Shown here: piece by piece, positions 1 through 43,206 of the stretch | Position numbering within the stretch: the stretch's first letter is position 1 | Layout of the letters: every line of letters begins with the position of its first letter | Source of the DNA: a virus | Length of the DNA: 43,206 nt | Virus genome (UHGV): UHGV-1355782 | Reading direction: 5' to 3' (one strand) | The notes under the pieces: generated by a model | Databases searched by the model: none | Seen by the model: only the letters and a program-made list of their open reading frames with translations | Told to the model about the DNA's origin: nothing | Program-made: the position numbers and the translations under genes

Positions 1-24
1 TCAACCTGAACAAAGCCTCCGGTG

Positions 25-213
25 ATGGTCATGAAAGCGCCTGAACCAGTAGTGATTGATGGCGTCCTGTGGAAACCATACTCTGTTAACCATATCGACG
101 CCGACGGGAAGAAGTTTAGCTTCTACATTTTTGCGATTAGCCGTGAGCACGCAGCCTGTGTGGTCGACGATATACGAGAAACGGCGTGGTTAGGCGATGA
201 GATAGTGGGGTAG
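25..213 (+). CDS. hypothetical small protein
   Basis: ORF-track frame opens after TGA at 7-9; ATG at 25 or 31; first of a run of short plus-strand ORFs. Confidence 0.35.
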   Translation: MVMKAPEPVVIDGVLWKPYSVNHIDADGKKFSFYIFAISREHAACVVDDIRETAWLGDEIVG

Positions 214-215
214 TT

Positions 216-386
216 ATGTTCAGTGACATTAACGCAGCAATTGAAGAGGCAATCTGGCGTCGCTACAACGGCGAGCAGCAACGGCACTTCTGCCTGGTGC
301 AACGTGGGAACATGGTTTCCGTAGTGCAGGACCGCGATAATAAATATCCGAATGCGATGTGGACAACGAGGAATTTCTTAGGATGA
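216..386 (+). CDS. hypothetical protein (56 aa)
   Basis: ATG 216 right after stop of previous ORF; stop overlaps next start as ATGA at 383-386; below ORF-track size cutoff. Confidence 0.3.
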   Translation: MFSDINAAIEEAIWRRYNGEQQRHFCLVQRGNMVSVVQDRDNKYPNAMWTTRNFLG

Positions 387-619
387 TTACCAGCATTCCG
401 AACCTGATTAAAGAATATGGCACGATGGCGGAGACATGCCGACAAACCGGCATAAACGAAATGACGATTGCGAAGTATAGCAAAGACGTTGATTGCGAGC
501 GCCACGTAATTTATAACAATCGTCTGATGACGCACGTTAAAACAAGCCCGGTGTTATTCACGCGCCGCGGTATTACTAAAACTGAACAACGCATTGCTAA
601 AGGGGAGAGTGGGGAATGA
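383..619 (+). CDS. hypothetical protein, possible HTH DNA-binding
   Basis: ATG 383 coupled by ATGA to upstream ORF; RBS GAGGAA upstream; HTH-like segment TGINEMTIAKYSK. Confidence 0.4.
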   Translation: MITSIPNLIKEYGTMAETCRQTGINEMTIAKYSKDVDCERHVIYNNRLMTHVKTSPVLFTRRGITKTEQRIAKGESGE

Positions 620-795
620 TTATCTTGAAATTACTTAATAACATCGGTGACCTGGTGTTTTGGCTGGCGTTTCTAGTAGCTTTCACTGCCTACAGTGATG
701 TATTTTACAATTTGCCACGGTATATCTGGTGGCCCATGGTTTTAGGCATGGGGCTATCTGGTATCGCAGGCATCCTTTTGTGGTTCTTCAAATGA
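616..795 (+). CDS. small membrane protein (59 aa, two hydrophobic segments)
   Basis: ATG 616 overlaps stop of previous gene (ATGA); hydrophobic translation MIILKLLNNIGDLVFWLAFLVAF...; followed by terminator. Confidence 0.35.
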   Translation: MIILKLLNNIGDLVFWLAFLVAFTAYSDVFYNLPRYIWWPMVLGMGLSGIAGILLWFFK

Positions 796-898
796 GACTA
801 CTAATCATACCTAACGCTTGGGTTATCGCCGTAGCCAACGACCATTATGGCGGCGATGGTAAAAGAGCACCACGACACGGCCTATATAACTGATACAA

Positions 899-918
899 GC
901 CCTCTACGGAGGGCTTTT
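899..918 (+). terminator. rho-independent terminator
   Basis: hairpin GCCCTC-tacg-GAGGGC followed by TTTT. Confidence 0.6.
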
Positions 919-919
919 C

Positions 920-949
920 TGTACATACAGCCCAATCCCCTTATATAAT
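920..949 (+). promoter_or_regulatory. putative sigma70-type promoter upstream of terS
   Basis: TATAAT at 944-949 with weak -35 (TGTACA/GTACAT) 17-18 bp upstream. Confidence 0.3.
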
Positions 950-1014
950 CCCTTTAGACGCGTAGGGCGCGTCTGGTGCGCTCTGATGGTCAGACGCATA
1001 TGCAAGGGGATTCT

Positions 1015-1524
1015 ATGAAGCTGAAACTCAAGCAGCCATCGCCAGAGGTGGTGCAAGCTGCACATGAAGAAGCTGTTAGCGCAAACCGTCGCCGTAAACG
1101 ACCGCGCGGCAAACAGAGCCTTTATCAATCATCCCGTAATTCCGCCGCGCTGTGGGACCCGGACTATTGTGACGAATTAATCGAGTTCTTCGACCGCACG
1201 TCGTGGGAGCTTGTGCCTACGTCTAAGGGTGACGAACGCCCACTGATTCAGGATAAACCACCGTCACTGGCCCGCTTCGCACTACACATCGGCGTCACTA
1301 TCCCAATTATTAAGCTGTGGCTGCGCGAGATTCCTGCATTTGCAGAAGCCTGGGAGACAGCCCAGGCACTGGAAGAGGCCTATTTCACTGAGACAGGAGC
1401 CGCTGGCATCTCTGCTACGTTTGCCGCAGCTAAGCTGGGGTTGAATAAAACTGTTACCGCCGAAGAAGTACGTGACGAGCCAATCAGTGAAGTAACCATT
1501 AAGGTGGTGTCCGGTGAACGTTAA
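1015..1524 (+). CDS. terminase small subunit (putative)
   Basis: position immediately upstream of terL with overlapping stop/start; basic N-terminus RRRKRPRGK; RBS AAGGGGA before ATG 1015 (ORF track starts 976). Confidence 0.5.
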   Translation: MKLKLKQPSPEVVQAAHEEAVSANRRRKRPRGKQSLYQSSRNSAALWDPDYCDELIEFFDRTSWELVPTSKGDERPLIQDKPPSLARFALHIGVTIPIIKLWLREIPAFAEAWETAQALEEAYFTETGAAGISATFAAAKLGLNKTVTAEEVRDEPISEVTIKVVSGER

Positions 1525-2785
1525 TATCACGGCAACGGAACCGCAAGGCGCGTTTCTCGGCATGCATTGCAAGTTCCCTGCCTTCGTAGCGGGCTTCGGT
1601 ACGGGTAAATCCGAAGTTATGTGTAACTCTGCACTACTCGACAGCATGGAAGGTGGTAGCGATTCTATCATTGCCATGTATGAGCCGACCTATGACCTTG
1701 TACGCCTTATCCTTGCTCCCCGTATGGAAGAGAAGCTGACAGACTGGGGTATCCGGTACAAATACAACAAGTCTGACAACATAATATATACGTCATCCGG
1801 ACAATTCGGGGATTTTGTTCTGCGTACGCTTGATAACCCCGCACGAATCGTTGGCTACGAATCGTTTCGGGCAAAAATCGACGAGTTAGATACCCTTAAC
1901 ATGGAGCACGCAGAACACGCGTGGAACAAAGTCATCGCCCGTAACCGCCAGTTACCACGGACATATAAACCTATTACGCCAAAACCGGCTAACACCGTTT
2001 CCGTGTTCACTACGCCGGAAGGATTCCGTTTCGTGCATGACCGCTGGGTTGTTAAAAAGAATCCTGGTTACGAGATGATTCAGGCGTCCACCCTGTCTAA
2101 CCCGTTCCTGCCAGAAGATTATGTGCAGTCCTTACGAGATACCTACCCCGGGCAATTGATTGATGCTTACATTAACGGCGAGTTCGTAAACCTCACGGCG
2201 GGGACGGTCTACTACGCTTACGACCGCAGGAAAAACAGCAGCCGCGAAACAATCAAGCCTGGCGAGACTCTGTATATTGGGCAGGACTTTAACGTAGGGC
2301 ACATGGCGAGCACAGTTTACGTGCAACGCGGTAAGGTCTGGCACGCGGTTGCCGAGTTGGTGGATATGTTCGATACGCCGGATGTAGTGCGGGCCATAAC
2401 CGAGCGCTGGAAAAGTAAGGGCCACTATATCGTTATGTACCCGGACGCCAGCGGCAAGAACCGTAAAAGCAACAACGCCAGTACATCCGATATTGCTCAG
2501 TTACAGCAGGCCGGGTTCGAAGTGCGTGCAAAATCGACAAACCCACCGGTTAAAGACCGCGTATCGGCGATGAATAAGGCGCTTGAATCTGGTATGGTCA
2601 TGATTAACGAGCAGGCTTGTCCGGTTACGGCGCGATGTCTCGAGCAACAGGCTTACGACAAGAACGGCGAACCGGATAAATCAGGTGGTGTGGACCACCA
2701 GAATGATGGAACCACATACCCTATCGCGTATGAAATGCCGATTCGCAAACCAGTTATTAACGTCCCGGTGACTTTCGCACTTTAA
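1514..2785 (+). CDS. terminase large subunit
   Basis: 423 aa; Walker A-like FAGFGTGKSEV near N-terminus; GTG start with RBS AAGGTGGTG; size and position typical of PBSX/Terminase_3-type TerL. Confidence 0.85.
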   Translation: MNVNITATEPQGAFLGMHCKFPAFVAGFGTGKSEVMCNSALLDSMEGGSDSIIAMYEPTYDLVRLILAPRMEEKLTDWGIRYKYNKSDNIIYTSSGQFGDFVLRTLDNPARIVGYESFRAKIDELDTLNMEHAEHAWNKVIARNRQLPRTYKPITPKPANTVSVFTTPEGFRFVHDRWVVKKNPGYEMIQASTLSNPFLPEDYVQSLRDTYPGQLIDAYINGEFVNLTAGTVYYAYDRRKNSSRETIKPGETLYIGQDFNVGHMASTVYVQRGKVWHAVAELVDMFDTPDVVRAITERWKSKGHYIVMYPDASGKNRKSNNASTSDIAQLQQAGFEVRAKSTNPPVKDRVSAMNKALESGMVMINEQACPVTARCLEQQAYDKNGEPDKSGGVDHQNDGTTYPIAYEMPIRKPVINVPVTFAL

Positions 2786-2797
2786 GAGGATTATTCA

Positions 2798-4273
2798 ATG
2801 TTAACTATGAACGGTCAGAATCAGGGTGTTAAGACAAAACACCGGGAATGGCTGCATCACTTCGATAAATGGCAGAAGGTACGCCACGCACTGGAAGGCG
2901 ACCTTATTCGCTATCTTCGCAACGTCGGGAAGAACGAACCGGACCCGGCCTACGCAGCACAGCGCCAGGAAGAATACGAGAACGGCGCTATCTGCTACAA
3001 CTTCACTAAGAGAACGCTGGCGGGGATGGTCGGGTCCGTAATGCGCAAAGACCCCGAGCAAATTATCCCGCCTGAACTGGAGTACCTGCTACGCAATGCC
3101 GATGGTTCCGGCGTCGGGCTGTGGCAGCACGCGCAGGATACGTTAATGGAGATTGACTCGGTGGGCCGTGGTGGGTTGCTGGTGGACGCCCCGGAGACGG
3201 CCGCGGCAACGGCGGCAGAGCAGAACGCGGGATTATTAAACCCGGTCATCGCATTCTACACCGCAGAGAACATCATCAACTGGCGGCTGACTCGCGTCGG
3301 TTCTGTTAACCGCGTGACGATGGTCGTGTTGCGTGAGGCATGGGAATACTCGGAACCTGGTGCAGAGTTTGAAACAAAGTTCGGCGAGCAGTATCGCGTT
3401 CTCGATTTGATTGACGGACGCTACCGCCAGCGCATTTACCGCTTCGATGCCGAAGGTGGTGCACAGGGCCAAGTAATCGAAATCTTCCCGGAACTTGGCG
3501 AACAGTTGCGCGGCAAAATCCCGTTCACGTTCATTGGGGCAAGCAACAACGATGCAACCATTGACGACGCACCTTTGCTGCCGTTGGCTGAACTTAATAT
3601 CGGGCATTTCCGTAATAGCGCGGACAATGAGGAGTCCAGCTTCGTTGTTGGGCAACCAACTCTGTTCATTGCCCCCGGCGATAACATGAGCATGGAGCAG
3701 TGGAAAGAAGCCAACCCGCACGGCGTGCGCATGGGGTCGCGTTCAGGCCATAACATCGGGTACGGCGGCAATGCGTTTCTGGTTCAGGCGGGAGAGAACA
3801 ACCTGGCTAAGCAGAATATGCTGGATAAGGAGAACCAGGCCATCCAGATTGGTGCTCAGCTTATCACCCCTACACAGCAAATCACCGCTGAATCGGCCCG
3901 CCTACAACGCGGCGCGGATACGTCCGTTATGGCAACAATCGCACGGAACGTAAGCATGGCGTACACCGATGCGTTGCGCTGGGCGGCGGCGATGCTTGGG
4001 CTACGTGAAGGCACAGAAATTGAGTTCAAGCTGAATATGGAGTTCTTCCTGCAACCGATGACTGCGCAAGACCGTGCTCAGTGGATGGCAGACATTAACG
4101 CAGGCCTGCTACCAGCTACCGCTTACTACGCGGCGTTGCGTAAGGCGGGGGTGACTGACTGGACCGACGAGGACATCCAGAATGCTATCGAGGATGCGCC
4201 TCTGCCGTTGGTTACACAGACTACCGGGGAGATTCCGGCTACAGCGCAGCAGGATGAAGAGGCGGAGCAATGA
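2798..4273 (+). CDS. portal protein
   Basis: 491 aa directly downstream of terL; RBS AAGAGGA; acidic C-terminal tail; synteny. Confidence 0.8.
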   Translation: MLTMNGQNQGVKTKHREWLHHFDKWQKVRHALEGDLIRYLRNVGKNEPDPAYAAQRQEEYENGAICYNFTKRTLAGMVGSVMRKDPEQIIPPELEYLLRNADGSGVGLWQHAQDTLMEIDSVGRGGLLVDAPETAAATAAEQNAGLLNPVIAFYTAENIINWRLTRVGSVNRVTMVVLREAWEYSEPGAEFETKFGEQYRVLDLIDGRYRQRIYRFDAEGGAQGQVIEIFPELGEQLRGKIPFTFIGASNNDATIDDAPLLPLAELNIGHFRNSADNEESSFVVGQPTLFIAPGDNMSMEQWKEANPHGVRMGSRSGHNIGYGGNAFLVQAGENNLAKQNMLDKENQAIQIGAQLITPTQQITAESARLQRGADTSVMATIARNVSMAYTDALRWAAAMLGLREGTEIEFKLNMEFFLQPMTAQDRAQWMADINAGLLPATAYYAALRKAGVTDWTDEDIQNAIEDAPLPLVTQTTGEIPATAQQDEEAEQ

Positions 4274-5325
4274 GCCAGCTATCGCAGATGATTATCAGCC
4301 ATCAAATATGGCTACAGAGACTCGGAACGCAAACAGCGTCGCTGTCCGTCCCCTTCGTCAATAAGATGCGGGCTGAGGTGCGCGACGCGGTGCTTAGGTT
4401 CGGTGACGACGCGCGAACAGTGAAGAAGCTGAATAAAATGCTGGCAAGCCTGGATGGCGTCCTGGATGACGTCACCAGCGACTGGAAGAGCACGATAGAG
4501 AAGAGCCTGCGCGAGATTGCCGACTACGAGAATAAGTGGTTTATCCATACGCTGGGGGCCAACACGAAGCCAAAAACGTTCATTACTGGACCTACGGCTG
4601 AAGAACTGTGGTCGCGTATCAAGTTCGCACCACTGGCGCTGGGTAACGCACCTGTTGGCGTTATGGACCTGATGTCCGGTTGGGCGCAGACTGAGCGTAA
4701 CCGCCTTGTGCGTGGCGTACAGACCGGCTTTGTGCAGGGACAGACAACCCGCCAGATTGTCTCTGCCGTTGCAGGCCCTGGCGGCCTGGCTGATATCTCT
4801 GAGCGCAACGTAATGACGGTAGTCCGAACAGCAGTGAGCCACGTATCGAACACGGCGCGAGATTCTGTGTACGACAGCAACAGCGATATTGTGCGCAAAT
4901 ATCAGTGGGTATCTACGCTCGACAGCCGCACTTCGACTGTATGTAAGTCGCGCGACGGCCAGAAATATGACGTAGGTAGAGGGCCTATGCCCCCTGCACA
5001 CCCAAACTGCCGCAGTACCACTATCCCGGTAATCGAAGATGACTTCCTGGACTTTCTAGACGAGGGGGCTAAGCGGGCGGCTAAGGGCGCAGACGGCGGT
5101 ACTCAGGTAAGCGCAGATACAACCTATTACGAGTTCCTGAAACAACAGCCTGCATGGTTTCAGGACCAGGCTCTAGGACCTGTTCGCGGTAAGATTTTCC
5201 GCAACAGCGGTATATCGCCGGAAGAGTTTCGCGTAATATCTGTAGATGGTTTCGGGAACCCGCTCACGCTTAAGCAGATGGCGGAACTCGATAAACGTGT
5301 TGCTGATTATCTGAAAGGGGAATAA
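4270..5325 (+). CDS. head morphogenesis protein (Mu F / SPP1 gp7-like)
   Basis: ATGA coupling to portal; Phage_Mu_F-type motif ...TVCKSRDG...PPAHPNCRST. Confidence 0.8.
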   Translation: MSQLSQMIISHQIWLQRLGTQTASLSVPFVNKMRAEVRDAVLRFGDDARTVKKLNKMLASLDGVLDDVTSDWKSTIEKSLREIADYENKWFIHTLGANTKPKTFITGPTAEELWSRIKFAPLALGNAPVGVMDLMSGWAQTERNRLVRGVQTGFVQGQTTRQIVSAVAGPGGLADISERNVMTVVRTAVSHVSNTARDSVYDSNSDIVRKYQWVSTLDSRTSTVCKSRDGQKYDVGRGPMPPAHPNCRSTTIPVIEDDFLDFLDEGAKRAAKGADGGTQVSADTTYYEFLKQQPAWFQDQALGPVRGKIFRNSGISPEEFRVISVDGFGNPLTLKQMAELDKRVADYLKGE

Positions 5326-5786
5326 TGATGGGCTTTTTCAAAATTACTGATGTACCGTCGCGTCGCGTAGTCCAGTTTGCCCGTGTGTCTGGCTCTGGCG
5401 AGAACGTGGTGTTTATTGAGGATGAAAGTGAACTGGGTACGCCGGTAGATGATATGCCGTTTGCGGACAAGACTGGTATTGCGCTGCCCGCGGCGGGCAT
5501 GCTATATGAGATTCCGTATCTGGCTGACGCGGGCGATGTGTATTTCTCTGCGCAACCAAAAGACACTGAACTGACCGACGGCAGCGCAACTATCGCTGTC
5601 GAAGTTAAGGCGGGCAAAGCGCCGTATGTGCTGACCTGGTACAAAGACGGCAAAGAAGTGGTAAACGCCCCGGAAGAGGCCTTGTCTCTGACTGTTAACG
5701 CAGTTGGTGAATACTTCGTTAAAGTTACTGATGCCGATGGTGTAGAGGCGGTAAGCAAAGCGGCGAAGGTCACTAAGCCAGAATGA
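5325..5786 (+). CDS. Ig-like domain protein (possible capsid decoration/accessory)
   Basis: C-terminal Ig-like segment YVLTWYKDGKEV...GEYFVKVTDADG; RBS AAAGGGGA. Confidence 0.4.
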   Translation: MMGFFKITDVPSRRVVQFARVSGSGENVVFIEDESELGTPVDDMPFADKTGIALPAAGMLYEIPYLADAGDVYFSAQPKDTELTDGSATIAVEVKAGKAPYVLTWYKDGKEVVNAPEEALSLTVNAVGEYFVKVTDADGVEAVSKAAKVTKPE

Positions 5787-5789
5787 TAA

Positions 5790-5816
5790 AAGGCCCCTTA
5801 CGGGGCCTTAGTTTTA
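5790..5816. terminator. bidirectional rho-independent terminator
   Basis: AAGGCCCC-ttac-GGGGCCTT with T-run on plus strand and A-run upstream (T-run on minus strand). Confidence 0.7.
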
Positions 5817-6098
5817 TTGCTTTCCTAATGCTTTCTTAATTGCTCTGCTGGCCTGATTTAATGGATGGTCTTCATGGCAATCATCGGAGGATACCTCGCA
5901 AACATCCTCGACGTAATCGCGAAGCTGGCGAAGTGCTTCGAGTAACTCTGGTGCCGAGGAAATAAGTTTTGCGTTAGCCAATTTTACTGAGTCATTTTCC
6001 CGCACACTCATTACCTCGGCCACATAAACATGTCCTGCCCAGATAGCCGTTCCGCGATTAACCCATGCACCGTCTGTACCTTTAAATTTGTGTGTCAT
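5814..6098 (-). CDS. hypothetical protein (94 aa), moron-like
   Basis: ATG 6098 with RBS AGGAG 7 nt upstream on minus strand; own operator-containing promoter; ends at bidirectional terminator. Confidence 0.5.
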   Translation of the reverse strand: MTHKFKGTDGAWVNRGTAIWAGHVYVAEVMSVRENDSVKLANAKLISSAPELLEALRQLRDYVEDVCEVSSDDCHEDHPLNQASRAIKKALGKQ

Positions 6099-6125
6099 TT
6101 TCCATCTCCTGTTTAAGTTAACTGA

Positions 6126-6154
6126 ATAGTACCCTATTATATTGGTGTGTGCAA
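6126..6154 (-). promoter_or_regulatory. class-1 promoter TTGCAC-N17-TACTAT with embedded palindromic operator (6124-6139)
   Basis: minus-strand -35 TTGCAC, 17-bp spacer, -10 TACTAT; spacer carries TAATAG-N4-CTATTC; same element at 15189, 37750, 39057. Confidence 0.5.
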
Positions 6155-6220
6155 ACTATTTGTTTACGTATTCCTGTTATTCCACCTAATTGTAAATGTT
6201 GGAATAAACTATTCGAATAG

Positions 6221-6249
6221 TTGACTTTTCACTAAAAATGTGCTAAGCT
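6221..6249 (+). promoter_or_regulatory. strong sigma70-type promoter (TTGACT-N17-TGnTAAGCT) driving structured leader RNA copy A
   Basis: -35 TTGACT 6221-6226, extended -10 TG-c-TAAGCT 6242-6249; near-identical promoter at 37441. Confidence 0.55.
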
Positions 6250-6253
6250 CCAC

Positions 6254-6363
6254 CTGAGCTTGTGAAGTATGAACAAGCGACCGCGGCGCGGGCAGGTAAC
6301 GGAGCGGGACGTAAGTCCTGAGTGTAGTTACGCTGACGCGTTCGGAAGGGCCATAGTCTATTG
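6254..6363 (+). ncRNA. conserved promoter-proximal structured RNA element, copy A (candidate cis-acting leader or small RNA)
   Basis: no ORF; about 110 nt highly similar to 37473-37584; conserved stem GCTTGT/ACAAGC; hairpin GGGAC-gtaa-GTCCT replaced by GTGCC-atta-GGCAC in copy B. Confidence 0.35.
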
Positions 6364-6429
6364 CTTGTGTAAAAAGTAACTGGTTTACGGAGATTACGCC
6401 GTTTCTATGTTTAAATGATAAGGACTAGC

Positions 6430-6449
6430 GCCCCGCTTTAAGGCGGGGC
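6430..6449 (+). promoter_or_regulatory. GC-rich hairpin (weak intrinsic terminator/attenuator) between leader RNA and spanin RBS
   Basis: GCCCCGC-tttaag-GCGGGGC followed by short TTTACTT. Confidence 0.3.
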
Positions 6450-6473
6450 TTTACTTATCGAGAAAGGAGAAAC

Positions 6474-6860
6474 ATGAATCTTAAAGCAACTGTCGTAGCG
6501 GGAGCATGTTTCATCATCCTGGCCTACGCACACGGCATCTACCAGTATCGCAGCGGCTGGGGCGAAGGCCGCGCTAATCTCGTTTCGCAGCAACAGCAGA
6601 AAGCACAGGCTGAGTTAGCGAAGAAAACACAACGGCAGCAGCAGGACGAATCGAAGGCCGCAGCCGCTGACAACGAAGGCAAGACGAAATCGGAGGTGAT
6701 TACCCGTGAAGTCGTTAAGTACATTAAAACGCCTGGCCGCAGCGTGTGCACTTTCGACGATGCTCGCGTCCTGCTCAAGTCCCGCGCTGTCACCAACGCC
6801 AATTCCATCCCCGGATACGACGATGATGCAGCCGCCGTGCAAACTGGCGCTGCCAAGTAG
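6474..6860 (+). CDS. i-spanin (Rz-like)
   Basis: N-terminal TM segment LKATVVAGACFIILAYAHGIY, Q/A/E/K-rich coiled-coil periplasmic region; RBS AAAGGAG; o-spanin overlaps in another frame. Confidence 0.65.
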   Translation: MNLKATVVAGACFIILAYAHGIYQYRSGWGEGRANLVSQQQQKAQAELAKKTQRQQQDESKAAAADNEGKTKSEVITREVVKYIKTPGRSVCTFDDARVLLKSRAVTNANSIPGYDDDAAAVQTGAAK

Positions 6861-6969
6861 CGACTCGGACGAGGATTTAGCTATCGACGTTCAGAACGCT
6901 GAATGCATACGGCAACTAAGACTGAAAGTGTTCATGCTGCAGGATTACGTGAGGAATATTCTGGAATAG
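6706..6969 (+). CDS. o-spanin (Rz1-like lipoprotein), overlapping i-spanin in +1 frame
   Basis: GTG start with strong RBS GGAGGTGA; lipoprotein signal with lipobox LASC; proline-rich mature region. Confidence 0.65.
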   Translation: MKSLSTLKRLAAACALSTMLASCSSPALSPTPIPSPDTTMMQPPCKLALPSSDSDEDLAIDVQNAECIRQLRLKVFMLQDYVRNILE

Positions 6970-7050
6970 TTGCCTTGCATGTTGGAATAATTTATTCTTG
7001 ACATGTAAATCCGGGGGGCCGGGTTCCAACGTCCAGGGGACATACTGACT

Positions 7051-7752
7051 ATGAATCGTTTTTTACGTTACCCGTTCCAGGAAGAAGCTGGGGCAGAAGA
7101 TAAAGCTGGCGGCGGTGGCGCGCCAAAAATGTTCACCGCTGAAGAAGTTCAGGCGCTGATTGAGAAAGAAGTTGCCGGGCTTAAGGCCAATCAGGAAGCA
7201 TTGCTGGCGGAGAAAAAAGAAGCCGCCCGTAAAGCAAAAGAGGCCGAAGAAGAACGGCAGCGCGCGCACCAGGAGGCATTAAAAGCTGCTGGTAAGATGG
7301 ACGAGTTCGAAAAGACGATTCGTAGCCAGTATGACCCGGTGTTAGCTGAGAAAGATGGTCGTATCTCCAGAATGGCAGAGCGCATCCTCGGCAGCGAACG
7401 TAAAGCGGTGTTAGGTTCTTTCGCAGGTGACTTTATCACCCCGGAAGCAGTGGACATTCTTGCACCGTTCGTTAAGACTGAGTTCGAAGGCGATGACGTG
7501 GTTACTAAGTTTGTTGGCGCAGATGGCAACGTAATCACGACTGACACGGAACAGTTCCGCAAATACCTGCGCGAACACAAAGCGTTTTCGCATTTGATTA
7601 AAGCAAATGCAGCTTCCGGCGGCGGGGCTTCCGGTAGCAAAGGCGGCGGGGCCGCACCAGCGTTTAAAGACATGAGTGAAGCAGAGCGTTTAGCCCTGCA
7701 TAAATCGAACCCTGCCGAATTTGAACGGCAACTTAAAGCCCTGAGGAAATAA
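7051..7752 (+). CDS. scaffolding protein (putative)
   Basis: 233 aa, Ala/Glu/Lys-rich coiled-coil, immediately upstream of major capsid gene. Confidence 0.6.
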   Translation: MNRFLRYPFQEEAGAEDKAGGGGAPKMFTAEEVQALIEKEVAGLKANQEALLAEKKEAARKAKEAEEERQRAHQEALKAAGKMDEFEKTIRSQYDPVLAEKDGRISRMAERILGSERKAVLGSFAGDFITPEAVDILAPFVKTEFEGDDVVTKFVGADGNVITTDTEQFRKYLREHKAFSHLIKANAASGGGASGSKGGGAAPAFKDMSEAERLALHKSNPAEFERQLKALRK

Positions 7753-7754
7753 TA

Positions 7755-8804
7755 ATGGCAATTACCACTATCGGCGATATCGTAACTGGCAACATCCCGG
7801 TCCTGGCGTCTTACATGACCGAGGACCCGGTAGAAAAAACCGCGTTCTTCCAGTCCGGCATTCTGACCCCGACTCCGTACGCTGCCGAGATTGCCCGCGG
7901 CCCGTCCAACATCGCTAACATTCCTTTCTGGAAAGCGATTGATACCTCTATCGAGCCAAACTACTCGAACGACGTATACCAGGACATCGCAACCCCACGT
8001 AACGTGCAGACCAGTGAGATGATGGCGCGCGTAGCGTATCTGAACGAAGGATTCGGTCAGGCTGACCTGACTGTTGAACTGACCAGCCAGAACCCGCTGC
8101 AATCAGTAGCGTCCCGTCTGGATAACTTCTGGCAGCGCCAGGCACAACGCCGTCTGATTGCTACCGCGCTCGGCCTGTACAATGACAACGTAGCCGCTAC
8201 CGACGCATACCACGAGCAGAACGACATGGTAATTGACGTGTCCGCTACTCTTGGCTTCGACGCTGGAGCATTCATCGACGCTACCCAGACTATGGGCGAC
8301 GCACTGATGGGTAATGGTGGCGAAGTGCTCGGCGCTATCGCGATGCACAGCTTCGTTTATGCACAGGCGCGTAAACAGCAGCTTATCGACTTCATCAAAG
8401 ACGCTGACAACGACACCTTGTTCGCCACCTACCAGGGCTACCGCGTGATTGTTGACGACAGCATGACCGTAGTCGGTACTGGCCCGAGCCGTAAGTTCAT
8501 TTCCATCATCTTCGGTAACGGCGCTATCGGTTACGGCGAAGGTTCTCCGTCCAACCCGCTGGAATACGAGCGCGAAGCGTCTCGCGGCAACGGTGGTGGC
8601 GTTGAAACTTTGTGGACTCGCAAGACCTGGTTGCTGCATCCGTTTGGTTACAGCTTCACCAGCGCAGTAATCACCGGCAATGGCACCGAGACCGTAGCAC
8701 GCTCTGCTTCCTGGCAGGACCTGGCGAACGCCTCCAACTGGAACCGTGTGGTTGACCGTAAGCATGTACCGATTGCCTTCCTGGTAACTGGTGTAGGGGC
8801 TTAA
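7755..8804 (+). CDS. major capsid protein
   Basis: 349 aa after scaffold gene; RBS GAGGAAA; followed by strong terminator; synteny. Confidence 0.8.
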   Translation: MAITTIGDIVTGNIPVLASYMTEDPVEKTAFFQSGILTPTPYAAEIARGPSNIANIPFWKAIDTSIEPNYSNDVYQDIATPRNVQTSEMMARVAYLNEGFGQADLTVELTSQNPLQSVASRLDNFWQRQAQRRLIATALGLYNDNVAATDAYHEQNDMVIDVSATLGFDAGAFIDATQTMGDALMGNGGEVLGAIAMHSFVYAQARKQQLIDFIKDADNDTLFATYQGYRVIVDDSMTVVGTGPSRKFISIIFGNGAIGYGEGSPSNPLEYEREASRGNGGGVETLWTRKTWLLHPFGYSFTSAVITGNGTETVARSASWQDLANASNWNRVVDRKHVPIAFLVTGVGA

Positions 8805-8820
8805 GGTTAAGCTATAATCG

Positions 8821-8847
8821 AGAGGGACTTCGGTCCCTCTTTTCATT
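8821..8847 (+). terminator. rho-independent terminator after capsid gene
   Basis: AGAGGGAC-ttcg-GTCCCTCT followed by TTTCATTT. Confidence 0.65.
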
Positions 8848-8865
8848 TACTAAGAGGATTCCTAA

Positions 8866-9207
8866 ATGGCAGACGTATTGAAGCGACGCATCACCGGCGT
8901 CTCCGCTGATACCCCGGGTGCTAAGATTGACATGGCTACTATTTCTCCTGCGTCTTTCTCATCCGCGCTGGCGGCTACTACCACAGTAACCGCGGGTGAA
9001 ACCATGACACTGACCGTAACCGTAACCGGCGGTCTGGAGCCGTATTCCTACCAGTGGTACAAGAATAACAACGCCATCGCCGGGGCAAACGCTGCTTCCT
9101 ATGCTAAAGCGTCGACCACTACCGCCGACTCCGGCACGTATAAAGTGGTTGTTCACGATGTGTATGGTAATATTATCTCCAGCAGCACTGTAGCAACTGT
9201 GTCTTAA
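8866..9207 (+). CDS. Ig-like domain protein (possible head decoration)
   Basis: RBS AAGAGGA; Ig-like motif YSYQWYKNNNAI...SGTYKVVVHD; resembles C-terminus of 5325-5786 product. Confidence 0.5.
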   Translation: MADVLKRRITGVSADTPGAKIDMATISPASFSSALAATTTVTAGETMTLTVTVTGGLEPYSYQWYKNNNAIAGANAASYAKASTTTADSGTYKVVVHDVYGNIISSSTVATVS

Positions 9208-9243
9208 TACAACGGCCCTTCGGGGCCGTAATAAGGAAAGGTC

Positions 9244-9423
9244 ATGGCAGATAATTATGTAATCCGCGAAAAGTACACCCACGTCGATATTGTTGACGGT
9301 CAGGTGATGCCTGTTCGCGGTGTGGTAGAAGCGGATGAACTGGTTGCGACTCAACCGGACAACGAAGAAGCGCACAACAACGGCGGTGGTACTAAGCGTC
9401 GTCGCCGTAAGTCAGAGGAATAA
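9244..9423 (+). CDS. hypothetical small protein (59 aa)
   Basis: ATG 9244 with RBS AAGGAAAGG; basic C-terminus KRRRRK; below ORF-track cutoff. Confidence 0.35.
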   Translation: MADNYVIREKYTHVDIVDGQVMPVRGVVEADELVATQPDNEEAHNNGGGTKRRRRKSEE

Positions 9424-9426
9424 TTT

Positions 9427-9939
9427 ATGCCGCTAATCGTGGAAACTGGGGCAATCGTCCCGAATGCCGACAGTTACGTTAGTCTGGCTGACGCCCGCGC
9501 GTTAGCGGCTAATTATGGCCTTGAACTGCCGGAAGACGATACCGCCGCAGAGGTGGCCCTGCGCAACGGCGCTACGTATATCGGGCTTGCAGAACCGCAG
9601 ATGTGCGGTCGTCGTGTATCCGCTGAACAGTCTCTGGCGTATCCTCGCACTGGTGTTACGCTAAACGGGTTCCCTGTAGCGAACAATGCCATCCCAAAAC
9701 AGGTTATTCTTGCGCAGGTAATCGCCTCTGCTACATATGGTGCGGGTACAGAAGTGCGGGCTAACTCTGATGGGCGTTCCGTGCAGACCGAGCGCGTAGA
9801 AGGTGCAGTAACAGTGACCTACTTCAACAACGGCAACAGTGGCACTACAACCGCGATTACCGCTGCTGACGACGCTCTACGCCCGTTATTGTGTGGTGGT
9901 CTTAACAATGGCTTCTCGTTTAACGTGTACCGGGGTTGA
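9427..9939 (+). CDS. head-tail connector/structural protein (putative)
   Basis: position in neck module; translationally coupled to following genes. Confidence 0.45.
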   Translation: MPLIVETGAIVPNADSYVSLADARALAANYGLELPEDDTAAEVALRNGATYIGLAEPQMCGRRVSAEQSLAYPRTGVTLNGFPVANNAIPKQVILAQVIASATYGAGTEVRANSDGRSVQTERVEGAVTVTYFNNGNSGTTTAITAADDALRPLLCGGLNNGFSFNVYRG

Positions 9940-10556
9940 AAATGGCGAAGACAAAAACAGAGATGTTTACCCTTATCGGCGCGAACCTCCCCGATAACAC
10001 CACCGGACTTATTACCCCCGCGAAACTACGCGAGGTAATGACGCAGATGGCTGACTCACCTATTTACGCCACTCCTGGCGTTAAAGAGGTTGAAGTTCTC
10101 CGCGCAGCGTCGACCGTAGCACAAGTGCCATCCGCAGTGGACACAGCGTTGCAGTTAACTTTCGGCTCCGCTCAGGGAAGCGCATCTGACCCGGTAATGA
10201 TTAATGCCGCTGGGCTGGTTACGTTTAACACCGCGGGTAACTACGCCGTTCGCATCAAGTTACAGGCCGGGCGTACGGGGGCGAGTGGTACATCAATCCT
10301 TTTATCACGCATTCTCCTTAACGGCGCTCAGTACGGCTCCCCCGCAGCTACTAAACTGGTCAGCGCCGACGTAACGATTCCGATTGAATCCCGCGTCGTT
10401 ATTAACCCGACAGCAGGCCAGACGTTTGCCGTTCAGATTATGCGAGATAGCTCCGGAAGCAACTACGGTGGCGTATACCCGCAAGCGGCTACCGTAACCG
10501 CATGGGGCACTGCACCGTCCGCGCTACTGGTTATCTCTAGACTGGAGGCCGCCTGA
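9936..10556 (+). CDS. structural protein (putative)
   Basis: ATGA overlap with upstream gene; within head-tail joining module. Confidence 0.45.
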   Translation: MKMAKTKTEMFTLIGANLPDNTTGLITPAKLREVMTQMADSPIYATPGVKEVEVLRAASTVAQVPSAVDTALQLTFGSAQGSASDPVMINAAGLVTFNTAGNYAVRIKLQAGRTGASGTSILLSRILLNGAQYGSPAATKLVSADVTIPIESRVVINPTAGQTFAVQIMRDSSGSNYGGVYPQAATVTAWGTAPSALLVISRLEAA

Positions 10557-10915
10557 TGAGCACCGCTTTCAGTAAACGTATGCAAGGCGTTGGCACACGC
10601 CTGCTAACCAAATTCGGCAGCACGGTATCTCTTGTTCGCGCTGGTTCGAAAGTATGGGATGAAGTTCTCGGTGAGTACGTCTGGTCTGCGGATGAAGTGC
10701 TGCCGTTGAAGGCCGTTCCGGTTCCGGTAAACGCGGGACTGGTAAACGGTACGACGATTCAGGCCGGTGACATGATTGTTAAAGCCGATTACCGCGTCGT
10801 ACCGAAGATGGAAGACAAGGTACAATTCGGCGGCGAGCAATGGTCTATCGAAGCTATTGAGAAGAAGATGGTTAATGATGATGTCGTAGCCTACTTTATT
10901 CAGGTAAGAAAATGA
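10556..10915 (+). CDS. head-tail joining protein (putative)
   Basis: coupled start; size and position. Confidence 0.45.
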   Translation: MSTAFSKRMQGVGTRLLTKFGSTVSLVRAGSKVWDEVLGEYVWSADEVLPLKAVPVPVNAGLVNGTTIQAGDMIVKADYRVVPKMEDKVQFGGEQWSIEAIEKKMVNDDVVAYFIQVRK

Positions 10916-11310
10916 CACCATTTGAACAGTCTATTCAGAATTTTATAAAGAAGGCCAAAAAGAACCCTGAACTGGTGGTTCGCCAGGTCACGATTAAATT
11001 ATATTCTCAGATTATAATGGCAAGTCCCGTTGACACGGGTAGATTCCGGATGAATTGGCAGGTCAGTAATAACACGCCAGCAACGGGTGTTTTAATAGCC
11101 AACGACCCTTCCGGGAGCAGAGCCATAGGTCGGATGACAAGTTACGTTATGTCATCTCCTGAGTGGGAAAATTTCTGTTTTACAAATAATTTGCCATATG
11201 CGGAAAGGTTAGAATATGGGTACTCACAGCAAGCACCTCAAGGCATGGTCCGTGTGACTGTCGCCAGATTCCAACGTCTACTCAACGAAGCTGCGGCGAG
11301 GGCAGATTGA
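10912..11310 (+). CDS. neck protein, HK97 gp10-like (putative)
   Basis: motif AERLEYGYSQQAPQG resembling the LEYG signature of HK97 gp10-type proteins; synteny. Confidence 0.5.
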   Translation: MTPFEQSIQNFIKKAKKNPELVVRQVTIKLYSQIIMASPVDTGRFRMNWQVSNNTPATGVLIANDPSGSRAIGRMTSYVMSSPEWENFCFTNNLPYAERLEYGYSQQAPQGMVRVTVARFQRLLNEAAARAD

Positions 11311-11723
11311 TGGGCTATTTCGAGGACTTAACAAAAGCGTTCGATGTGCCGCTGGTAGCCTTCGGAACAACCAACGGCATCAAGGTTGCGCTTGAAAACA
11401 TCGACACACCGACGTCAACCGACACACCGTATCTGGCAAGTTACATGTTACTTGCGGACACCGAGCAGGCGGATTTGTTCTTCACGGAACAACGCTCTGG
11501 TATTTATCAGGTTGACATTAACTACGCATCGGTGAAAGGTAGCGCGCCAATCAATAAAATGGCAGACTTACTTAACACGGCGTTTAAAGCAGGTAAGTCA
11601 TTTTCACGTAACGACATCTGCGCCGAGGTTCAATCGGTTAGCCTGGGGCCGCTGATTGTAGAAAACGGATGGGCCAAACGGCCATTGTCAATTAACTTTA
11701 TCGCATTCACCAAGAGGCTGTGA
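11307..11723 (+). CDS. tail terminator/completion protein (putative)
   Basis: position immediately upstream of major tail protein; coupled start. Confidence 0.4.
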   Translation: MMGYFEDLTKAFDVPLVAFGTTNGIKVALENIDTPTSTDTPYLASYMLLADTEQADLFFTEQRSGIYQVDINYASVKGSAPINKMADLLNTAFKAGKSFSRNDICAEVQSVSLGPLIVENGWAKRPLSINFIAFTKRL

Positions 11724-11725
11724 AT

Positions 11726-12763
11726 ATGGCTACAACTCCTTTTAAGGGCGCGAATACCGCGCAATTCTATGTGGCGGAAGTGACCCCGGGCGTAACACCA
11801 AGTAACCCGGTCTGGTCGCCGTTGCGAAACACCGGCGGCGTTCCTGCGGTAACCCGCGACGCGCTGACCTCCAACGAACTGGACGGCAGCCGTGAAACCA
11901 CATCCATCCGCACCGGTAACAAGCAGGTTAGTGGTGAGTACGCAATCGAACTTAGCTCACGTAGCCAGGATGATTTCCTCGCAGGCGCGATGACGTCTAC
12001 GTGGCAGGATGGCGTAACCTTAACTGCGGTAGGTATTACGGTAGACCCGGTAGCGAAAACCTTCACCCGCGCCGCCGGTAGCTTCATTACCGATGGCGTT
12101 GAAGTCGGCGACCTTCTGTACTTCGACGGCTTAACCGGAGACAACGCCAAGCCGTTTATCGTTACCGCGGTAACTGCTACGGTTGTTACGGGTGCGGGTA
12201 TCCAACACACCCTGACCGCCGAAGGCCCTATCGAGACCGACGGTAAAACGGGTGACAAGCTGGAAACCGGTAACGCGTGTAAGACATTCTCCATCCTGAC
12301 GTGGTTCAAAGGACAGTGCGGGAACCCGGACGCGTACATGTTGACCAAAGGTGTGGAAATCTCCGGTTTTACTATCGAGCAAGCCGTAAATGCGATGGTA
12401 ACCGGCAGCTTCCCATTCATCGGTCTGAGTCAGGAGATTCTTACCGCGGCGCCAGCAGGTTCCGACTTCTCCCAGGTCACATTCACTGACGAGCCGTTCT
12501 CTTCTGTAGATGTGTCTGTGTTCGACGGTTCTACGCCGTTGCGTTGCGATACTCTGACCATCACCAACGACAACGGTGCTTCCGCGCAGTTCGAACTCGG
12601 CAACAGTAGCGTCGCGTTCGTGGAACGTGGTCGCGCAGCTAACACCTTCTCCATCTCTGGTAAGCTGTACGACATGGCGATGATTCAGAAGTTTATCAAC
12701 GAGCAGCAGGTAGAGATTAACTCTATTCTGGCGGGGGTAAACGGGCTATGTCTTTCAGTTTAA
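11726..12763 (+). CDS. major tail protein (putative)
   Basis: ATG 11726 with RBS AAGAGG (ORF track starts at GTG 11720); Thr/Gly/Val-rich; followed by strong terminator. Confidence 0.55.
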   Translation: MATTPFKGANTAQFYVAEVTPGVTPSNPVWSPLRNTGGVPAVTRDALTSNELDGSRETTSIRTGNKQVSGEYAIELSSRSQDDFLAGAMTSTWQDGVTLTAVGITVDPVAKTFTRAAGSFITDGVEVGDLLYFDGLTGDNAKPFIVTAVTATVVTGAGIQHTLTAEGPIETDGKTGDKLETGNACKTFSILTWFKGQCGNPDAYMLTKGVEISGFTIEQAVNAMVTGSFPFIGLSQEILTAAPAGSDFSQVTFTDEPFSSVDVSVFDGSTPLRCDTLTITNDNGASAQFELGNSSVAFVERGRAANTFSISGKLYDMAMIQKFINEQQVEINSILAGVNGLCLSV

Positions 12764-12898
12764 AACGCGCAGAGCTTACGGCGGTCACACCAGAAATATC
12801 TGGCCCGGAATCAATTACCCAAAGCATAGAAGGACAGTCCACAGGCAACCAGTATCAGTCGTCTATCGTAATTCAACGTATTAGTTACGTATAAAACT

Positions 12899-12923
12899 AA
12901 GGCCCCGAAAGGGGCCTTTTTCT
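12899..12923. terminator. bidirectional rho-independent terminator
   Basis: AAGGCCCC-gaaa-GGGGCCTT flanked by T-run downstream and A-run upstream. Confidence 0.7.
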
Positions 12924-13099
12924 TACTCACTTTTGAACGGCATTTCGTAGAAGTTAGTTAACTGGCCTCGGTCACTTCGTTCTGTCATTTCTTTCGAGGC
13001 CTCTTCCTTGCTACCGACAGCATAAATATCAACCCACTCATCCCATTCTTCGTCATATACACGGATTACATATATTGTTTTCATAATATTTTCACTCAT
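12923..13099 (-). CDS. hypothetical protein (58 aa)
   Basis: ATG 13099 with RBS AGGAG 8 nt upstream; last gene of antisense island. Confidence 0.4.
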   Translation of the reverse strand: MSENIMKTIYVIRVYDEEWDEWVDIYAVGSKEEASKEMTERSDRGQLTNFYEMPFKSE

Positions 13100-13322
13100 C
13101 AATATTACTCCTGTACTCCCGTAACTTCTCCAGACTTTCAATTGCTTCTGCTAAGTCGGTTCCGGTGTCTTTGTGACCGCGCAGACCCATACACAGCAGT
13201 TTCTTTAACGCATGCTGTAGCGCCGGGTCACGGATATCGAAGGCGCGTAGCACATCATAGACGTCTACTGTCATGGTGCTGCCGTGGGTGTTTGTCATTG
13301 TGCGGTTGTATTTTGAAGTCAT
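13092..13322 (-). CDS. hypothetical protein (76 aa)
   Basis: ATGA coupling to upstream HNH gene; RBS GAGAGG. Confidence 0.45.
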   Translation of the reverse strand: MTSKYNRTMTNTHGSTMTVDVYDVLRAFDIRDPALQHALKKLLCMGLRGHKDTGTDLAEAIESLEKLREYRSNIDE

Positions 13323-13792
13323 TTTCCGTGCCTCTCAGTAAAGTCTTTCTTTTCTTTGTAAAAACCTTCGGCATATCTTACGGCGTCTTCTTTGTTGTCG
13401 AAACGCTTGGCTATTCTATTTCCGTTATATTGAATTTGAACTACCCACTTACCGTTATATGTTTTACTAACCCCGGTAACGCCAGACGAGTTATCCCTGC
13501 GCTTTGCTGCATTTTTGCAGTTTATGCGCCGGTCACACAGTCGAAGATTCTCTATACGGTTATCGCTTTTCACACCGTTTATATGGTCAATCTCCTTGCC
13601 TTCTGGTATAGCTCCGTTAAACATTTCCCATATAATTCTGTGGGCGAATGTCATTTTTGACCCTAGTTTAGTTCTTACATACCCTCGTTGGTCCACATAC
13701 CCTACTTTACGTCCTTTCGGGTACTTAGGGTTTACGCTGTCCTTAGCGTAAAGATTCCCGTTTTCGTATTCGTAAACATCATTCCATGTCAA
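13319..13792 (-). CDS. HNH homing endonuclease with AP2-like DNA-binding domain
   Basis: HNH motif EIDHINGVKSDNRIENLRL; C-terminal AP2-like GVTGVSKTYNGKWVVQIQYNG; TTG start coupled (TTGA) to upstream gene. Confidence 0.75.
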   Translation of the reverse strand: MTWNDVYEYENGNLYAKDSVNPKYPKGRKVGYVDQRGYVRTKLGSKMTFAHRIIWEMFNGAIPEGKEIDHINGVKSDNRIENLRLCDRRINCKNAAKRRDNSSGVTGVSKTYNGKWVVQIQYNGNRIAKRFDNKEDAVRYAEGFYKEKKDFTERHGK

Positions 13793-14928
13793 TTTATACC
13801 CCCTATCATTTCTGGTGATATTGTTAAACGTGCCACCTCCCCATATTCGGCACTATAAGTTATCACGTTAGCACTACGACCGGACATCCAGCCCCCTCGC
13901 GATGCGTAAGCATCTTTCGCAGCCAGGGTTCGGTGTTGTTCGACTACCATATTGCGGCTTTCTACTAATTTCTGATGATGTAGATGCCCTACATGAGCGT
14001 AGCTGTATGTGCTTTCTCCAAAAGCCTTACGGAATTTAGAAATCATTACTGACTCTATGGCGTCGAATCTCGCACGGTGTCCATGATGCATGAATAGCGT
14101 AGTTTTCCCGTGCTGGACCATCTTGTATACGTCTGGGGAGGTGTCCACAAATACGCGAGGTTCGTTGTCGTACAATGTACAGAACATTTCGGCGAGCCAT
14201 ACAGAGCCTACAGGGTCGTGGTTACCTTGAACTATTAAAAGTTTGACTGTGTGATGTTTAACAAGCGCCATATCGACAACACGACGCACCATACGAATCA
14301 TGTAGCGAACTAGTTTCTGATAGCGAGTATCGGCGTCTAACACATGACGCGACTCAGGGGTAACGGCATCAAGACTATCGAAGTGCGCGAAGTCGCCCAG
14401 CAGGTTAATAACCCCAGTCCCCGCATCCGGTGCTTTCTGAAACGCGGCATCGAACCAGCGGGAGAACAGGTCTTCTGCAATCTTCATATCCCAGTCATCG
14501 CCGCTCTCGTCAGCCCATGCAAGCATACCGAGATGGAAATCAGATACAGTGTAGAGATTGAGCAGTTTATCGTCACGTTTGGCGCGAACAGGTTTAACAG
14601 GCGCAACCGGTGTAATCTCTGACTTCATACCTTCAATCACGGCTTTCATCAACTCGACCTGACGTTCGGCATCGGTGTCGGTCTTAACCCATTGCAACTT
14701 AGTGTTGCCAAACTCGTCCACCAGGGACGACGTCCCTTTAATCTTGTAGCCGTCCGGTACAAGGTGACTAACATCACGCCCGTGACCTACGCCTTTCTTT
14801 GCCAGCTTCGCTTTACGGATACGAATTACGCGGTCTGAGATGCCGTATTTACGGGCGATGTCTACATTCTTCATCCCGGCGTTCAATTCTTCCTGTAACT
14901 GTTCGTCGGTTATTTTCTTCTGGGCCAT
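13789..14928 (-). CDS. HTH-domain protein fused to calcineurin-like metallophosphoesterase
   Basis: N-terminal HTH (VDIARKYGISDRVIRIRKAK); metallophosphatase motifs LLGDFAHFD, VQGNHD, HHGH; RBS GAGGAAG. Confidence 0.7.
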   Translation of the reverse strand: MAQKKITDEQLQEELNAGMKNVDIARKYGISDRVIRIRKAKLAKKGVGHGRDVSHLVPDGYKIKGTSSLVDEFGNTKLQWVKTDTDAERQVELMKAVIEGMKSEITPVAPVKPVRAKRDDKLLNLYTVSDFHLGMLAWADESGDDWDMKIAEDLFSRWFDAAFQKAPDAGTGVINLLGDFAHFDSLDAVTPESRHVLDADTRYQKLVRYMIRMVRRVVDMALVKHHTVKLLIVQGNHDPVGSVWLAEMFCTLYDNEPRVFVDTSPDVYKMVQHGKTTLFMHHGHRARFDAIESVMISKFRKAFGESTYSYAHVGHLHHQKLVESRNMVVEQHRTLAAKDAYASRGGWMSGRSANVITYSAEYGEVARLTISPEMIGGIN

Positions 14929-14966
14929 GCTTACTTCCTCGTGTTTAGGATTTGTCCTATACTAGC

Positions 14967-15158
14967 TCACTTCTCGTTAACATTCGAGTTGCACGCCCAG
15001 ATTAAAATAAATACCCACGGCAGCAGAACCCAACCAAGAAACAGGTTAGCCATAAATATTGCCAACTTCGCTTTATGGTTGCGGAAATACGCAACCAGGA
15101 AAGGCGCGAAATAAGCGAGAAGTGCAAACAGAATTAAGGAAACTGGTAAACTTGACAT
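14967..15158 (-). CDS. small membrane protein, superinfection-immunity-like (Imm family-like)
   Basis: two TM segments with motif NLFLGWVLLPWVFILIWA; RBS AAGGGG before ATG 15158 (ORF track starts 15173). Confidence 0.5.
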   Translation of the reverse strand: MSSLPVSLILFALLAYFAPFLVAYFRNHKAKLAIFMANLFLGWVLLPWVFILIWACNSNVNEK

Positions 15159-15188
15159 TTTAAACCCCTTCATTGTTGGTGTAAGTGA

Positions 15189-15217
15189 ATAGTACCCTAT
15201 TATATTGGGGTGTGCAA
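15189..15217 (-). promoter_or_regulatory. class-1 promoter TTGCAC-N17-TACTAT with palindromic operator (15187-15202)
   Basis: near-identical to element at 6126-6154; directly upstream of antisense island. Confidence 0.5.
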
Positions 15218-15325
15218 GTAATGTGATAGAATAATTTTGCGCCTAGTGTCGCACACGAAAAGCGGGTGGTTCCCGTCTGGCGCATTTACCTTTAACCTGT
15301 AACCTCTTAACCAAAGGATTAAAGA

Positions 15326-15745
15326 ATGAAACTTTCTGATTTTTATTTCGAAGAGAAAGCACTGGTAGGCAAGAAGATGCCGATTCTGCTACCGAACGGC
15401 GAAGACTCAGGGGAGTGGCTTAACGTTGTAAGCCCTGATGCGGATGCCGCCGTTAAAGCAGGGCGTGCTTTCATTATCGCGTACCGTCGCGGGTTGGCAC
15501 GTTTCGAAGAACTGGAAAAAGCAGCCAAAGAATCCGGCGACTATACTGAATATAACCTGGCTGTTAATGAACTGGCGGAAGACCTCAACAGACAACTCGC
15601 GGCAGAAGTAGTAAACGGCTGGAGTTTTGACGACGAGCCTTTCTCTAAGGATGCGTTTAACAAATTGCTGGACCAGTTCAAAGGGCTTGGAACCCAGGTG
15701 GCGTCGTTCCATAACGCTGAGCGCAAAGCATTACAGGAAAAGTAG
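15326..15745 (+). CDS. tail assembly chaperone (G-like)
   Basis: 139 aa acidic protein between major tail protein and tape measure; RBS AAAGGA; open -1 frame overlapping its 3' end. Confidence 0.55.
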   Translation: MKLSDFYFEEKALVGKKMPILLPNGEDSGEWLNVVSPDADAAVKAGRAFIIAYRRGLARFEELEKAAKESGDYTEYNLAVNELAEDLNRQLAAEVVNGWSFDDEPFSKDAFNKLLDQFKGLGTQVASFHNAERKALQEK

Positions 15746-15921
15746 ACGCGCTGTACAGGTTCGCCACCTACGAGTTTGTGGATAAGCATAAAATCAGAGA
15801 GTTTGATTCTATAGCTGACGGTCACGAGCAGGCGCTTATCGCGATGGGTGTAATCGATAAGAAAAAAACGTGCAGCGCGACGGGGTGGGCCAGAATGCCC
15901 GCCCCTTTTTATATCCACCTT
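15721..15921 (+). other. candidate -1 programmed frameshift extension (GT-like) of tail chaperone
   Basis: -1 frame is open from 15721 (after TGA 15718-15720) to stop at 15922-15924; putative slippery heptamer G GAA AAG at 15736-15742 just before the G stop codon. Confidence 0.3.
15882..15912 (+). terminator. rho-independent terminator-like hairpin between chaperone and tape measure genes
   Basis: GGGGTGGGC-cagaat-GCCCGCCCC followed by TTTTTAT. Confidence 0.5.
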
Positions 15922-16103
15922 TGAGACGTATTGCGACATTAAGTTTACGCGACACGTGCGCAAGGACGCTGTAGTATTGTTTGCAAGAGAATCCGTTACG
16001 TGGCAAGACCTGAAAGCCTATCTCGATGTTACGCAAAAACAGCTTAGCCTGTTCGAGATAGACATTATCATGGGCTTAGAAGCAATCTTTGAAGGTAGAA
16101 ATC

Positions 16104-18374
16104 ATGGCTGATATCGCTAGCTTGATAGTACGAGTATCCGCAACCGGCGTCGATAAAGTCACATCACAACTGAACGGGCTTACTAAAGCCGCAGGCGCCG
16201 CCGCGGCTGCCGTCGTCAGTCTGGAAACCGCTAAGCAGGTGTTCAGCGCGCTGGTGGACTCCCAGCGCAACTTCGATAAGCTGAACTCCGGCCTAATCAC
16301 AATGACCGGGAGTGCTGAGAACGCGGCTAAGGCTTTCAGCGTCCTGCAACAGTTCGCGAAAGAAACCCCATACGGGCTTAACCAGGCGGTGGAAGGCTTT
16401 ACTAAGCTGGTGGCTCTGGGTCTGAACCCCAGCAAAGAAGCGTTAATCTCCTACGGCAACACCGCAGCGGCTATGGGTAAAGACCTTAATCAGATGATTG
16501 AGGCCGTGGCGGACGCCAGTACCTTTGAGTTTGAGCGGCTGAAAGAGTTCGGCATTAAGTCGTCACAGCAGGCAGATACAGTTTCGTTCACGTTCCGCGG
16601 CGTTACCACCACGGTTAAAAAGAACTCCGAAGAGATTCAGAAATACCTGCTAAACATCGGCAATACTGATTTCGCCGGGGCGATGGAGACGCGCTCGAAG
16701 ACATTAGATGGTCAGTTGTCGAGCCTCGCCGACTCCTTCGACGGCCTTGTTCTTGCCGTAGCGCAATCAGGTTTTGGCGACGCCGTAGGCGAGCAAGCTG
16801 CAACAGCGGAAGATGCTATCACGTCACTCACCGACGCCATAGCGTCTAATGAGATAGTCGCCACGCTCCAGGATTGGGTGACACTGTTCAATGAATCGTT
16901 CAAGTTTATTTCTGATGCCTTGAACGACCTGGCATTTGACACCGAGGACAAATCCGCAGATATGTCAGACTCGCTGGGAACTATCCCTGATGCCATCAGG
17001 GAGTGGTTGCCTGACATCCAGCAGACATTCCACGAGGTTATCGCGTGGTTCCAGCGTATTGACGATTACGCCGTAGCGTTAGGTCAGACCCTTGCTGATG
17101 TGTTTGACCCGAGCAAAACGGCAGCGCTCACATTTAAAAACCTTACCGCAGAGGCTGATGCCGCATACGATGCCAGCATAAAACGGGCGGAGGCCGAGTC
17201 GCAGGCCATTACCAACAGGTCTAAGCAGCGTAAGAAAGAAATTGAGGAACAACGCAAGCAGTATGATGAGCGCAAGAAGCAAGAGATTGACTTAGCCAGC
17301 CTTGTTAATAAAAAGGGTGAAAATGGCGGAGCCGGAAACACCAACGACAAAGACGCGAAAGCCGCGGCTAAGAAAGCGGAGCAATTGCGTAAACAGGCGC
17401 AAGATTACCTCGATACTCTGGCCCGTCAGAATAACGACGAGTTAAAGGCTATTGACGCGCAGGAACAGCAGAAACTGGCTAAAGCAAAAGAGTTCTACAG
17501 CCAGGGCGCGTTGTCGCTGAAAGAATACGAGCAAGCAAAAACGGCTATTGTCCTCGAAGCCGGGCAAGCACGGCAGGAAGAGCTGGATAAGCGAGAGAAA
17601 GAACGGCAGGAAAAGCAACAGAAAGGTGACGACTTCATGGCTCAGATTATGGGCCAGAACGCTACTGAGCTTGAGCTTCTCGACATCCAGGAACAGCAGA
17701 AACTGGCGGTAGCCGATAAATACCGCGAACAGGGTCTGATTAACGAGGAACAGTATCAGGCGGCGCTTAACGCTATAAATGAGCAGTATGCCACGAAACG
17801 TGCAGATGCTTTAGGTAGTTCTTTCGGTGACATGGCGGCTAATGCTAAAACTGCATTTGGCGAGGCGTCCACCGCGTATAAAGCGTTCGCTATTGCACAG
17901 GCCACTATCGCCACGTACACATCGGCTATTGAGGCATATAAGTCAACGGCTGCCATCCCTGTTGTCGGCCCATTCCTGGCGCCGGTTGCCGCAGCTACTG
18001 CCGTTGCCGCGGGGCTGGCTAATATCGCCAAAATCCGCTCGGCACGTGAGCAGGGCGGTCAGTTATCAGCGGGGCAGATGTCTACCATCGCAGAACGCGG
18101 CAAACCGGAAGTTATCATGCCTGCTGGCGCATCGCGCGTACGAACTGCGCAGCAGATGAAAGAGATTATGGGGCAAAACGGCGGCCAGTCCGGCGGTGAT
18201 AACGTCACTATAGTTAATAACACTACGGGGCGCGTAGATTCTGCTGTAACAGAACGTGATGACGAAGGGCGTTTACGTATTATAATCAGTGAAACAGTAG
18301 CGTCGCAGTTACAGGATAACAACTCACCGATTTCTAAAGCTCGCCGCTCTACTCGCGGTCAGCCGGGGTATTAA
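16104..18374 (+). CDS. tail tape measure protein
   Basis: about 757 aa, Ala/Gln/Glu-rich with long coiled-coil segments; ATG 16104 (ORF track starts at TTG 16089). Confidence 0.8.
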   Translation: MADIASLIVRVSATGVDKVTSQLNGLTKAAGAAAAAVVSLETAKQVFSALVDSQRNFDKLNSGLITMTGSAENAAKAFSVLQQFAKETPYGLNQAVEGFTKLVALGLNPSKEALISYGNTAAAMGKDLNQMIEAVADASTFEFERLKEFGIKSSQQADTVSFTFRGVTTTVKKNSEEIQKYLLNIGNTDFAGAMETRSKTLDGQLSSLADSFDGLVLAVAQSGFGDAVGEQAATAEDAITSLTDAIASNEIVATLQDWVTLFNESFKFISDALNDLAFDTEDKSADMSDSLGTIPDAIREWLPDIQQTFHEVIAWFQRIDDYAVALGQTLADVFDPSKTAALTFKNLTAEADAAYDASIKRAEAESQAITNRSKQRKKEIEEQRKQYDERKKQEIDLASLVNKKGENGGAGNTNDKDAKAAAKKAEQLRKQAQDYLDTLARQNNDELKAIDAQEQQKLAKAKEFYSQGALSLKEYEQAKTAIVLEAGQARQEELDKREKERQEKQQKGDDFMAQIMGQNATELELLDIQEQQKLAVADKYREQGLINEEQYQAALNAINEQYATKRADALGSSFGDMAANAKTAFGEASTAYKAFAIAQATIATYTSAIEAYKSTAAIPVVGPFLAPVAAATAVAAGLANIAKIRSAREQGGQLSAGQMSTIAERGKPEVIMPAGASRVRTAQQMKEIMGQNGGQSGGDNVTIVNNTTGRVDSAVTERDDEGRLRIIISETVASQLQDNNSPISKARRSTRGQPGY

Positions 18375-18377
18375 TTA

Positions 18378-18872
18378 ATGAGCGATTTGAGATTCCCAAT
18401 GTCCCTTCGCCCGATAGTGTCGAAGGGGTACTCCCAGACCAGGGGGAGTAATATCTGGCGCACCGAGGTTCAGGGTGGGTTACCTCGACAGGGGAGGGAC
18501 ACGTACTTCGAACCGGTTCCTATTAGTGTAACGCTCGTCGTGTCTTCTCTCGGGCGCCAGGCGTTTTATAGCTTCCTGAACAACATCGACGGCGGGGCGT
18601 CCTCGTTTATCATGCCGCATGATACAGGTATGGGCATCGAGGACCACCAGATACTCATCACGTCGACGATTAGTGACAGCACCGACGACGGAAAGAACTG
18701 GGTGATTACGTTCACTGCTACGGCAGAGAGAACAGCGATTCAGGAAGATACATGCCTTACTAAGAATCTACCGGATTTGTTCGGCTGTTATGGGGATTGC
18801 TTAGGCGGATTCCTTAAAGCATACGGAACCGCGCAATCAACGTTTCCACGAATTTGGGACCCGATGCAATGA
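18378..18872 (+). CDS. minor tail protein (gpM-like, putative)
   Basis: first gene after tape measure; size and synteny. Confidence 0.45.
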   Translation: MSDLRFPMSLRPIVSKGYSQTRGSNIWRTEVQGGLPRQGRDTYFEPVPISVTLVVSSLGRQAFYSFLNNIDGGASSFIMPHDTGMGIEDHQILITSTISDSTDDGKNWVITFTATAERTAIQEDTCLTKNLPDLFGCYGDCLGGFLKAYGTAQSTFPRIWDPMQ

Positions 18873-19384
18873 GTCAGGAATCAGTAGAAGCTGCATATCG
18901 CCGTAAACTGGCATCAAACCCAGACGGCGAACTGGATTACATTACGCTTGAAATAACACACCCGCTTCTCTCAAAGCGGTGGTTGCTTGTGCGCGGTACG
19001 TCTGACCTTACCGCTACGCTTGAGACTGGCGAAACCGTTACGTTCGAGGCCACGCCTATGGACGCCAAGAACGCCGCGAACAATAATGACATGGACCAGA
19101 CAGCGTCATTCTCGCTGCCGGATGTCCTTAACATTCTCGATGAAGAGATGGACCGCATCCCCTACAGCAACACAGAGTTGCCTAAATTCATATTCCGCCG
19201 CTACGTAAGCACGGACCTGTCGTACCCGTGCGACGGCCCAGTGGTATATGAGTTGCAGACGTTGACGCAAGAAAAAGGCGTGTTCACCGCCGAGACCGGA
19301 ACGCCTATGCTCAACCAGCGGCAGACCGGAATCCTGATGACACCGGAAGAAATACCGCTGCTGCGTGGGGTACTTTTGTCATGA
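18869..19384 (+). CDS. minor tail protein (gpL-like, putative)
   Basis: ATGA coupling at 18869-18872; synteny. Confidence 0.45.
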   Translation: MSQESVEAAYRRKLASNPDGELDYITLEITHPLLSKRWLLVRGTSDLTATLETGETVTFEATPMDAKNAANNNDMDQTASFSLPDVLNILDEEMDRIPYSNTELPKFIFRRYVSTDLSYPCDGPVVYELQTLTQEKGVFTAETGTPMLNQRQTGILMTPEEIPLLRGVLLS

Positions 19385-19746
19385 GTATCACCGATTATAC
19401 GGGCACCCCTTATGACTTCCGTCGTTACAATTGTTGGCATCACGTGCGCAGGGTGCGCGGTGATGTTGGCCTATCTACGCCCGCTTTCGACGTAACATCA
19501 CCAACTGCAATACCCGCGGCGTTTGATGCTGGGCACTCCAACCCTAAAGGTCTGGAACGCACCACCAGTCCGCAGAATTATGATGCCGTGTTGCTGGGCA
19601 CTTATCACAGAGGGCGTGTAGTGTGGCATGCAGGCGTGTATTATGATGGAATGGTGAGCCACTGTGAGTTAGCATCCAGACAAGTGCGTCTCGACCGCCT
19701 TGACGATTTACGCGACACATATCAGGAGATTGAATTTTGGCGATAG
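19381..19746 (+). CDS. tail assembly protein (gpK-like, putative)
   Basis: 121 aa with Cys/His-rich segment YNCWHHVRR; synteny. Confidence 0.4.
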   Translation: MSITDYTGTPYDFRRYNCWHHVRRVRGDVGLSTPAFDVTSPTAIPAAFDAGHSNPKGLERTTSPQNYDAVLLGTYHRGRVVWHAGVYYDGMVSHCELASRQVRLDRLDDLRDTYQEIEFWR

Positions 19747-22286
19747 TCATCCACTACACCCGCAACGAAGACGGGACGTTCTCGCAAAAACGGCATAACG
19801 ACTCGCCGCTGAATTTCGTCGTAAAACATATCCCTGATGGTGTGCCGTTTCGCGTTTTCCTCGAAGAGATAGGAGAGGATAACGACGTAACAGAAAATTT
19901 CGACGCGTTAAAACAGGATGCTGTTTTCCACGTCCTGGAAGGTGCTGGCGGCGGTGCTATCAAGGGTGTGATGAAAGTGTTCAGCATAATCCTTAAACCT
20001 CTAGCTAAATTACTCACACCGTCAACAAAGGGCGCGTCTAACAATCTCGCTAACCAGCAAGCGGACTCGCCGAATAACAGCCTGACAGACCGGAATAACA
20101 AAGCTCGCCCGTACGAGCGAACTTATGACATCTGCGGTAGGGTGCAGACAATACCTAATAACCTTATGACCACTTATAAGGTTTTCGATAACGCGGGCCG
20201 CATCATTGAGTATGGCTACTATGATGCCGGGCGCGGGTATCTTGACGTTAAAGCAGAAGACATCACCGACGGTGACACCAAAGTCCAGGAGATAACCGGA
20301 ACTTCTGTCGCGGTGTATGCCCCGTACACATCACCCAATAACACAAGCTCCCCTCAACTTCTTGTTGGCGAACCTATCGACCAAAAGTTGTATACCACCA
20401 TCGCATCTAATGAAGTAGATGGCGCGGTACTGAAAGCGCAAAACGGCATAAGGGTAAACCCCAGCGATACCGGTGAGATATCGCTGCAAGGGACAACGGG
20501 TATTGTACGTGACGCGACCGGAGATTCCGCGTTTACAGAAATTCTGTCAGTTGGCGATGTGGCTGTTTTCAATCTCATTCTGGTAAAAGATGTCGCTAAC
20601 GTAAGCGGTAATTATGTGGTCACTTACGTCGATGATTTCGAGGTTAGAGTCGCTGTAGGTGGTATGCTCACCGAATGGCAGAAGTTGCCGTCTGGTTTCA
20701 CACGGCTGACACAGGGTAACGAGGCGTGGATTTCACCCTCAAACACATATGATAAGTCATTAACGGACTGGACTACGCTTAACCGTCTGCCGGTAGAGCG
20801 CATCGTCGCCAATATCGCCGCCGCTAACGGCATGTATAAAGACAACGGCAGTAAACTAAGGGCTTCCGTTACCGTCGAGTTGCAGTACCAGTTACTCGAC
20901 GACACCGGAACACCCTACGGGCCTGTATATAGTAAACAAGGCACTATCTCCGGGCGCTCCTCGGATTACACAGGCGTGACAATCTACGCTGACCTGCCAT
21001 CACCGTCTAACGTTCGTGTACGGGCGCGCAGGGTGACAAACCTTGACCTTGCTTTTGAGGGTACAGTAGTGGACGAGGTTTCTTACATAAACCTGTACGG
21101 GCAAATACGCGACACCACACCTAACTTCGGCAACAGAACCACCGTGCATTCCGCACGTAAACAGACGCCACGGGCCGCAGAGGTTAAACAACCACAATTG
21201 CGAATGGTAGTAACTGAGATGGTATACAAGTACCTCGGTAACGGTGTTTTTGACTCCGTAAGAACGCCAAACACGCAAGCGGTACAGTCCCTGATACGGC
21301 TTGCTCGCGACCCGGATGTCGGCGCGTTGAATCTGACAACGGCAAATATGGATAAACTGTTAGCGGTACAGAGCGAAATTGAAAGCTATTTCGGAAGCGC
21401 ATCCGCCGGTCAGTTCTGCTACACATTCGACGATTACAAAACTACGATGCAGGACATAGTAACCACGATAGCGGAAGCAATTTTCTGTACCCCATATCGG
21501 AGAGGTGCAGATATTCTTCTGGACTTTGAACGCCCGCGGATTGGCCCTGAGATGGTATTCACCCACCGCAGCAAAACTACCGCTACGGAGAAGTGGACGC
21601 GCACGTTTAACGATGCCCAGGTATACGATAGCCTTAAGTTTTCATACATCGACCCGGATACTAACGTCAAAGAGACAATCAGCATCCCGGCCGAAGGTGG
21701 GGTTAATACTGAAACGTACGACTCTAAAGGTATCCGTAATTATCGACAGGCGTACTGGGCCGCATATCGTCGATACCAGAAAAACCTGCTGAAAAAGGTC
21801 ACGGTATCTTTCACGGCTACAGAAGAAGGGATTTTTGCGATGCCAGGACGTGCCGTAAGTGTGGTGAAAGGTTCTCGCATAGCCCCTCAGGATGGCTATA
21901 TAATCGCCGTTAACGGGCTGACGCTTACGTTATCACAGCCGGTTACGTTTACCTCCGGGGATGACCATTCACTCATCCTTAAGAAGCGTGATGGCGGAGT
22001 TCAGAGTGTTGCAGTTGTGCCGGGGAGTCACGACCGTGAAGTGATTATGTTATCGGCGCCTCAAGAAGCGATTTACACGGGGAATAGCGCGCTAAAAACT
22101 GAGTTTTCATTCGGCAACGAAGCAAGGCATAATGCTCAGATGATTCTCGTTTCTACAGTTGACCCCGGAGATGACAGAACAGTTAAGATTACCGGGATTA
22201 ACTACGAAGCGGATTTCTATAAATACGACGGCGTCGCGCCATACGGCAGCGGTTTCTCCGACGGATTCGGCAATGGTTTTAATTAA
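19737..22286 (+). CDS. tail tip / central fiber protein (J-like host specificity protein)
   Basis: 849 aa downstream of the K-like gene; RBS AGGAGA before TTG 19737. Confidence 0.55.
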   Translation: MAIVIHYTRNEDGTFSQKRHNDSPLNFVVKHIPDGVPFRVFLEEIGEDNDVTENFDALKQDAVFHVLEGAGGGAIKGVMKVFSIILKPLAKLLTPSTKGASNNLANQQADSPNNSLTDRNNKARPYERTYDICGRVQTIPNNLMTTYKVFDNAGRIIEYGYYDAGRGYLDVKAEDITDGDTKVQEITGTSVAVYAPYTSPNNTSSPQLLVGEPIDQKLYTTIASNEVDGAVLKAQNGIRVNPSDTGEISLQGTTGIVRDATGDSAFTEILSVGDVAVFNLILVKDVANVSGNYVVTYVDDFEVRVAVGGMLTEWQKLPSGFTRLTQGNEAWISPSNTYDKSLTDWTTLNRLPVERIVANIAAANGMYKDNGSKLRASVTVELQYQLLDDTGTPYGPVYSKQGTISGRSSDYTGVTIYADLPSPSNVRVRARRVTNLDLAFEGTVVDEVSYINLYGQIRDTTPNFGNRTTVHSARKQTPRAAEVKQPQLRMVVTEMVYKYLGNGVFDSVRTPNTQAVQSLIRLARDPDVGALNLTTANMDKLLAVQSEIESYFGSASAGQFCYTFDDYKTTMQDIVTTIAEAIFCTPYRRGADILLDFERPRIGPEMVFTHRSKTTATEKWTRTFNDAQVYDSLKFSYIDPDTNVKETISIPAEGGVNTETYDSKGIRNYRQAYWAAYRRYQKNLLKKVTVSFTATEEGIFAMPGRAVSVVKGSRIAPQDGYIIAVNGLTLTLSQPVTFTSGDDHSLILKKRDGGVQSVAVVPGSHDREVIMLSAPQEAIYTGNSALKTEFSFGNEARHNAQMILVSTVDPGDDRTVKITGINYEADFYKYDGVAPYGSGFSDGFGNGFN

Positions 22287-22298
22287 AGAGGACTCTAT

Positions 22299-24386
22299 AT
22301 GTCAAGCGGATGCGGTGACGTTTTAAGCCTGGCGGACTTACAAACCGCCAAGAAACACCAGATTTTCGAGGCCGAGGTTATCACGGGTAAATCCGGCGGC
22401 GTTGCTACGGGCGCCGATATTGATTACGCAACTAATCAGGTTACGGGACAGACCCAGAAGACGTTACCCGCCGTGTTGCGTGATGCTGGTTTTTCTCCTG
22501 TATCGTGGGATTTCTCCACTGGCGGTACGTTAACAGTTAATGACCGCGACAAAGTGGTGTACGACCCTGTGAGTAAAACGTGGTACTCGTATGCCGGGAC
22601 TCTGCCTGTAGTAGTTCCTGCAGGACTTAACCCAGTAGGAAACGCGGACTGGAAGCCACAGACTGACCCAAACCTGCGGAATGATTTAAGACTGGTATCC
22701 GCTTACTTTATGGAAGTGTCCGAGATATCTACCGCCGATATTAGTGCTATCTACGATACTGTATGTGTTGGGTCTCGCTACGTATATTCCAGGTCCACCG
22801 GAGCGGTTGACGGGATTACAAAAATAGCATCCGCCGATGGGGGCGTGTGGGAGTTAACATCCGCGACTGGGATATACGCGTCTGATTTTTGTACGGATAC
22901 CACTTCTCTTATGAAAGCGTACACCGCATCCGTTGCACTAGCGTGCGATTTTATTATTGATAAAAATATGACGGGTCTGATGGCATCTACAGATGACCCT
23001 GTAAGCCCAGGTAATAACGCCTTTAAGTCAGTTATTTGTTGCGTTAGCAACTCAACAATACGTTTCGTAGGTGATGGCGCACTACGTCTGGCTAATCAAG
23101 GCAGACCTCAAAGCCACATCATTTACGTCGCAAATGGTGTTCAAAACGTAAATATTTACAACCCTGTACTAGAGGGGGACAGGCTCACAAACACCACAAT
23201 AGGGGAACATGGCTGGGGGCTTACAATACTCCAATCTTCCAACATCCGAGTTATAGGCGGCACCTTCACAAACATGTTCGGAGATGGAATATACATCGGC
23301 ATGAAATGGGGCACGACAGACGGCACAGTACCTGGAAACATTTACATAGAAAAACCAGTCATACGACAATGCCGCCGTAATGGCATAAGCCTAACTTCTG
23401 GAGAGAATGTCCTGATAGTTAACCCCGAGATTTATAACATAGGTGACTATGGTGGGGTAACGGGTGCCATGCCGAAATCTGGTATAGATATTGAGCCGGA
23501 AGCAGACGAAGGAACCCCGGGATATACTGTTCCGCGGTTAATTAACTGCGAAATTTCAAACCCGTATATTAACGGCGCGTATACAGGTCTTGAACTTAAT
23601 ATTTTCCCAAACAGTCTTGTTGCCGATGTGGTGGTATCAGGTAACACAACATTGGTTAACGTGACTAATAGGGGGGTAACAGCTACCAGAGTTCAGCCTA
23701 ACGGTATAGGGAAAATATTTATTAACCGTGTGGTATTTAAAACACTTCCAATCGATTTTTGTGTTTTTGAGATGTTAGGTAATGATAGACTTTTTGTAGA
23801 AATAGGTGAAATTTCTGACGAGAGCACAACCGCTGGCGGTGACAGGAATATACGGCTGTTACCTAGAACGGCAGACCCTGTCGGGCAAGGTCTGTCCCGA
23901 AACTTTAGCAACATAAGCGTAGGTAAATGTTCGTCAAAAATATCTACATTCACGCTACTAGCAGGTATAAGCCTTGAACAATACTTCCTCGACATAAATA
24001 TAGGTCAGAAAAACGACCCTATAGTGACGTCTCTTGCTTATACGGCAGGCGACACCGGGCCAGCTCAAATGCGAGGTTTTATAGGGGGTGTGTACACCAC
24101 AACCAATACCACCGGTATAAAGAGCAAGTTATACAACAGCACTATACGCTGCAACACTTTAGCTCAATCCGGCAACATAACGGTAGACACCACTGGCGAT
24201 TTTCGGGAATTGACAGTCGGTAAGTTTCCTAACTCTGACGTGGTAAATAGCGTTTATGTTTCCGGACTTAACACACCCAGCGGTGCTTCCATGCACAGCG
24301 CTGATTTTTCAGCAAGACTAACGTTCAAGAACAATGAGGGCACATTTTCAGAAATAATAAGCTCATACGGGACATGGGTGGTATAG
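22299..24386 (+). CDS. tailspike protein with parallel beta-helix-type central domain
   Basis: 695 aa; RBS AAGAGGA; repetitive beta-helix-like segments (NIRVIGGTFTNMFGDGIYIG, RRNGISLTSGENVLIVNPEIYNIG); last structural gene before terminator. Confidence 0.65.
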   Translation: MSSGCGDVLSLADLQTAKKHQIFEAEVITGKSGGVATGADIDYATNQVTGQTQKTLPAVLRDAGFSPVSWDFSTGGTLTVNDRDKVVYDPVSKTWYSYAGTLPVVVPAGLNPVGNADWKPQTDPNLRNDLRLVSAYFMEVSEISTADISAIYDTVCVGSRYVYSRSTGAVDGITKIASADGGVWELTSATGIYASDFCTDTTSLMKAYTASVALACDFIIDKNMTGLMASTDDPVSPGNNAFKSVICCVSNSTIRFVGDGALRLANQGRPQSHIIYVANGVQNVNIYNPVLEGDRLTNTTIGEHGWGLTILQSSNIRVIGGTFTNMFGDGIYIGMKWGTTDGTVPGNIYIEKPVIRQCRRNGISLTSGENVLIVNPEIYNIGDYGGVTGAMPKSGIDIEPEADEGTPGYTVPRLINCEISNPYINGAYTGLELNIFPNSLVADVVVSGNTTLVNVTNRGVTATRVQPNGIGKIFINRVVFKTLPIDFCVFEMLGNDRLFVEIGEISDESTTAGGDRNIRLLPRTADPVGQGLSRNFSNISVGKCSSKISTFTLLAGISLEQYFLDINIGQKNDPIVTSLAYTAGDTGPAQMRGFIGGVYTTTNTTGIKSKLYNSTIRCNTLAQSGNITVDTTGDFRELTVGKFPNSDVVNSVYVSGLNTPSGASMHSADFSARLTFKNNEGTFSEIISSYGTWVV

Positions 24387-24400
24387 CGTAAGAAGTGATT

Positions 24401-24424
24401 AGGCCCCAAACGGGGCCTTTTCTC
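24401..24424 (+). terminator. rho-independent terminator after tailspike
   Basis: AGGCCCC-aaac-GGGGCCT followed by TTTCTC. Confidence 0.65.
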
Positions 24425-24561
24425 TACTCTTCAGGTAACTTCTCCAGTACAAACGCCAGTTGCGCATTAGCGGCGTCTCTTTGTTGCCGTAGCCGTAGAA
24501 CCTCTTCTTCAAGTTCCTTGATACGTTTTTGCAATGCTGGAATCGGGGCTATGATGTTCAT
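24424..24561 (-). CDS. hypothetical coiled-coil peptide (45 aa)
   Basis: ATGA coupling to upstream gene; same junction sequence TTCATTTCTTACCT as at 24739-24754. Confidence 0.3.
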   Translation of the reverse strand: MNIIAPIPALQKRIKELEEEVLRLRQQRDAANAQLAFVLEKLPEE

Positions 24562-24743
24562 TTCTTACCTTCGCTTTTCTTGAAACTGCGCTTTATGTCC
24601 GGCAGCGTGTAGCAGCGTGACTTTTCGTATTTACCGTCCGAGCTTACCAAAACAAAGCTGTTGCCGTCTTTCGATATGTACTCGATGGTGAAAGTATTGA
24701 ATGAGTGTATGCTGTATATCTCATCGCCAACATTAAGTTTCAT
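24558..24743 (-). CDS. hypothetical protein (61 aa)
   Basis: ATGA coupling to helicase stop; RBS GAGGTAAGAA. Confidence 0.45.
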   Translation of the reverse strand: MKLNVGDEIYSIHSFNTFTIEYISKDGNSFVLVSSDGKYEKSRCYTLPDIKRSFKKSEGKK

Positions 24744-26164
24744 TTCTTACCTCGTCTCTTCATGTAATTAAGCAATTCTTCCTGCACCGATTTCTTCTCG
24801 TCGGTACGCGCGGCAACAACCTCGTCCAGCGTGTCTTTAGCTACGATGTGATACAGGAACACCGGGCGCTCATGGCCTGCCTGTTTCTGGCGTACTGGGC
24901 CTATACGCTCGACAACCTGCAAATAGTGCTCAAGGTTCCACCCTTGTGAAATAAACGCCAGATGATGCCCGCCGTCCTGTAAATTCAAACCATGCCCGGC
25001 TGATGCGGGATGCACACACAAAATCTCGATTTCACCGCGGTTCCACGCTTCCATCTGCTTATTGCCCTTAGCGCCTTTTGCAAACGCCTGGGCCTGTGGG
25101 AATCGCTTAAGGATACGCTCCAGTTCATGCTTGAACTGATAGGCCACCAGTAACGGCGCGCCCTGTAACTCCTCAACAATGGACTCCAGCGCATCCAGTT
25201 TCGTGTCGTGCACTTTCTCCCATTCTTTCGTTGCTTCACCATCCGGCCCGGACACATATACGGCACCGGATGCAATCTGCAAACACTTCGACGTCTTCGC
25301 CGCTGCGTTAGCCGCTTCAACTTCCCCGCTCTCAAGTTCAGCGAATAACTTCTCCTCCATATCGATGTACGCCTGACGTGCTTTCTTCGGCAGGTCAATT
25401 TCCACCGGCACGATAATAGGTGCTTCACAACCGAACCACTCGGCAGCATCAATCGTAAGACTGATGTCCTTCATCTTCTGGTGAATCTCATTATCAGCAC
25501 CAGGGCGGGCATGGTACTCACGCGCCATAGCCGATTTGCCTTTCTGTACAGAGTTAAACCATCGGTCGGTGAATGCCGTGTATGAAGAACCGAGGCGCTC
25601 GCCAGCGTCAATAAACCAGTTCTGCCCCCACAAGTCTTTGAGGCCGTTCGGCGACGGTGTTCCCGTAAGGTTTATCAGCCGCTTAACATTTCTAAATGCT
25701 ACTTTACTAAGCGCCTTTGCCCTCTTGCTCCCGCCAGAACGGCTACGGTACGATTTCAACTTTGTACTTTCATCGTTAACTATCACAGTAAAGGGCCAGT
25801 CATCTACCCCGTAATAGTCGATAAGCCACTCTATAACCTCATAGTTAATACAAATTACATTAGCGTCTGACTCCAGCGCCGCGATGCGGCGCTTCTCTGA
25901 ACCGGTAGCATCGACGACACTCAGGCATGGGAAATTCCATTTCTCTTGTTCTGCTGGCCATGTGCCAGACGCAACACGTAACGGGGCGAGGATTAACACG
26001 CGGTCCTCGTCATTAAGCTGCCCGTTTCGGAACAGTCGGTTTAATGCCCACAGTACGCTGCCAGTCTTCCCGGCGCCCATGCTTGCCCATATGTTGCAGC
26101 GATGGTGTTGCAACATGAACGAGGTCATGAGTTTCTGGTACTCGCGTCTTTGAAACTTAGACAT
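24740..26164 (-). CDS. SNF2/DEAD-like superfamily 2 helicase
   Basis: Walker A MGAGKTGS, DExx box VNDEST; start at ATG 26164 with RBS ACGAGG (ORF track extends to 26287, overlapping the methyltransferase). Confidence 0.7.
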   Translation of the reverse strand: MSKFQRREYQKLMTSFMLQHHRCNIWASMGAGKTGSVLWALNRLFRNGQLNDEDRVLILAPLRVASGTWPAEQEKWNFPCLSVVDATGSEKRRIAALESDANVICINYEVIEWLIDYYGVDDWPFTVIVNDESTKLKSYRSRSGGSKRAKALSKVAFRNVKRLINLTGTPSPNGLKDLWGQNWFIDAGERLGSSYTAFTDRWFNSVQKGKSAMAREYHARPGADNEIHQKMKDISLTIDAAEWFGCEAPIIVPVEIDLPKKARQAYIDMEEKLFAELESGEVEAANAAAKTSKCLQIASGAVYVSGPDGEATKEWEKVHDTKLDALESIVEELQGAPLLVAYQFKHELERILKRFPQAQAFAKGAKGNKQMEAWNRGEIEILCVHPASAGHGLNLQDGGHHLAFISQGWNLEHYLQVVERIGPVRQKQAGHERPVFLYHIVAKDTLDEVVAARTDEKKSVQEELLNYMKRRGKK

Positions 26165-26840
26165 GATTAGCCTCGTAAACTGCTTTTGCGAAACCCCGAG
26201 GAGTAAGGCTGCGGATTGTTTTTGTCCGCACTGATTTACCGCCAAGTTTGTTGTGCTGGTCAGAATACCCATCACCCACGGCAACACCTGACTTAACCGG
26301 CATTACGAAACCATTACCCGTCCAAAGACATGTCTTTTTAGGGTACGCGTCTCGGGGTTTTATGTATTCAGGGAACATTGGATGCGTATCGTCTTCCGGT
26401 AGATAGCCGCCGTATTCGTAAGGATTGAACACATAATCGGGCTTACGCCACAAAGACGAGAGGACGCTAACTGGGTTCTCAATCATATAAGGTACGTTAT
26501 ACCTTTTAGCCAGGCGTGCCGCCACTTTGCATGTGATAACAGCCTCTACCTGAAACGTTGGGTTCTTCTTACGCTTCGTTTCGAAATGCGCCGCGCCACT
26601 AACGGCTAAATCTGTGCAAGGAGGGAACGCAAAAATAATATCTGGCGAAACCTCGAAGTCGAACTTATTATCAATCCACGCGTTTATATAGTGGATGTTC
26701 TCGTGTTCAACTTTTGCGCCCAATCGCGCGTAGTCGCCGTGGTCGGCACCATCGTAGTTGAAACAATAGCAAGTATGGCCCGCTTCTGCCCACGGTTGGG
26801 CCATAAGGCCCGAACCGTCAAACAATGACCAGACAATCAT
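26157..26840 (-). CDS. DNA cytosine-C5 methyltransferase (putative)
   Basis: motif I FDGSG, motif IV FPPC, ENP motif MIENPV. Confidence 0.65.
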   Translation of the reverse strand: MIVWSLFDGSGLMAQPWAEAGHTCYCFNYDGADHGDYARLGAKVEHENIHYINAWIDNKFDFEVSPDIIFAFPPCTDLAVSGAAHFETKRKKNPTFQVEAVITCKVAARLAKRYNVPYMIENPVSVLSSLWRKPDYVFNPYEYGGYLPEDDTHPMFPEYIKPRDAYPKKTCLWTGNGFVMPVKSGVAVGDGYSDQHNKLGGKSVRTKTIRSLTPRGFAKAVYEANHV

Positions 26841-27028
26841 TTTGCCACCAGCACCAGCTCTTTACGCCCGAACGCCGTAACGTTACCAGTTACATCTTCG
26901 ATAACCAGTTTACCGTTCGACTCGACGAACACCGTATCAACGGCAACAGGGCGACGTGTCTTAACGTTGAAAATCATGTCGCCAGGTACGATGTCACGTG
27001 CTGGTTTACGGTCATATTCGTGTTTCAT
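26837..27028 (-). CDS. hypothetical protein (63 aa)
   Basis: RBS AAGGA before ATG 27028; first gene downstream of class-2 promoter. Confidence 0.5.
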   Translation of the reverse strand: MKHEYDRKPARDIVPGDMIFNVKTRRPVAVDTVFVESNGKLVIEDVTGNVTAFGRKELVLVAK

Positions 27029-27058
27029 TTCTCAATTCCTTATATTGTTGGTGTATGG

Positions 27059-27346
27059 CTAACTATAATAGTTCGCTATTAGGTCGTCAACCTGTTTAAA
27101 CGAACCAACGACAAAAACATTTGCTCCACGTTTACGCATCCGCTCGTGCTCTCGTAGCTGGTGTGGGTCTGGCTTCGTGTTTTCGTCTTTCTTAACCTCG
27201 ACGAACCAGATGATGCCGCCGGGGAGAATTACCAGCAGGTCAGGAGCGCCCGCTCTATTTTCGTACGACAATTTGCGTACGAGGCCGCCGATAGCCTCGA
27301 ATCGCTCTTTTGCGTATTTCTGGATGCGCCCCTCAGGCGTACTCAT
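27059..27346 (-). CDS. VRR-NUC domain nuclease
   Basis: PD-(D/E)XK-type motif GAPDLLVILPGGIIWFVEVKK; C-terminus ...IANYYS encoded by the promoter/operator repeat. Confidence 0.65.
   Translation of the reverse strand: MSTPEGRIQKYAKERFEAIGGLVRKLSYENRAGAPDLLVILPGGIIWFVEVKKDENTKPDPHQLREHERMRKRGANVFVVGSFKQVDDLIANYYS
27062..27090 (-). promoter_or_regulatory. class-2 promoter TTGACG-N17-TATAGT with palindromic operator (27066-27081)
   Basis: minus-strand -35 TTGACG, 17-bp spacer containing TAATAG-cgaa-CTATTA, -10 TATAGT; lies inside the 3' end of the VRR-NUC gene. Confidence 0.5.
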
Positions 27347-27548
27347 CTATGCACCCCTCCCGTTTCGTATGCTCGATACCACAGCGCGGGCAGATTCGAC
27401 AGTCTTCTTCGTAGAACCAGTAAATTTTCATTCCATCACCCACAGATGAATTGCGATGAACATACCTAATACAGCAGCCATCATGCCGTATTGGCCCTCG
27501 TGACAGTAGACACCGGCAGCAAACCCTGCCAGTACCGCTATAATCAGT

Positions 27549-29753
27549 TTACTTGGCATAACGCATCATCTCCGCGCCTTCTGCTACAAGAGGGAACCCC
27601 TCGGCCCACTCCGGCAATGCGCACATTAATTTTTCCAGTTCGGCCACCGTGTACTCAGGTGTGTCGGGAGTTTCACATACCAGTTCATCGTGTACCGAAA
27701 GCACGATGGGGTACCCGCCACCCTCAACATTAATCATCGCATACGCGAGTAAATCACGACACAACGCCTGGACAATGTTTTCGCAGGCTTTGCCGCCATG
27801 GGTGTACAGGGTAGTCCATTGGCGGGTTAACTGGTTTTCACCCTGATACTTGATTCGCACATCCGTGTTTACCCGTCCGCCTTCGTCTGTTTCCTTTGTC
27901 ACAGTCACACTAACGCCTATTCCTGGATACGAGAGGATACGGCCTGACGGCAGCTCCATACACAACCACCAACCAGGAACCTTCCTGCCGGATGAATCAA
28001 ATTCTACAGTACGCCATATACGGATAGCCCTTTCCCCATTCCTGCGCAAGTGTGCCCCCGCCCAAAATTCACGGCCAGGATTACGCACAGCGGCTAAAAT
28101 TCCGTCTTTAAGGTCGCGCCAGAACGCTACTGTTTCCGGGTGTGACTCGCGCCACATACGCTTGATAGCATCACAAGTACGCCATACTTTTTTATCAAGA
28201 ATATACGATGGCCTATCGTCCTTTTCACCTGGATGTGGGGGGCGCTTGGCTTCCTGGATGCGCGCCCATTCATATCCTCTCGCGGTAGCGGCCCAGATGT
28301 GGTCAGGGAAAGTCCCGTCCATTGTTTTTGCCATCTCAATAAGGTCAAGACCTAAGTTTTTAGCAAACGTAACGAACGCTCCGACACCCCCCTCGTAGCC
28401 GAGGCCCAGTTCGCAAGCCTTGCCTATCTGTCTGATTTCCTTAAAGTTTTTCTTAATATCGTCAGGGTCCATGCCAAACATCTTACCTGCGGTTACACAG
28501 TAAATATCCAGTCCGGCACGGAACGTATCGAGCGCGGTTTCTTCTCCTGCTAACCACGCTAACCCACGACCTTCGACGTTAGAGTAATCAGCTACGACAA
28601 ACTTGTGCCCGGCTTCCGGTATGATGCAGCTACGGACCGTCGATGCCGTCAGCTTGGCTACGTCAAATCGGCGGTGAGCACGACCCTTAAGTAACGCTGA
28701 AATGCCTTTATCCAGTTCATCATCATGATAGTACCCGCGGGCCAGGTTCTGCGGCTGAAAGCCTTTACCCGCCCACCGCAAAGTACGTTTTGCCCCGCCG
28801 TACTGTAAACAACCGCGGCGTCGGTCGTCCGACGAGCGGCCCAACAGCAGCGGGTTATATTTCGTTGACGCTGTGGACGCGGCCCCGAGGCGCATTTCGA
28901 TAATCGTGCGGGCGTCGTCAGGTAAATCATCGTCCACCAACAGGTCGTTAAGCGTCGACTTCTGCGCATTGTGTATGTGGTGCGCTGGGGCAAGTTCACG
29001 CAGAATCGGCAGAAAGTCTTTACCCGTAAGCGAGCCGCCGTATTTGCGTTGGGCTTCTTCCTGTAACTGTGCTTTGTGTTTCTCCACGGCTTCAATCGCG
29101 GCTTCCGCCAGTGCAACGTCAACCTTAAACCCACGGTCATTGATTAACTGGTCCAGTTCCAGTACACGGTCTTCAAACTCAGAGTTACCCCACCGCGGAA
29201 GCTTATGGAAGACTTCACGCATAGCAGTAATGTCACTCACGGCGTACTTGATGAACAGCGCCCACTCGTCAGGGTGTGTTTCGGCGGTGTAGCGGCGAAT
29301 TTTGTAGTTCTTCGGTGTCGGTTTAGAGAAACGCTGAATCAGCGCCTTGCCGCGTTTGTCTTTCGCATTATCAGCGGACACGCCAAGCACTTCACACAGC
29401 GCATCAAGTGAACCTGGCAGCGCGTGACGAAACGCCCAAATCATCGTGTCAATGGTGTTGCTTACCGGTATATCGAAGCCCCAGCAGTGTTTCATGATTA
29501 GGCGATCGAACATTAAAAAGTTATGGCCCACGATTTTCATACGTCCACGCATAACATTACGGAGAGCCACACGGAGGCTTATCGGCATTACTGATTCGGA
29601 AGTGCAATCCCATACTTCTACAGGACCGTCATCAACGGCATACGTACAAATTATAACCTCTGTCGTTGGGTGCTCCGCATACGCATACGACCCGACTTTC
29701 TTTAAGTCTGCTTCGGAGAATGTCTCGGTATCCAGGTACAATAAACTAGTCAT
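27549..29753 (-). CDS. DNA polymerase, family A, with N-terminal 3'-5' exonuclease domain
   Basis: Exo I-like LYLDTETFS; pol motif A DYSNVEGRGLAWLAGEE; motif B RQIGKACELGLGYEGG; motif C VHDELV. Confidence 0.85.
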   Translation of the reverse strand: MTSLLYLDTETFSEADLKKVGSYAYAEHPTTEVIICTYAVDDGPVEVWDCTSESVMPISLRVALRNVMRGRMKIVGHNFLMFDRLIMKHCWGFDIPVSNTIDTMIWAFRHALPGSLDALCEVLGVSADNAKDKRGKALIQRFSKPTPKNYKIRRYTAETHPDEWALFIKYAVSDITAMREVFHKLPRWGNSEFEDRVLELDQLINDRGFKVDVALAEAAIEAVEKHKAQLQEEAQRKYGGSLTGKDFLPILRELAPAHHIHNAQKSTLNDLLVDDDLPDDARTIIEMRLGAASTASTKYNPLLLGRSSDDRRRGCLQYGGAKRTLRWAGKGFQPQNLARGYYHDDELDKGISALLKGRAHRRFDVAKLTASTVRSCIIPEAGHKFVVADYSNVEGRGLAWLAGEETALDTFRAGLDIYCVTAGKMFGMDPDDIKKNFKEIRQIGKACELGLGYEGGVGAFVTFAKNLGLDLIEMAKTMDGTFPDHIWAATARGYEWARIQEAKRPPHPGEKDDRPSYILDKKVWRTCDAIKRMWRESHPETVAFWRDLKDGILAAVRNPGREFWAGAHLRRNGERAIRIWRTVEFDSSGRKVPGWWLCMELPSGRILSYPGIGVSVTVTKETDEGGRVNTDVRIKYQGENQLTRQWTTLYTHGGKACENIVQALCRDLLAYAMINVEGGGYPIVLSVHDELVCETPDTPEYTVAELEKLMCALPEWAEGFPLVAEGAEMMRYAK

Positions 29754-30219
29754 GGCAATAAAATTCCTTATGCAGTTTTTCTCTTAATTTCTTTACAGCG
29801 CTTTCTGCTTCTTCAAGAGTTCCGTAGCTACCAGCGTTATAACTTTTGTAGTTAAAATGTACACGCCCATAAAACCGGTTGCCGTTTTTAACTACTCCCT
29901 TAACTCCCGTTCTAGCTCCCTTATTTTTAGCGTTTCGCACATTATCCGCTGTGGTTGCTTTCCTTAGGTTAGAAATCCTATTGTCTAACCTGTCACGGTT
30001 TATATGGTCAAGAGGCCCCTCAGGCCATTCGCCGTACTCGAAAAACCAAGCAAGCCTATGGGCCATGTAGTATCTACCCATGTAGGGTATGCGCCAGTAT
30101 CCGCTACTATTCATACATCCCGCAATGTCTCCGGGTCTCCCTCGTCTGTACGTAGGTTGTATCCATGTGAATATTCCGGTTTCTCGGTTATAACTAAGAA
30201 AATCTTTTATATGTTCCAT
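29746..30219 (-). CDS. HNH homing endonuclease with AP2-like domain
   Basis: HNH motif DHINRDRLDNRISNLR and AP2-like GVKGVVKNGNRFYGRVHF; start taken as ATG 30219 because the annotated TTG start at 30243 lies inside a terminator hairpin. Confidence 0.65.
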   Translation of the reverse strand: MEHIKDFLSYNRETGIFTWIQPTYRRGRPGDIAGCMNSSGYWRIPYMGRYYMAHRLAWFFEYGEWPEGPLDHINRDRLDNRISNLRKATTADNVRNAKNKGARTGVKGVVKNGNRFYGRVHFNYKSYNAGSYGTLEEAESAVKKLREKLHKEFYCHD

Positions 30220-30230
30220 TCTGACTCCGG

Positions 30231-30254
30231 TAAAAAGGCCCAATGAAGGGCCTT
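30231..30254 (-). terminator. rho-independent terminator (minus strand) after SSB-like gene
   Basis: minus-strand hairpin AAGGCCC-ttcatt-GGGCCTT followed by TTTTT. Confidence 0.6.
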
Positions 30255-30273
30255 AGTTAAATTGGTTCAGATA

Positions 30274-30900
30274 TTAACGGCGACGACGTTCGCGGCGCGG
30301 TGCTTCATCTTCTTCGTCGTCTTCCAGGTCCTCGACACTCGCAGCTACTTTAGAACCACCAAACGCTTTACCTTCACCAACGTACTTAATTGCCAGCAGG
30401 TTAACACCGAGTACTTTGTATTTCTGGCTGAACCAGATTTCAACGCTTACGTTAGCGACGCAGCCGCTGTAAACCTGTTCGCCTTCAATCTGTTCGCCGT
30501 CTACATTGAAATCCTGCTCTACCTGAGTCTCACCTTTTTTAGATGTTACAATCAGCGGTTGTTTCTGTGCCTTCGCTTTGAAGTAGAAGCCTTCAGGGAA
30601 GTCTTCAAACGGATTGTCACGCTCGGCAATATCTTTAATCGCGCATTTATCCATGTGCTTACCTTCGCCGTAGTTGGACTTCATCCATTTCTCGGCGGCG
30701 GCTGCACCTAACGCTTCTTCAACTACAGCGTAAACAGTGTCGTAGAGTGCGTCGATTTGAGCATGGCCAGACTGCAGGATGATAGTCGCGCTGTACTGGC
30801 CTTTAGTGATTGAGCCATCATCGTTTTCACGGTCTTTTTCGCGTTCAAATACGTTAACCCATGCAGTGTTTACTTTACGCAGATTTAATTTCAGTCCCAC
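30274..30900 (-). CDS. putative ssDNA-binding/recombination-associated protein
   Basis: acidic C-terminal tail VEDLEDDEEDE; own class-2 promoter; GTG start with RBS GAGGG; function inferred weakly. Confidence 0.35.
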   Translation of the reverse strand: MGLKLNLRKVNTAWVNVFEREKDRENDDGSITKGQYSATIILQSGHAQIDALYDTVYAVVEEALGAAAAEKWMKSNYGEGKHMDKCAIKDIAERDNPFEDFPEGFYFKAKAQKQPLIVTSKKGETQVEQDFNVDGEQIEGEQVYSGCVANVSVEIWFSQKYKVLGVNLLAIKYVGEGKAFGGSKVAASVEDLEDDEEDEAPRRERRRR

Positions 30901-30960
30901 AGTTCAGCCCTCATTAAGTTTAGATTTTAAGTTTACTCCGGGAACTGCCCGGCCAGTGAT

Positions 30961-31461
30961 TTAACTATAATAGTTCGCTATTCGGTAGTCAACTTCTTTT
31001 AGCAAATTACTTTCAAAATTCTTTCTCGCCACGTTAGCCTGTTCAGGAGTTTCGAATAGTCCAAGGTAACGATATTGCCCGTTTACGGTAATTCCAGCCT
31101 GCCATTTACCATGGCTTTTGCGCCAAAACACGCCAGTGTACCCGCTTTTGTTATGACTTCTTCCGGTTTGAATGCCGCCTTTAGCCACATTATCGCTATG
31201 AGCGATTAACTGGAGATTCTCTATCCTGTCATCATTTCTTATCGCATTTATATGGTCCACCTCAAACCCTTCAGGTATAGGGCCGTTGTGGTACTCCCAT
31301 ATTAAACGGCTTCTTTGGTAGGACTTACGATTAATGTAGATCTGCACATACCCTGAATGGTGGAGGCTTCCTGCCTCCTGACCAGCTAACATTCTTTTTG
31401 TATTGTGGCGATAGATTAGTTTCCCGTTTTCATAAATGAAACGCTCCCGAACTAAACTCAT
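30961..31461 (-). CDS. HNH homing endonuclease with AP2-like domain
   Basis: HNH motif DHINAIRNDDRIENLQL, AP2-like GYTGVFWRKSHGKWQAGI; ATGA-coupled start at 31461; C-terminus ...IANYYS. Confidence 0.7.
   Translation of the reverse strand: MSLVRERFIYENGKLIYRHNTKRMLAGQEAGSLHHSGYVQIYINRKSYQRSRLIWEYHNGPIPEGFEVDHINAIRNDDRIENLQLIAHSDNVAKGGIQTGRSHNKSGYTGVFWRKSHGKWQAGITVNGQYRYLGLFETPEQANVARKNFESNLLKEVDYRIANYYS
30964..30992 (-). promoter_or_regulatory. class-2 promoter TTGACT-N17-TATAGT with palindromic operator (30968-30983)
   Basis: same architecture as 27062-27090; lies inside the 3' end of the HNH gene 30961-31461. Confidence 0.5.
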
Positions 31462-32723
31462 TCCAAATCCTCCTCTGTTACCTGATTCCACTCAGGCCGT
31501 TTGTCATCTGCCGTTGTGACGCACGGCGCTCCTGGCTTACGAGTAATGAAGTCTTTCAGTTCTTCTTCCGGCACAACTTTAACAGCTTCGGTTGGCGTCA
31601 TGAGCACTACCTTTTGCAGCATAGTACCGTACTTCTCGAATACCGCATCAGTGTCTTTCCATGCACGATTACCCGGGCGACCTTCAACCAGCTTGTACCC
31701 CGGAACTTTCTTACCCGAATGCAGCGCGGCAGCCATAGCTTTCTCAACCTTGTCGATGTGCTGGCGCAACAACGGCAACTTCTCATACTCAGCTACGAGT
31801 TGCTCAGGTGTCATTTCAAGAGCAAAGTCGTCCTCCAGTTCTTCCGCCAGTACCGCGTTAACGGTTTTTGTACGCGCTGCGCACTGTTCTGAGAACCGAC
31901 ACCACTGACAACCATCTACCGACGGCTTGAAGTCCGACGCTTTCAGGTTCTTCTTACCGCGGAAATACGCATCAAGCGCTAACAGTGCGCGCTTCTGGGC
32001 GAACTTAGCGAACAGTTCCAGACCTTCAACCGAGATGTCCCACTCCGACGCACCGCCCGCGTACGGCTGGAAGATGACCAGACGAACGGTTGTTATGTTA
32101 TAACGTCTCTTGAGTCGGCGATAAACACCGAGAGCGTAAAGCATAAGCTGCTTGTTTTCTTTCGCTTCGACACGATGCCGTCCGGTTTTCAGGTCGCCGA
32201 TAATTAACATGTGCTCATCAGTGTTGGCCAGTTCCTGCACGGCAACAAGGTCAGCGGTTCCGAAGGTTTGAATTTCTTCTTGCCTCCCACCGGGGCTATG
32301 GATGTATCCCGGATGCAATACCTCAGTAAGATTGACACGCATTTCCAGCTTGGCGTAAGTCGCTACATCGATAATCGGTTTACAGTAGTCGGTATACTTG
32401 CGCACCTGCTCAATCATGTCAGCCGTAATCAGTACCGCACCTTTCATCGGACTGATTAGTGCCTTAATCTGTCCTTTACCCTCATCCAGCACGTACGCAC
32501 CGACTTCACGCTCTAACGGCAGCGCAGTGCCTTTGATGTACTGGTTTAGATGTACCTCAGCTATTGTGTGACACGCTGTCCCCGTAACGGCGGATTTACC
32601 CGACGTGTTAGGAATATCTTTTTCACAAGCCAGCGATGCGGCGCAACTTAGCCACTTCTTAGCGCCTGACGGCGACAGTAAAGCGTGTACGTCGTTATTG
32701 CCGCCGCGTTCCTTTAAAATCAT
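31458..32723 (-). CDS. PD-(D/E)XK exonuclease, Cas4/RecB-like with cysteine cluster (putative)
   Basis: LSPSGAKKWLSC N-terminal motif; D...IIGDLKTG nuclease motif; C-terminal CQWCRFSEQC; start ATG 32723 (ATGA coupling). Confidence 0.55.
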   Translation of the reverse strand: MILKERGGNNDVHALLSPSGAKKWLSCAASLACEKDIPNTSGKSAVTGTACHTIAEVHLNQYIKGTALPLEREVGAYVLDEGKGQIKALISPMKGAVLITADMIEQVRKYTDYCKPIIDVATYAKLEMRVNLTEVLHPGYIHSPGGRQEEIQTFGTADLVAVQELANTDEHMLIIGDLKTGRHRVEAKENKQLMLYALGVYRRLKRRYNITTVRLVIFQPYAGGASEWDISVEGLELFAKFAQKRALLALDAYFRGKKNLKASDFKPSVDGCQWCRFSEQCAARTKTVNAVLAEELEDDFALEMTPEQLVAEYEKLPLLRQHIDKVEKAMAAALHSGKKVPGYKLVEGRPGNRAWKDTDAVFEKYGTMLQKVVLMTPTEAVKVVPEEELKDFITRKPGAPCVTTADDKRPEWNQVTEEDLE

Positions 32724-32992
32724 ACCCTGTTCTCCCACTGGTCAATTAAATGTTGTGTCTGGTGCTGGCGGTGCATAGCCCATCCATACATCGACTCGAA
32801 GACATAAAAGTCAGGTTTGGCGAAAGTCGTGCGCTTAATCTGCGACACGTGACGGCCTATATCTTTAGGCCGCGGTACTTTGCCTAAGTACGCCATCTCT
32901 TCCATCTGGTGTGCACCGGACGGCGCACGCAACAGCCATATCGCCTCGGTGTTATCCCGCCTGTCGATGGCGCGGTATAGTTGATAAATCAT
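32720..32992 (-). CDS. hypothetical protein (90 aa)
   Basis: start ATG 32992 preceded by GAGGGTCGGAAAT, the same RBS box as gene 33004-33240. Confidence 0.45.
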   Translation of the reverse strand: MIYQLYRAIDRRDNTEAIWLLRAPSGAHQMEEMAYLGKVPRPKDIGRHVSQIKRTTFAKPDFYVFESMYGWAMHRQHQTQHLIDQWENRV

Positions 32993-33003
32993 ATTTCCGA
33001 CCC

Positions 33004-33240
33004 TCATTCAAAACTATCAAAGTCAAGTTCGTCCAGCATAGCCTCCGCCTCATCCGCTGCGGAAATAAGCGCTTTAGCAAGTTCTCTCGCCATATCAGGA
33101 GTATATTCCATGAACGAAAGCCCGTTCATCTCATCCGCAGGGTCGAAATCTAGGGTTACTCTTTTCTGCTTTCCCTGTATCGTGTTGCGAACCTCAAGGC
33201 TAACTCTGGCTTCATCGTTGTTAATATCTTTAATAATCAT
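33004..33240 (-). CDS. hypothetical protein (78 aa)
   Basis: RBS GAGGGTCGGAATT before ATG 33240. Confidence 0.5.
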   Translation of the reverse strand: MIIKDINNDEARVSLEVRNTIQGKQKRVTLDFDPADEMNGLSFMEYTPDMARELAKALISAADEAEAMLDELDFDSFE

Positions 33241-33283
33241 AATTCCGACCCTCAGTTAAAGCGACCCGAAGGCCGCGAGATAG

Positions 33284-33784
33284 TTATTCTTCTTCGAAAT
33301 ACTTGTTCTTGATTGCTGTCAGACGCTTCAGGTACTCGGCCAGGTCTTCGTCTTTAATCGCGGCAATCTTCATCTTCTTGCCGGTGAACTCTTCCAGCAG
33401 TTCATCGGAATCATCGCACGCGGCATCGCTCGGGCCTTCGTTAATGGCATCATCGATAGCCTGAATCTGGTCACGAAGAGACTGGTAATCTACCTCTTCT
33501 TTCACTTCTTCCGGCTCTGGCGTTGGTTCCTCTACTTTAGCTTTACGCGGCTTGCGTTTAGGCTTCTCGTCTTCTGTCGGTTTGGTGTCAACGACGTCTT
33601 CGCCTTCAACCGGGATTTCTTTTGTTTCTTCTTCGGCGCACTCGGCTACCGCTTCTTTGGTATACACTACCGTCTCTACTTCCATCGGTGCGGAAGCCTG
33701 AACAACTTGTTTCGCACTGTTCGCAGCAATCAGTTCATGCGCAACTACGAAACGTTCCAGTAATTTTAAGAATTGTTCTAACAT
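33284..33784 (-). CDS. hypothetical acidic protein (166 aa)
   Basis: RBS AGGAG; Glu/Lys/Pro-rich low-complexity centre; N-terminus MLEQFLKL paralogous to next gene. Confidence 0.5.
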   Translation of the reverse strand: MLEQFLKLLERFVVAHELIAANSAKQVVQASAPMEVETVVYTKEAVAECAEEETKEIPVEGEDVVDTKPTEDEKPKRKPRKAKVEEPTPEPEEVKEEVDYQSLRDQIQAIDDAINEGPSDAACDDSDELLEEFTGKKMKIAAIKDEDLAEYLKRLTAIKNKYFEEE

Positions 33785-33799
33785 TATTTGTTCTCCTGT

Positions 33800-34003
33800 T
33801 TATTTAGTTTCAATAATCTGTGCGTTTACTTTAGAAAGAAATTCTGATGTTATCCCGTGCTCTGCTTCGAATTTATCTGCGGTGAAGTCGTATGCCTTAA
33901 GAACGCCATTAACCCAGTTGAAGGTCATTGAAAATGGGTTGCCACCAATGAACCATACTGCAACGAACTGTTTTTCAGGTAATTTCAAAAATTTCTCTAA
34001 CAT
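33800..34003 (-). CDS. hypothetical protein (67 aa)
   Basis: RBS GAGAGGAGAGAA; first gene of leftward operon downstream of switch promoter. Confidence 0.5.
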   Translation of the reverse strand: MLEKFLKLPEKQFVAVWFIGGNPFSMTFNWVNGVLKAYDFTADKFEAEHGITSEFLSKVNAQIIETK

Positions 34004-34034
34004 TTGTTTCTCTCCTCTCGTTTGGTATTGGTTA

Positions 34035-34064
34035 ACTATAATAGCGAACTATTCATGTTGTCAA
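34035..34064 (-). promoter_or_regulatory. class-2 promoter TTGACA-N18-TATAGT with palindromic operator (34039-34054), leftward early promoter
   Basis: minus-strand consensus -35 TTGACA; operator TAATAG-cgaa-CTATTC in spacer. Confidence 0.55.
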
Positions 34065-34068
34065 TGGG

Positions 34069-34097
34069 CTTTTCTAAAATAATTAATATGGTACTAT
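34069..34097 (+). promoter_or_regulatory. putative rightward promoter for Cro-like gene with operator-like site (34084-34099)
   Basis: -10 TACTAT 34092-34097 preceded by TAATAT-ggta-CTATTC; poor -35. Confidence 0.35.
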
Positions 34098-34128
34098 TCA
34101 CGTATCAACTGACTAAGGAGTAACTGAC

Positions 34129-34344
34129 ATGCAACCATCAGAACTAGGTATCCGTGTAGAACAACGCCGCAAAGAACTCGGCATCTCCCAGCGTCGTCTG
34201 GCTGTCCTGGCCGGGGTTTCCCAGGGCGCGATTAACCAGCTTGCGCTCGGGGTAACTCAGGACGTCCGCCCGGCAACGCTGTTTAAACTGGCGGAAGTGC
34301 TGCAAGTAGATGCTAAGTGGCTGGCGTTCGGTGAAGGGGCTTAA
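34129..34344 (+). CDS. Cro/CI-type (XRE family) HTH transcriptional regulator
   Basis: HTH motif LGISQRRLAVLAGVSQGAINQLALG; RBS AAGGAG; divergent from early operon; followed by terminator. Confidence 0.7.
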   Translation: MQPSELGIRVEQRRKELGISQRRLAVLAGVSQGAINQLALGVTQDVRPATLFKLAEVLQVDAKWLAFGEGA

Positions 34345-34359
34345 CGCCCCTTTCTTTTT
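34334..34359 (+). terminator. rho-independent terminator after Cro-like gene
   Basis: AGGGGC-ttaac-GCCCCT followed by TTCTTTTT. Confidence 0.6.
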
Positions 34360-34555
34360 ATTGCACCTTTATCGGGTATCTTTTGCGAAACTTACCTAAC
34401 CCGCAGTACACGCTGTAAGCCTCTGTGTAACTGAACACAACATGATACCCGCGCCCATAAGGAACTACGTTAAGAACTTCTACTACTTCGCCTCTGTGGT
34501 TGGTGTATTTATTACCTTTCAGTTCGTCGCTTACTTCTTTAAATTTACCGCTCAT
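34358..34555 (-). CDS. hypothetical protein (65 aa)
   Basis: strong RBS AGAGGAGGATTTGGA before ATG 34555, identical to the junction upstream of HNH gene at 31461. Confidence 0.5.
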   Translation of the reverse strand: MSGKFKEVSDELKGNKYTNHRGEVVEVLNVVPYGRGYHVVFSYTEAYSVYCGLGKFRKRYPIKVQ

Positions 34556-36819
34556 TCCAAATCCTCCTCTGTCACTGTCAACATTTCATTCGGTTCGTAT
34601 ATTGTCTTCGGAATCTTGTTATCAGTTATTCGGGTGTTCAGCCTGTAACGACCAGGGATTATCTGATTGTTTTCGTCAGTACCCGGAACAAGATACCCGG
34701 CCTCAACCATTTTCTTAATCTTCCCGCGTTCTATAGCTTCTTTGGAGTTAAACGCCTTCGCGTTGGGGTCAGACTGCGCGAGCTTATTCGCTGCAGCTAC
34801 CGTGATGCCTTCGTTGCCGCTGTAGGTTCCTTCTGCCAGCTCAAACGCTGCCAGTATCGTGGCCTCCGAACTGTTGACGGCGTTCTCTACGGTTTTACGT
34901 ACGTTTTCTTTACCTTCCTTTGTCAGCCCTTCTTCCCGCTCTTTCTCCTCGTCAGTCTTGAACGGCTCGAAGCCCCACGGCATCAGCACAAGCGCCTTGT
35001 GCGGCTCAGGCAGGTCGAGGTTTACGATTGTGCCGTATTCCTCTGTGCTACCGATGAACTCAACCGCACGGTACTCTTTCGGCGGCGGTGCTTCACGGAA
35101 CTGTACCGACTCCAGCACCATGCCAACCGTCTTCTGTTGAGGCCCGTGCTTAAATTTAGAGTGATATACGTTTATCTGGCGGTCGGTTGCGCGTTCAATT
35201 GTCAGTTCCACGTCGACACCAGCATACAGCGCCCCACTGCCACGGGCTTTCTTTCCGCCTTTCGGCGTATGATGGACAACGCCTACCGCGGCTTTAGTCG
35301 CGTCACGCACTTCTTTAAGGATGGCGATAACTTTACCCATGCCGATTGCCGTTGATGAACTGTTCTCGTCGAACTTATCAATCGTCAGGGCCAGCGTCTG
35401 GTTTAGTGTGTCGAACGCGACCATGCCAATAGGTTCATCTCCCGCGGTTTCGCGCATTAGCTTAATCAGGCTCTTCAGTTTGCCGACCTCACCCATATCG
35501 ATGACGTGTACATAATCTTTACCTTCCACGCCGTATTTAGCCGCTAGTGCGTCGATACGGGTGCGCGTAGCGGCACCACCCTCACCGTCGATATAGAAGT
35601 GGTGGCAACGCTGGGTATCAGCCCCTGCGAACCGGTATCCCGCCGCGCTAAGGTACATCATACCCAGCGTATAGAACGATTTGTACGTGCCTGATTCCCC
35701 GACAATATCCCATATACAATCCGACGGCATGTACCCTTCAACGACGAAATCAGCCTTTACCGGTTCCGGTAACTCGTCCTCCTCTGAGTCATCCTCGTCT
35801 TCCAGGTCGTCAAGGCTGCATGAAACAGATTCACGCGCGCCCCACCCTATAGCCTCAGCCACTTCACTGAACGGCAGCCCGGTCGCATCACACGCGTATT
35901 TCCACACCTCTTTCGGTGACATGCCTTCGGTTGCCGTAATGTCGGTGTCGTGAATCATGGTTACGTTCGGCGCTTCGTACCCTTCACGCGGGAAACACAG
36001 CAGGAAGTCATCCGGGCGCGGCGTAGGGTCGCTGTAGTTCTCTGCGTGTTCCGGTGTAGCTGGCATCTTAAGGCCGCGCGGCGTCATGACGCCGCCGTAC
36101 TCAAACGCCAGCGCTTCGAACGCGTCTGTAAACGCTGTGCGCAGTTCTTCCGGTATCTGGTAATCCGATGCGCTGCTAACGTCAACGGCGGTGGCGCCTT
36201 CCAGTAATTCGTCCGGGTCAATCAGGTCGTTGCGGCGCGACCAGATAACCTGAGAGCCAACCGGTGGTAGGTACATCGGCTGCGACAGAGTAAACCCGCT
36301 GCGGTCCGCACCCATGCCTTTGAAGAAGTGTTCCAGCAATCCGTGGCGAACACGGATGATATCACCACCCTCAACCGGGCGGGCCAGCGGCATAACGACG
36401 CGAAAGCGCGGCGACTCATCGGTATGTGATGCCGTGGTGTAGAGACACATCGCCCGGCGGCTGCGATTAACCTGGCGCACCGCTTCCTGGTACTCTTCCG
36501 GTGTTGCACTGTCGAAGTCCAGATACGCCAGCGACGATTTGCTCACAGACGCGTCACAGCGATAGAAGAAGCCTTTACGCGCTTGTTTAAAGCCACCGGT
36601 TTCCGGGTCTTTTACGGTGCTGTGTGTAGAATCGCACGCGGCCGTGATATAACCGGCCGCAGTCTTGGGGTTAATCCCGTCACGAACGGCATCGAGCGGC
36701 TTGATTAGCTCTTTCAGGTCGTCCAGTGTTGCCGTGTGTGTGGTTCTGACGTTTATATCCTTTTTCTCTGCTCGCGCGTTGCGGCGTGACCACGAGTAGG
36801 ATAAAATTACATCGGACAT
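34552..36819 (-). CDS. primase-helicase (N-terminal primase-like region, C-terminal P-loop ATPase)
   Basis: 755 aa; Walker A GESGTYKS; RBS GAAGGAA; C-terminus ...VTEEDLE shared with exonuclease. Confidence 0.6.
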   Translation of the reverse strand: MSDVILSYSWSRRNARAEKKDINVRTTHTATLDDLKELIKPLDAVRDGINPKTAAGYITAACDSTHSTVKDPETGGFKQARKGFFYRCDASVSKSSLAYLDFDSATPEEYQEAVRQVNRSRRAMCLYTTASHTDESPRFRVVMPLARPVEGGDIIRVRHGLLEHFFKGMGADRSGFTLSQPMYLPPVGSQVIWSRRNDLIDPDELLEGATAVDVSSASDYQIPEELRTAFTDAFEALAFEYGGVMTPRGLKMPATPEHAENYSDPTPRPDDFLLCFPREGYEAPNVTMIHDTDITATEGMSPKEVWKYACDATGLPFSEVAEAIGWGARESVSCSLDDLEDEDDSEEDELPEPVKADFVVEGYMPSDCIWDIVGESGTYKSFYTLGMMYLSAAGYRFAGADTQRCHHFYIDGEGGAATRTRIDALAAKYGVEGKDYVHVIDMGEVGKLKSLIKLMRETAGDEPIGMVAFDTLNQTLALTIDKFDENSSSTAIGMGKVIAILKEVRDATKAAVGVVHHTPKGGKKARGSGALYAGVDVELTIERATDRQINVYHSKFKHGPQQKTVGMVLESVQFREAPPPKEYRAVEFIGSTEEYGTIVNLDLPEPHKALVLMPWGFEPFKTDEEKEREEGLTKEGKENVRKTVENAVNSSEATILAAFELAEGTYSGNEGITVAAANKLAQSDPNAKAFNSKEAIERGKIKKMVEAGYLVPGTDENNQIIPGRYRLNTRITDNKIPKTIYEPNEMLTVTEEDLE

Positions 36820-36877
36820 GTTGTATATTCCTTCAGCAAGTAATTTGGCCTCGGCGCTCTAACGTCGGGGCTTTCTT

Positions 36878-37168
36878 TTATCTTTTAGCCAGACATTCCA
36901 TCAAATGTGCGTACTTACGATAATAATCTGCGACAATCTCATCACCGAAATACTGATAAACGTAGGATAGGTGGTCGGAGACATCGATGGAAGCCGACAT
37001 TGTGCTGAGTCTTCGGAGACTAATCAACTGCAATTCTTCTGTAACGCAAAACGGCAAATATGAGTCCAGTTTACAGGAAACGTTGAAACACAACGCGTAT
37101 TCACCTTGCACTAAATAAACCATATAAGCATTGTCGTTCTCTTTATCGTGGAAAATTACACCTTTCAT
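36878..37168 (-). CDS. hypothetical protein (96 aa)
   Basis: RBS AAGGAG; ATGA coupling to upstream HTH gene. Confidence 0.5.
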   Translation of the reverse strand: MKGVIFHDKENDNAYMVYLVQGEYALCFNVSCKLDSYLPFCVTEELQLISLRRLSTMSASIDVSDHLSYVYQYFGDEIVADYYRKYAHLMECLAKR

Positions 37169-37333
37169 TTCACGTTCTCCTTAATCCATGCTTCAACTTT
37201 ATTACGGTCAAATGTTCCTGGCATCCGGCGGCCCATTACTTTAACGCTGCAATCAGGAAACTTTCCACTCTTAATCCAGTTATTGATTGTCTGGCGGGTG
37301 ACGCCGATTAATTCTGCAACTTCATTGATAGTC
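37165..37333 (-). CDS. AlpA/excisionase-type HTH DNA-binding protein (putative regulator)
   Basis: MTINEVAELIGVTRQTINNWIKSGKFP helix-turn-helix; start ATG 37333 with RBS AGGAG (ORF track extends to 37425). Confidence 0.6.
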
Positions 37334-37440
37334 ATTTCGCGCTCTCCTGTGTAAGATGTATCGAAGTATAAGGCGGTAACTTTGTAAAAGCAACCAAAAC
37401 ACCACACAAAGTTACTAAGATGCAAAAGATGCTACTAGTA

Positions 37441-37469
37441 TTGACTTTTACTTAAAAATATGCTAAGCT
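37441..37469 (+). promoter_or_regulatory. strong sigma70-type promoter (TTGACT-N17-TGnTAAGCT) driving structured leader RNA copy B
   Basis: -35 TTGACT 37441-37446; extended -10 TG-c-TAAGCT 37461-37469; matches promoter at 6221. Confidence 0.55.
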
Positions 37470-37472
37470 TCA

Positions 37473-37584
37473 CTGAGCTTGTGAGATATCGCAAGCGACC
37501 GCGGAGCGGCAGGGAACGCAACGCGTGCCATTAGGCACTTGAGTGTAGTTCCGCTGACGCTTTCGGAAGGGTCAAAGTCTATTG
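37473..37584 (+). ncRNA. conserved promoter-proximal structured RNA element, copy B
   Basis: non-coding; aligns with 6254-6363 with compensatory hairpin change; followed by GC hairpin GGGGTGGGC-taac-GCCCACCC at 37670-37690. Confidence 0.35.
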
Positions 37585-37749
37585 TTAATCCCGCCTAAAT
37601 ATCCAAGTCACTGATAATTAAAAGTTTCTATAGTTGCCGTGAGCAAGGTAGAGAGTACTTCACTCCGCTGGGGTGGGCTAACGCCCACCCACTGCGTTGC
37701 GTACTCTTTTAAGAAACGAAAGAATCACAACGGCAACGTAACTATTCTC

Positions 37750-37779
37750 TTGCGCACCCCAACCATAATAGGATACTAT
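37750..37779 (+). promoter_or_regulatory. class-1 promoter TTGCGC-N18-TACTAT with palindromic operator (37766-37781)
   Basis: upstream of first rightward small gene. Confidence 0.45.
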
Positions 37780-37813
37780 TCACTTATTGGAACGAGACAG
37801 AGGAGTGAGGGTT

Positions 37814-37996
37814 ATGTTTAAGAAGGGTCAGTTGGTTAAAATTAAAGAGACCAAAGAACTCTCGGTTATATTCGCGTCCCACAAAGAAAATAGATATTAT
37901 TTTGCTGCATCTTTAACAGGATCGTATCTCACCGTTTTATACGCACAGGATATGGAACTCATCGGCAACAATTTTAAATTCAAAGGGGTGAAGTGA
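37814..37996 (+). CDS. hypothetical protein (60 aa)
   Basis: ATG 37814 with RBS AGGAG. Confidence 0.45.
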   Translation: MFKKGQLVKIKETKELSVIFASHKENRYYFAASLTGSYLTVLYAQDMELIGNNFKFKGVK

Positions 37997-38202
37997 TGGA
38001 AGAATTATTTGAAGATCTGAAACATCATAGACTGGAGAAAGTGCATTTCATAACTAACAATTACAAGGTTACTTTATTAGGGGGTTCAACTATTTCTTCC
38101 TGGGCATGTGAAGATTTGCTGAAAGTTTTACGAGCACTACGCACGGCATCTAATCATGATGCTCGTGCCGACGACTCTGATGGAGGTTGCCGTGTTAAGT
38201 AA
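37996..38202 (+). CDS. hypothetical protein (68 aa)
   Basis: start overlaps previous stop; RBS GGGGTGA. Confidence 0.45.
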   Translation: MEELFEDLKHHRLEKVHFITNNYKVTLLGGSTISSWACEDLLKVLRALRTASNHDARADDSDGGCRVK

Positions 38203-38443
38203 ATACCGCATAGTTAGCGAGGAGTGGGTTACCGCCTTCGGTGAGAAACGCATTACGCCCGCGGTACAGGTGCGGGTCGGGTTGTTCTGGTGGGTTACTC
38301 TGACCCGTTGTGAAAGCGTAAAGCAGGCGCGCTACTACATTGAGCATGGTTGCACCAGGCGCGAGAAATCTAAAGTTATCGGAGTTATTAGTTATGAGAG
38401 AAGCATTCGAACGGTGGGCCGTCGTCGAGGGGCTGCCGGTTAA
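38192..38443 (+). CDS. hypothetical protein
   Basis: GTG 38192 preceded by RBS GGAGG; overlaps neighbours in other frames. Confidence 0.35.
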   Translation: MLSKYRIVSEEWVTAFGEKRITPAVQVRVGLFWWVTLTRCESVKQARYYIEHGCTRREKSKVIGVISYERSIRTVGRRRGAAG

Positions 38444-38537
38444 CAAGGGTTCAAAGAAAGAGTACCTGAACGTTAAGACGCGTCTCGCGTGGCGGGCGTG
38501 GAAGGCTGGTGTGTTGTCTGTTGCGAATCCGAGGTGA
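38394..38537 (+). CDS. hypothetical protein (47 aa)
   Basis: ATG 38394 with RBS GGAG; alternative to the 3' part of the overlapping ORF. Confidence 0.3.
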   Translation: MREAFERWAVVEGLPVNKGSKKEYLNVKTRLAWRAWKAGVLSVANPR

Positions 38538-38540
38538 GAT

Positions 38541-38753
38541 ATGGGCGAGTGGATTAAGTGTAGCGAGCGGATGCCGCCTAAAATTACGGGCGTTCTTGTA
38601 GCAACGGAGTTCGGACATAAAGGTGATTGGCGTATGAAGTGGGCTACCTATATTCCGGGGCACCCTGATGCCGATGATGGGTGGTTAATTCCCGGAGCTT
38701 CGTGGAAGCCATCACACTGGATGCCGTTACCAGAGCCGCCATCGCTGGTGTAA
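38541..38753 (+). CDS. DUF551-like phage protein
   Basis: Trp-rich pattern W..CSERMP...W..W...WMPLP typical of small enterophage proteins; RBS GAGGTGA. Confidence 0.5.
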   Translation: MGEWIKCSERMPPKITGVLVATEFGHKGDWRMKWATYIPGHPDADDGWLIPGASWKPSHWMPLPEPPSLV

Positions 38754-38787
38754 CAGGTCAATAGTTTACTATTTGGCTTTGTGACTT

Positions 38788-38816
38788 ACGCTGCTACACA
38801 GCAGCGTATCATTTTT
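38788..38816 (+). terminator. rho-independent terminator
   Basis: ACGCTGCT-acac-AGCAGCGT followed by T-rich ATCATTTTTCTCATTTTT. Confidence 0.6.
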
Positions 38817-38878
38817 CTCATTTTTGTTCTATTTCACCAAACGCAACAATCGAAGCGACTATTGCAGGAGATGCAACA

Positions 38879-39048
38879 ATGAAACTGAATGACATCGTAA
38901 CCTGGACCGGTAGAAACGGAGAAAAGCGATTCGGGCTTATTGTTGAGTCAGACGGCAACAAGTACCGTGTTATGCGATGGCGTCAGTGGGCACGCCGCCC
39001 GAGGTACTACTGGATTCGCAGTGAACGATTATCTTTAAAACACCAATA
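38879..39048 (+). CDS. hypothetical protein (56 aa)
   Basis: RBS GCAGGAG before ATG 38879. Confidence 0.45.
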
Positions 39049-39056
39049 AAATTTAC

Positions 39057-39085
39057 TTGCATGCTAAGATAGAATAGGCTACTAT
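39057..39085 (+). promoter_or_regulatory. class-1 promoter TTGCAT-N17-TACTAT with palindromic operator (39072-39087)
   Basis: fourth copy of the TTGCAY/TACTAT element. Confidence 0.45.
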
Positions 39086-39116
39086 TCATTTACACAAACG
39101 AGAGGAGAGACGGAAG

Positions 39117-39254
39117 ATGGGCGGGTACGGTAGCTGGACTTTAGGCGAACTGGTAGATGCTTACGAAATAATGGGCAGCACTTCGGTGTGCAACGGAGAC
39201 ACTAAATCGCTTCTAGTCGGGGCGGATGAGAAAATGGGTGAAGCTGATGAGTAA
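39117..39254 (+). CDS. hypothetical protein (45 aa)
   Basis: RBS AGGAGAGA before ATG 39117. Confidence 0.35.
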   Translation: MGGYGSWTLGELVDAYEIMGSTSVCNGDTKSLLVGADEKMGEADE

Positions 39255-39579
39255 CAAAAACGAAGTATTCGAGTACCTGATCGACCAGCTACGGCAGCAG
39301 GTAAATAACAGCCGGAGCGAAGACCTGGCGCATGAGGTGCAGTCACTTAAGAATCAGTTACGTGATGCGTCGGCGCAGATTAAGGAGCTGCAACTGGCGC
39401 TGGCCCAAGCTACTGGTGACGTGGAGGCGTACAAACTTATCCGCAAGGGTGCGCTTGGTCACGAGCAATCCGGTTGCCGTAAATGTGGTGTGGCTAAACC
39501 TGAAGAATGCGAGCACGAATGGCAATTTTACGGAGTAGGATTTCCGTGTATGTGCGTTAAATGCGGGTTAAAGAAATGA
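39247..39579 (+). CDS. coiled-coil protein with C-terminal Cys-rich zinc-ribbon-like motif
   Basis: ATG 39247 overlapping previous stop; CRKCG...CEHEW...CMCVKCG. Confidence 0.45.
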   Translation: MSNKNEVFEYLIDQLRQQVNNSRSEDLAHEVQSLKNQLRDASAQIKELQLALAQATGDVEAYKLIRKGALGHEQSGCRKCGVAKPEECEHEWQFYGVGFPCMCVKCGLKK

Positions 39580-39779
39580 CCAGCATCTTATTTATCTGGG
39601 TATTGTCCGCAGGCCAGATGCAACTAGCGGCAGCAGAAACGTTTTACTCAATGGAGGCGTGCCAGTCAGCGGCACGCGCCGCGGAGAACGCGCACTTTCT
39701 GTTTCAGGGTGACAAGCCAAACGATTCAGAGGTACGTGCTATCTGCTCACCTAAGCGACTTGGTAAACAGGAGAAGTGA
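39576..39779 (+). CDS. small secreted/membrane-anchored protein (putative signal peptide)
   Basis: ATGA coupling at 39576-39579; N-terminal hydrophobic segment MTSILFIWVLSAGQMQLAAA. Confidence 0.4.
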   Translation: MTSILFIWVLSAGQMQLAAAETFYSMEACQSAARAAENAHFLFQGDKPNDSEVRAICSPKRLGKQEK

Positions 39780-39781
39780 TT

Positions 39782-40030
39782 ATGATTAAATTATACGCAG
39801 AGCGCGATTTAGAAATGCTCGACATGACTAACAATTACTATTCAAGACATGTGATGGCAATGACCGGAGAAGGGTTAAACAGCAAATCGGCTATCGCCGC
39901 GGAGTTGGCGTATCGCGACTGGATTATTGACGAACAGCAAAAAGAGTTACAGAAATACAAGGACCAGTTCCCGGATTATGTAGAGTGCGCGAACTGTGGG
40001 TCGGTCACACATGTGGAAGGGGTGGAGTGA
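39782..40030 (+). CDS. hypothetical protein (82 aa)
   Basis: ATG 39782 with RBS AGGAGA. Confidence 0.45.
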   Translation: MIKLYAERDLEMLDMTNNYYSRHVMAMTGEGLNSKSAIAAELAYRDWIIDEQQKELQKYKDQFPDYVECANCGSVTHVEGVE

Positions 40031-40335
40031 TGATTGACGCATATATCTATTGGAGCGGGATAGCTTTTAATTTTACCCTTGTCGCTGCGGTTCTTTGGGT
40101 GCTTTGGTGTTGGGTACTGTTCCCCGCCGTAGAAGCGGCCAGCATGGCGCGGTACTACCGAAGAATCGGAAAAGCGCACAGGATTAAAGTACACAACTGG
40201 TTAAGGCTATTCCTCGCTAACTACGAATTGTTTGGGCGCACGTTTACGGCGCAGCGGTGTGCTTACGGCTACTGGGAAGGAGTAGGGCTATGGGAAGTAT
40301 TTCCTGCGGAGGATGAAAATGAGCCTGGCAACTGA
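40030..40335 (+). CDS. hypothetical membrane protein
   Basis: ATG 40030 overlapping previous stop; TM segment IAFNFTLVAAVLWVLWCWVLF. Confidence 0.45.
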   Translation: MIDAYIYWSGIAFNFTLVAAVLWVLWCWVLFPAVEAASMARYYRRIGKAHRIKVHNWLRLFLANYELFGRTFTAQRCAYGYWEGVGLWEVFPAEDENEPGN

Positions 40336-40612
40336 CATCCTGAAGCGAAGCGGCCTTGTGCCGCTGTCGCCGAGAGCTAAAACACGAATATACAAGCGCC
40401 GCCGTAATGCGCTGTACCCCGAGATTCAGGCCAGACGCAAAGCTGTCCGTGCCTGCGGATTCCAGAACGGGAAGGCCGTGAATCTCGGTGAGTTTAAAAC
40501 AAAGGAACGCGCAGCAATCGCTAATCGGCTATTTAAATACTGGAAATCGCTGGGATATGAAGATATTCCGACGAAACCGCAGAGACGACAATACATCTGG
40601 AGACATAAATGA
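40319..40612 (+). CDS. hypothetical basic protein
   Basis: ATG 40319 6 nt after RBS GGAGG; Arg/Lys-rich. Confidence 0.45.
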   Translation: MSLATDILKRSGLVPLSPRAKTRIYKRRRNALYPEIQARRKAVRACGFQNGKAVNLGEFKTKERAAIANRLFKYWKSLGYEDIPTKPQRRQYIWRHK

Positions 40613-41049
40613 CTACTATCGCGTTTGACGGAAAGACGATGGCATGTGACACCCGTGTTGTGAGTGGAAGTAACTATTACAACACAGACACAAAGATATA
40701 TGAGAACGAATTTGTTGTTATCGGGGTGGCTGGTGATGCTGGGGTTGGAATCCTTTTAGTGAAGGACGATAGTATTTTAGTGCCTAAGCATTATGATTTT
40801 GATTTCTCTGCTTTGGTGTGGGTTAAAGACATCGAAACGTTGTGTAAGGTGGAGTTCTACAAATCATGGGATTGTGAGCTTAGTTCGGTTATTCCGATCG
40901 CAGACGGCTTTGCCGCCGTCGGCTCCGGTGCGCCTTATGCGCTAGCGGCTATGGAATGCGGGTATTCTGCACATGGTGGCGTAGCTGTGGCGTCGAAGTT
41001 TAACACTGACACAGGTGGCAAGATTATTACCAAACAACTATTAGGATAA
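40609..41049 (+). CDS. HslV/proteasome beta-subunit-like Ntn-hydrolase peptidase
   Basis: N-terminus MTTIAFDG with Thr after Met as in HslV MTTIVSV; GSGAPYALAAMECG resembles HslV GSGGPYAQAAARAL; recalled family resemblance, not a search. Confidence 0.55.
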   Translation: MTTIAFDGKTMACDTRVVSGSNYYNTDTKIYENEFVVIGVAGDAGVGILLVKDDSILVPKHYDFDFSALVWVKDIETLCKVEFYKSWDCELSSVIPIADGFAAVGSGAPYALAAMECGYSAHGGVAVASKFNTDTGGKIITKQLLG

Positions 41050-41063
41050 ATCCTAACCGTGCT

Positions 41064-41103
41064 ATCCTCCAGTTACTGCATACTTAATACGCACCTGGAG
41101 GAT
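41064..41103 (+). promoter_or_regulatory. inverted repeat sequestering the holin ribosome-binding site
   Basis: ATCCTCCAG (41064-41072) perfectly complementary to CTGGAGGAT (41095-41103), which contains the holin SD GGAGGA. Confidence 0.4.
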
Positions 41104-41108
41104 TCATC

Positions 41109-41417
41109 TTGGATAAATTTACTGAAACAGTGACGGGGTGGCTTCTGGCTGCCGCACTAGCAGGAGGGGTAATCGGGCTACGACAACATAAGTCCGTTAT
41201 TTCTGGCCCTATCGACGGCTTCTGCTTTATCGCAACTGGCTTCACCTGCGCCGTATTTGGCGCACCCCTCGCGGCTCAATGGTTCGGCATTACCGGGGAA
41301 CGCGAGATAGCTGGCCTCGGATTTATCATCGCTGTCCTCTGGATGCCCATCTATTCCCGCCTTTCTGGCATCGTCGCCGGAGAATACATCGCACGTCGAG
41401 GAGGCCCGGATGAATGA
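41109..41417 (+). CDS. holin (putative, three TM segments)
   Basis: TTG start 7 nt after RBS GGAGGA; three hydrophobic segments; charged C-terminus; precedes endolysin. Confidence 0.55.
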   Translation: MDKFTETVTGWLLAAALAGGVIGLRQHKSVISGPIDGFCFIATGFTCAVFGAPLAAQWFGITGEREIAGLGFIIAVLWMPIYSRLSGIVAGEYIARRGGPDE

Positions 41418-41682
41418 GTTATTCTGGTTCGGCGGTATGCTGGCAATCGGAGGCACATCGCTGTTTAATGTTTATCACCCCAGCGTGGACGACGGGCTGT
41501 TCGGTCGGGTGCTCTATATCCTGACAGCTATCGTCTGCGCCGCCGGATGTATCCACCTGTTACAGGGCAGCATGTCACCAACGCTGCCTGAGACATTAAT
41601 CACATTAGTTGCGCTGCGCCAGATTCGCCAGGCGTGGCTGTCATACGGAGGACATAAGCGTGTCTCGAAACATTTCAGATAA
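41410..41682 (+). CDS. second holin-like membrane protein (possible antiholin)
   Basis: RBS GAGGAGG; two TM segments; overlaps holin stop and endolysin start. Confidence 0.4.
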   Translation: MNELFWFGGMLAIGGTSLFNVYHPSVDDGLFGRVLYILTAIVCAAGCIHLLQGSMSPTLPETLITLVALRQIRQAWLSYGGHKRVSKHFR

Positions 41683-42166
41683 TGGATTGCAGTTCAAGAA
41701 AGCGTGGGAGAAGTTTCGCGGAACTGCATACAAAGCCACAAAGAACGAGAAATACTGGACTATAGGCTGGGGCCATACCGGGCCGGATGTGTATGAAGGG
41801 CAGAAGATTACTGAGGGTCAGGGGCTTCTGCTACTGAACCGCGATATGCAGTGGGCTGTGAAAGCAGTCGACGAGGTAGCGCACCCCTCACTGACCCAGG
41901 CCCAGTTTGATGCTGTTGTTGACCTGGTGTTTAACGCAGGAACTGGCGTTATTGCTGCTAATACCGGAACCGGTAAGGCACTACGTAGCGGGGACATCCC
42001 CACCTTACGGCATAAGTTGAGCCAGTTCATCAACCAACGCAACCCGAAAACCGGTAAACTCGAGCCTGTGCTTGGCCTACGCCGTCGCGTAGCCGGACGT
42101 CTGGCACTGTTCGACGGTAAACCATGGCGGGAGGCAGAAGCTATCGGGCGCGCGGTGAAAGGTTGA
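41660..42166 (+). CDS. endolysin, T4-lysozyme-like (GH24) muramidase
   Basis: catalytic-region motif EKFRGTAYKATKNEKYWTIGWGHT; GTG 41660 preceded by RBS GGAGGA (ORF track starts 41609). Confidence 0.8.
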   Translation: MSRNISDNGLQFKKAWEKFRGTAYKATKNEKYWTIGWGHTGPDVYEGQKITEGQGLLLLNRDMQWAVKAVDEVAHPSLTQAQFDAVVDLVFNAGTGVIAANTGTGKALRSGDIPTLRHKLSQFINQRNPKTGKLEPVLGLRRRVAGRLALFDGKPWREAEAIGRAVKG

Positions 42167-42233
42167 CACCTGAGAGTAATCAGACGATACTTAAAATCAC
42201 CTCCTGCTCCATCCCTCTGCTCTCCAGTTTTAT

Positions 42234-42265
42234 CCCGGCCCTGACCCAGCCGGGTATTTTTTTTT
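42234..42265 (+). terminator. rho-independent terminator after lysis genes
   Basis: CCCGGC-loop-GCCGGG followed by a 9-nt T-run. Confidence 0.7.
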
Positions 42266-42287
42266 ATCTATTTTCTGCAATGACTAG

Positions 42288-42316
42288 TTGACTATTACCA
42301 TCGACCCTACTATATT
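42288..42316 (+). promoter_or_regulatory. sigma70-type promoter TTGACT-N17-TATATT
   Basis: good -35/-10 with 17-bp spacer, upstream of the small-ORF run. Confidence 0.45.
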
Positions 42317-42384
42317 TACTCCATCAACAACGAGAACGGAGTAGAGAAGATGAAGCGTTACCAGAGAAAACGGTAGAGCAGTTT

Positions 42385-42546
42385 ATGGAGTACCTTAACG
42401 AGATGGGTCTTTCTGTTTACGGGCCGAGTATGACACCAGAAGGAGAAGAAACAGGCGCACTAATGGATTATGACGTGGATACGGTAGTGGCTCGCTATAA
42501 ATATATAACTAAAGGCACTTTACGTAAGTTTGGGGGTTACGAATGA
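42385..42546 (+). CDS. hypothetical protein (53 aa)
   Basis: ATG 42385; weak RBS; stop overlaps next start. Confidence 0.3.
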   Translation: MEYLNEMGLSVYGPSMTPEGEETGALMDYDVDTVVARYKYITKGTLRKFGGYE

Positions 42547-42692
42547 AAATCACAGATATAGAAGCATTCAAAGACGCACAACTGATGGCACGCATCGCCG
42601 TTAGTAACCTGAGCAACAGCATCCCGGCGGCCGCGTTCTGGTTCGCTGCGATGCAGACACTGAAAGCAGCTTATGCAGGAGAGAAGAAATGA
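42543..42692 (+). CDS. hypothetical protein (49 aa)
   Basis: ATGA coupling; RBS GGGGG. Confidence 0.35.
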   Translation: MKITDIEAFKDAQLMARIAVSNLSNSIPAAAFWFAAMQTLKAAYAGEKK

Positions 42693-42844
42693 GCGAACAA
42701 GGTCCAGTTAGCCAACCATTACGAGTAGGCCGTAAAGTCAGTCACACTCCGTTCCCGACACGTGAGGAACTGATGAAACGCAACAGTTTCCAGGGGCCAG
42801 ACAAGAACAAGTATCTCAATCGCATGTGGGGAGAGAAGAAATGA
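42689..42844 (+). CDS. hypothetical protein (51 aa)
   Basis: ATGA coupling; RBS CAGGAGAGAAGAA, same junction as next gene. Confidence 0.35.
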   Translation: MSEQGPVSQPLRVGRKVSHTPFPTREELMKRNSFQGPDKNKYLNRMWGEKK

Positions 42845-43041
42845 AAAGCAAAATGAAGATGATGGTACGTGCGTACGACAAAGAACTTAAGATATTTACA
42901 GACCTAAAGAACAACAAGCGGATGCGCCGACAGTTAGCGCGAGTAATGGCGATTGAGTGGGGCGACGGCGACTACGATATCGACTGCCAGGATGATGCGG
43001 ATGAGTTCGCCCGTGATGATATTTATTATTTGATTAATTGA
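42841..43041 (+). CDS. hypothetical protein (66 aa)
   Basis: ATGA coupling at 42841-42844; RBS GGGGAGAGAAGAA; ORF track 42826-43041. Confidence 0.45.
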   Translation: MKSKMKMMVRAYDKELKIFTDLKNNKRMRRQLARVMAIEWGDGDYDIDCQDDADEFARDDIYYLIN

Positions 43042-43052
43042 GGCGTAAGCAT

Positions 43053-43206
43053 ATGACCGACCGTGAATACGAAAAGATGATGGTGGAGGCCGTTAATAGC
43101 GGTGTAGACATTAGCCACGTGATGCACGTCCTGAATACTAAAATCGCGGTAGCTGAGCAAATGGTTGAGTCGCTTTATGAGACGCGCCGTGAACTGATTA
43201 ACCGCT
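43053..43206 (+). CDS. hypothetical protein, 3' end truncated by window
   Basis: ATG 43053, open to the end of the window. Confidence 0.3.
   Translation, partial: MTDREYEKMMVEAVNSGVDISHVMHVLNTKIAVAEQMVESLYETRRELINR

Follow-up and report, generated by a model that had tools for sequence, protein, structure and literature searches.

A structured, promoter-coupled leader RNA, duplicated in a Kagunavirus genome

Genome and operon organization

The window (the whole 43,206-nt stretch of virus genome UHGV-1355782 that was analyzed) is a genome of a virulent E. coli phage of the genus Kagunavirus, within the subfamily Guernseyvirinae. The 330 bases around the element described here match 181 phage records at 80–99% identity, nearly all of them from the Guernseyvirinae genera Kagunavirus and Jerseyvirus, phages of E. 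coli and Salmonella. Members of these genera are among the phages most often isolated for therapy and biocontrol directed at E. coli and Salmonella, and the timing and maintenance of late transcription with the host polymerase alone in the Guernseyvirinae is the question on which the element bears.

With the gene map taken from the annotated relative VB_EcoS-Golestan, two rightward operons can be delineated, both headed by the same promoter-leader module. Operon A, headed by copy A, opens with the i-spanin gene (6474–6860, plus strand) and carries the spanin, scaffold, capsid, connector, and major tail genes up to position 12763, and the operon headed by copy B comprises a run of small early genes followed by those for holin, endolysin, terminase, and portal. 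The replication genes are encoded on the opposite strand. The tail operon, located past a block of minus-strand genes, has a candidate promoter of its own, read from the sequence as TTGGGG-N16-TGaTAGAAT at about 15205–15232.

A first-pass annotation of the window had described the late operon as punctuated by intrinsic terminators at 8821, 12899, and 15882. The first of these holds as a terminator-like site internal to operon A (8820), located after the capsid gene and with eight more genes downstream, but 12899 is a bidirectional terminator that closes operon A ahead of the minus-strand block, and 15882 lies inside the separately promoted tail operon. Upstream of the first early gene (37814) and 3' of leader B, a promoter of a second class, TTGCGC-N17-TACTAT with the ATAATAGGATACTATTCA motif, spans 37738–37782 on the plus strand, with the motif itself at 37765–37782; this motif of the second promoter class has been reported by PHIRE (PMC9825357).

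Copy B is located at the minimum of the cumulative GC skew and at the point where transcription diverges. This position would suit a replication origin at which a structured, G-rich RNA made next to a strong promoter forms an R-loop or remains hybridized and primes DNA synthesis, and the non-template strand is indeed G-rich right after the start site (GGCGCGGGCAGG, GGAGCGGGA). However, GC skew in the window tracks gene orientation and provides no separate origin signal, copy B is an optional component of these genomes, the two copies point in the same direction, and there is no other mark of an origin, so that we regard a primer role as very improbable.

A promoter-leader module in two copies

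The module consists of a TTGACT-N17-TGnTAAGCT promoter and a leader of about 110 nt, and is present in exactly two copies, at 6221–6363 (copy A) and 37441–37584 (copy B), with no third copy detected by a repeat scan of the window. The promoter pattern TTGACTTTTNNNTAAAAATNTGCTAAGCT occurs twice in the window (6221–6249 and 37441–37469), compared with 0 occurrences in 100 shuffles, and the 32-nt block TGAGTGTAGTTNCGCTGACGCNTTCGGAAGGG likewise occurs twice (6319–6350 and 37540–37571), compared with 0 expected, in agreement with the initial description of two similar copies behind almost identical promoters. The copies can be aligned from the −35 element through ...CTATTG (ending at 6363 and 37584, respectively) and diverge beyond this point.

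Promoter A (6221–6249, plus strand) is composed of a −35 TTGACT (6221–6226), a 17-nt spacer, and an extended −10 element with TG at 6241–6242 and TAAGCT at 6244–6249; the corresponding positions in promoter B (37441–37469, plus strand) are 37441–37446 for TTGACT, again followed by a 17-nt spacer, 37461–37462 for TG, and 37464–37469 for TAAGCT. The promoter had originally been called near-consensus. Its −35 hexamer agrees with the consensus in 5 of 6 positions and the spacer and extended −10 are kept, but TAAGCT agrees with TATAAT in only 3 of 6, and a consensus scan did not list the promoter. Every relative retains, across 44 promoter variants, the −35, the 17-nt spacer, TG, and TA(A/C)GCT, and the base 3' of TG is unconstrained (C/A/G/T). 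Because of this conserved architecture and the free base after TG, as expected for an extended −10, the 6221–6249 site looks like a promoter despite its weak −10 hexamer. Judging by the spacing, transcription is predicted to start at about 6256 (copy A) and 37476 (copy B). A near-repeat of the −10 hexamer, TGAGCT (6255–6260, plus strand), overlaps the predicted start site; comparison of promoters reveals this repeat as TAAGCT..TGAGCT in K types and TACGCT..TACGCT in Jerseyvirus types, with variable spacers, but not in the promoter region of Cornellvirus that was compared. In relatives, the promoter and the leader are always inherited together.

Predicted fold of the leader

Both copies fold alike, into a hairpin at the 5' end (P1) followed by a long irregular hairpin (P2–P4). 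P1, predicted from the fold and from relatives, is GCUUGU-(9 nt)-ACAAGC at 6258–6278 on the plus strand, with arms at 6258–6263 and 6273–6278. In relatives, U-A pairs of P1 are changed to U-G; P1 is lengthened to 8 bp in copy B and in one further variant (L066), and is replaced in the Jerseyvirus allele by UACGCU-UUC-AGCGUA.

The long hairpin, delineated by folds and by covariation in relatives, occupies 6281–6345 on the plus strand. Its basal part, P2, is formed by CCG/CGG and GGCGCG/CGCGUU with C6284 bulged, and the latter helix reads GGNGCG/CGCNUU across both copies. P3 consists of CAG/CUG and the 5-bp GUAAC/GUUAC with G6332 bulged. Above P3, a purine-rich internal loop precedes the apical hairpin P4 (6306–6319), which takes the form of at least six different helices among the variants. 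P4 is the central hairpin that, along with the shared 5' stem GCTTGT...ACAAGC, had been singled out at the outset, and both are present as described within the same fold: GGGAC-GTAA-GTCCT in copy A is matched by GTGCC-ATTA-GGCAC in copy B. Two further compensatory differences between the copies are located in the long stem, namely, C6287-G6340 replaced by A-U and U6297-A6330 replaced by G-C. Copy B, from 37473 to 37584 on the plus strand, combines the 8-bp P1 with a long hairpin topped by GUGCC-AUUA-GGCAC and scores 102 bits with the covariance model of the leader (R1).

The 3' side of the internal loop, GAGUGUA (6320–6326, plus strand; UAGCGUA in the Jerseyvirus allele), remains constant while the adjoining helices change, and may be regarded as a candidate recognition site. 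The hairpin is followed by the conserved tail AAGGGCCAUAGUCUAUUG (6346–6363, plus strand), which is predicted to be single-stranded and in which ...UUCGGAAGGG(C/U)C...CUAUUG is retained in all K, C, and J types.

Covariation and strand specificity

Variants of the leader were gathered from viral contigs, spanin-anchored loci, and metagenomes, and searched with R1. This search of related phages recovered the element with covarying helices, in 33 distinct variants from phage and metagenome records that fall into several types: A, the usual form of copy A; B, the second copy of the window; C, the second copy of Golestan; D, a further variant type; and J, a strongly diverged form (35–42 bits) found at the copy-A position in many Jerseyviruses, in which P3 becomes CGCG/CGCG and P4 becomes GGGCG(C/U)-CACA-(G/A)CGCCC.

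Across the 33 variants, standard pairs are found in 98.4% of 707 cells, compared with 84.4 ± 0.7% in shuffles and 23–45% with slid partners, and 12 of the 24 pairs are altered on both sides; the structural alignment underlying the 98.4% was made by hand and fitted to the structure by its authors, and hence favors it. Two results are independent of that alignment. The register of pair 6287:6340 is locked by invariant flanks, and the pair is C-G in 18 variants, U-A in 13, and A-U in 2. In an alignment produced by MAFFT and RNAalifold, not fitted by hand, P2 and P3 were recovered, with 7 of 18 pairs compensated.

P2 additionally contains two conserved G-U pairs that are viable solely in plus-strand RNA; these pairs and the U-G changes in P1 point to an RNA helix on the plus strand rather than a DNA palindrome. 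P1 is also an inverted repeat in the DNA that overlaps the start site, as would be expected of an operator 3' of the promoter, but changes in P1 and P2 to U-G or G-U keep the RNA helix and not the DNA palindrome, and the helices covary while their sequences get replaced.

The other non-RNA reading, a gene for a 36-aa protein, derives from a 36-codon ORF that starts at ATG 6269 and extends to 6379 on the plus strand of copy A, and is annotated in some GenBank records (Bas71_0007). The first-pass annotation saw no plausible ORF in the segment; an ORF does exist, but it is not conserved. The ATG is missing from copy B, from two other variants (L030 and L066), and from all 8 Jerseyvirus variants, and the frame is broken by a frameshift or stop in 6 further variants (GolA, L033, K1ind-type, and C types). 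With the start lost or the frame broken in most variant types, the ORF was rejected as a protein gene, and translation of the segment, the finding named initially as evidence against an RNA element, is not borne out by the homologs. An operator or a protein gene in place of an RNA is thus largely refuted, and we give it next to no weight. The covariation in relatives, the strand-specific G-U pairs, and the non-conserved ORF uphold the original proposal of selection on RNA structure, and support the leader as a non-coding RNA element that is under selection for secondary structure and coupled to a specific promoter.

Distribution and allelic conservation

The A allele of copy A, upstream of the spanins, was identified in about 181 phage records, and the J allele at the same position in about 268 Jerseyvirus records; together, these approximately 450 records compare with roughly 496 that contain a subfamily-wide protein. 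Copy B is optional, with a second copy present in about 43 of the 181 related records (about a quarter). In K1H, no second copy was found, and a consensus TTGACA-N17-TAAAAT promoter with an unrelated leader is located there instead.

In phages with the A allele, the entire 5'UTR (6254–6473, 220 nt) is 96–100% identical to the window, whereas the upstream gene is 82–87% identical and the spanin and scaffold genes are 59–93% identical. In phages with the J allele, the leader is just about 54% identical to the window, with genes at 63–83%. Given this difference between 96–100% identity within A and about 54% in J, the leader exists as separate alleles that hardly vary internally. One and the same allele is found in phages with E. 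coli, Salmonella, Raoultella, and Shigella as isolation hosts, and no other non-coding sequence at the start of the capsid operon is as well conserved in the Guernseyvirinae.

The segments that survive across alleles are ACCGCGG.GCG, the loop (G/U)AG(U/C)GUA, CGC.UUCGGAAGGGCC, and CUAUUG, which are largely unpaired or flank the basal helix; in particular, the UUCGGAAGGGCC..CUAUUG tail and the loop persist between alleles whose helices all differ. Conservation of unpaired segments suggests recognition by a conserved macromolecule rather than merely a stable fold and, accordingly, points to a conserved partner of the loop and the tail.

Such a partner could be a phage protein, with the internal loop and the tail serving as a nut-like site for an unrecognized antiterminator, or as the site of a regulator of timing or translation. 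Purine-rich internal loops with possible G-A pairs are the kind of site bound by arginine-rich peptides, and the leader displays a conserved loop of this description, along with two discrete, internally invariant alleles. The phage also encodes several very basic small proteins without an assigned function, one of which (99 aa, pI 11.2, with AKTRIYKRRRNAL) is present in 496 records, although in our reading this protein has an AP2-like DNA-binding signature (no Pfam match). Among 20 small phage proteins searched against PHROGs and Pfam, none matched an antiterminator family, N and Q included; the apical loop, the part at which N binds boxB, is variable; and, with different helix types within one genome, a protein partner would have to read only the shared core. 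On balance, docking of a phage protein appears rather unlikely.

A further candidate is in Cornellvirus SP-031, where a similar TGaTAACCT promoter is located at the same place and is followed by a GC-rich leader with CGGAAGGGUC and a GUGCC/GGCAC hairpin; this syntenic element is too diverged for a convincing alignment or fold (R1 score of 7 bits, fold z = −0.86). A degenerate pattern, when applied to viral contigs, yielded mostly chance matches in GC-rich phages, and just the Guernseyvirinae loci scored with R1; a stricter pattern applied to metagenome contigs found only Guernseyvirinae-like contigs of about 44 kb and two weak GC-rich chance matches (18 bits). No match was found by blastn in 5,426 complete E. 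coli genomes. The whole window was searched against Rfam, with no match at the gathering threshold; the best sub-threshold match, wcaG (19.1 bits against a cut-off of 42 bits), falls outside the core. In the literature, we found no description of the leader element and none that ties these phages to antitermination, and the only Kagunavirus RNA-seq study found, a time course of vB_Eco_K1B4, reports genes only (PMC12645636). The leader is, then, a genuine, previously undescribed family of structured leader RNA, absent from Rfam and sometimes mis-annotated as a 36-aa protein, and we conclude with high confidence that this new family is restricted to Guernseyvirinae phages within the searched data.

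Downstream hairpins and the 5'UTR

GC-rich hairpins are present 3' of both copies before the first gene, at 6430–6449 and 37671–37690, as had been reported. The former is the inner tier of P6, a two-tier hairpin predicted from the fold and covariation at 6417–6459 on the plus strand, with the outer stem GAUAAG/CUUAUC and the inner stem GCCCCGC(U)/(G)GCGGGGC, located 15 nt upstream of the spanin Shine-Dalgarno sequence. The inner stem covaries (GCCCUGC/GCAGGGC, and in J GCCCGGC/GCCGGGC and GCCCGAC/GUCGGGC), and so does the outer stem between alleles (UAUACG/CGUAUA in J). In the A allele, the inner stem is followed by a weak U-tract, UUUACUUAUC, with 3 leading U, which pairs with the upstream GAUAAG; in the Jerseyvirus homolog, it is followed by UUAGCGUAU, without a U-tract. 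Because the 6430–6449 hairpin belongs to a larger, two-tier structure that covaries, and has no U-tract in J, its role as a terminator to be overcome is doubtful. The hairpin 3' of copy B, GGGUGGGC-UAAC-GCCCACCC (37671–37690, plus strand), has no adjoining U-tract and lies in a segment common to phages without copy B.

A stand-alone small RNA, formed by termination at the downstream hairpin or by processing close to it, would target host mRNAs in trans or serve as decoy to a host protein, such as a defense or RNA-binding factor, and the two copies would raise the dose. This alternative is compatible with the strong promoter, the compact fold, the hairpin after both copies, and the conserved single-stranded tail, and the second promoter between leader B and the first gene means that copy B could be its own transcription unit. 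Nevertheless, the downstream hairpins lack good U-tracts, no related sequence is found in the 5,426 E. coli genomes, and the leader shows only chance complementarity to the remainder of the phage genome, with 23 ten-mers compared with about 17 expected and 4 eleven-mers compared with about 4, so that no antisense target beyond chance was detected there. We therefore consider a trans-acting RNA unlikely.

The organization of the 5'UTR also accommodates a leader that stabilizes or processes mRNA, in which P1 would block 5'-end-dependent decay and P2–P4 and P6 would be sites of RNase III or RNase E processing or of protection, and would thereby govern late-mRNA half-life and yield. P1 begins 2 nt after the predicted start in K types, the whole 220-nt UTR is made of hairpins, with the covarying P6 just before the ribosome-binding site, and such a leader would require no trans factor and pose no difficulty as an optional element at the early promoter. 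It resembles stabilizer hairpins of the ompA type, in which the hairpin lies within about 2 nt of the (predicted) 5' end, and the RNase III sites of T7, long irregular hairpins in the untranslated leaders of highly expressed phage genes. These functions, however, need pairing rather than sequence, yet conservation is highest in the loops and the tail, and the unpaired nucleotides are far more conserved than either of the known functions needs. Likewise, the UTR is 96–100% identical where the neighboring genes are 59–93% identical, and, with the predicted start in J lying 7 nt after TACGCT, P1 would be reduced to 3 bp. Stabilization or processing of mRNA is accordingly a possible but minority explanation in our assessment.

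Comparison with known antitermination systems

The proposal of a put-like antitermination leader was addressed with a covariance model (R2) of seven sequences, namely, HK022 putL, HK022 putR, and five that are put-like; put is not among the families of Rfam, so that the negative Rfam result does not bear on put membership. As a positive control, R2 scored HK022 putL at 95.8 bits and putR at 47.2 bits, but found no match at E ≤ 10 with filters off at either leader (6254–6363 and 37473–37584). Membership of the leader in the put family is thus rejected, whereas put-like action survives as the best single guess; with no match to R2, the analogy to put leaders is one of position and general shape.

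HK022 putL starts at +2/+3, and put elements consist of two stem-loops with bulges, about 70 nt in total, with no dedicated protein known (PMC9378689). The leader resembles HK022 putL and putR and the put-like RNAs of lambdoid phages such as HK639 in being a structured, cis-encoded RNA just 3' of a major promoter, which begins at the (predicted) start site, contains two stem-loops with bulges or internal loops, and occurs, in the genome analyzed here, as two diverged copies that head long operons. The two hairpins lie 0–2 nt apart. The leader differs in size, about 100 nt compared with about 70, and in proportions, the first hairpin being short (5–8 bp) and the second far longer. Neither a triplex nor a junction G is assignable, the leader resembles put in neither sequence nor profile, the phage is virulent and not lambdoid, and the second copy is optional. 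The put RNA acts in cis through the beta' zinc-binding domain, counteracting pausing and termination without protein factors, and only by analogy might the leader do the same.

Compared with the lambda nut sites, the leader shares the presence of duplicated RNA signals with a hairpin 3' of the two main promoters, but the hairpin is about 65 nt compared with 15 nt, and the apical loop is not conserved, with GUAA, GUUAA, AUUA, GUUA, GUCA, CACA, CUCA, CGCA, CUCG, and UAG among the variants. The tail (A/G)CUCUAUUG only resembles GCUCUUUA, and by eye there is no boxA consensus. Given the variable apical loop and the lack of an N family among the 20 small proteins, and with boxA judged only by eye, the leader was not assigned to the nut sites. 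The lambda PR'-tR' region offers a third comparison, with a constitutive-looking TTGACT promoter, a −10-like hexamer at the start site, and an untranslated leader of about 200 nt that ends in a hairpin and precedes lysis and morphogenesis genes. In the phages analyzed here, however, no Q-like protein was found among the 20 small proteins, the hairpin is a poor terminator, the RNA structure itself is under selection, and the −10-like repeat is just 9–11 bp from the −10 and missing from Cornellvirus.

Two other candidates were discarded: an Xis-like HTH_17 protein encoded next to copy B has no similarity to solved AlpA structures that would make it an AlpA-like antiterminator, and resemblances to RfaH ops and rrn boxA are poor by eye.

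Possible action on RNA polymerase

With high confidence, the leader is a promoter-coupled, non-coding, structured 5'-leader RNA module. The sequence data suggest that it probably controls either transcription of the long operons or the lifetime of their mRNAs, any effect on transcription being inferred. Our tentative first choice, held with well under even confidence, is a cis-acting leader that modifies the transcribing polymerase, analogous but not homologous to HK022 putL; it ranks ahead of the close rivals, which are, in decreasing order, mRNA stabilization or processing, protein docking, and a trans-acting RNA.

Under the polymerase model, transcription by the host sigma-70 RNA polymerase would begin near 6256 or 37476, and the first ~110 nt of the transcript would fold into P1 at the very 5' end and the long P2–P4 hairpin, displaying the purine-rich internal loop, with the conserved single-stranded tail next. 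The leader would then act in cis, on the polymerase from which it has emerged, and its binding to the elongation complex would be direct or mediated by host elongation factors. The polymerase so bound would resist pausing and termination, and one promoter could express a long operon past terminators such as that at 8820.

Several observations are consistent with this scheme: the structure is selected, conservation exceeds the needs of pairing, the element, like putL, is encoded from the (predicted) start site onward and is co-inherited with the promoter, the module heads the two rightward operons, one of them with the internal site 8820, and there is no recognizable N- or Q-type protein among the 20 small proteins. 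On the other side, there is the negative result with R2, and many small phage proteins without an assigned function could be the partner. Furthermore, copy B is missing from K1H and most relatives, and the tail operon is seemingly served by a plain promoter, which implies that long operons can do without the element and that the early operon does not need it. The hairpin that follows the leader is unconvincing as a terminator, given the J homolog without a U-tract; terminators after capsid genes are common, and partial read-through at such sites suffices; and the 5'-terminal hairpin and the fully structured UTR fit mRNA stability equally well. The stronger version of the polymerase model, a second class of protein-independent, polymerase-modifying antiterminator RNA that is unrelated to put, hard-wired to a sigma-70 promoter, and drives the late operons of a large family of virulent siphoviruses, many therapeutic E. 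coli and Salmonella phages among them, with unmodified host polymerase, is correspondingly more speculative, and we consider it rather doubtful.

Should the leader turn out to reprogram RNA polymerase, put would be the sole earlier family of such RNAs, and synthetic biology would gain a read-through part that is both compact and portable. As a stabilizer or a protein site, the leader would still define the control point of late gene expression in these phages, and in either case it is a clean experimental target with covariation support.

Sequence motifs flanking the conserved core

Two further features adjoin the module. Immediately upstream of the −35 of promoter A, the palindrome CTATTCGAATAG (6209–6220), identified by reading the sequence, is kept in nearly all copy-A promoters and is a possible site for a regulator. 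Downstream, overlapping the end of the tail, a small hairpin predicted from the fold, P5 (UUGCUU-GUGUAAA-AAGUAA; 6361–6379, plus strand), contains on its 5' side a repeat of the P1 5' arm (GCUUGUG), and the Jerseyvirus allele also repeats the top of its own P1 (GCUUUCAG) at the place of P5.

Repeated elements within the leader RNA and its promoter

P1, the 5'-terminal hairpin of the leader RNA, has its 5' arm and loop repeated directly after the conserved CUAUU, as GCUUGUG in the A allele, the usual form of copy A (6258-6264 and 6363-6369), and as GCUUUCAG in the J allele, its strongly diverged Jerseyvirus form (about 1434-1441 and 1528-1535 in L040, a record with a Jerseyvirus-type element). 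This repeat makes a small P1-like hairpin, P5, and between alleles P5 and P1 alter jointly.

The promoter has a second copy of the -10 hexamer located 3-5 nt downstream of the first (6244-6260; 1412-1427 in L040). The two hexamers co-vary across alleles, being TAAGCT..TGAGCT in the K types and TACGCT..TACGCT in the Jerseyvirus types, where the second TACGCT doubles as the P1 5' arm; the repeated hexamer could serve as a signal for sigma-dependent pausing or for the start site. Immediately 5' of the -35 hexamer are the palindromes CTATTCGAATAG in copy A (6209-6220) and TACTAGTA in copy B (37432-37439), the CTATT/AATAG half-site of which is reminiscent of ATAATAGGnTACTATTCA, the motif of another promoter class.

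In the Cornellvirus FSL SP-031, a syntenic and very diverged promoter and leader precede the spanin gene (25440-25580 in that record). This leader, which scores only 7 bits against R1, the covariance model of the leader RNA, still has CGGAAGGGUC and a GUGCC/GGCAC hairpin, and the SP-031 promoter is without the repeated -10 hexamer.

A 36-codon ORF on the plus strand (6269-6379) lies entirely within structured leader A; several GenBank entries list it as a hypothetical protein, Bas71_0007 being one such case. The ORF is not conserved, and the gene call is probably a mis-annotation.

Exchange of the early upstream module

In phages lacking copy B, such as K1H (34879-35000 in its record), a consensus TTGACA-N17-TAAAAT promoter occupies the place of this copy and is followed by an unrelated leader of ~75 nt and a GCCCCGC/GCGGGGC hairpin, all joined to the same downstream segment as in the copy B phages. 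A different promoter and leader spliced onto a common downstream segment indicate that the early upstream module is exchanged as a cassette. The early leader of Golestan carries, 3' of copy B, short tandem CACT/CACTCA units (37800-37827 in its record), a run that is not found in the window.

Other promoters, candidate regulators, and terminator-like hairpins

The palindrome-containing motif ATAATAGGnTACTATTCA, reported by PHIRE as a "phage promoter" motif of fBC-Eco01 (PMC9825357), lies over the -10 region of a second promoter class and is present in 6 copies in the window, compared to 0.05 expected (6123-6140 and 15186-15203 on the minus strand; 34038-34055, 34083-34100, 37765-37782, and 39071-39088 on the plus strand). 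One copy falls in the stretch that separates leader B from the first early gene, and the motif probably marks the site of a common regulator. Three strong leftward promoters of replication genes, TTGAC(A/T/G)-17/18-TATAGT, are each overlapped by the repeat TAACTATAATAGTTCGCTATT (27056-27080, 30958-30982, and 34029-34053).

A candidate regulator is a 99-aa protein with a pI of 11.2 (40313-40612, plus strand), found in 496 phage records, for which a Pfam search gave no match. Near the N-terminus, AKTRIYKRRRNAL is similar to the arginine-rich motifs found in N proteins, and the C-terminal GKAVNLGEFKTKERAAIANRLF looks AP2-like by our own reading. Divergently to copy B, a Xis-like HTH_17 protein is encoded (37165-37338, minus strand), for which no similarity to the solved AlpA antiterminator structures was found; the phage encodes this protein without an integrase.

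The hairpin family D1, AAGGCCCC-loop-GGGGCCTT, is represented at 5790-5809, 12899-12918, 24401-24418, and 30235-30254. At least the hairpins at 5790-5809 and 12899-12918 are called terminator-like on both strands, and these two are located at points where gene orientation switches.

What the first reader, a model, noticed from the sequence alone, without database searches (positions are those of the whole stretch)
12923..15217. Antisense five-gene accessory island inserted between the major tail protein and tail chaperone genes
A minus-strand module interrupts the otherwise collinear structural operon and is bracketed by a bidirectional terminator (12899-12923) and its own operator-bearing promoter (15189-15217). 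It encodes an Imm-like small membrane protein, an HTH-metallophosphoesterase fusion, an HNH-AP2 homing endonuclease and two small ORFs. The position, orientation and autonomous promoter/terminator are typical of a moron or superinfection-exclusion/anti-defence cassette.
Basis: partly seen in the sequence, partly recalled or inferred. Interest (0 to 1): 0.65.

Follow-up and report, generated by a model that had tools for sequence, protein, structure and literature searches.

The report
Antisense cargo cassette in phage tail operon
A backwards-facing five-gene block in the tail genes of a Kagunavirus-like coliphage is a known, swappable cargo slot with its own promoter and terminator, carrying an exclusion-type membrane protein, a widespread nuclease-like enzyme, a selfish homing endonuclease and two small unknown genes; it is real but largely ordinary.

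Summary
Five minus-strand genes (12923-15173) lie between the tail tube and tail chaperone genes. They are bounded by a strong two-way terminator hairpin (12899-18) and a sigma-70-like promoter (15187-15217).

The window is a Kagunavirus-like siphophage (Guernseyvirinae), and this block is already annotated in hundreds of relatives.

The block is not one recently inserted unit. It is a cargo slot whose parts vary independently:
- **First gene:** Imm in 33 of 48 related loci, another small envelope protein in 15.
- **Distal genes:** ten different combinations.
- **HTH-metallophosphoesterase:** absent from this slot in some relatives, and in one lineage it sits in a second antisense slot.

That second slot also exists in this window (5790-6154), with an almost identical promoter 31-mer and the same terminator hairpin.

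The HNH gene is a free-standing homing endonuclease. It and the adjacent ~550 nt of the phosphoesterase gene are 91-100% identical to a Salmonella Jerseyvirus, while the flanks fall to 52-86%.

The phosphoesterase has a complete active site and folds most like DP1, Mre11 and SbcD nucleases. Its function is unknown, as are orf76 and orf58.

No anti-defence function is shown. Novelty is low to moderate.

The parts
12899..12918 (.). Two-way intrinsic terminator hairpin between the convergent tail tube gene and orf58
   Evidence: -16.3 and -19.2 kcal/mol, z-scores -4.0 and -4.8. The same hairpin occurs at 5790-5809, and with one mismatch at 24400-24419. It is present after the last cargo gene in nearly all related loci.
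12923..13099 (-). orf58: 58-aa acidic protein of unknown function and optional cargo
   Evidence: ATG 13099 has an AGGAG Shine-Dalgarno and overlaps the orf76 stop by 8 nt. No Pfam or PHROG hit. Present in 8 of 48 loci. dN/dS 0.05-0.09.
13092..13322 (-). orf76: 76-aa protein of unknown function (phrog_2452), a stand-alone small phage gene
   Evidence: phrog_2452, E 2e-36. tblastn finds it in 774 phage records, mostly as a short hypothetical ORF. No similarity to the K1G P-loop or PNK proteins. dN/dS 0.01-0.16.
13319..13792 (-). Free-standing HNH_3 homing endonuclease gene with a TTG start, inserted exactly at the phosphoesterase/orf76 junction
   Evidence: HNH_3, E 5e-22. Absent at this junction in ZCEC5, Bas74 and K1G. 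Present at the same site in only 4 of 48 loci. A co-conversion tract is seen. The TTGA and ATGA overlaps keep translational coupling.
13320..14340 (-). Mobile tract made of the HNH gene plus the 3' ~550 nt of the phosphoesterase gene
   Evidence: 91-100% nt identity to Salmonella Jerseyvirus CTH7 inside the tract, against 52-86% in the phosphoesterase 5' part and 68-85% in orf76. HNH-less Kagunaviruses show the reverse pattern: 84-100% (mostly about 90% or more) over the first ~500 nt and 68-82% over the last ~600 nt of the gene.
13789..14928 (-). HTH-metallophosphoesterase, 379 aa: N-terminal sigma70-r4/LuxR-type HTH, a beta-hairpin linker domain, and a dinuclear metallophosphoesterase domain
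14967..15158 (-). Imm-like protein of 63 aa with two hydrophobic segments (68 aa if started at 15173)
   Evidence: PF14373, E 7.5e-13. phrog_1039 'immunity to superinfection'. Two hydrophobic segments. Replaced by other small envelope proteins in 15 of 48 loci.
15187..15217 (-). Conserved promoter 31-mer TTGCACACCCCAATATAATAGGGTACTATTC (-35 TTGCAC, 17-nt spacer, -10 TACTAT; an overlapping TATAAT lies at 15199-15204)
   Evidence: A second copy differing at one position lies at 6124-6154. It is conserved upstream of whichever first cargo gene is present.
5790..6154 (-). Second antisense cargo cassette outside the finding: same terminator hairpin (5790-5809), a 94-aa ORF (5814-6098, phrog_1273) and the same promoter 31-mer (6124-6154)
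   Evidence: Relatives carry other cargo here, such as an adenine methyltransferase, or the phosphoesterase itself in L039 and L067.

Best explanation
The region is one of two antisense cargo slots embedded in the structural gene block of Guernseyvirinae siphophages. Each slot is a self-contained transcription unit: a conserved sigma-70-type promoter, exchangeable genes, and a GC-rich hairpin that also terminates the convergent structural transcript.

In this phage the tube/chaperone slot holds five genes.
1. **Imm-like protein.** A small protein with two hydrophobic segments. By analogy with T4 Imm, and with the other small envelope proteins that replace it in relatives, it most likely protects the infected cell against superinfection. 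This step is inferred.
2. **HTH-metallophosphoesterase.** It has an intact two-metal site and a fold closest to the DP1, Mre11 and SbcD nucleases. It most likely acts as a DNA-directed phosphodiesterase or nuclease in phage DNA metabolism. This step is inferred. The enzyme is itself cargo that moves between slots.
3. **HNH homing endonuclease.** A free-standing gene that entered exactly at the phosphoesterase/orf76 junction. It brought about 550 nt of a foreign phosphoesterase 3' allele with it, as shown by the co-conversion tract. It presumably cuts HNH-less alleles during co-infection; this step is inferred.
4. **orf76 and orf58.** Two small conserved proteins of unknown function.

The five genes are neighbours by shared location, not a five-part machine.
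For: **Taxonomic placement and prior annotation:**

**Independent variation of parts:**
- Imm is present in 33 of 48 loci.
- Ten distal-gene combinations exist. Only 1 of 48 loci (L007) matches the window.
- Relatives found through the chaperone gene lack the phosphoesterase here. Their gap holds a small antisense TM or signal-peptide ORF, sometimes with further small ORFs.
- In L039 and L067 the phosphoesterase sits antisense between the Hoc-like and spanin genes, with the same terminator hairpin.

**Second cassette in the window:** the promoter 31-mer differs at one position and the terminator is the same.

**Promoter conservation:** conserved in 37 of 37 Kagunavirus loci whatever the first gene is.

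**Other support:**
- Low G+C of the cargo.
- Purifying selection on the small ORFs.
- The co-conversion tract around the HNH gene, and precise junctions.
- Phosphoesterase motifs and fold. H182 is nearly invariant within a 'GDxxH' second motif; the resemblance of that motif to Mre11 rests on my own knowledge.
- A published RNA-seq of a Kagunavirus groups the Imm gene with DNA polymerase and methylase genes rather than with the flanking structural genes (PMC12645636). This evidence is weak.
Against: - No function was tested, so promoter and terminator activity are predicted only.
- The Imm family assignment says nothing about which phages are excluded.
- Foldseek ranks a cyclic-nucleotide phosphodiesterase (Rv0805) first. 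All PDB matches are distant, with TM 0.3-0.45 and 10-18% identity, so the substrate class is uncertain.
- The Pfam Metallophos hits fall below the gathering scores.
- The phosphoesterase is present in this slot in every Kagunavirus and Jerseyvirus locus sampled, so within those genera it behaves like a core gene rather than cargo.
- The sequence pattern taken as a co-conversion tract could also come from ordinary homologous recombination without endonuclease action.
Confidence: 0.72

Rival explanations
1. The five genes form one recently acquired island that works together as a superinfection-exclusion or anti-defence cassette.
For: It has its own promoter and terminator. It has low G+C. It carries an Imm family member. 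Its position between structural modules is typical of morons.
Against: - The genes vary independently, and the exact combination is seen in only 1 of 48 loci.
- The phosphoesterase is found in 2013 phage records in other contexts.
- The HNH gene is a selfish insertion with its own co-conversion tract.
- No PADLOC hit other than homing endonuclease models.
- The slot itself is shared by every relative sampled.
Confidence: 0.12
2. The block is essentially a conserved early nucleic-acid repair operon. The phosphoesterase works with a polynucleotide 3'-phosphatase and a P-loop kinase to heal broken DNA or RNA ends, for example tRNA cut by anticodon nucleases. In this phage only the phosphoesterase remains of that operon.
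For: - In 18 of 48 loci the phosphoesterase is followed directly by a HAD_PNKP phosphatase (E 6.7e-20) and a P-loop protein.
- The phosphoesterase-phosphatase pairing recurs in one more distant phage (L062, 53% identity).
- Metallophosphoesterase domains do perform 2',3'-cyclic phosphate healing in bacterial Pnkp and lambda phosphatase (PMC2190708, PMC3675462).
Against: - The window has no phosphatase, kinase or ligase in the block.
- 30 of 48 loci also lack the pair, so the phosphoesterase functions without them.
- The HTH domain points to DNA.
Confidence: 0.1
3. The phosphoesterase is a cyclic (oligo)nucleotide phosphodiesterase that destroys defence second messengers of the CBASS, Pycsar, Thoeris or type III CRISPR kinds. 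Together with Imm this would make the block a true counter-defence unit.
For: The Foldseek top hit is the cyclic-nucleotide phosphodiesterase Rv0805 (E 7e-8). The family is very widespread in phages annotated or described as lytic.
Against: - The 'GDxxH' second motif is nuclease-like (and my own knowledge).
- The conserved N-terminal DNA-binding HTH has no obvious role in a nucleotide hydrolase.
- No literature support was found.
Confidence: 0.08

Closest known systems
Morons of lambdoid and other temperate phages (promoter-gene-terminator units inserted between conserved genes)
   Same: An autonomous promoter and terminator, insertion at a boundary between structural modules, lower G+C than the flanks, presence/absence variation between relatives, and cargo that includes envelope and exclusion-type proteins.
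   Different: The relatives of this phage are described as lytic, so there is no lysogenic expression. The slot is fixed and shared across a subfamily, while its content is swapped. There are two slots using nearly the same promoter and terminator sequences, and a 1.1-kb enzyme gene moves between them.
Phage T4 Imm (superinfection immunity protein, Pfam PF14373)
   Same: A family HMM match above the gathering score, small size and two hydrophobic segments.
   Different: 63 aa against 83 aa in T4 (T4 length from my own knowledge). It is in a siphophage with a different DNA-delivery apparatus. Activity and target phages are untested. It is interchangeable with unrelated signal-peptide or TM proteins in relatives.
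Free-standing homing endonucleases of T4-like and ICP1 phages (Seg and Mob proteins; nuclease genes at boundaries of genetic exchange, PMC2330249, PMC10448857)
   Same: Intergenic insertion, patchy distribution at one fixed site, and a sharp block of high identity covering the endonuclease gene plus flanking sequence of the neighbouring gene.
   Different: It belongs to the HNH_3 class. The tract is one-sided, running into the phosphoesterase gene only, and links phages of two genera with different hosts (Escherichia and Salmonella). The cleavage site is unknown.
Mre11/SbcD and PolD DP1 nucleases (calcineurin-like metallophosphoesterase superfamily)
   Different: Sequence identity is only 12-16%. 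There is an extra N-terminal HTH and beta-hairpin domain. No Rad50/SbcC partner or polymerase subunit is present. No activity has been shown.

Membership tests
Imm_superinfect (PF14373, T4 Imm family) | Match to the family HMM above the curated gathering score | tested here: met
   48.3-48.6 bits against a cut-off of 27.9. phrog_1039, E 1e-22.
Imm_superinfect (PF14373, T4 Imm family) | Small protein with two membrane-spanning hydrophobic segments | tested here: met
   Two hydrophobic peaks in a 19-residue Kyte-Doolittle scan, up to 2.3 and 2.2. No dedicated topology predictor was run.
Imm_superinfect (PF14373, T4 Imm family) | Blocks DNA entry of superinfecting phage | not testable with these tools
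   Needs expression of the gene and phage challenge.
Calcineurin-like metallophosphoesterase superfamily | Five-motif metal-binding signature: DxH, GDxx(D/H), GNH(D/E), H, GHxH | tested here: met
   The motifs read DFH, GDFAH, GNHD, HHGH and GHLH. D130, H132, G178, D179, N236, H237, H282, G283, G314 and H317 are invariant in 40 diverse homologues.
Calcineurin-like metallophosphoesterase superfamily | Pfam Metallophos or Metallophos_2 match above the gathering score | tested here: not met
   22.3 against 27 and 18.4 against 21.5 bits. This is a divergent subfamily, and 11 of 40 homologues hit at E<=0.01.
Calcineurin-like metallophosphoesterase superfamily | Characteristic fold | tested here: met
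Mre11/SbcD nuclease family | Cognate Rad50/SbcC coiled-coil ATPase encoded alongside | tested here: not met
   No such gene lies in the block or its flanks. The P-loop protein found in relatives is only 184-189 aa and has no SbcC-type Pfam hit.
Mre11/SbcD nuclease family | Exo- or endonuclease activity on DNA | not testable with these tools
   Needs a biochemical assay.
Free-standing homing endonuclease gene | Recognised endonuclease domain | tested here: met
   HNH_3, E 5e-22. PADLOC homing endonuclease models, E 3e-7.
Free-standing homing endonuclease gene | Presence/absence polymorphism at one precise site in otherwise collinear genomes | tested here: met
   The insertion is exact at the phosphoesterase stop and orf76 start. 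It is present in 4 of 48 loci.
Free-standing homing endonuclease gene | Co-conversion of flanking sequence with the endonuclease gene | tested here: met
   91-100% identity to Jerseyvirus CTH7 across the HNH gene plus 550 nt of the phosphoesterase gene, against 52-86% outside.
Free-standing homing endonuclease gene | Site-specific cleavage of the endonuclease-less allele | not testable with these tools
   Needs in vitro cleavage or co-infection crosses.
HNH-AP2 architecture | AP2 DNA-binding domain (PF00847) C-terminal to the HNH domain | tested here: inconclusive
   No AP2 hit for this protein at E<=1. The only C-terminal hit is DUF2188, E 0.0016. The paralogue at 30964-31491, 38% identical, hits AP2 at 3.4e-5, below the gathering score.
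Moron | Own promoter and terminator flanking the cargo | tested here: met
   Sequence-level evidence only.
Moron | Absent from this position in some close relatives | tested here: met
   This holds for every gene, including the phosphoesterase. The slot itself is never empty.
Moron | Expressed from the prophage to the benefit of the lysogen | tested here: not met
   The relatives of this phage are described in papers as lytic. No integrase or repressor was looked for in the window.

The most novel reading that the evidence does not exclude
Guernseyvirinae may carry a two-slot 'portable cassette' system. Near-identical promoter and terminator sequences at two sites in the structural operon would act as landing pads, letting cargo hop between slots and between genera. 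That cargo includes a 1.1-kb HTH-metallophosphoesterase, which could turn out to be an uncharacterised host-takeover or counter-defence enzyme. The family has 4537 clusters at 50% identity and no known function.
Probability: 0.2. Interest if true: 0.55.

Novelty: new member of a known kind. Interest (0 to 1): 0.28.

Why it matters
For annotation, the block should be read as a variable cargo slot, not as part of the tail machinery and not as one coherent defence island.

Guernseyvirinae phages are widely used in therapy and biocontrol work. Two fixed, self-contained, dispensable-looking slots would be natural places to look for host-range or exclusion determinants, and to insert engineered payloads.

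The HNH tract is a clean example of endonuclease-linked exchange between Escherichia and Salmonella phages.

The HTH-metallophosphoesterase is one of the larger phage protein families still without an assigned function. Its movement between slots, and its frequent pairing with a polynucleotide phosphatase and kinase, give testable leads.

Tried and rejected
- **orf76 as a remnant of an ATPase gene.** PHROG matches covered only the C-terminal part of longer profiles. Rejected: there is no similarity to the K1G P-loop or PNK proteins. It is a stand-alone ~76-aa ORF in 774 phage records and is under strong purifying selection.
- **ATCACA-17-TATAAT as the main promoter** (the top scan hit). Its -35 hexamer is not conserved in the second copy or in the Jerseyvirus, whereas TTGCAC-17-TACTAT is. 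Both -10 candidates are kept as possible.
- **Sequence search of the phosphoesterase against the PDB.** Neither the single sequence nor a 40-sequence profile gave anything significant; the best hits were GerE at E 0.09 and SbcD at 0.2.
- **NCBIfam and PADLOC.** Nothing useful.
- **Pfam and PDB for orf76 and orf58.** Nothing.
- **BFVD fold search.** It returned only uncharacterised phage homologues.
- **afdb50 fold search.** The library was not available.
- **Literature searches** for Kagunavirus or Drexlerviridae with phosphoesterase terms found no functional study.
- **The search for homologous proteins on the phosphoesterase.** It returned only sequences at least 93% identical, so the 50%-clustered library was used for diversity instead.
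- **'Operator'.** The 18-bp imperfect palindrome has no support beyond belonging to the conserved 31-mer.
Full report
**1. What is there**

The window is a Kagunavirus-like siphophage of the Guernseyvirinae. A 4.4-kb query around the finding matches 421 phage records. The best matches reach about 88% identity: ZCEC5, GZMU_E2010, the K1G group and BASEL Bas74.

Five minus-strand ORFs fill the gap between the tail tube gene (PF18906, E 3e-33) and the tail assembly chaperone gene (phrog_15027). In order of transcription they are:
- **Imm:** 14967-15158 or 15173. PF14373 at 48 bits against a cut-off of 27.9.
- **Phosphoesterase:** 13789-14928, 379 aa, phrog_704, E 8e-163.
- **HNH_3 endonuclease:** 13319-13792, TTG start.
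- **orf76:** 13092-13322.
- **orf58:** 12923-13099.

The genes are tightly coupled. The phosphoesterase stop and HNH start share TTGA. The HNH stop and orf76 start share ATGA. orf76 and orf58 overlap by 8 nt. Each start has a Shine-Dalgarno sequence.

Imm most likely begins at ATG 15158. That start has an AAGGGG Shine-Dalgarno and gives 63 aa, the length annotated in K1G.

orf76, orf58 and Imm have dN/dS of 0.01-0.26 against diverged alleles, so they are real genes.

**2. Signals**

The terminator hairpin at 12899-12918 is strong on both strands, at -16.3 and -19.2 kcal/mol. No shuffle folds as well.

It contains TTGCAC-17-TACTAT and an overlapping perfect TATAAT.
- The 31-mer has a second copy at 6124-6154 that differs at one position. 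The chance expectation is 0.00.
- It occurs with at most 3 mismatches upstream of the first cargo gene in 37 of 37 Kagunavirus-type loci.
- In the Jerseyvirus CTH7 the equivalent is TTGCGC-17-TATTAT.
- The proposed 'operator' is only an imperfect palindrome (7 of 9 per half-site, my reading of the sequence). It is not conserved in the Jerseyvirus.

**3. Comparative anatomy**

I fetched 69 loci through the phosphoesterase and 30 through the chaperone, and classified their genes by tblastn. In 48 loci the phosphoesterase lies between the tube and chaperone genes.

*Promoter-proximal gene.* It is Imm in 33 of these loci. In the other 15 it is an unrelated small envelope protein:
- a ~108-aa signal-peptide protein;
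- a TM protein;
- or a 114-aa signal-peptide protein followed by two small soluble ORFs.

*Distal cargo.* Ten combinations occur:

| Distal cargo | Loci (of 48) |
|---|---|
| orf76 alone | 14 |
| HAD_PNKP phosphatase + P-loop protein | 13 |
| HAD_PNKP phosphatase + P-loop protein + orf58 | 5 |
| orf76 + Rha/ANT protein | 5 |
| orf76 + orf58 | 2 |
| orf76 + a different HNH | 2 |
| HNH + orf76 | 2 |
| HNH + orf76 + orf58 (L007, same as the window) | 1 |
| HNH + orf76 + Rha/ANT (CTH7) | 1 |
| none of these | 3 |

Some loci carry two copies of the terminator hairpin bracketing an extra gene.

*Relatives without the phosphoesterase here.* Relatives recovered through the chaperone gene, with 71-82% tube identity, have no phosphoesterase between tube and chaperone. 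Their gap holds a small antisense TM or signal-peptide ORF, sometimes with further small ORFs.

*The second slot.* In one of those lineages the phosphoesterase is 83% identical to the window's copy. There it sits antisense between the Hoc-like decoration gene and the Rz-like spanin gene, and it is followed by the same hairpin (L039, L067). That is the position of the window's own second cassette:
- hairpin at 5790-5809;
- 94-aa phrog_1273 ORF at 5814-6098;
- promoter at 6124-6154.

Other relatives carry an adenine methyltransferase in that slot.

*Composition.* G+C is 41-50% in the block and 42-47% in the second slot, against 52-57% in the neighbouring structural genes.

Together these results show two fixed antisense cargo slots with exchangeable content. 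They do not show a single inserted five-gene island.

**4. The HNH gene**

ZCEC5, Bas74 and K1G have the phosphoesterase stop overlapping the next gene's ATG. The protein there ends ...SPEMLG*. In the window the 474-nt HNH gene sits exactly at that junction, and the phosphoesterase ends ...SPEMIGGIN*. The new codons supply the HNH ribosome-binding site.

Binned identity shows a mobile tract:
- From about 14340 down to 13320, covering the 3' ~550 nt of the phosphoesterase gene plus the HNH gene, the window is 91-100% identical to Salmonella Jerseyvirus CTH7.
- Outside the tract, identity to CTH7 is 52-86% in the phosphoesterase 5' part and 68-85% in orf76.
- HNH-less Kagunaviruses show the reverse pattern. 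They are 84-100% identical (mostly about 90% or more) over the first ~500 nt of the gene and 68-82% over its last ~600 nt.

This is the signature described for free-standing homing endonucleases and for nuclease genes at exchange boundaries (PMC2330249, PMC10448857).

Two more HNH_3 paralogues lie at 30961-31491 and 29746-30243. The AP2 assignment is not confirmed for this copy.

**5. The phosphoesterase**

The family is very large. It is found in 2013 phage records from Escherichia, Klebsiella, Salmonella, Vibrio, Campylobacter and Roseobacter-group phages (Rhodobacter, Ruegeria, Dinoroseobacter). It comprises 4537 clusters at 50% identity.

Outside Guernseyvirinae its neighbours differ:
- between a DNA methyltransferase and the lysis genes in a Drexlerviridae phage;
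- between the lysis genes and the small terminase gene in Dhillonvirus;
- beside an endolysin gene and an HNH gene in Vibrio phages.

An alignment of 40 diverse members keeps all five metallophosphoesterase motifs invariant. H182 is nearly invariant within a 'GDxxH' second motif. Members hit Sigma70_r4_2, GerE and other HTH families at the N-terminus.

The AlphaFold model has pLDDT 91. It shows three N-terminal helices, a beta-hairpin domain and the catalytic domain.
- Lower down are LpxH (13.8), Rv0805 (11.9) and protein phosphatases (about 9).
- Foldseek gives only distant, mixed hits.

A DNA-directed phosphodiesterase or nuclease is therefore the best guess, at roughly even odds. It is not a member of the Mre11/SbcD family proper, because no Rad50/SbcC partner is present.

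**6. Other genes**

orf76 (phrog_2452) is a stand-alone small protein in 774 phage records of many types. It is not an ATPase remnant. orf58 has no family. The functions of both remain unknown.

**7. Verdict**

It is wrong about unity and recency, and no anti-defence role is shown.

The arrangement is already annotated in many GenBank records.

What is modestly new here:
- the two-slot picture with a shared promoter and terminator;
- the movement of the phosphoesterase between slots;
- the cross-genus HNH tract.

All are instances of known phenomena, so interest is low to moderate.

Noticed in passing
window 5790-6154: There is a second antisense cassette in the head-gene region. It has the same hairpin terminator (5790-5809), a 94-aa ORF (5814-6098, phrog_1273, unknown function) and a promoter 31-mer (6124-6154) that differs from the one at 15187-15217 at one position. 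Relatives carry different cargo here, such as an adenine methyltransferase, or the HTH-phosphoesterase in L039 and L067.
   Followed up: partly
window ~12744: The tail tube gene has a 1-nt deletion in a G-run (GGG against GGGG or GGTG in relatives). This splits it into 11720-12763 plus an out-of-frame, intact C-terminal ORF at 12748-12894. A sequencing error or a very recent frameshift is likely.
   Followed up: partly
window 15751-16108: The second chaperone ORF, the T part upstream of the tape measure gene, also changes frame relative to Bas74, ZCEC5 and ST20, somewhere in 15860-15915. This is near a G/C-rich hairpin at 15882-15905. Two frameshifts within 3.2 kb suggest homopolymer errors in the assembly.
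   Followed up: no
window 29746-30243 and 30961-31491: Two further HNH_3 endonuclease paralogues, about 38% identical to the one in the finding, lie on the minus strand in the replication region. One has a weak AP2 hit.
   Followed up: no
window 24400-24419: A third copy of the terminator hairpin (TAGGCCCCAAACGGGGCCTT) lies at the convergent junction after the last + strand tail gene.
   Followed up: no
window 6160-6215; L039 3850-3920: Repeated GGAATAA / TTATTCC motifs lie just upstream of the slot-1 promoter. They are conserved between the window and the distant L039 and L067. They could be binding sites for a regulator.
   Followed up: no
L012, L025, L026, L035-L037, L063, L005 (CTH7): The terminator hairpin is duplicated on either side of an extra distal gene (a Rha/ANT protein or another HNH). 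This suggests that new cargo enters at the hairpin.
   Followed up: no
window 15240-15300: The segment GCGCCAGACGGGAACCACCCGCTTTTCG, between the cassette promoter and the chaperone gene, is conserved from Kagunavirus to Jerseyvirus. No + strand sigma-70 promoter for the chaperone and tape measure genes was found there. How downstream tail genes are transcribed past the antisense block is unclear.
   Followed up: no

Follow-up and report, generated by a model that had tools for sequence, protein, structure and literature searches.

We find that a minus-strand gene at positions 13789..14928 of the 43,206-nucleotide stretch analysed here (the window), a Kagunavirus genome, encodes a metallophosphoesterase (MPE) of 379 amino acids with an N-terminal helix-turn-helix (HTH), belonging to the phage family PHROG 704, and that this protein is probably a DNA nuclease. 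We tentatively propose that it is a stand-alone MPE DNA nuclease, tethered by its HTH and independent of Rad50, that degrades host DNA and releases dNMPs; taken by itself, the role in host DNA degradation is a possibility that we hold with some reserve. An earlier note on this DNA had offered three roles (a DNA-targeted nuclease, a protein phosphatase or a nucleotide-signal phosphodiesterase) and held that none could be decided from sequence. That interpretation is partly supported, and the options can be narrowed: the nuclease is favoured by nuclease folds, an Mre11-type histidine, invariant active-site residues and neighbouring genes for dNMP enzymes.

The gene is as the earlier note described it, with an ATG start, and it is a true gene and not a chance open reading frame. 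A ribosome-binding site (GAGGAAG, 14934..14940, minus strand), read from the sequence, lies 5 nt upstream of the ATG. In this phage the gene sits in a minus-strand island within the tail module, adjoining the upstream gene of its transcription unit, which encodes a superinfection immunity protein (Imm; 14967..15173, minus strand; phrog_1039; Pfam Imm_superinfect, E 9e-13, exceeding the gathering score). A consensus scan placed a sigma-70-like promoter for the island at 15199..15227 on the same strand (ATCACA and TATAAT, 17 nt apart; 10/12 matches), and MPE would be transcribed with Imm from this host-type promoter of the island's own. Sigma-70-like sites in the region are no more numerous than in shuffled sequence, so this promoter is a candidate only, and it is from this one promoter-like motif that the timing of MPE expression is judged. 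The island ends at a bidirectional intrinsic terminator (12899..12918; 8-bp stem, six of its pairs G-C, and a run of T on each strand), which on the plus strand ends the tail-tube gene.

Downstream of MPE lies an HNH_3 homing-type endonuclease gene (13319..13792, minus strand; Pfam HNH_3, E 5e-22), whose TTG start overlaps the MPE stop codon in the junction TTGA. It is present in Kagunavirus HSE2 and absent from SHAK7693, Bas74 and K1ind1; it is a variable insertion and no part of the MPE enzyme. We rejected it as a functional partner because only some Kagunaviruses carry it. An HNH gene also stands downstream of MPE in T1 and in a Vibrio phage, and at some prophage-like loci an HNH gene of another Pfam type is located ahead of the terminase. 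We likewise rejected the idea that the 76-aa open reading frame at 13092-13322 is a remnant of a dNMP kinase displaced by the HNH gene: it does not resemble K1ind1 ORF17, and is a small, widespread protein in its own right.

The MPE protein is not unique; to judge by profile and similarity searches, it is a member of a large existing phage family. Its residues 3-375 match positions 1-389 of the 390 in phrog_704 (E 8e-163), a family whose label, 'DNA repair exonuclease', is an annotation-derived name. Homologues number 2476 clusters at E<=1e-3 in a 90%-identity database, 4537 representatives in a 50%-identity library and 2043 phage records by tblastn, and the same length and architecture recur in about 2000 phage genomes. 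Kagunavirus genomes encode proteins 93-97% identical to it, while T1 gp16 (ST16) is 45% identical and keeps all motifs and the HTH. The family also includes TLS gp66 and orthologues in Guernseyvirinae, Dhillonvirus and Webervirus, and in Drexlerviridae the exonuclease is persistent, being found in 508/522 (PMC13164509). Members occur as well in large bacterial chromosomal contigs, adjoining terminase, portal and endolysin genes, and these loci look like prophages. No NCBIfam or PADLOC model matches the protein, and full-text literature searches gave no paper reporting experiments on the family. The papers on Metis and PUA-Cal-HAD were considered as possible work on this protein and set aside, their subject being host calcineurin-like effectors.

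All five motifs of the MPE superfamily (DxH, GD, GNH(D/E), H and GHxH) are present, each encoded on the minus strand: motif I, SDFHLG (aa 129-134; 14527..14544); motif II, GDFAHFD (aa 178-184; 14377..14397); motif III, GNHD (aa 235-238; 14215..14226); motif IV, HHGH (aa 281-284; 14077..14088); and motif V, GHLHH (aa 314-318; 13975..13989). The earlier note had listed the second, third and fourth as all the key metal-binding motifs. Those three are where it saw them, but motifs I and V had been overlooked. We counted conservation among 143 divergent family representatives (32-51% identity). D130, H132, D179, N236, H237 and H282 are retained in 143/143 and H317 in 142/143 (the exception being a gap), so that these seven core metal-ligand or catalytic residues are invariant in relatives; the loss of such residues in homologues, which the earlier note had named as grounds for giving up its reading, was not seen (n=143). 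Of the flanking histidines, H182 is present in 140/143, H315 in 135/143, and H182 aligns with the motif-II histidine of Thermotoga maritima Mre11 (GDLLH). The Pfam models Metallophos and Metallophos_2 stay under their gathering scores in the query (22.3 vs 27 and 18.4 vs 21.5 bits), so the domain assignment is based on motifs and fold; the Pfam Metallophos models do not reach so divergent a family.

An AlphaFold2 model (mean pLDDT 92) gives the architecture, which is encoded on the minus strand throughout. The HTH that the earlier note had read at the N terminus is borne out as a three-helix domain resembling sigma-70 region 4 and LuxR/GerE (aa 8-44; 14797..14907), with helices at 8-16, 21-28 and 32-44 (pLDDT 90-94). 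The region gives weak GerE and FixJ matches in the query, and in homologues it matches Sigma70_r4_2 (best E 1.5e-9), GerE (2.4e-8), HTH_8, HTH_1 and HTH_23; these Pfam matches are confined to a subset of members, and all 143 representatives have an N-terminal region of 40 aa or longer. It is followed by a flexible linker (aa 45-60; 14749..14796; pLDDT 61-67, falling below 50 at aa 49-51) and by a subdomain of a beta-hairpin and a helix (aa 61-102; 14623..14748; strands 61-70 and 76-85, helix 87-102), which is conserved in two alignments, with G74 and W80 near-invariant. The catalytic domain (aa 119-375; 13804..14574) has the alpha/beta sandwich of the MPE superfamily. The earlier note had suggested structure prediction with fold comparison as a check; run here, it returned the MPE nucleases PolD DP1, Mre11 and SbcD as the closest solved structures. 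By phmmer no solved structure matched the protein significantly, and a 62-member family profile found weak Mre11, MPE-nuclease and GerE matches in the PDB (E 0.03-0.4).

These results bear on the two other roles of the earlier note and on a further one. The protein could be mainly a regulator, its HTH binding specific host or phage promoters in host shut-off or a phage transcription switch with the phosphoesterase secondary, or else a protein phosphatase of the lambda-PP kind with host signalling proteins as its substrates. The resemblance of the HTH to sigma-70 region 4 and to LuxR/FixJ effector domains favours a regulator, as do a weak match (E 1e-3) of the query to a PHROG labelled 'late transcriptional activator' and the description of T5 A1 as a pleiotropic protein that takes part in host shut-off and DNA transfer. 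The marks of a PPP-type phosphatase (GDxxDRG in motif II, GNHE in motif III, a fold closest to PPP) are absent from the protein, and we regard this pair of roles as very improbable. Scarcely better placed is a phosphodiesterase of small molecules: it would break down nucleotide second messengers (cyclic oligonucleotides, cNMPs) or further nucleotide signals used in host defence, and its HTH would serve autoregulation. Nucleases top the fold search; an N-terminal domain kept in every representative, with HTH matches in a subset, is hard to explain for a hydrolase of soluble signals; the defence models of PADLOC and those of NCBIfam are silent; in Drexlerviridae the gene belongs to the persistent core rather than to the accessory anti-defence genes; and its genomic partners are dNMP enzymes.

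Those partners emerged from a survey of 148 loci, representing 71 MPE clusters at 70% identity, in a locus scan from a 10-sequence alignment. In several unrelated phage lineages MPE stands beside genes for a dNMP kinase and a dNMP phosphatase. A dNMP kinase (phrog_139) is near MPE on the same strand in 17 of the 71 clusters; a HAD phosphatase (phrog_415) directly adjoins it in three, and in a fourth, that of T1, lies 35 kb away, the T1 dNMP kinase being 34 kb from the MPE homologue. HD-type 5'-deoxynucleotidase-like genes are near MPE in five clusters, and MazG-like and deoxyribosyltransferase-like genes were also found. For example, in Kagunavirus K1ind1, whose MPE is 94% identical to ours, the operon reads Imm, MPE, HAD phosphatase, dNMP kinase. 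T5 Dmp, the 5'-dNMP phosphatase acting downstream of A1, belongs to phrog_415. We liken these loci to T5, where the MPE-like A1 degrades host DNA. The source phage itself lacks both the HAD phosphatase and the dNMP kinase.

The same neighbours could be read as a nucleic-acid end-healing set, in which MPE would be a 2',3'-cyclic or 3'-phosphoesterase and, with a HAD 3'-phosphatase and a P-loop kinase, would mend tRNA or DNA after cleavage by host defence nucleases. The phosphatase domain of Clostridium thermocellum Pnkp is an MPE. The K1ind1 gene next to MPE, ORF18, hits Pfam HAD_PNKP (E 7e-20) as well as PHROGs that bear the label 'polynucleotide kinase', and a P-loop protein follows. The same pair recurs in Drexlerviridae, where polynucleotide kinase and dNMP kinase are the commonest genes immediately following the exonuclease (PMC13164509). 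Against this, the P-loop neighbour hits phrog_139, the dNMP kinase family (E 6e-46), and not a Pnkp kinase domain; phrog_415 also holds a mononucleotide phosphatase, T5 Dmp; other lineages pair MPE with the deoxynucleotidase-like, MazG-like and deoxyribosyltransferase-like genes; the siphophage MPE has no accompanying ligase; the source phage has none of these partners; and an HTH would be unexpected on an RNA repair enzyme. We consider end healing improbable.

A more serious alternative, still unlikely in our estimate, is a nuclease that works on phage rather than host DNA, processing ends like Mre11 in recombination-dependent replication, at concatemers or hairpins, or in the repair of broken genomes. 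This reading underlies the usual label of 'DNA repair exonuclease'. It would account equally for the fold neighbours, and gene position offers it further support: at many loci MPE lies at the end of the replication module, directly before the lysis and packaging genes; in Campylobacter phage F365 a member lacking the HTH adjoins DNA ligase and Holliday-junction resolvase genes; and the family also occurs at the prophage-like loci. In Drexlerviridae the gene is located ahead of the lysis cassette; the PHROG 704 proteins there show no essential difference from that of the source phage, and it is the gene location that differs. What counts against the alternative is that a Rad50/SbcC partner is lacking throughout the Kagunavirus genome, that the recurrent neighbours are enzymes of mononucleotide metabolism and not ligases or recombinases, and that the role of recombination exonuclease is already taken: both genomes encode a dedicated recombination exonuclease adjoining an annealing protein, in T1 a RecE-like exonuclease and Erf, in Kagunavirus an exonuclease and a Gp2.5-like protein.

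Destruction of the host chromosome has been known in T1-like phages since the 1980s, and the classical degradation-defective T1 mutants of Roberts and Drexler show higher transduction. T1 and TLS degrade the host genome, and the gene behind this was not identified (PMC11447400). The predicted metallophosphatase A1 of T5 is both needed for host DNA degradation and enough to cause it, as shown by ectopic expression and knock-out with DNA-content readouts (bioRxiv 10.64898/2026.04.02.716235), and in T4 the SbcD-like gp47 is on record as needed for it. The Tunavirinae phage Bas12 is countered by a defence system that is triggered by m6-dAMP, a product of the degraded host DNA.

The host-degrading nuclease that we propose would work as follows. 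The small N-terminal HTH, on its flexible linker, would keep the enzyme on DNA while the C-terminal binuclear-metal domain, similar to those of Mre11, SbcD and DP1, cleaves phosphodiester bonds, in the likeliest case releasing 5'-dNMPs as an exonuclease and needing no Rad50/SbcC partner. Its likeliest task would be the breakdown of the host chromosome, supplying deoxynucleotides to phage DNA synthesis, the same task as that of A1 and gp46/47 in T5 and T4. Several observations weigh against this proposal. The protein has neither the capping domain of Mre11/SbcD nor a Rad50 partner, and shows no detectable relation to T5 A1 beyond superfamily motifs. Wholesale destruction of host DNA is less expected at the prophage-like loci, and the neighbours of the HTH-less Campylobacter member suggest repair or recombination. 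The source phage carries no HAD phosphatase or dNMP kinase of its own, and the literature yielded no report of host DNA degradation by Guernseyvirinae.

We nominate this gene, conserved and near-universal in Drexlerviridae, Guernseyvirinae and Dhillonvirus, as a candidate for the host-degradation enzyme of T1-like phages because of its nuclease-type active site, its DNA-binding tether, its dNMP-handling neighbours and the precedent of T5 A1. A wider and more doubtful conjecture is that PHROG 704 is the nuclease family behind host-chromosome destruction in T1-like phages and related virulent siphophages. Its members would be HTH-tethered MPE exonucleases that work without Rad50 and evolved in parallel to A1; the dNMPs that they release would pass to the neighbouring dNMP kinase and Dmp-like enzymes, and the exonucleases would also generate the m6-dAMP alarm sensed by Metis and PUA-Cal-HAD. 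If true, MPE nucleases would be a recurrent tool of host-genome demolition (T4 gp46/47, T5 A1, PHROG 704), the family would offer a Rad50-independent model for an Mre11-like enzyme, and a source would have been found for the methylated-mononucleotide danger signals sensed by new defence systems. For annotation, 'DNA repair exonuclease', 'DNA polymerase II small subunit' and 'polynucleotide kinase' are putative labels that are spreading through thousands of phage genomes.

Among known systems, Mre11/SbcD share the nuclease-type site: the motif-II histidine (GDLFH) and the motif-III histidine are both found in the MPE protein. Their C-terminal capping domain is absent from it, and an N-terminal HTH and beta-hairpin subdomain stand in place of their features. 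No Rad50/SbcC partner is annotated in Kagunavirus Bas74 or T1, nor does one occur among the conserved neighbours at the 148 loci. Identity to Mre11, SbcD and T4 gp47 is just 12-17%, gp47 belongs to phrog_100 rather than phrog_704, and the family profile matches PDB Mre11 chains at E 0.06-0.24, which places the protein outside the Mre11/SbcD sequence family. PolD DP1, the archaeal small subunit with 3'-5' proofreading exonuclease activity, is 12% identical and has an OB fold where the MPE model has its HTH and beta-hairpin; the annotations of Kagunavirus and T1 contain no DP2-like gene. Because T1 has the homologue and no annotated DNA polymerase, proofreading for a phage polymerase cannot be the general function.

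The comparison with T5 A1 is of another kind. BLASTP found nothing significant between the two proteins, hhalign gave 28% probability over 22 columns in the GNHD region only, and in BFVD fold searches with both models neither found the other's family. A1 belongs to phrog_1745, and its 556 residues include a large beta-rich middle domain that the MPE protein lacks. We therefore rejected membership of the A1 family and accept a relation at the superfamily level only. Yet both proteins have a helical or HTH module at the N terminus, then a flexible linker, and end in an MPE domain, and A1 relatives at about 46% identity likewise bear N-terminal HTH domains. The two models have seven distant BFVD neighbours in common, and both genes are linked to a phrog_415 phosphatase, T5 dmp lying two genes from A1 and K1ind1 ORF18 adjoining MPE. 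The likeness is most readily taken as an analogy between members of one superfamily, and we keep A1 as a functional analogue.

The 43.2-kb window is the essentially complete genome of an E. coli siphophage belonging to Kagunavirus (Guernseyvirinae). Megablast of window positions 12800-15300 matched ZCEC5, K1-type and other Kagunavirus and Jerseyvirus genomes, and the layout, with structural genes on the plus strand at 1-24 kb and replication genes on the minus strand at 25-37 kb, agrees with that of the annotated phage Bas74. The earlier note had described a helix-turn-helix (HTH) fused to a metallophosphoesterase (MPE), and this observation was correct: ORF listing bore out a 379-aa reading frame at 13789..14928 on the minus strand with an ATG start, and a Shine-Dalgarno sequence, GAGGAAG, lies 5 nt 5' of the start codon. 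All three of the motifs it named were located (GDFAHFD at residues 178-184, GNHD at 235-238 and HHGH at 281-284), together with two further superfamily motifs that it had overlooked, SDFHLG at 129-134 and GHLHH at 314-318.

Modelled with AlphaFold2 from 62 homologues (mean pLDDT 92), the protein contains a three-helix HTH at residues 8-44, a low-confidence linker at 45-60, a conserved beta-hairpin plus helix at 61-102 and a compact MPE domain at 119-375. The HTH signal in the query sequence is weak (GerE, E = 0.025, and FixJ-type matches); relatives match Sigma70_r4_2, GerE, HTH_8, HTH_1 and HTH_23 with best E-values of 1.5e-9 to 9e-6, and these matches and the model together confirm the N-terminal HTH. 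Because Pfam Metallophos models score below their gathering thresholds on the 379-aa protein, the MPE domain call rests on motifs and fold. Among 143 representatives with 32-51% identity, D130, H132, D179, N236, H237, H282 and H317 never vary, and H315 is conserved in 135 and H182 in 140; loss of metal-binding residues in homologues, which had been named as grounds for rejecting the assignment, was not seen. Judged from sequence, enzyme activity is likely.

The role had been left as a choice among DNA nuclease, protein phosphatase and nucleotide-signal phosphodiesterase. The first now stands as a probable DNA nuclease and candidate host-DNA-degrading enzyme, while the other two have become less likely. 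In fold searches, the small phosphodiesterases MJ0936 (13.6) and LpxH (13.5) were intermixed with nuclease folds, with the cNMP phosphodiesterase Rv0805 at 11.9 and the protein phosphatases PP1/PP5 near 9; the margins are modest. Overall, we consider it very improbable that the protein cleaves a signal nucleotide, and least probable of all that it serves as a regulator or protein phosphatase.

The protein has many relatives. Its whole length aligns with the profile of PHROG 704 ("DNA repair exonuclease"; E = 8e-163), and tblastn found homologues in 2043 phage records, at 83-97% identity in Guernseyvirinae, about 74% in Dhillonvirus and 40-45% in Drexlerviridae and Klebsiella Webervirus, as well as in Vibrio, Rhodobacter, Acinetobacter and Campylobacter phages. 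Among 1.84 billion cluster representatives there were 4537 matches at E<=1e-3. The T1 homologue gp16 (ST16) is 45% identical, and in a 2026 pangenome study 508 of 522 Drexlerviridae have a "DNA repair exonuclease" 5' of their lysis cassette (PMC13164509). Homologues carry the database names DNA repair exonuclease, calcineurin-like phosphoesterase, DNA polymerase II small subunit, wHTH protein and hypothetical; no NCBIfam or PADLOC model matched the protein, and a literature search for PHROG 704 members found no experimental paper. Homologues at 31-53% identity also lie within large bacterial chromosomal contigs (L009-L075), beside terminase, portal, endolysin and primase genes, as in Dyella halodurans (L014), Luteibacter (L062) and Agrobacterium burrii (L032). 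These loci, in Alpha-, Beta- and Gammaproteobacteria, are apparently prophages, and the family therefore extends beyond virulent phages.

In the window, the gene belongs to a minus-strand island running from 15.3 to 12.9 kb (12899-15300) between the tail-tube and tail-assembly-chaperone genes of the plus-strand tail module, with a GC content of 0.44 against about 0.52 in its surroundings. A motif scan gave a candidate promoter with a perfect TATAAT on the minus strand at 15199-15227, although such motifs are no more frequent in the region than in shuffled sequence; early expression of the island, suggested by this motif, is accordingly only conjectural. A perfect bidirectional terminator is predicted at 12899-12918. 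The gene order is a T4 Imm-type superinfection immunity gene (14967-15173, minus strand), MPE, an HNH_3 homing-type endonuclease (13319-13792, minus strand), which starts at a TTG overlapping the stop codon of the MPE (TTGA), and two small ORFs. Kagunaviruses HSE2 and Hrm2 have the HNH gene; SHAK7693, Bas74 and K1ind1 lack it. In T1 (ST15) and Vibrio phage K162, too, an HNH gene lies 3' of the homologue. The 76-aa ORF (13092-13322, minus strand) occurs in 774 phage records, among them phages of Salmonella, Escherichia, Acinetobacter, Vibrio and Stenotrophomonas. Its alignment to the longer profiles phrog_2452 (150-220 of 235) and phrog_17613 ('ATPase') is confined to their C-terminal ~70 positions; that it is a remnant of the K1ind1 dNMP kinase was rejected. 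The 72-aa ORF at the island end (12923-13141, minus strand) matched nothing in Pfam or PHROG under the cut-offs applied. Since the genes 3' of the MPE differ among close relatives, the island looks like a gene-exchange hot-spot.

Genomic context in other genomes is the most informative result. In K1ind1, whose MPE is 94% identical, the slot 3' of the MPE holds a HAD phosphatase and a dNMP-kinase-like gene where the window has HNH; a search of the window found neither partner. The kinase-like gene encodes a P-loop protein that matches dNMP kinase family phrog_139 (E = 6e-46). The HAD phosphatase (ORF18, L076:3628-4113) matches Pfam HAD_PNKP and phrog_415 (E = 8e-67), to which T1 ST64 (L007:4948-5478) and T5 Dmp (L003:124-858; E = 4e-57) also belong. 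T5 Dmp has been characterised as a 5'-dNMP phosphatase and acts after the A1-dependent breakdown of host DNA. Pnkp-like end-healing by the window protein is quite improbable. Like phrog_415 itself, the T1 and K1ind1 genes are labelled 'polynucleotide kinase', yet they hold the HAD phosphatase domain only; in many phage annotations this name may mislead.

We fetched homologous loci from bacterial genomes (67) and viral contigs (80), called ORFs, clustered neighbours and searched them with HMMs from seed proteins; at 70% identity the MPEs of the 148 loci fall into 71 clusters. In 17 of the 71 a dNMP kinase is nearby, nearly always sharing the strand and mostly 0-4 kb off; in T1 it is 34 kb away. 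The HAD Dmp/PNKP-like phosphatase adjoins the MPE in three clusters and is 35 kb apart in a fourth (T1), and an HD-type "deoxyribonucleoside 5'-monophosphate phosphatase" (phrog_318; weak YfbR-like Pfam match) is nearby in five. MazG-like pyrophosphatase and DUF1937 (nucleoside deoxyribosyltransferase-like) also recur. Because gene orders vary among lineages, namely MPE-HAD-kinase (Kagunavirus, Vibrio-phage-like contigs), kinase-MPE (L010), kinase-HD-MPE (L047) and MPE-x-HD-x-kinase (Rhizobiales loci), the linkage is not a single inherited block. Independently, polynucleotide kinase and dNMP kinase were the commonest genes directly 3' of the exonuclease in Drexlerviridae (PMC13164509). Enzymes using 5'-dNMPs are the expected neighbours of an exonuclease producing them.

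We conclude that the protein is probably a DNA nuclease. The HTH would tether it to DNA, where it would act without Rad50 and free dNMPs, its main use being host DNA breakdown; this last role is a tentative proposal. T1 and TLS break down the host genome and reuse its nucleotides, and a 2024 TLS paper, in which the homologue gp66 is annotated "proof-reading exonuclease", lists the gene products behind host degradation among open questions (PMC11447400). One defence system responds to m6-dAMP from degraded host DNA and protects against Bas12, a Tunavirinae phage, which is consistent with mononucleotide release in T1-like infections. The literature searched does not report host DNA degradation in Guernseyvirinae. 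The main rival, end-processing or repair of phage DNA, draws on a Campylobacter-phage family member that adjoins ligase and resolvase, on placement of the MPE gene at the end of replication modules and on the prophage-like homologues, but T1 and Kagunavirus already possess recombination exonucleases, and we regard it as rather unlikely. The protein offers a specific and readily testable candidate for the old question of how T1-like phages degrade host DNA.

Precedents exist in T5 and T4. T5 A1, a predicted metallophosphatase, is necessary and sufficient for host DNA degradation (bioRxiv 10.64898/2026.04.02.716235). Its relatives at ~46% identity (P0343, P0345, P0346, P0373, P0385) have N-terminal HTH_23, HTH_38, HTH_7 and CENP-B-type Pfam domains, and the model of an A1 orthologue begins with a three-helix bundle, followed by a flexible linker, a large beta-rich domain in the middle and the MPE at the C-terminus. 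A second, unrelated family of phage MPEs thus also pairs an HTH with an MPE, a modular logic common to both, although A1 has no detectable homology to the window protein past superfamily level; BFVD fold searches with the two families did not retrieve one another and had seven distant neighbours in common. In T4, SbcD-like gp47 is on record as needed, with gp46, for host-DNA degradation, and hhalign against gp47 was collinear across 188 columns, though weak (E = 0.0055). The window MPE shares the DxHLG and GNHD motif forms of Mre11, and its family profile pairs GDflHyD with GDLLHS of T. maritima Mre11, making H182 the equivalent of the motif-II histidine. Unlike Mre11/SbcD, however, it lacks the capping domain, Kagunavirus and T1 have no Rad50/SbcC gene, and it falls in PHROG 704 rather than PHROG 100. 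The protein is no new type of system: it would join the MPE-superfamily phage nucleases and falls in a catalogued family, and it probably works like an Mre11/DP1-type nuclease while standing outside both families.

Follow-up and report, generated by a model that had tools for sequence, protein, structure and literature searches.

The DNA analysed here (the window, all 43,206 nucleotides of UHGV virus genome UHGV-1355782) very probably carries a λ-G/GT-type pair of tail chaperone genes joined by a −1 frameshift, in which a T frame of 122 codons has been cut by a miscalled A and encloses a hairpin that is most likely a leaky terminator or a stabiliser of mRNA 3' ends. The G/GT arrangement itself is already known and is annotated in near-identical phages. 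The unusual look of the locus in this window, a short extension that ends at a terminator, appears to be the product of a one-base homopolymer error, and the underlying finding is an ordinary one. The residual interest lies in a terminator-like hairpin that seems to be selected within a frame read only after frameshifting, and in a minimal frameshift signal, NNA_AAG followed by a stop codon.

By its sequence, the source of the window is a K1G-like E. coli siphophage, Kagunavirus-like within the Guernseyvirinae. Between positions 15000 and 16400 it is 94-96% identical to about 40 Kagunavirus genomes, among them K1G, RP180 and Ro145c2YLVW, and in a 25-kb comparison the nearest GenBank genome is ~88% identical. 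The gene order runs from the terminase to the major tail protein (11720 onward), then through a block of genes on the opposite strand, and then to G, T, the tape measure gene and the distal tail genes. G and T form a pair of overlapping ORFs directly 5' of the tape measure gene, and the opposite-strand block separates G from the major tail protein gene upstream. The features of the locus are as follows.

15326..15745, plus strand: G, tail assembly chaperone, a zero-frame product of 139 aa taken from the ORF list and its translation; stop codon TAG at 15743-15745.
15736..15742, plus strand: slip site G_GAA_AAG, with the conserved core A_AAG at 15739-15742 and the stop codon directly 3'.
15742..15868, plus strand: N-terminal part of T in the −1 frame, from the re-read G at 15742 to the A run; translation VDALYRFATYEFVDKHKIREFDSIADGHEQALIAMGVIDKKK; corresponds to phrog_15027 positions 139-187.
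15748..15753, plus strand: GCGCTG block, lying 6-11 nt 3' of the slip site; its general form in relatives, GCGYTG, does not vary among 53 distinct sequences.
15862..15868, plus strand: A7 homopolymer with one apparently surplus A (A6 elsewhere), which shifts the rest of T and creates an apparent stop at 15922-15924.
15869..16111, plus strand: C-terminal part of T, 81 codons with the Phage_TAC_18 domain, ending at TGA 16109-16111; off-frame relative to the N-terminal part in the window only.
15882..15912, plus strand: terminator-like hairpin (9-bp stem, 6-nt loop) plus T tract, within the T frame, coding for GGPECPPLFI.
16104..18374, plus strand: tape measure protein gene, assigned by tblastn with the RP180 tape measure protein (94% identity over 16104-18371); its ATG overlaps the end of T (ATGGCTGA).

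A Pfam TMP_3 match, found on a protein identical to the tape measure protein of the window, agrees with the last of these assignments. The product of G matches positions 1-138 of the 259-position profile phrog_15027, 'tail assembly chaperone', with E = 9.5e-69, and its homologues are labelled as tail assembly chaperones in the K1G, RP180 and Bas74 records. The match of G to PF08748 (Phage_TAC_4) is borderline, at 20.0 bits and below the cut-off of 21.1. G and T fall on the two halves of the single phrog_15027 profile, with E ~1e-68 for each half, and T matches Pfam PF23812 (Phage_TAC_18) with E = 1.8e-18. A PDB sequence search with the corrected G-T protein returned nothing informative.

In the zero frame G ends CAG GAA AAG TAG, and the heptamer G_GAA_AAG stands where the original prediction had placed it, at 15736-15742, immediately before the stop codon at 15743-15745. 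Among the 35 genes of the genome, G alone ends in A_AAG followed by a stop. We compared this region across 80 related IMG/VR loci collected through an alignment of the G-T protein, in 79 of which the G stop could be located. One of these, L042 (the IMG copy of phage SS3e), has a 100-aa 'G' that proceeds from an assumed out-of-frame start; it is the sole exception among the 79 and was left out. In the other loci G ends, without exception (78 of 78), in NNA_AAG and then TAA or TAG, while the flanking sequence varies. The codon before AAG is GAA in 54 of these loci, GCA in 16, GTA in five, AAA in two and GGA in one. Across 53 distinct sequences, slip-site positions −4 to +1 (AAAGTA) are invariant. 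In some lineages the overlap between the G and T frames is reduced to 6 nt, which confines the shift to the last two sense codons. As judged from this comparison, the conserved signal is an NNA_AAG hexanucleotide abutting the stop codon, not a canonical X_XXY_YYZ heptamer. Thus a G/GT-like −1 shift at this place, as had been proposed, is well supported by the comparison of relatives, whereas the heptamer to which it had been assigned is non-canonical, with NNA_AAG as its core.

Conservation continues a short distance 3' of the stop codon. Positions +5 to +7, +9 and +10 are 100% conserved among the 53 distinct sequences, and two of them are synonymous third-codon positions; third-codon positions neighbouring this GCGYTG block are just 40-62% conserved. 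The block may be a 3' context element of the slip site. No conserved secondary structure was found near it, either by folding of the window or with RNAalifold. Regions 15743-15800 and 15746-15840 fold no better than their shuffles (z = +0.57 and −0.96), and the consensus energy that RNAalifold assigns to 20 diverse sequences 3' of the slip site is ~0. On these two results we rejected a 3' frameshift stimulator. An RNA-family search of 15100-16300 gave no match at the slip site or at the hairpin; its sole match was a near-threshold int-alpA in the G leader.

The −1 frame of the window follows a stop at 15718-15720, is open from 15721 to 15921 and closes with TGA at 15922-15924, in agreement with the earlier description of a frame open from 15721 and running past the chaperone stop to 15922. 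Counted from the re-read G at 15742, this frame comprises 60 codons. The further claim, that an extension of 59 codons terminates within the hairpin, describes an artefact of the extra A: with an A6 run, T has 122 codons. When one A is removed, the −1 ORF runs for 122 codons from 15742 to TGA 16109-16111 and overlaps the tape-measure ATG at 16104, and the corrected T is identical to the T ORF of contig CYGL01000123.1. The frame of the window as given stops at 15922; an extension that reaches the tape-measure start is obtained without the extra A, and is present in 75 of 76 related loci. The tape-measure ATG and the T stop overlap as ATGNCTRA, again in 75 of the 76, and T is 120-122 codons long in all complete loci but L042.

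The full extent of T is borne out by a tblastn search with the corrected sequence: of the 494 phage records matched, down to 40% identity, 491 align to 80% or more of T without a change of frame. Other properties suggest that the frame is translated as a continuation of G. Around the junction, residues E138, K139, V140, A142 and L143 never vary in the proteins aligned, which elsewhere share 46-55% identity. Third codon positions are the most variable in the T frame, and this pattern holds from the first T codons onward. The length of the open frame was rejected as evidence of frameshifting; long −1 frames are common in this genome, and past the stops of 16 of the 34 genes other than G the −1 frame likewise stays open for 59 codons or more, owing to an overlap with the next gene. 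Specific to G are the A_AAG with its adjoining stop, an extension homologous to the T half of phrog_15027, and a layout that is kept in relatives.

Published annotations of this phage group differ on how T is expressed. For K1G, K1H, Shemara and fFiEco03, RefSeq has a joined frameshift CDS at the corresponding position. In RP180, Bas74, LSPA1 and AG11, T is annotated as a separate gene, either a second 'tail assembly chaperone' or a hypothetical CDS, and the announcement of the related phage Shashou states that there is 'no canonical slippery sequence' (PMC6776780). Both the separate annotations and the doubt expressed for Shashou would suit a T that is an independent gene with its own start codon and no fusion product, and in the window GTG 15778 does open an ORF of 48 aa. 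We nevertheless regard an independently initiated T as very unlikely. According to lineage, the T frame first offers a start codon anywhere between 57 codons ahead of the junction and 108 beyond it, mostly with no Shine-Dalgarno-like sequence; conservation of amino acids sets in at the first T codon, 5' of any start; A_AAG_TAR is invariant; and the PHROG profile derives from a fused protein. A search of the literature on Kagunavirus, Jerseyvirus and Guernseyvirinae found no mass-spectrometry, reporter or other experimental evidence of frameshifting, and we infer both frameshifting as such and its efficiency.

The break in T can be traced to a single base. In an alignment with K1G, RP180 and Bas74, the stretch contains one indel: the window reads AAGAAAAAAACG, with seven As, and the others have six. 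A query of 80 nt across the A run gave 43 GenBank matches, all 43 of them one base shorter than the query, and an exact pattern search of IMG/VR returned 0 matches for A7 and 17 for A6. Public assemblies that are evidently of the same phage show zero substitutions relative to the window over stretches of 4.6-16 kb, and the two of these that span the run, contig CYGL01000123.1 of GCA_001292545.1 and Logan ERR975059_20, both have A6. The extra A is private to the window. Comparison of the window with the Logan assemblies shows no differences but 1-nt indels, at 7013, 12743, 15862, 37763, 42193, 42255 and 42365, and almost all of these sit in short runs of the same base. The combination of zero substitutions with indels only points to sequencing or assembly error, not evolution, and the extra A at 15862-15868 appears, from the other assemblies, to be a miscall of homopolymer length. 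The indel at 12743 (G3 versus G4, in the G run 12741-12743) interrupts the major tail protein gene some 50 codons short of its end, and G4 is present in all 60 relatives listed, of 100 matching records. The NCBI assembly GCA_001292545.1 has additional indels of its own. The original prediction had looked to close relatives for stops that would interrupt the −1 frame; the outcome is the reverse, with the frame interrupted in the window and open in the relatives.

We also considered whether the A7 run might be real, so that the phage would make a truncated G-T' of 199 aa, or would make full T at a low level through +1 ribosomal or transcriptional slippage on A7. This is the sequence as given, seven As permit perfect re-pairing of tRNA-Lys in both directions, and slippage that corrects an indel is known (PMC5009743). 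In addition, contig breaks in two Logan assemblies fall at 15859, 15866 and 15899, a possible sign that the reads are heterogeneous at this site. A genuine A7 is nonetheless as improbable as an independent start for T. No other copy has it, whether among the GenBank relatives, in IMG/VR or in the two otherwise identical assemblies, and it is accompanied by six further private indels, one of which breaks the major tail protein. Truncation at A7 would moreover remove the conserved Phage_TAC_18 domain at the C-terminal end, and two rare events in series would leave vanishingly little G-T.

The strong hairpin and T-run previously noted at 15882-15912 are present. The stem arms and loop occupy 15882-15905 as GGGGTGGGC-CAGAAT-GCCCGCCCC, followed by TTTTTAT; the stem has nine pairs, eight of them G-C, around the 6-nt loop, and the tail reads TTTTTATAT. 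With an energy of −20.6 kcal/mol (z = −3.6 relative to shuffles), it is the top-ranked terminator-like site in positions 1-20000. On the reverse strand no T tract adjoins the hairpin. The other strong sites of this kind lie directly 3' of abundant structural genes, namely those for the major capsid protein, the major tail protein and the tailspike. The hairpin had been described as lying between the chaperone and the tape measure gene; it lies instead inside T, and the corrected frame reads through it (RRGGPECPPLFI).

Comparison across lineages suggests that the hairpin is maintained as such. Of the 76 loci, 43 have a hairpin with a T-rich tail that begins 134-141 nt past the G stop, with no second one in G..T, and their stems take at least 10 different forms. 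No such site exists in the 33 remaining loci, among which are the Jerseyvirus and Cornellvirus groups. The four inner pairs of the stem, its core, are dictated by the conserved G-P-E-C-P peptide. The outer pairs vary by lineage yet stay complementary: besides GGGGTGGGC/GCCCGCCCC, the arms AAAGGGGC/GCCCCTTT, GAGGGGC/GCCCCTC, ACGGGGC/GCCCCGT and AAACGGGGC/GCCCCGTTT are found, all with a T-rich tail. Pairs 19-38, 20-37 and 21-36 each occur as three or four standard pair types. The covariation score is 0.305, compared with 0.14 for shuffles (0 of 500 reach 0.305) and 0.27 for a control slid by +3. In about 10 lineages the hairpin is more stable than 96-100% of synonymous recodings. From these observations the hairpin is probably an element selected at the nucleotide level inside the T frame, and its function is most likely that of a leaky intrinsic terminator or of a 3'-end stabiliser. 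A literature search for a terminator within T found none.

Such a hairpin would keep the mRNA of G in excess over that of the tape measure gene, and it would be accommodated within T because T must adjoin G contiguously. A more elaborate reading is that the hairpin, by lying in a frame that belongs to T only, constitutes a regulatory device which, together with the minimal slip site and the GCGYTG block, sets the stoichiometry of G, G-T and the tape measure protein in a new way. Ribosomes that stop at the G stop codon would leave the RNA downstream untranslated and free to fold, and the folded hairpin would terminate or stabilise the transcript and so yield an excess of G mRNA. Only a frameshifted ribosome would melt the hairpin, and the synthesis of G-T would in this manner be coupled to read-through into the tape measure gene. 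We consider a coupled device of this kind unlikely, if somewhat less so than the alternatives weighed above for T and for the A run.

The position of a very stable hairpin 3' of the slip site also raised the question of whether it could be the stimulatory structure of the frameshift, as 3' structures aid −1 frameshifting in many systems (PMC4066793). We rejected it as a stimulator, a role for which the chances are slim in the extreme. The hairpin starts 140 nt past the slip site, whereas stimulators act at ~5-9 nt, it is missing from 33 of 76 loci that retain the slip site, and the T tract behind it is a hallmark of terminators. Least credible of all is that there is no recoding and that the open −1 frame is an effect of chance or of overlapping genes: equally long −1 frames are indeed common, as noted above, but in those cases the frame belongs to a downstream gene that begins at an ATG of its own within an ATGA overlap, whereas T is without a start codon, the slip motif is unique to G, and the coding signal of 122 codons is conserved to 40% identity.

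Returning to the frameshift as the preferred reading, we suggest the following sequence of events. Most ribosomes would complete G (15326-15742) and be released at TAG 15743. A few would slip by −1 on G_GAA_AAG, where tRNA-Lys would re-pair from AAG to AAA and tRNA-Glu would re-pair only partially, on GGA. The adjacent zero-frame stop codon, standing in the A site, probably gives the slip time to occur. Shifted ribosomes would resume at GTA and go on in the T frame. In the real phage they would translate the 122 codons of T, pass through the hairpin and stop at 16109-16111, where T overlaps the tape measure gene by 8 nt, to give a G-T fusion of 261 aa. In the window, the extra A at 15862-15868 would break T after 42 codons and make the false extension of 59 codons.

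The core of this proposal draws on known properties of the tetramer. No tetramer is more prone to shifting in E. coli than A_AAG, which supports ~0.15% frameshifting alone, with no stimulator, and up to 5.6% when a pseudoknot is present (PMC4066793). Both IS1222 and B. subtilis cdd shift at hexanucleotides of the form NNA_AAG, and G_GA is an intermediate P-site context (PMC5009743). The shift at the present locus is presumably of low efficiency, and may be so because no conserved 3' stimulatory structure accompanies it.

These results have direct implications for annotation. At this locus the annotation should carry both G and a G-T fusion of 261 aa, with a warning of probable error on two homopolymers, the As at 15862-15868 and the Gs at 12741-12743; without it, T and the major tail protein would be entered as truncated or split genes. 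The comparison also settles the disagreement among published annotations of the phage group, in which T has been treated as a frameshift product, as a separate gene or as lacking a canonical slippery sequence. Beyond annotation, the hairpin could show how these phages hold the chaperone in excess over the tape measure protein.

The closest known counterpart of the locus is ORF22A/ORF22B of K1G (NC_027993, YP_009168805 / YP_009168804). These are the same genes, at ~94% nucleotide identity, and K1H, Shemara and fFiEco03 have equivalent joined CDSs; the RefSeq frameshift CDSs of this K1G group are curator predictions, not experiments. K1G shares with the window both the slip site G_GAA_AAG_TAG and the embedded hairpin, and its T, of 122 codons, overlaps the tape measure gene by 8 nt. 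The window differs from K1G by one more codon in G (FDDEPF versus FDEPF) and by the extra A that breaks T.

In phage λ, gpG and gpGT are produced by a −1 frameshift at G_GGA_AAG, in a G:GT ratio of ~30:1. We take the present pair to belong with the G/GT-type tail assembly chaperones with a programmed frameshift, the class of Xu, Hendrix & Duda 2004. As in λ, the ORFs overlap just 5' of the tape measure gene, a tRNA-Lys would slip from AAG to AAA near the end of G, and the T extension (in the window, that of the corrected T) runs to the tape measure gene. A strong stimulatory structure is likewise not needed in λ (PMC5009743), and the relative RP180 has the exact λ heptamer G_GGA_AAG. The two loci differ in that the P-site codon of the window is GAA (GCA, GTA or AAA in relatives) and its slip site abuts the stop codon, and in that G is parted from the major tail protein gene by genes on the opposite strand. 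The window also lacks a λ-family Pfam match, with G giving the borderline match to Phage_TAC_4 and T matching Phage_TAC_18, and it has a terminator-like hairpin inside T.

A second comparison is with hexanucleotide-type sites. In IS1222 (G_CGA_AAG) and Bacillus subtilis cdd (A_CGA_AAG), the A-site tRNA-Lys slips on A_AAG while the upstream tRNA re-pairs incompletely (PMC5009743, PMC4066793). Slippage of this type fits the variable GAA, GCA or GTA codon among the relatives of the window. IS1222 has a 3' stimulator, whereas at the present locus none is conserved and the zero-frame stop directly follows the site.

Finally, the hairpin resembles the intrinsic (Rho-independent) terminators that follow abundant structural genes of phages, and within the window it is like the sites at 8820-8841, 12899-12918 and 24401-24418, which follow the genes for the major capsid protein, the major tail protein and the tailspike, respectively. 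This putative terminator is placed not in an intergenic gap but in a reading frame that only frameshifted ribosomes would translate.

At the end of the tail assembly chaperone gene (G), from which the -1-frame extension (T) would be reached by frameshift, the slip heptamer G_GAA_AAG is found in 54 of 78 loci. Raoultella phage RP180 (loci L035 and L002) is the only one to carry the canonical lambda heptamer G_GGA_AAG, by way of a Glu-to-Gly change, and two environmental loci (L087 and L089) carry a dnaX-type A_AAA_AAG. Six to 11 nt 3' of the slip site lies GCGCTG (15748-15753), which reads GCGYTG in relatives, and this block is unchanged across 53 distinct sequences, two synonymous third-codon positions included. 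No structure is predicted at 15748-15753. The frameshift signal may include this block as a 3' context element.

The leader of G holds a full-length match to an Rfam RNA family that scores 33.6 bits, just below the gathering score of 35.8 (local E = 1e-5), and the same match is found 5' of G in K1G, RP180, K1H and fFiEco03 (31.6-33.8 bits):

15236-15300, + strand: int-alpA RNA (RF02996) match, between the immunity gene and G

The terminator-like hairpin within T (the GPECP hairpin, 15882-15912) is missing from Salmonella phage AG11 (locus L094), where another stem of 7 bp (AGGCGGA...TCCGCCT), with TTTATCTT after it, occupies the same position; this stem may have replaced the hairpin element independently. 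Elsewhere in the window, strong terminator-like hairpins directly follow four genes, the first an ORF whose RP180 counterpart is annotated as a Hoc-like head decoration protein:

5790-5809: hairpin 3' of ORF 5325-5786
8820-8841: hairpin 3' of the major capsid gene
12899-12918: hairpin 3' of the major tail protein gene
24401-24418: hairpin 3' of the tailspike gene

Their placement would fit a scheme in which graded read-through controls the dosage of structural genes.

Set against GCA_001292545.1, ERR975059 and ERR975060, which are public assemblies of the same phage, the window has no substitutions and only 1-nt indels, most of them within short same-base runs:

7013, 37763, 42193, 42255, 42365: indels, window versus public assemblies
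2646, 2678, 4970, 4975, 19794: additional indels, NCBI contig

The NCBI assembly's own indels split its terminase and Mu_F-like genes, and all the same-phage assemblies compared look prone to indel errors. A further case breaks the frame of a structural gene:

11720-12763, continuing to about 12894: major tail protein gene, frame-broken by a one-base deletion in the G run 12741-12743

This run is G3 in the window, which shifts the final ~50 codons to another frame, versus G4 in RP180, in otherwise identical assemblies and in all 60 GenBank relatives among the matches listed. Like the A7 run in T (15862-15868), it is probably a sequencing error. Contigs from two Logan assemblies (ERR975060 and ERR975067; loci L109, L110 and L117) end at 15859 and 15866 or start at 15899, breaks that coincide exactly with the A run and the hairpin and suggest read-level heterogeneity or a local drop in coverage.

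Three HNH_3-type (homing-endonuclease-like) ORFs are present:

13319-13792, - strand: between the major tail protein and exonuclease genes
29746-30243, - strand
30961-31491, - strand

At the place of the first, RP180 instead carries polynucleotide kinase and ATPase genes.

Follow-up and report, generated by a model that had tools for sequence, protein, structure and literature searches.

A palindrome within eight promoters of a Kagunavirus genome is the probable operator of a 434-Cro-like phage protein

The Cro protein and the repressor of phage 434 bind 14 bp operators of the form ACAA(G/T)-N4-NTTGT. In the complex of the 434 repressor, operator position 1 is contacted by Gln28, position 4 by Gln33, and positions 2-3 by the second residue of the helix. 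Cro-like repressors have also been kept by virulent phages of Gram-positive hosts, for example the cos-type phages of Streptococcus thermophilus. Among the phages considered here, repeated sequences in promoter regions have been described in a different way. In phage fBC-Eco01, PHIRE picked 20-mers that are the same as those of the genome analyzed here, and they were assigned to "the phage-encoded RNA polymerase" (PMC9825357). The same motif was reported as conserved promoter sequences in VB_EcoS-Golestan (PMC7203180, Table S4), and GenBank entry OM272052 annotates the same sequences as promoters. These PHIRE "phage promoters" (TAATAGGGTACTATTCATTA and others) lie at positions orthologous to our sites and have the consensus tgAATAGTa-ccTATTat-T. 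Neither paper remarks on dyad symmetry, on the surrounding sigma-70 hexamers or on a link to an XRE protein (PMC9825357; PMC7203180). Our literature search on the motif sequence, Jerseyvirus transcriptomics and Jersey-like promoters found nothing relevant beyond these two PHIRE reports.

The window, i.e. the whole 43,206-nucleotide stretch of UHGV-1355782 that was analyzed, is from a Kagunavirus (Guernseyvirinae), a lytic E. coli phage. The palindrome AATAG-N4-CTATT (AATAGNNNNCTATT) has 8 exact matches in it, at 6125, 15188, 27067, 30969, 34040, 37767, 38760, and 39073. Dinucleotide shuffles contained a mean of 0.03 exact copies, and none of the 100 shuffles reached 8. For an E. coli or Salmonella chromosome, composition would predict about 4 copies. 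When one mismatch was allowed, 12 copies were found as compared to 1.07 expected. The four additions lie at 34085, 6216, 42283, and 21377, the last of which is within a tail gene and is probably a chance copy. When all inverted repeats with 5-nt arms and gaps of 0-8 were scanned de novo, AATAG with gap 4 ranked first in the window; the runner-up, a terminator stem, had 4 copies.

Seven of the exact palindromes and one 1-mismatch palindrome are contained in sigma-70-type promoters. The first-pass annotation had described these eight promoters in two classes, and all eight coordinates and both classes read as stated in the sequence, so that the presence of the palindrome inside eight promoters is confirmed. 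Class 1 has the form TTGCAC/TTGCGC/TTGCAT-N17/18-TACTAT at 6154-6126(-), 15217-15189(-), 37750-37779(+), and 39057-39085(+). A further class 1 member at 34069-34097(+) had been noted for its weak -35, which is indeed poor (CTTTTC). Class 2 has the form TTGAC(G/T/A)-N17/18-TATAGT at 27090-27062(-), 30992-30964(-), and 34064-34035(-), and an independent consensus scan gave these three as the best promoter matches across 24-43 kb. The palindrome overlaps core promoter elements in 8/8 promoters. It occupies -19 to -6 in class 1 and -25 to -12 in class 2, and its center falls at exactly -12.5 or -18.5, respectively, in every case. The two registers are thus 6 bp apart, or about 0.6 turn, rather than the "roughly one helical turn" first proposed.

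Two of the class 1 promoters are antisense. P1 (6154-6126, TTGCAC-N17-TACTAT) contains an exact site on the minus strand at 6125-6138, spanning -19 to -6, and drives an antisense 94-aa ORF (5814-6098) within the structural region. P2 (15217-15189) contains an exact site on the minus strand at 15188-15201 and drives an antisense cassette with an Imm_superinfect protein (14967-15173; Pfam E 9e-13), a metallophosphoesterase homologue (13789-14928), and small ORFs; a homologous cassette is annotated in fFiEco03. The other two class 1 promoters with a good -35 read rightward. P7 (37750-37779, TTGCGC-N18-TACTAT; exact site at 37767-37780, plus strand) drives a block of small early ORFs, and P8 (39057-39085, TTGCAT-N17-TACTAT; exact site at 39073-39086, plus strand) drives more small ORFs upstream of the lysis genes. 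P1, P2, and P7 have the additional spacer sequence CAC(A/C)CCAA(T/C)AT in common, while the spacer of P8 is unrelated.

The class 2 promoters have exact sites on the minus strand. Downstream of P3 (27090-27062, TTGACG-N17-TATAGT; site at 27067-27080) are a small ORF, a methyltransferase-size ORF, and SNF2 helicase genes. Downstream of P4 (30992-30964, TTGACT-N17-TATAGT; site at 30969-30982) are a DUF2815/ssDNA-binding gene and the DNA polymerase operon; the orthologues of this site in relatives have the same half-sites and other centers. P5 (34064-34035, TTGACA-N18-TATAGT) drives a leftward nuclease operon, and its site at 34040-34053 is called O1. Read along transcription, the sites at 27067 and 30969 are the 14-mer AATAGCGAACTATT and the site at 34040 is its reverse complement; both orientations are used. 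The remaining class 1 site, O2 (34085-34098, plus strand; AATATGGTACTATT, 1 mismatch), overlaps the -10 of P6 (34069-34097), the weak promoter of the XRE gene discussed below. O1 and O2 are the only paired sites, separated by 45 bp center to center, and lie 36-89 bp upstream of the XRE start codon in the divergent promoter region. When upstream sequences were aligned on the XRE start codon, independently of the motif, the O2 mismatch was kept in 37 distinct Kagunavirus sequences.

Outside the eight promoters, the ninth site is an exact palindrome at 38760-38773, which has no recognizable -35 and lies between a DUF551 gene (38541-38753) and a terminator (38787-38808). The first-pass list of sites had missed it. 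It is exact in only a subset of Kagunavirus genomes (e.g., L027 at 14662), and other relatives have AATAGTTTGGGATT there. The same annotation held that the promoters of the structured RNA lack the site. This stands for the promoter at 37441, where no AATAG-N4-CTATT with up to 2 mismatches was found. It is less clear for the promoter at 6221 (RNA copy 1), because its -35 is overlapped by a possible weak site with 1 mismatch (AATAGTTGACTTTT, 6216-6229, plus strand), and 6206-6219 is an "everted" palindrome (ACTATTCGAATAGT). The copy at 6216 is kept in L001 and L003 and may merely reflect an extended -35, "AGTTGACT". An Rfam search of the window gave no family match. Another possible weak site with 1 mismatch (ACTAGTTGACTATT, 42283-42296, plus strand) overlaps the -35 of a promoter at 42288-42316, which precedes small ORFs upstream of the terminase genes. 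The orthologous position in phage Jersey reads AATAGTTGACTAGT, and there it is the opposite half that contains the mismatch.

A motif scan was extended to related genomes and loci. AATAG with gap 4 was the top-ranked or tied-top palindrome in all but two of the 52 (39 Kagunavirus and 13 Jerseyvirus), and in this set the half-sites are conserved and the centers are variable. The distinct exact sites, 88 from Kagunavirus and 21 from Jerseyvirus, have CGAA, CTAA, GATA, GCTA, and other centers; the Kagunavirus sites alone have at least 20 different centers with fixed half-sites. The sole difference in the motif that we found between the two genera is the base flanking the half-site, which is T in 42/42 Jerseyvirus half-sites and T (50%) or G (41%) in Kagunavirus.

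The protein encoded next to the paired sites (34129-34344, plus strand) is a 71-aa XRE/434-Cro-like protein, proposed here as the operator-binding repressor. Its gene is monocistronic and ends in a terminator at 34333-34353. The protein has a Pfam HTH_3 domain (PF01381, E 1.2e-12; score 48 bits, cut-off 23), and its closest PDB sequence match is 434 Cro (E 5e-7), which is also 71 aa and about 40% identical. An AF2 model, built from Kagunavirus-type homologues only, has a pLDDT of 79 and helices at 5-17, 21-28, 32-39, 48-57, and 62-66. Its top Foldseek matches are 2cro (first) and 1pra, with TM 0.73-0.79. If ACAA(G/T) is taken as the 434 half-site, AATAG shares positions 1, 4, and 5 (A, A, and G) with it. 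The Gln aligned with Gln28 of 434 repressor is invariant in six aligned sequences. The position aligned with Gln33 is Gln in the XRE protein of the window and Leu in 434 Cro, and the window has Gly as the second helix residue where 434 has Gln.

The segment GVSQGAINQLALGVTQDV of the XRE protein is invariant in nine aligned Kagunavirus-type sequences, down to 77% overall identity, and S replaces G33 in 1 of 18 further variants recovered by tblastn. The palindrome is also present in phages whose XRE protein is only 77-79% identical to that of the window. Since the related loci were fetched through XRE homology, the constant presence of the XRE gene in them is partly circular. Co-variation between helix and half-site was compared in two groups and showed no consistent pattern, a point against the XRE protein as the binder. 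The Jerseyvirus XRE protein is about 50% identical to that of the window and has a different recognition helix (SQSLITHL vs. SQGAINQL), with the same core half-site. The vB_STM-ZS-like clade keeps an XRE protein with a Jersey-like helix, TQSAISHL, and has no AATAG palindrome; its orthologous promoters contain only remnants with 2 mismatches (e.g., ATTAG-N4-GTATT). When the vB_STM-ZS-like loci L005 and L052-L055 were scanned de novo for palindromes and promoters, no substitute operator was found. Each vB_STM-ZS-like genome scanned has a single GATACT-N14-AGTATC repeat.

A parallel was found in Sphingomonadaceae prophages. A DNA-only search for paired sites gave at least 156 loci, five of which, with 64-66% GC, have two pairs of exact sites: L099 (Sphingomonas montanisoli, NZ_VTOU01000004), L138 (Rhizorhabdus histidinilytica, NZ_FUYM01000003), and the IMG/VR contigs L059, L071, and L072. 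In L071 and L072, one pair is at the start of a cI-like repressor gene, facing a divergent cro-like gene, and the second pair is downstream. The HTH domain of this cI-like protein was the only significant match to the XRE protein of the window among the loci listed (blastp, 47% identity, E 2e-9), and its recognition helix is TQGAISQI as compared to SQGAINQL in the window. The comparison covers one prophage family with two cI variants. The prophages share the operator core with the window and, as in class 2, one operator lies within the spacer of a TTGACG promoter. They differ from it in being temperate elements of 64-66% GC, in having two pairs of sites (four in all) together with a divergent cro-like gene, and in having a full-length cI, which at 219-239 aa could accommodate a C-terminal domain. 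Most of the paired-site loci were uninformative, many of them being chance matches of low GC or tandem arrays with regular spacing. L064, L066, and L086 contain a longer 17-20-mer that is asymmetric and has an invariant center (ACTAATAGATAACTATT); it looks like a different kind of element.

A second small DNA-binding protein could in principle recognize the operator. It is a 56-aa HTH_17 (excisionase/MerR-like) protein (37168-37335, minus strand; Pfam E 1e-9), made from an unregulated promoter that heads the primase operon. That promoter (37393-37365, TTGCTT-N17-TATACT) contains no site, nor does any other sequence between 34085 and 37767 at up to 2 mismatches, and a site-free promoter is what would be expected for an upstream regulator. 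The HTH_17 protein is 78-100% conserved between Kagunavirus and Jerseyvirus as compared to about 50% for the XRE protein, and the half-site is common to both genera; a variant with 64% identity occurs in the Kagunavirus genomes L025 and L033. Within the phage collection, homologues of the HTH_17 protein occur in these two genera only, and none was found beyond Guernseyvirinae. It is missing from the vB_STM-ZS-like clade, which is itself without the palindrome, and taken alone this pattern fits the HTH_17 protein better than the XRE protein. However, in two Kagunavirus genomes, L024 and L027, the HTH_17 gene and a neighboring 96-aa gene are replaced by unrelated ORFs (47-aa and 149-aa ORFs in place of HTH_17), and these genomes still retain 3 and 6 exact sites, respectively, with an XRE protein 98.6% identical to that of the window. 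The K1H-type HTH_17 protein has a different putative recognition helix (STMTLNRW vs. TRQTINNW), yet 5 exact sites are kept. The protein is a monomer-type winged HTH without a dimerization region, and direct repeats are the typical targets of its family, so that a 5-N4-5 palindrome would suit it poorly. There is no palindrome near its gene, and in the Sphingomonadaceae prophages that share the operator no HTH_17 homologue was found, all matches being spurious (E > 2). We therefore consider the HTH_17 protein an unlikely binder. Activation by binding to the spacer, as in MerR-type regulation, was rejected because the spacers are 17-18 bp and not 19-20 bp, and a 56-aa HTH_17 protein is too short for the dimerization helix. 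A restriction/methylase or homing-endonuclease target and replication iterons were dropped along with it, because the sites are dispersed and confined to core promoters and the spacers are of the normal 17-18 bp.

A host transcription factor of E. coli or Salmonella, or another phage protein, is a similarly doubtful binder. A conserved host factor would explain why two genera with related hosts have the same core half-site despite their divergent XRE helices. To our knowledge, no enterobacterial factor has the consensus AATAG-N4-CTATT. The vB_STM-ZS-like phages infect Salmonella without having the site, and the same operator together with a matching cI helix in Sphingomonadaceae prophages points to a specificity borne by phage XRE proteins. 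The published PHIRE reading, a phage-specific promoter for a phage-encoded or phage-modified RNA polymerase, draws on 20-mers that are the same as ours and agrees with the location of the sites at the starts of transcription units. We regard it as very improbable. No RNA polymerase or sigma gene is present in the annotations of fFiEco03, Jersey, or fBC-Eco01 or in the Pfam calls on L215 and L216, and the homologues of the large ORFs of the window, all accounted for, include neither. The promoter sites are framed by sigma-70 -35 and -10 hexamers that are 17-18 bp apart. With its two-fold symmetry, its two registers 6 bp apart, and its use in both orientations, the element is unlike one recognized by a polymerase, and unrelated prophages have the same palindrome as paired sites around a cI gene. 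It is just as hard to believe that the repeats are copies of a duplicated promoter cassette with no binding function. The spacer sequence common to P1, P2, and P7 does suggest descent from a shared cassette. However, there are two classes with different registers, the orientation is inverted at P5, the P8 spacer is unrelated, and the half-sites stay fixed while the centers vary across genera whose neighboring gene has diverged by about 50%.

From the sequence comparisons taken together, the palindrome is probably the operator of the phage's own 71-aa 434-Cro-like XRE protein (34129-34344), and we give this reading a probability of about 0.68. This protein had been named in the first-pass annotation, and it appears to be the best-supported candidate binder by its family, its adjacency to the paired sites, the relatives without HTH_17, and the parallel with prophage cI. 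The broader proposal of that annotation, a single phage regulator of early and accessory units including the two antisense cassettes, is supported by everything testable in silico. The palindrome probably serves to repress the early, replication, and accessory promoters, where we infer the binder, the direction, and the timing alike. Host sigma-70 RNA polymerase would fire the eight promoters after infection, and the XRE protein would build up from its own weak promoter. A dimer would then bind AATAG-N4-CTATT with one recognition helix per half-site and without base-specific reading of the center. The occupied site would cover the -10 hexamer in class 1, or the spacer to the first base of the -10 in class 2, and bound XRE protein would therefore exclude RNA polymerase. 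The early small-ORF blocks, three leftward operons for DNA replication and recombination, and the two antisense accessory cassettes would be turned down in this way. Because the mismatch of O2 is conserved at the XRE promoter, self-repression would start only at a higher protein concentration. A circuit that goes beyond timing is doubtful; with nearly all early, replication, and accessory promoters of a supposedly strictly lytic phage under one small protein, it would comprise reversible self-silencing (a carrier or pseudolysogenic state without integrase), sensitivity of Kagunavirus and Jerseyvirus phages to heteroimmunity from resident prophages through a QGAI(N/S)Q-type cI, and, given the recurrence of helix and operator in Sphingomonadaceae, a code portable across two classes of proteobacteria.

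If the XRE protein acts as proposed, the "phage promoters" of Kagunavirus are most likely host sigma-70 promoters with a repressor operator, which would correct the published annotation. The result would be a regulatory map for Kagunavirus and Jerseyvirus in which a single regulator gene controls eight promoters, its own through a weaker operator. Phages of these genera are often put forward for therapy and for biocontrol in food. From this map, infection is predicted to be blunted in cells that supply the 71-aa protein in trans or that have a prophage repressor with the matching specificity. That helix and operator match between a lytic phage of enterobacteria and prophages of alphaproteobacteria is one data point more for a recognition code of the XRE family.

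As compared to known systems, this is an ordinary kind of phage switch and nothing in it is conceptually new. The operators of 434 Cro and repressor are likewise 14 bp long with conserved outer 5 bp and variable central 4 bp, and the regulator resembles 434 Cro in its 71 aa and five-helix fold. Unlike in 434, the half-site here is AATAG, and there is no partner cI, integrase, or tripartite OR. The ORFs of the window and the annotations of close relatives contain no cI, integrase, or other lysogeny gene, therefore the window is not a complete lambdoid immunity region and has its Cro-like half only. The sites of 434 are clustered at two promoters, whereas those of the window are spread over eight promoters of a lytic genome. 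The proposal is also similar to the turn-down of PL and PR by lambda and P22 Cro, in which a small early dimeric repressor occludes RNA polymerase, its own promoter included. It differs in that the regulon would be genome-wide, with at least eight promoters including those for replication and accessory genes, and would have no lysogeny option; judging from the annotation, the late genes are not controlled through a Q-type antiterminator gene. In the cos-type phages of S. thermophilus, the lineages and operators are unrelated to those of the window, but the concept is alike, i.e. a lytic phage with the Cro half of an ancestral switch.

The inverted repeat AATAGNNNNCTATT occurs eight times in the window without mismatch (6125, 15188, 27067, 30969, 34040, 37767, 38760 and 39073), compared to 0.03 copies expected, and none of 100 dinucleotide shuffles reached eight. 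With one mismatch allowed, sites at 34085, 6216, 42283 and 21377 were added, and the 12 matches compare with 1.07 expected. When every 5-nt inverted repeat with a gap of 0-8 was scanned without bias, this palindrome (AATAG-N4-CTATT) ranked first in the window. The recurrence noticed in the first-pass annotation is thus real, and its promoter strings are all present where it placed them; its site list left out the exact copy at 38760. That copy (38760-38773) has no -35 and lies with a DUF551 gene on one side and a terminator on the other. Only a subset of Kagunaviruses has it in exact form, and it reads AATAGTTTGGGATT in others; it may be a young operator, an orphan operator or a roadblock. The one-mismatch copies at 6216 and 42283 are conserved and lie over a -35. 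Each could be a weak operator or simply reflect an extended -35 of the form AGTTGACT.

Eight promoters carry the palindrome. With the last base of the -10 hexamer set to -7, it spans -19 to -6 in the five class-1 promoters (P1, 6154-6126, and P2, 15217-15189, minus strand; P6, 34069-34097, P7, 37750-37779, and P8, 39057-39085, plus strand). Their -10, TACTAT, consists of the last two bases of the centre and the first four of the right half-site. In the three class-2 promoters (P3, 27090-27062, P4, 30992-30964, and P5, 34064-34035, all minus strand), which match the sigma-70 consensus better than any other sequence in the right-hand 19 kb, it spans -25 to -12 and the -10 is TATAGT. The offset between the classes is therefore 6 bp, rather than the helical turn suggested earlier. 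At 27062-27074 and 30964-30976 (class 2), the right half-site and the -10 form an overlapping second palindrome, AACTAT-T-ATAGTT. In both classes the -10 hexamer looks like an operator half-site or its complement.

A sequence search with the 26-38 kb region matched 462 phage records. At 86-90% identity, Escherichia phages belonging to Kagunavirus, a genus of Guernseyvirinae, are the closest, and many Salmonella Jerseyviruses matched with lower identity. The annotated relatives fFiEco03, Jersey and fBC-Eco01 are siphovirus genomes of 41-45 kb, whose annotation lists neither an integrase nor a cI repressor nor an RNA polymerase. In these genomes the structural genes form a block read rightward, with two short leftward cassettes inserted in it, and the replication block is read leftward; after these come a small XRE gene, a primase operon also read leftward, and then rightward small ORFs with the lysis genes behind them. 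Four GGCCC hairpins with a gap of 6 (AGGCCC-N6-GGGCCT type; 5791-5808, 12900-12917, 24401-24418 and 30236-30253), conserved in relatives, are located where convergent gene blocks meet and are probably bidirectional terminators.

Read in the direction of transcription, the 14-mer is AATAGCGAACTATT at P3 and P4 and its reverse complement, AATAGTTCGCTATT, at P5; therefore the element can be used in either orientation. In relatives, orthologous sites differ in the centre and share the half-sites. On the plus strand the P4 site is AATAGTTCGCTATT in the window, AATAGCTAACTATT in two related loci (L001 and L003) and AATAGTTAACTATT in Jersey. The 88 distinct exact Kagunavirus sites have at least 20 different centres, and the 21 distinct exact Jerseyvirus sites at least 11. 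Because both orientations are used and half-sites are kept while centres vary, these alignments are evidence for a putative protein-binding dyad rather than a promoter motif. The palindrome was first or tied first in all but two of 52 related genomes or loci (39 Kagunavirus and 13 Jerseyvirus), the exceptions being loci that are short or poor in sites and have two exact copies apiece. It is also found in two phages whose XRE is just 77-79% identical to that of the window. A third Guernseyvirinae clade (vB_STM-ZS, L052-L055) lacks the palindrome, and its orthologous promoters have only two-mismatch remnants.

The XRE protein (34129-34344), already named "transcriptional repressor" in GenBank records, contains an HTH_3 domain. 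Among solved structures its nearest relative is that of phage 434 Cro (E 5e-7; the two proteins have 71 aa each), which is also the top structural match (TM 0.73-0.79) of its AlphaFold model, a five-helix bundle with pLDDT 79. 434 Cro and repressor recognize 14-bp operators in which the outer 4-5 bp are conserved and the centre is not contacted, the same geometry as the window palindrome. The XRE gene adjoins the only paired sites, O1 (34040-34053, in P5) and O2 (34085-34098, at P6), and O2, whose mismatch is conserved, overlaps the -10 of the XRE gene. GVSQGAINQLALGVTQDV is invariant in nine aligned Kagunavirus-type XRE sequences with overall identity down to 77%; tblastn recovered 18 further variants, one with G33 changed to S. 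The recognition helix is SQGAINQL in the window XRE, KQQSIQLI in 434 Cro and SQSLITHL in Jersey.

We also searched viral and genome collections by DNA alone for two palindromes 6-36 bp apart, which picked at least 156 loci. Five of these, with 64-66% GC, have two pairs of exact sites each: Sphingomonas montanisoli (L099), Rhizorhabdus histidinilytica (L138) and three IMG/VR contigs (L059, L071 and L072). In L071 and L072, whose ORFs were read, one pair separates the start of a cI-like gene from a divergent cro-like gene, and the second pair is downstream. Among the matches listed, only the cI-like protein matched the window XRE significantly (47% identity, E 2e-9), and its recognition helix is TQGAISQI. 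This helix-operator match in Sphingomonadaceae-type loci is neat and independent of the Kagunavirus system. Three IMG/VR contigs of an unrelated phage group (L064, L066 and L086; GC 0.47-0.48) have at least seven copies of a longer asymmetric motif, ACTAATAGATAACTATT(T/A), with an invariant centre. The palindrome falls within this motif by sequence coincidence, and the motif itself resembles a phage-specific promoter or a family of repeats.

Besides XRE, a second small HTH protein is encoded nearby, a 56-aa excisionase/MerR-like HTH_17 protein (37168-37335, minus strand), which is a rival candidate binder of the palindrome. The distribution of the two across phages is mixed. Most loci of both motif-bearing genera conserve HTH_17 at 78-100% (64% in one Kagunavirus variant), and it is missing from the motif-less vB_STM-ZS clade; XRE is just about 50% identical between Kagunavirus and Jerseyvirus, yet is present in that clade. 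This Jerseyvirus and ZS-clade pattern is a weak point of assigning the operator to XRE. However, two Kagunaviruses, L024 and L027, in which the HTH_17 gene and its neighbour are swapped for unrelated ORFs, retain 3 and 6 exact sites, and their XRE is 98.6% identical to that of the window. Because these phages keep the sites without HTH_17, the paired sites adjoin XRE, and the pairing recurs in independent prophages, the balance tips to XRE as the candidate binder. The HTH_17 promoter (37393-37365) has no palindrome site. The swapped region (L024 3624-4209, L027 12559-13144; orthologue of window 36878-37335, the head of the primase operon) has, in place of HTH_17 and a 96-aa neighbour, one ORF of 47 aa, Cys-rich and zinc-ribbon-like, and another of 149 aa without a Pfam match. 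The vB_STM-ZS clade (L005, L052-L055) has neither HTH_17 nor AATAG palindromes, and its XRE gene (L005 7054-7275) heads the primase operon on the same strand, not as a divergent monocistron.

A non-coding structured element of about 165-200 nt is present in two plus-strand copies (6221-6452 and 37441-37715; 78% identity across the part that aligns), each with a strong TTGACT-N17-TAAGCT promoter before it and a hairpin terminator after it. One copy precedes the spanin/capsid genes and the other an early small-ORF block. No Rfam family matches it; its position and duplication recall HK022 put, a cis-acting antiterminator RNA. The RNA promoters were said to lack the palindrome; this stands for exact sites, but a one-mismatch copy overlaps the -35 of the promoter at 6221. 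Directly upstream of this -35, 6206-6219 is a perfect "everted" palindrome, ACTATTCGAATAGT, with half-site order reversed and a 2-bp gap. L001 and L003 conserve this palindrome, but it is missing from the second RNA copy.

Repeated 20-mers of these phages are already published. For fBC-Eco01 they were picked by PHIRE and assigned to a phage-encoded RNA polymerase (PMC9825357); the Golestan paper gives TAATAGGGTACTATTCATTA and related sequences as promoters predicted by PHIRE (PMC7203180 Table S4). These reports mention neither dyad symmetry, sigma-70 hexamers nor the XRE gene, and we found no experimental work on an XRE-palindrome circuit in the literature. Our reading offers a useful correction to "phage promoters" in genomes without an annotated RNA polymerase.

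Upon infection, host RNA polymerase would begin at all palindrome-bearing promoters. XRE, produced from a weak monocistronic unit ending at the terminator 34333-34353, would then fill the operators and block the -10 and spacer. This would turn down two blocks of small ORFs read rightward (P7, P8), three operons for replication/recombination read leftward (P3, P4, P5) and the antisense cassettes of P1 (94-aa ORF) and P2 (Imm_superinfect protein and metallophosphoesterase homologue), and XRE's own imperfect operator would be the last to be filled. We infer repression from site position only, and the timing is inferred as well. By exact sites, the primase-operon promoter, both structured-RNA promoters and the promoters at 42163 and 42288 fall outside the regulon. 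The earlier interpretation, a single phage regulator of these units, is sound in outline, and the predicted circuit is a conventional one, a regulon of Cro-type repressor and operators that a lytic phage has kept.

Follow-up and report, generated by a model that had tools for sequence, protein, structure and literature searches.

The sequence CTCATTCCAAATCCTCCTCTGT occurs twice, exactly, in the window (the whole stretch of 43,206 nucleotides analysed here, a Kagunavirus (Guernseyvirinae) phage genome) and probably reflects a conserved protein motif combined with ordinary gene coupling, and no dedicated recombination signal. In our reading, which we consider probable, this 22-nt repeat is the overlap of an acidic C-terminal tail shared by the Cas4-like exonuclease and the primase-helicase, of tail codons that spell a Shine-Dalgarno (SD) sequence, and of a narrow insertion space behind each gene, while the other repeats would represent a promoter/operator read through by two ORFs (the IANYYS pair) and duplicated initiation regions. 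The first-pass annotation had described five pairs of repeated junctions as modular boundary sequences that could mediate exchange or insertion of gene cassettes. All five pairs exist, with coordinates shifted by only 1–4 nt, and the comparison of relatives revealed cassettes present, absent or replaced at every boundary, so that the lack of variation named there as counter-evidence was not found; the observation was thus confirmed and its interpretation supported in part, whereas the TEEDLE pair proved to be no mobile linker.

The features considered in this work are listed in Table 1. The gene order in the window is exonuclease, optional HNH cassette, SSB, second HNH and PolA, with three HNH genes in total.

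Table 1. Coordinates of the genes, repeats and promoters discussed in the text (positions in the window)
Feature	Position	Strand	Remarks
61-aa optional ORF	24558..24743	-	Direct repeats of GGTAAGAAATGAA (copies of TTCATTTCTTACC) at 24557-24569 and 24739-24751
VRR-NUC nuclease gene	27059..27346	-	Name from annotation of relatives; own Pfam match 18.2 bits vs gathering cut-off 23.8
P_vrr, sigma-70-type TTGACG-17-TATAGT	27062..27090	-	Spacer dyad AATAGCGAACTATT; inside VRR-NUC 3' end, giving ...KQVDDLIANYYS-stop
Family A DNA polymerase (PolA)	27549..29753	-	Candidate tail partner
T7 gp2.5-like SSB (Enc34_ssDNA-bd / DUF2815)	30274..30900	-	Served by P_ssb; candidate tail partner (PMC5686142)
HNH_3 + AP2 endonuclease	30961..31461	-	Optional cassette after exonuclease; promoter P_ssb makes up the 29 nt preceding the stop codon
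P_ssb, sigma-70-type TTGACT-17-TATAGT	30964..30992	-	Spacer dyad AATAGCGAACTATT; upstream of SSB gene; HNH ORF reads through, giving ...KEVDYRIANYYS-stop
Repeat copy 1	31457..31478	-	Last 6 exonuclease codons and stop, SD GAGGAGG, ATGA overlap with HNH start codon
DUF2800 / PD-(D/E)XK (Cas4-like) exonuclease	31458..32738	-	Pfam PF10926 at 5e-66; ends ...EWNQVTEEDLE-stop
78-aa optional ORF	33004..33240	-	Direct repeats of translation-initiation region TGAGGGTCGGAAWWATGAT within 32987-33012 and 33235-33260
P_div, third promoter copy TTGACA-18-TATAGT	34035..34064	-	Dyad centre inverted; intergenic, divergent from HTH_3 regulator gene 34129-34344(+)
65-aa ORF	34358..34555	-	Optional cassette after primase-helicase; found in 10 of about 57 loci with readable primase-helicase end
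Repeat copy 2	34551..34572	-	Last 6 primase-helicase codons and stop, SD, ATGA overlap with 65-aa ORF start codon
Replicative primase-helicase (AAA_25)	34552..36819	-	Ends ...MLTVTEEDLE-stop
51-aa ORF	42689..42844	+	Flanked by GGAGAGAAGAAATGA; homology breakpoints of relatives fall at these junctions

On the minus strand the 22-mer reads ACA GAG GAG GAT TTG GAA TGA G, that is, T-E-E-D-L-E followed by a stop codon, and the same letters hold the SD sequence GAGGAGG and an ATGA stop/start overlap. The translation of both copies (24 of 25 bases identical when extended) agrees with the proposal that VTEEDLE is the common end of the exonuclease and the primase-helicase, and GAGGAGG and ATGA were found at both sites, as expected of a source of RBS and ATG for the HNH gene and the 65-aa ORF. 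An ATGA overlap whose SD sits within the preceding ORF is textbook architecture in bacterial and phage operons, and about 20 such overlaps occur in this genome. Both copies resemble it, with identical spacing (GAGGAGG-ATTTGGA-ATGA, the SD lying 7 nt upstream of the ATG) and with a coupling that is predicted from the sequence; unlike the textbook case, the SD is here written in the codons of a conserved acidic tail.

A set of 34 ATGA junctions was compared for stretches of identity ending right before ATGA, the null being obtained by shuffling each column (2000 shuffles). Anchored runs of 17 nt (TEEDLE pair), 11 nt (GGAGAGAAGAAATGA pair) and 9 nt (TTCATTTCTTACC pair) were retrieved, against a mean longest run of 5.4 in the null, where P(longest >= 9) was 0.0135, P(second longest >= 9) was 0 and 17 nt was never reached. 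Since the runs outdo this null, the repeat pairs exceed what position-specific RBS composition would yield by itself. Moreover, a 20-mer of the repeat had no match in 100 dinucleotide shuffles; pure chance as the source of the repeats is ruled out by the two kinds of shuffle.

The two enzymes were compared over about 90 related loci. In eight clades both of them end with the consensus [AVT]-[ST]-[DE]-x-D-L-(0–3 residues), kept with differing codons, in either gene orientation and with the downstream gene present or absent, and all the examined homologues of the two enzymes have a D-L dipeptide 0–3 residues from the stop. TEEDLE has four acidic residues out of six, with comparable values in the other clades. 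The exonuclease tail (e.g., VTEEDLE, VSEEDLE, VTEDDLEA, ASDEDLS, ATDEDLSNE and ATDSDLDD, each followed by the stop) persists in all the homologues, whose identity ranges from 96% to 45%; the homologues retrieved directly comprised relatives of at least 85% identity (nearly all above 90%), and deep conservation was assessed on 50%-identity cluster representatives, roughly the top 20 of which also keep the tail. The primase-helicase tail (VTEEDLE, TTEGDLE, ASDEDLNS, ATDDDLKD, ATDDDLAD, SEEDDLEN and ATYDDLE, again up to the stop) persists to identities as low as 30%, at which the gene lies on the opposite strand. In each locus harboring both genes, and among ORFs of 100 aa or longer, the regular expression [DE].[DE][LF].{0,3}$ singles out the exonuclease and the primase-helicase, the one extra match, in the window, being weak and in an unrelated ORF.

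Remote exonuclease loci were sought with a profile search, which retrieved mostly the same contigs plus six remote ones; L178 and L179 were without the tail motif. In remote loci a tail is common to the exonuclease and the DUF2815 SSB (DEDLSA/AEDLS, EDFS/EDFS and DEELF/DDDLG, respectively); the SSB of the window ends with the basic tail PRRERRRR, and SVEDLEDD is only internal to it. The conserved hydrophobic residue of the tails is a Leu at -2 to -4, or a Phe in some remote loci, and is not terminal. The codons of the tail vary from gene to gene and from clade to clade (AGT vs TCC for Ser in the two genes, and GAA GAA ... TAA in K1G) while the peptide stays, and selection therefore acts on the peptide. 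These data indicate that the peptide precedes the nucleotide repeat at the ends of the two genes and that it is native to both families. The idea of the repeat as a mobile linker between the two ends does not survive a peptide kept across eight clades without nucleotide homology.

The 3' ends of both genes are accessory-gene slots, empty in some loci: at least seven unrelated ORF families were found behind the exonuclease and at least five behind the primase-helicase, and a cassette family common to both slots was looked for in the fetched loci and not found. An exact scan of IMG/VR for a third context of the 21-mer ACAGAGGAGGATTTRGAATGA retrieved only the same Kagunavirus contigs and the two known contexts. 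The empty-site allele of the exonuclease end is GTTAGTGAAGAAGATTTGGAATAAAGTGTTGACA. All the Kagunavirus-type loci with a gap of 81–101 nt to the SSB gene have AGT GAA GAA ... TAA, and all the occupied ones have ACA GAG GAG (GCG GAG in Jersey) with TGA or TAATG. Hence, SD-type codons correlate with slot occupancy, the same peptide being written in an SD or a non-SD synonymous version according to the presence of a following ORF. Many Kagunavirus primase genes retain GAG GAG G even without a following ORF, and SD selection is therefore not the only factor behind those codons. In occupied loci the exonuclease allele departs from the empty one at the Val and Thr/Ser codons as well, which an SD could do without, and it matches the primase end at 21 of 21 positions; the two ends may have undergone gene conversion in the past, or the junction may have travelled together with cassettes.

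As for the HNH gene at the exonuclease slot, its HNH domain matches PF13392 at 8e-18, and its AP2 match (3e-5, 24.7 bits) lies under the gathering cut-off of 33.3. One other E. coli phage has a 98% match and a Cornellvirus group a protein 67% identical in the same position; phage Ivi harbors an unrelated HNH at this slot, and most relatives have none there. In contig L015 the cassette at the exonuclease site ends with ...KKEDLE and the stop, where 17 nt or more repeat the exonuclease end of the empty site; the insert is flanked by a direct duplication.

The repeat behind the IANYYS ends, TAACTATAATAGTTCGCTATT, lies at positions 27060-27080 and 30962-30982 (84% of 45 nt identical), and a third copy of the same type, with an inverted centre, at 34033-34053. 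Its description as a promoter/operator encoding a shared C-terminus of the VRR-NUC nuclease and an HNH endonuclease was found to be right: each ORF runs, in one and the same frame, through its own copy of a single sigma-70-type promoter/operator, and this is why both end with ...IANYYS. P_ssb, P_vrr and P_div are the best three sigma-70 matches within 26.9–34.5 kb, and the Jersey record annotates a promoter homologous to P_ssb. A co-variation of the operator centre (AATAG-NNNN-CTATT) with the regulator over the whole genome was rejected, each promoter position having its own usual centre (TTCG in P_div, TTAG in P_ssb and CGAA in P_vrr); the core of P_ssb in the window is of the P_vrr type. The IANYYS pair is a read-through promoter/operator and, in itself, no cassette linker.

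The three remaining pairs are short, adjacent and placed around small ORFs: TTCCGACCCTCA (32995-33006 and 33243-33254, inside a 26-nt repeat with 88% identity), TTCATTTCTTACC and GGAGAGAAGAAATGA (42678-42692 and 42830-42844). The relatives without the 78-aa ORF, and those without the 61-aa ORF, have exactly one junction copy each, which looks like the pattern left by a junction duplicated at insertion. The cassette idea holds best for these short repeats, because two of the three are single-copy in ORF-less relatives; most cassettes at the 24.7-kb slot show no duplicated junction. Repeat-mediated insertion, as proposed by the first-pass annotation, is therefore upheld in part, by the junction duplications of the 78-aa ORF, the 61-aa ORF and L015, and fails in that no family occupies both the exonuclease and the primase slots in the fetched loci.

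Among the alternatives, a recombination linker, that is, a junction homology that lets cassettes insert or exchange, also between the exonuclease and primase sites, seems unlikely to us. It would account for the cassette polymorphism at every repeat boundary and for the duplicated junctions just described (L015 included), and the P_vrr-type core of P_ssb hints at exchange between promoter copies. Moreover, the sites associated with occupancy all fall within the final 22 nt of the exonuclease gene (-22, -20, -19, -16, -13 and -2), the association being at most 0.47 further upstream; one left-junction allele, equal to the primase end, is found in all the Kagunavirus and Jersey cassettes; and the phage encodes an exonuclease together with a gp2.5-like annealase that can work on short homologies (PMC8093625). 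Nevertheless, the peptide tail is older than any cassette and conserved without nucleotide homology, no cassette family among the fetched loci is common to the exonuclease and primase slots, IMG/VR offers no third context for the 21-mer, and the duplicated junction is missing from most cassettes of the 24.7-kb slot. A small membrane ORF lies behind the exonuclease in several clades, so the occupied allele may be ancestral and the empty one a single derived deletion lineage; in that case the linkage between allele and occupancy may be explained without any linker function. A homing-endonuclease footprint, in which the clustered substitutions would be a cleavage-resistant target variant and the co-conversion tract of an HNH homing endonuclease, is quite improbable: an HNH_3/AP2 gene lies exactly at the slot with a sporadic distribution, and there are the two further HNH genes of the window, but this junction allele is also found with five non-HNH cassettes, and the primase slot, identical in sequence, lacks an HNH. 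The gene does recall the free-standing phage HNH homing endonucleases in its HNH_3 and AP2 domains, its sporadic occurrence and its place between conserved replication genes; unlike with those, the junction allele is not specific to HNH-bearing genomes, and homing is putative here.

Two further explanations concern the identity of the two gene ends. According to one of them, the exonuclease 3' end was overwritten by that of the primase-helicase in the Kagunavirus lineage, or the reverse, by gene conversion through the tail-coding homology. The 21/21 identity, which includes the Thr codon ACA, unneeded for the SD, the six clustered differences of the empty allele over 21 positions (vs a background divergence of about 10%), and the greater likeness of the two tails within a clade than between clades are in favour of it; we nonetheless hold it to be doubtful. 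In other clades the two tails differ in codons (Ser AGT vs TCC, and Thr/Asp codons in Dhillonvirus-like loci), and the within-clade likeness is therefore kept at the peptide level. Furthermore, once peptide, SD and ATGA are fixed, about three synonymous choices are left, with a chance identity estimated at about 0.05–0.1, and the TTG/TTA and ACA/ACC/ACT/ACG variants segregate independently at both sites. Very improbable is a pure convergence on an optimal translation-initiation region, with the shared C-termini as side effects and a functionless peptide. It suits the pairs ending with GKK and GEKK (GGT/GAG AAG AAA TGA, i.e., an SD followed by an A-rich spacer), and SD-type codons do track occupancy at the exonuclease slot; however, no column shuffle attained the 17-nt anchored run, and the tail is kept without a following ORF and without an SD (K1G with its GAA GAA ... 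TAA, wksl3, and the Dhillonvirus-like primase before non-coding DNA). For the TEEDLE pair convergence is largely refuted by a peptide conserved without an SD.

The explanation we favour, i.e., the overlap of tail, SD-spelling codons and insertion space, would work as follows. Both enzymes bear the conserved acidic tail, V-T-E-E-D-L-E in this phage, which would dock them onto a common partner, either the family A polymerase or the gp2.5-like SSB/annealase. The Glu-Glu-Asp codons GAG GAG GAT spell the SD 7 nt before an ATG overlapping the TGA stop, and an ORF directly behind either enzyme is therefore predicted to be translationally coupled to it. The neutral insertion space would be a few bases wide, extending from the exonuclease stop codon to the -35 box of the SSB promoter and, behind the primase-helicase, from the stop codon to a terminator; accessory ORFs would have been repeatedly gained, replaced or lost exactly in those spaces. 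With peptide, SD and ATGA fixed, the free positions would be the third bases of the Thr and Asp codons and the Leu codon, and with so few of them the near-complete nucleotide identity of the two sites is unsurprising. The three short adjacent repeats would be translation-initiation regions duplicated around inserted small ORFs.

The acidic tails of phage T7 carry a Phe at the very C-terminus. It is known that the tails of T7 gp4 bind basic patches on gp5 (PMC12593628) and that DUF2815 is a gp2.5-type SSB, the tail of the T7 counterpart contacting polymerase and primase-helicase (PMC5686142). The phage studied here resembles T7 in that two unrelated replisome proteins have similar short acidic C-terminal tails with a conserved hydrophobic residue, as gp4 and gp2.5 do, and in that its module also includes a gp2.5-type SSB and a family A polymerase (PMC5686142, PMC12593628). 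It differs from T7 in the second tail bearer, a Cas4-like recombination exonuclease and not the SSB, whose tail in the window is basic, and in the place of the hydrophobic residue (Leu at -2 to -4 vs terminal Phe). By analogy with gp4 and gp2.5, docking of the tails on a common partner is the most likely function, binding here being a prediction. The duf2800-gp2.5-polA set is a recognised conserved module (PMC8093625), the genes of which are found in the window; no description of the tail common to exonuclease and primase-helicase was found in the literature searched on DUF2800, Enc34 and Jerseyvirinae.

A second comparison can be made with the PeSL cassettes of T4-type phages (PMC2839356, PMC4122927) and with the "boundary/linker sequences" of modular phage evolution, where short regulatory repeats border optional small ORFs in hyperplastic slots. 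The inserts of the window likewise lie between direct repeats, and P_vrr, P_ssb and P_div resemble the PeSL idea. Unlike a PeSL, the TEEDLE repeat is part of coding sequence, owes its letters to a conserved peptide and has no promoter or stem-loop; moreover, the exonuclease and primase sites have no cassette in common among the fetched loci, and no circular intermediates are known. A composite unit of promoter and stem-loop is thus not what the 22-mer represents, and only the IANYYS repeat is a promoter/operator.

As a broader and tentative proposal, the [ST]-[DE]-x-D-L tail could be a docking code by which a single hub, PolA or the gp2.5-like SSB/annealase, recruits the Cas4-like exonuclease as well as the primase-helicase across the duf2800-gp2.5-polA module; its codons may favour the capture and expression of accessory genes, and its DNA may offer occasional microhomology for ectopic insertion, as in L015. 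If true, this would carry the T7 tail paradigm beyond replication, to a recombination nuclease, and would give a testable handle on the assembly of a very common phage replication/recombination module, the candidate interface being six residues long, on two enzymes, and co-varying between them across clades. The four precise and naturally tolerated insertion slots of Kagunavirus genomes may be useful for engineering, and identical C-termini or junctions in phage genomes need not mean recombination linkers, which calls for caution in annotation. Finally, an acidic tail acting as a ready-made ribosome-binding site, next to an insertion window a few bases wide, would offer a reason why accessory genes are found behind particular core genes.

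The exact 22-mer CTCATTCCAAATCCTCCTCTGT occurs at 31457-31478 and 34551-34572; on the minus strand it reads ACA GAG GAG GAT TTG GAA TGA G and encodes T-E-E-D-L-E-stop in both the Cas4-like exonuclease and the primase-helicase. Its GAGGAGG precedes by 7 nt an ATG overlapping the TGA; this ATG starts the HNH gene (behind the exonuclease) or a 65-aa ORF (behind the primase-helicase). The first-pass annotation had described this repeat as providing a shared C-terminus and the RBS and ATG of the next gene, which is confirmed; the four further repeat pairs it listed are all present, no more than 1-4 nt from the positions given. The 20-mer was matched in no shuffled sequence. The anchored identical runs at ATGA junctions (17, 11, and 9 nt) all exceed what column shuffling of 34 ATGA junctions leads one to expect (mean longest run 5.4; second-longest run of at least 9 in 0 of 2000 shuffles). 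ATGA coupling and free-standing HNH genes are themselves textbook features.

A megablast search with positions 30000-37000 matched 447 phage records, the best being Escherichia phage BEU33 (91.5% identity). Next came K1G-like Kagunavirus and numerous Salmonella Jerseyvirus genomes, 41-45 kb in length. These matches imply that the 43.2-kb window is essentially a whole Kagunavirus (Guernseyvirinae) genome, with a minus-strand replication/recombination block at 24.4-37.4 kb.

Coordinates of the features considered
Feature	Position	Strand	Remark
SNF2 helicase	24740-26287	minus-strand block	
VRR-NUC	27059-27346	minus-strand block	
Family A polymerase	27549-29753	minus-strand block	734 aa
HNH_3 endonuclease, first	13319-13792	minus	
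HNH_3 endonuclease, second	29746-30243	minus	first HNH in block
HNH_3 endonuclease, third	30961-31461	minus	second HNH in block
Enc34/gp2.5-type SSB	30274-30900	minus-strand block	
DUF2800/PD-(D/E)XK exonuclease	31458-32738	minus	
Small ORFs	within 24.4-37.4 kb		
HTH_3 regulator	34129-34344	plus	divergent
65-aa ORF	34358-34555	minus-strand block	
Primase-helicase	34552-36819	minus	
Promoter copy in VRR-NUC 3' end (P_vrr)	27090-27062	minus	
Promoter copy ahead of SSB (P_ssb)	30992-30964	minus	
Promoter copy divergent from HTH_3 (P_div)	34064-34035	minus	
Dyad copies	6125-6138, 15188-15201, 27067-27080, 30969-30982, 34040-34053, 37767-37780, 38760-38773, 39073-39086		
GGCCCC-loop-GGGGCC hairpins, then T-runs	5788-5822, 12897-12931, 24398-24432, 30233-30267		
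36-nt repeat	6119-6154, 15182-15217		94% identical
45-nt direct repeat	6319-6363, 37540-37584		91% identity

The window harbors three HNH_3 genes, two of which sit on either side of the SSB gene and are both missing from K1G; a 74-nt stretch of the first (13545-13618) shares 73% identity with 31214-31287 in the third. The polymerase of Salmonella phage vB_SenS-Ent2 (NC_023608.1) is annotated with an intein, absent from that of the window, so across the subfamily the replication module is host to selfish inserts of several kinds. The GGCCCC hairpins look like terminators at module boundaries, and the 45-nt repeat (TGAGTGTAGTTnCGCTGACGC...GTCTATTG) has its copies 31 kb apart.

In order to follow the C-terminal tail, about 90 related loci were compared (11 from GenBank records, 73 plus 6 from IMG/VR).

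C-terminal tails, each followed by the stop codon
Group	Exonuclease	Primase-helicase
Kagunavirus	VTEEDLE or VSEEDLE	VTEEDLE
Jerseyvirus	VTEDDLEA, VTEEDL, VTAEDLE	TTEGDLE or TTERDLE
Cornellvirus	ATDSDLDD	SEEDDLEN
Serratia phage Tsm2	ASDVDLA	ATYDDLE
Uncultured clade (exonuclease 50-56% identity)	ASDEDLS	ASDEDLNS
Dhillonvirus-like (exonuclease 46% identity)	ATDEDLSNE	ATDDDLKD or ATDDDLAD

The tail is found even in the uncultured and Dhillonvirus-like clades, whose primase-helicase genes show just 30% identity, are encoded on the other strand, and have non-coding DNA behind them. When ORFs of 100 aa or more are screened, the pattern [DE].[DE][LF].{0,3}$ selects the exonuclease and the primase-helicase in every locus having both genes; the window holds one further, weak match in an unrelated ORF. 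Codon choice varies from clade to clade and also between the two genes (for Ser, AGT versus TCC; the K1G exonuclease ends in GTT AGT GAA GAA GAT TTG GAA TAA), which indicates that conservation acts at the peptide level. These comparisons show the tail peptide to be older than the 22-nt repeat. It is kept in roughly the top 20 of 150 DUF2800-family cluster representatives (50% identity) and shades into acidic DF..DL-type ends in more distant ones. In four remote loci, the exonuclease and the DUF2815 SSB, in some cases along with further proteins of the module, have acidic hydrophobic-ended tails in common (e.g., DEDLSA/AEDLS, EDFS/EDFS, DEELF/EEDLF/DDDLG).

Conservation of the peptide leaves the identity of the nucleotides to be accounted for. 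With peptide, SD, and ATGA fixed, only the third bases of the Thr and Asp codons and the Leu codon are free, and TTG/TTA and ACA/ACC/ACT/ACG variants segregate at both gene ends; the probability that the two ends match by chance is estimated at ~0.05-0.1. Two discrete alleles exist at the exonuclease slot (the place directly behind the gene). The empty one, gtt AGT GAA GAA gat ttR gaa TAA agtgTTGACA, lacks an SD, has its stop 4 nt ahead of the -35 box, and is present in every Kagunavirus-type locus in which the exonuclease and SSB genes are just 81-101 nt apart. The occupied one, gta ACA GAG GAG gat ttR gaa TGA, or in other lineages its SD-bearing equivalent, is present in every locus with a slot ORF (gaps of 230-574 nt). 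In a per-site scan, the only sites associated with occupancy were -22, -20, -19, -16, -13, and -2 from the stop-codon end; at upstream sites the association was at most 0.47.

The Thr/Ser and Val codon differences between alleles are not needed for the SD, and many primase genes retain GAG GAG G with no ORF behind; hence, the match might reflect either a past gene conversion or the inheritance of one ancestral occupied allele, the empty one being a single derived deletion lineage. The latter is favoured, since several clades have a small membrane ORF behind the exonuclease.

The exonuclease slot is either empty or filled by at least seven unrelated coupled ORF families (a small membrane protein, ORFs of 67, 57, 60, and 84 aa, and two distantly related HNH endonucleases), and that of the primase-helicase by at least five (65, 104, 36, 135, and 191 aa) or none. 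No family was common to both slots among the loci compared, and in IMG/VR no third context of the 21-mer was found, the sequence being confined to these phages and its two known contexts. The window HNH has a 98% identical copy at the same position in Escherichia phage MirsaeidiM_Esher4 and a 67% identical relative, also directly behind the exonuclease, in Cornellvirus FSL SP-031; in both phages the -35 box lies within the HNH gene 3' end. The right-hand ends of all cassettes are within ~10 nt of the -35 box, several reusing the native TAA, so the slot is set by what selection tolerates, behind the functional tail and ahead of the promoter. One locus (L015:7200-7512, IMGVR_UViG_3300045988_026399) carries a 60-aa cassette whose end, KKEDLE, is encoded by a stretch sharing at least 17 identical nt with the exonuclease end of the empty allele; the tail-coding sequence is thus directly duplicated on either side of the insert, one version with SD and one without. 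This is the single direct sign that insertion or recombination has made use of the tail-coding sequence.

Overall, the modular-boundary interpretation is partly supported. The headline repeat is a conserved C-terminal tail written in codons that serve as SD for accessory genes in a very narrow permissive slot. A dedicated recombination linker, as the modular-boundary idea would have it, was rejected on the basis of peptide-level conservation and the absence of cassettes common to both slots among the loci compared. PeSL cassettes of T4-type phages resemble the present case in that junction and promoter repeats flank optional ORFs here too; however, the TEEDLE repeat departs from them in two features, being no promoter/stem-loop unit and having no cassette in common between its two sites (PMC2839356, PMC4122927).

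The modular-boundary idea best fits the three short adjacent repeats, which are a distinct phenomenon: initiation regions duplicated around inserted ORFs. Between the 166-aa and 90-aa genes, 26 relatives have a 42-43-nt spacer (terminator hairpin, TTTAACWGAGGGTCGKAAWT, ATG) and others one of at least six inserts; in the window, a 78-aa ORF sits between two copies of TGAGGGTCGGAAWWATGAT. Behind the SNF2 helicase, GAGGTAAGAAATGAACATCATA is coupled directly to a 45-aa gene in 12 relatives, and others carry one of at least seven inserts; the 61-aa type repeats GGTAAGAAATGAACATCATA at its 3' end, whereas most others have a different SD. At 42.5-42.85 kb, the relatives' homology breakpoints (query positions 163, 313, and 456-465) are gene junctions. 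The shared GKK and GEKK ends are side effects of SD, A-rich spacer, and TGA.

The IANYYS repeat, which had been proposed as a promoter/operator encoding a common C-terminus of VRR-NUC and HNH, is indeed a promoter: TTGAC(G/T)-17-TATAGT on the minus strand, with the dyad AATAGCGAACTATT in the spacer. Its three copies are the best sigma-70 matches in 26.9-34.5 kb, and homologous promoters are annotated in the Jersey phage record. VRR-NUC natively ends in ...KQVDDLIANYYS across Kagunavirus relatives and in ...KQVDKLIEHYYI in another group, with the promoter inside; the HNH reads through P_ssb in the frame that VRR-NUC uses at P_vrr, so the shared C-terminus is a promoter by-product. Dyad centres are position-specific in relatives (P_div TTCG, P_ssb TTAG, P_vrr CGAA). 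The P_ssb of the window has CGAA, as in MirsaeidiM_Esher4, and 16/18 of its core positions agree with P_vrr versus 13/18 for the usual P_ssb, a hint that promoter copies have undergone exchange or conversion in the HNH-bearing lineage. The dyad AATAG-N4-CTATT has eight copies, usually TGAATAG-N4-CTATTATA with a -10-like box overlapping it; three correspond to the early minus-strand promoters, and two are within the 36-nt repeat that precedes plus-strand late genes. A phage regulator, e.g., the HTH_3 protein, probably uses the dyad as its operator.

As for the tail, DUF2815 proteins are T7 gp2.5-type SSBs, whose tail in T7 contacts polymerase and primase-helicase (PMC5686142), and duf2800-gp2.5-polA is a recognised conserved module (PMC8093625). 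The acidic tails of T7 gp4 bind basic patches on the polymerase, and their removal lowers processivity (PMC12593628). By analogy, [ST]-[DE]-x-D-L is most simply read as a probable docking motif, which on the primase-helicase and the recombination exonuclease would be equivalent to the T7 tails, with PolA or the SSB/annealase as a possible hub; the exonuclease would be an unusual carrier. Location, acidity, sharing between proteins, and peptide-level conservation agree with T7. Two caveats apply: T7 tails have a terminal aromatic residue, whereas here the conserved hydrophobic residue is not terminal, and the window SSB ends in ...SVEDLEDDEEDEAPRRERRRR, with an internal EDLE-like stretch and a conserved basic end. 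In loci L001-L080 of the comparison, the SSB C-terminus of every clade consists of an acidic run and then a basic end, APR(R/K)(E/R)RRRR, that is strongly conserved, although phage SSB tails are not usually basic at the end; the SSBs of Kagunavirus and Jerseyvirus contain an internal AS(V/T)xDLEDD resembling the exonuclease/primase tail. No description of the shared tail was found in the literature searched. The testable novelty is a T7-like tail shared by two enzymes of a widespread phage module, the primase-helicase and a Cas4-like exonuclease.
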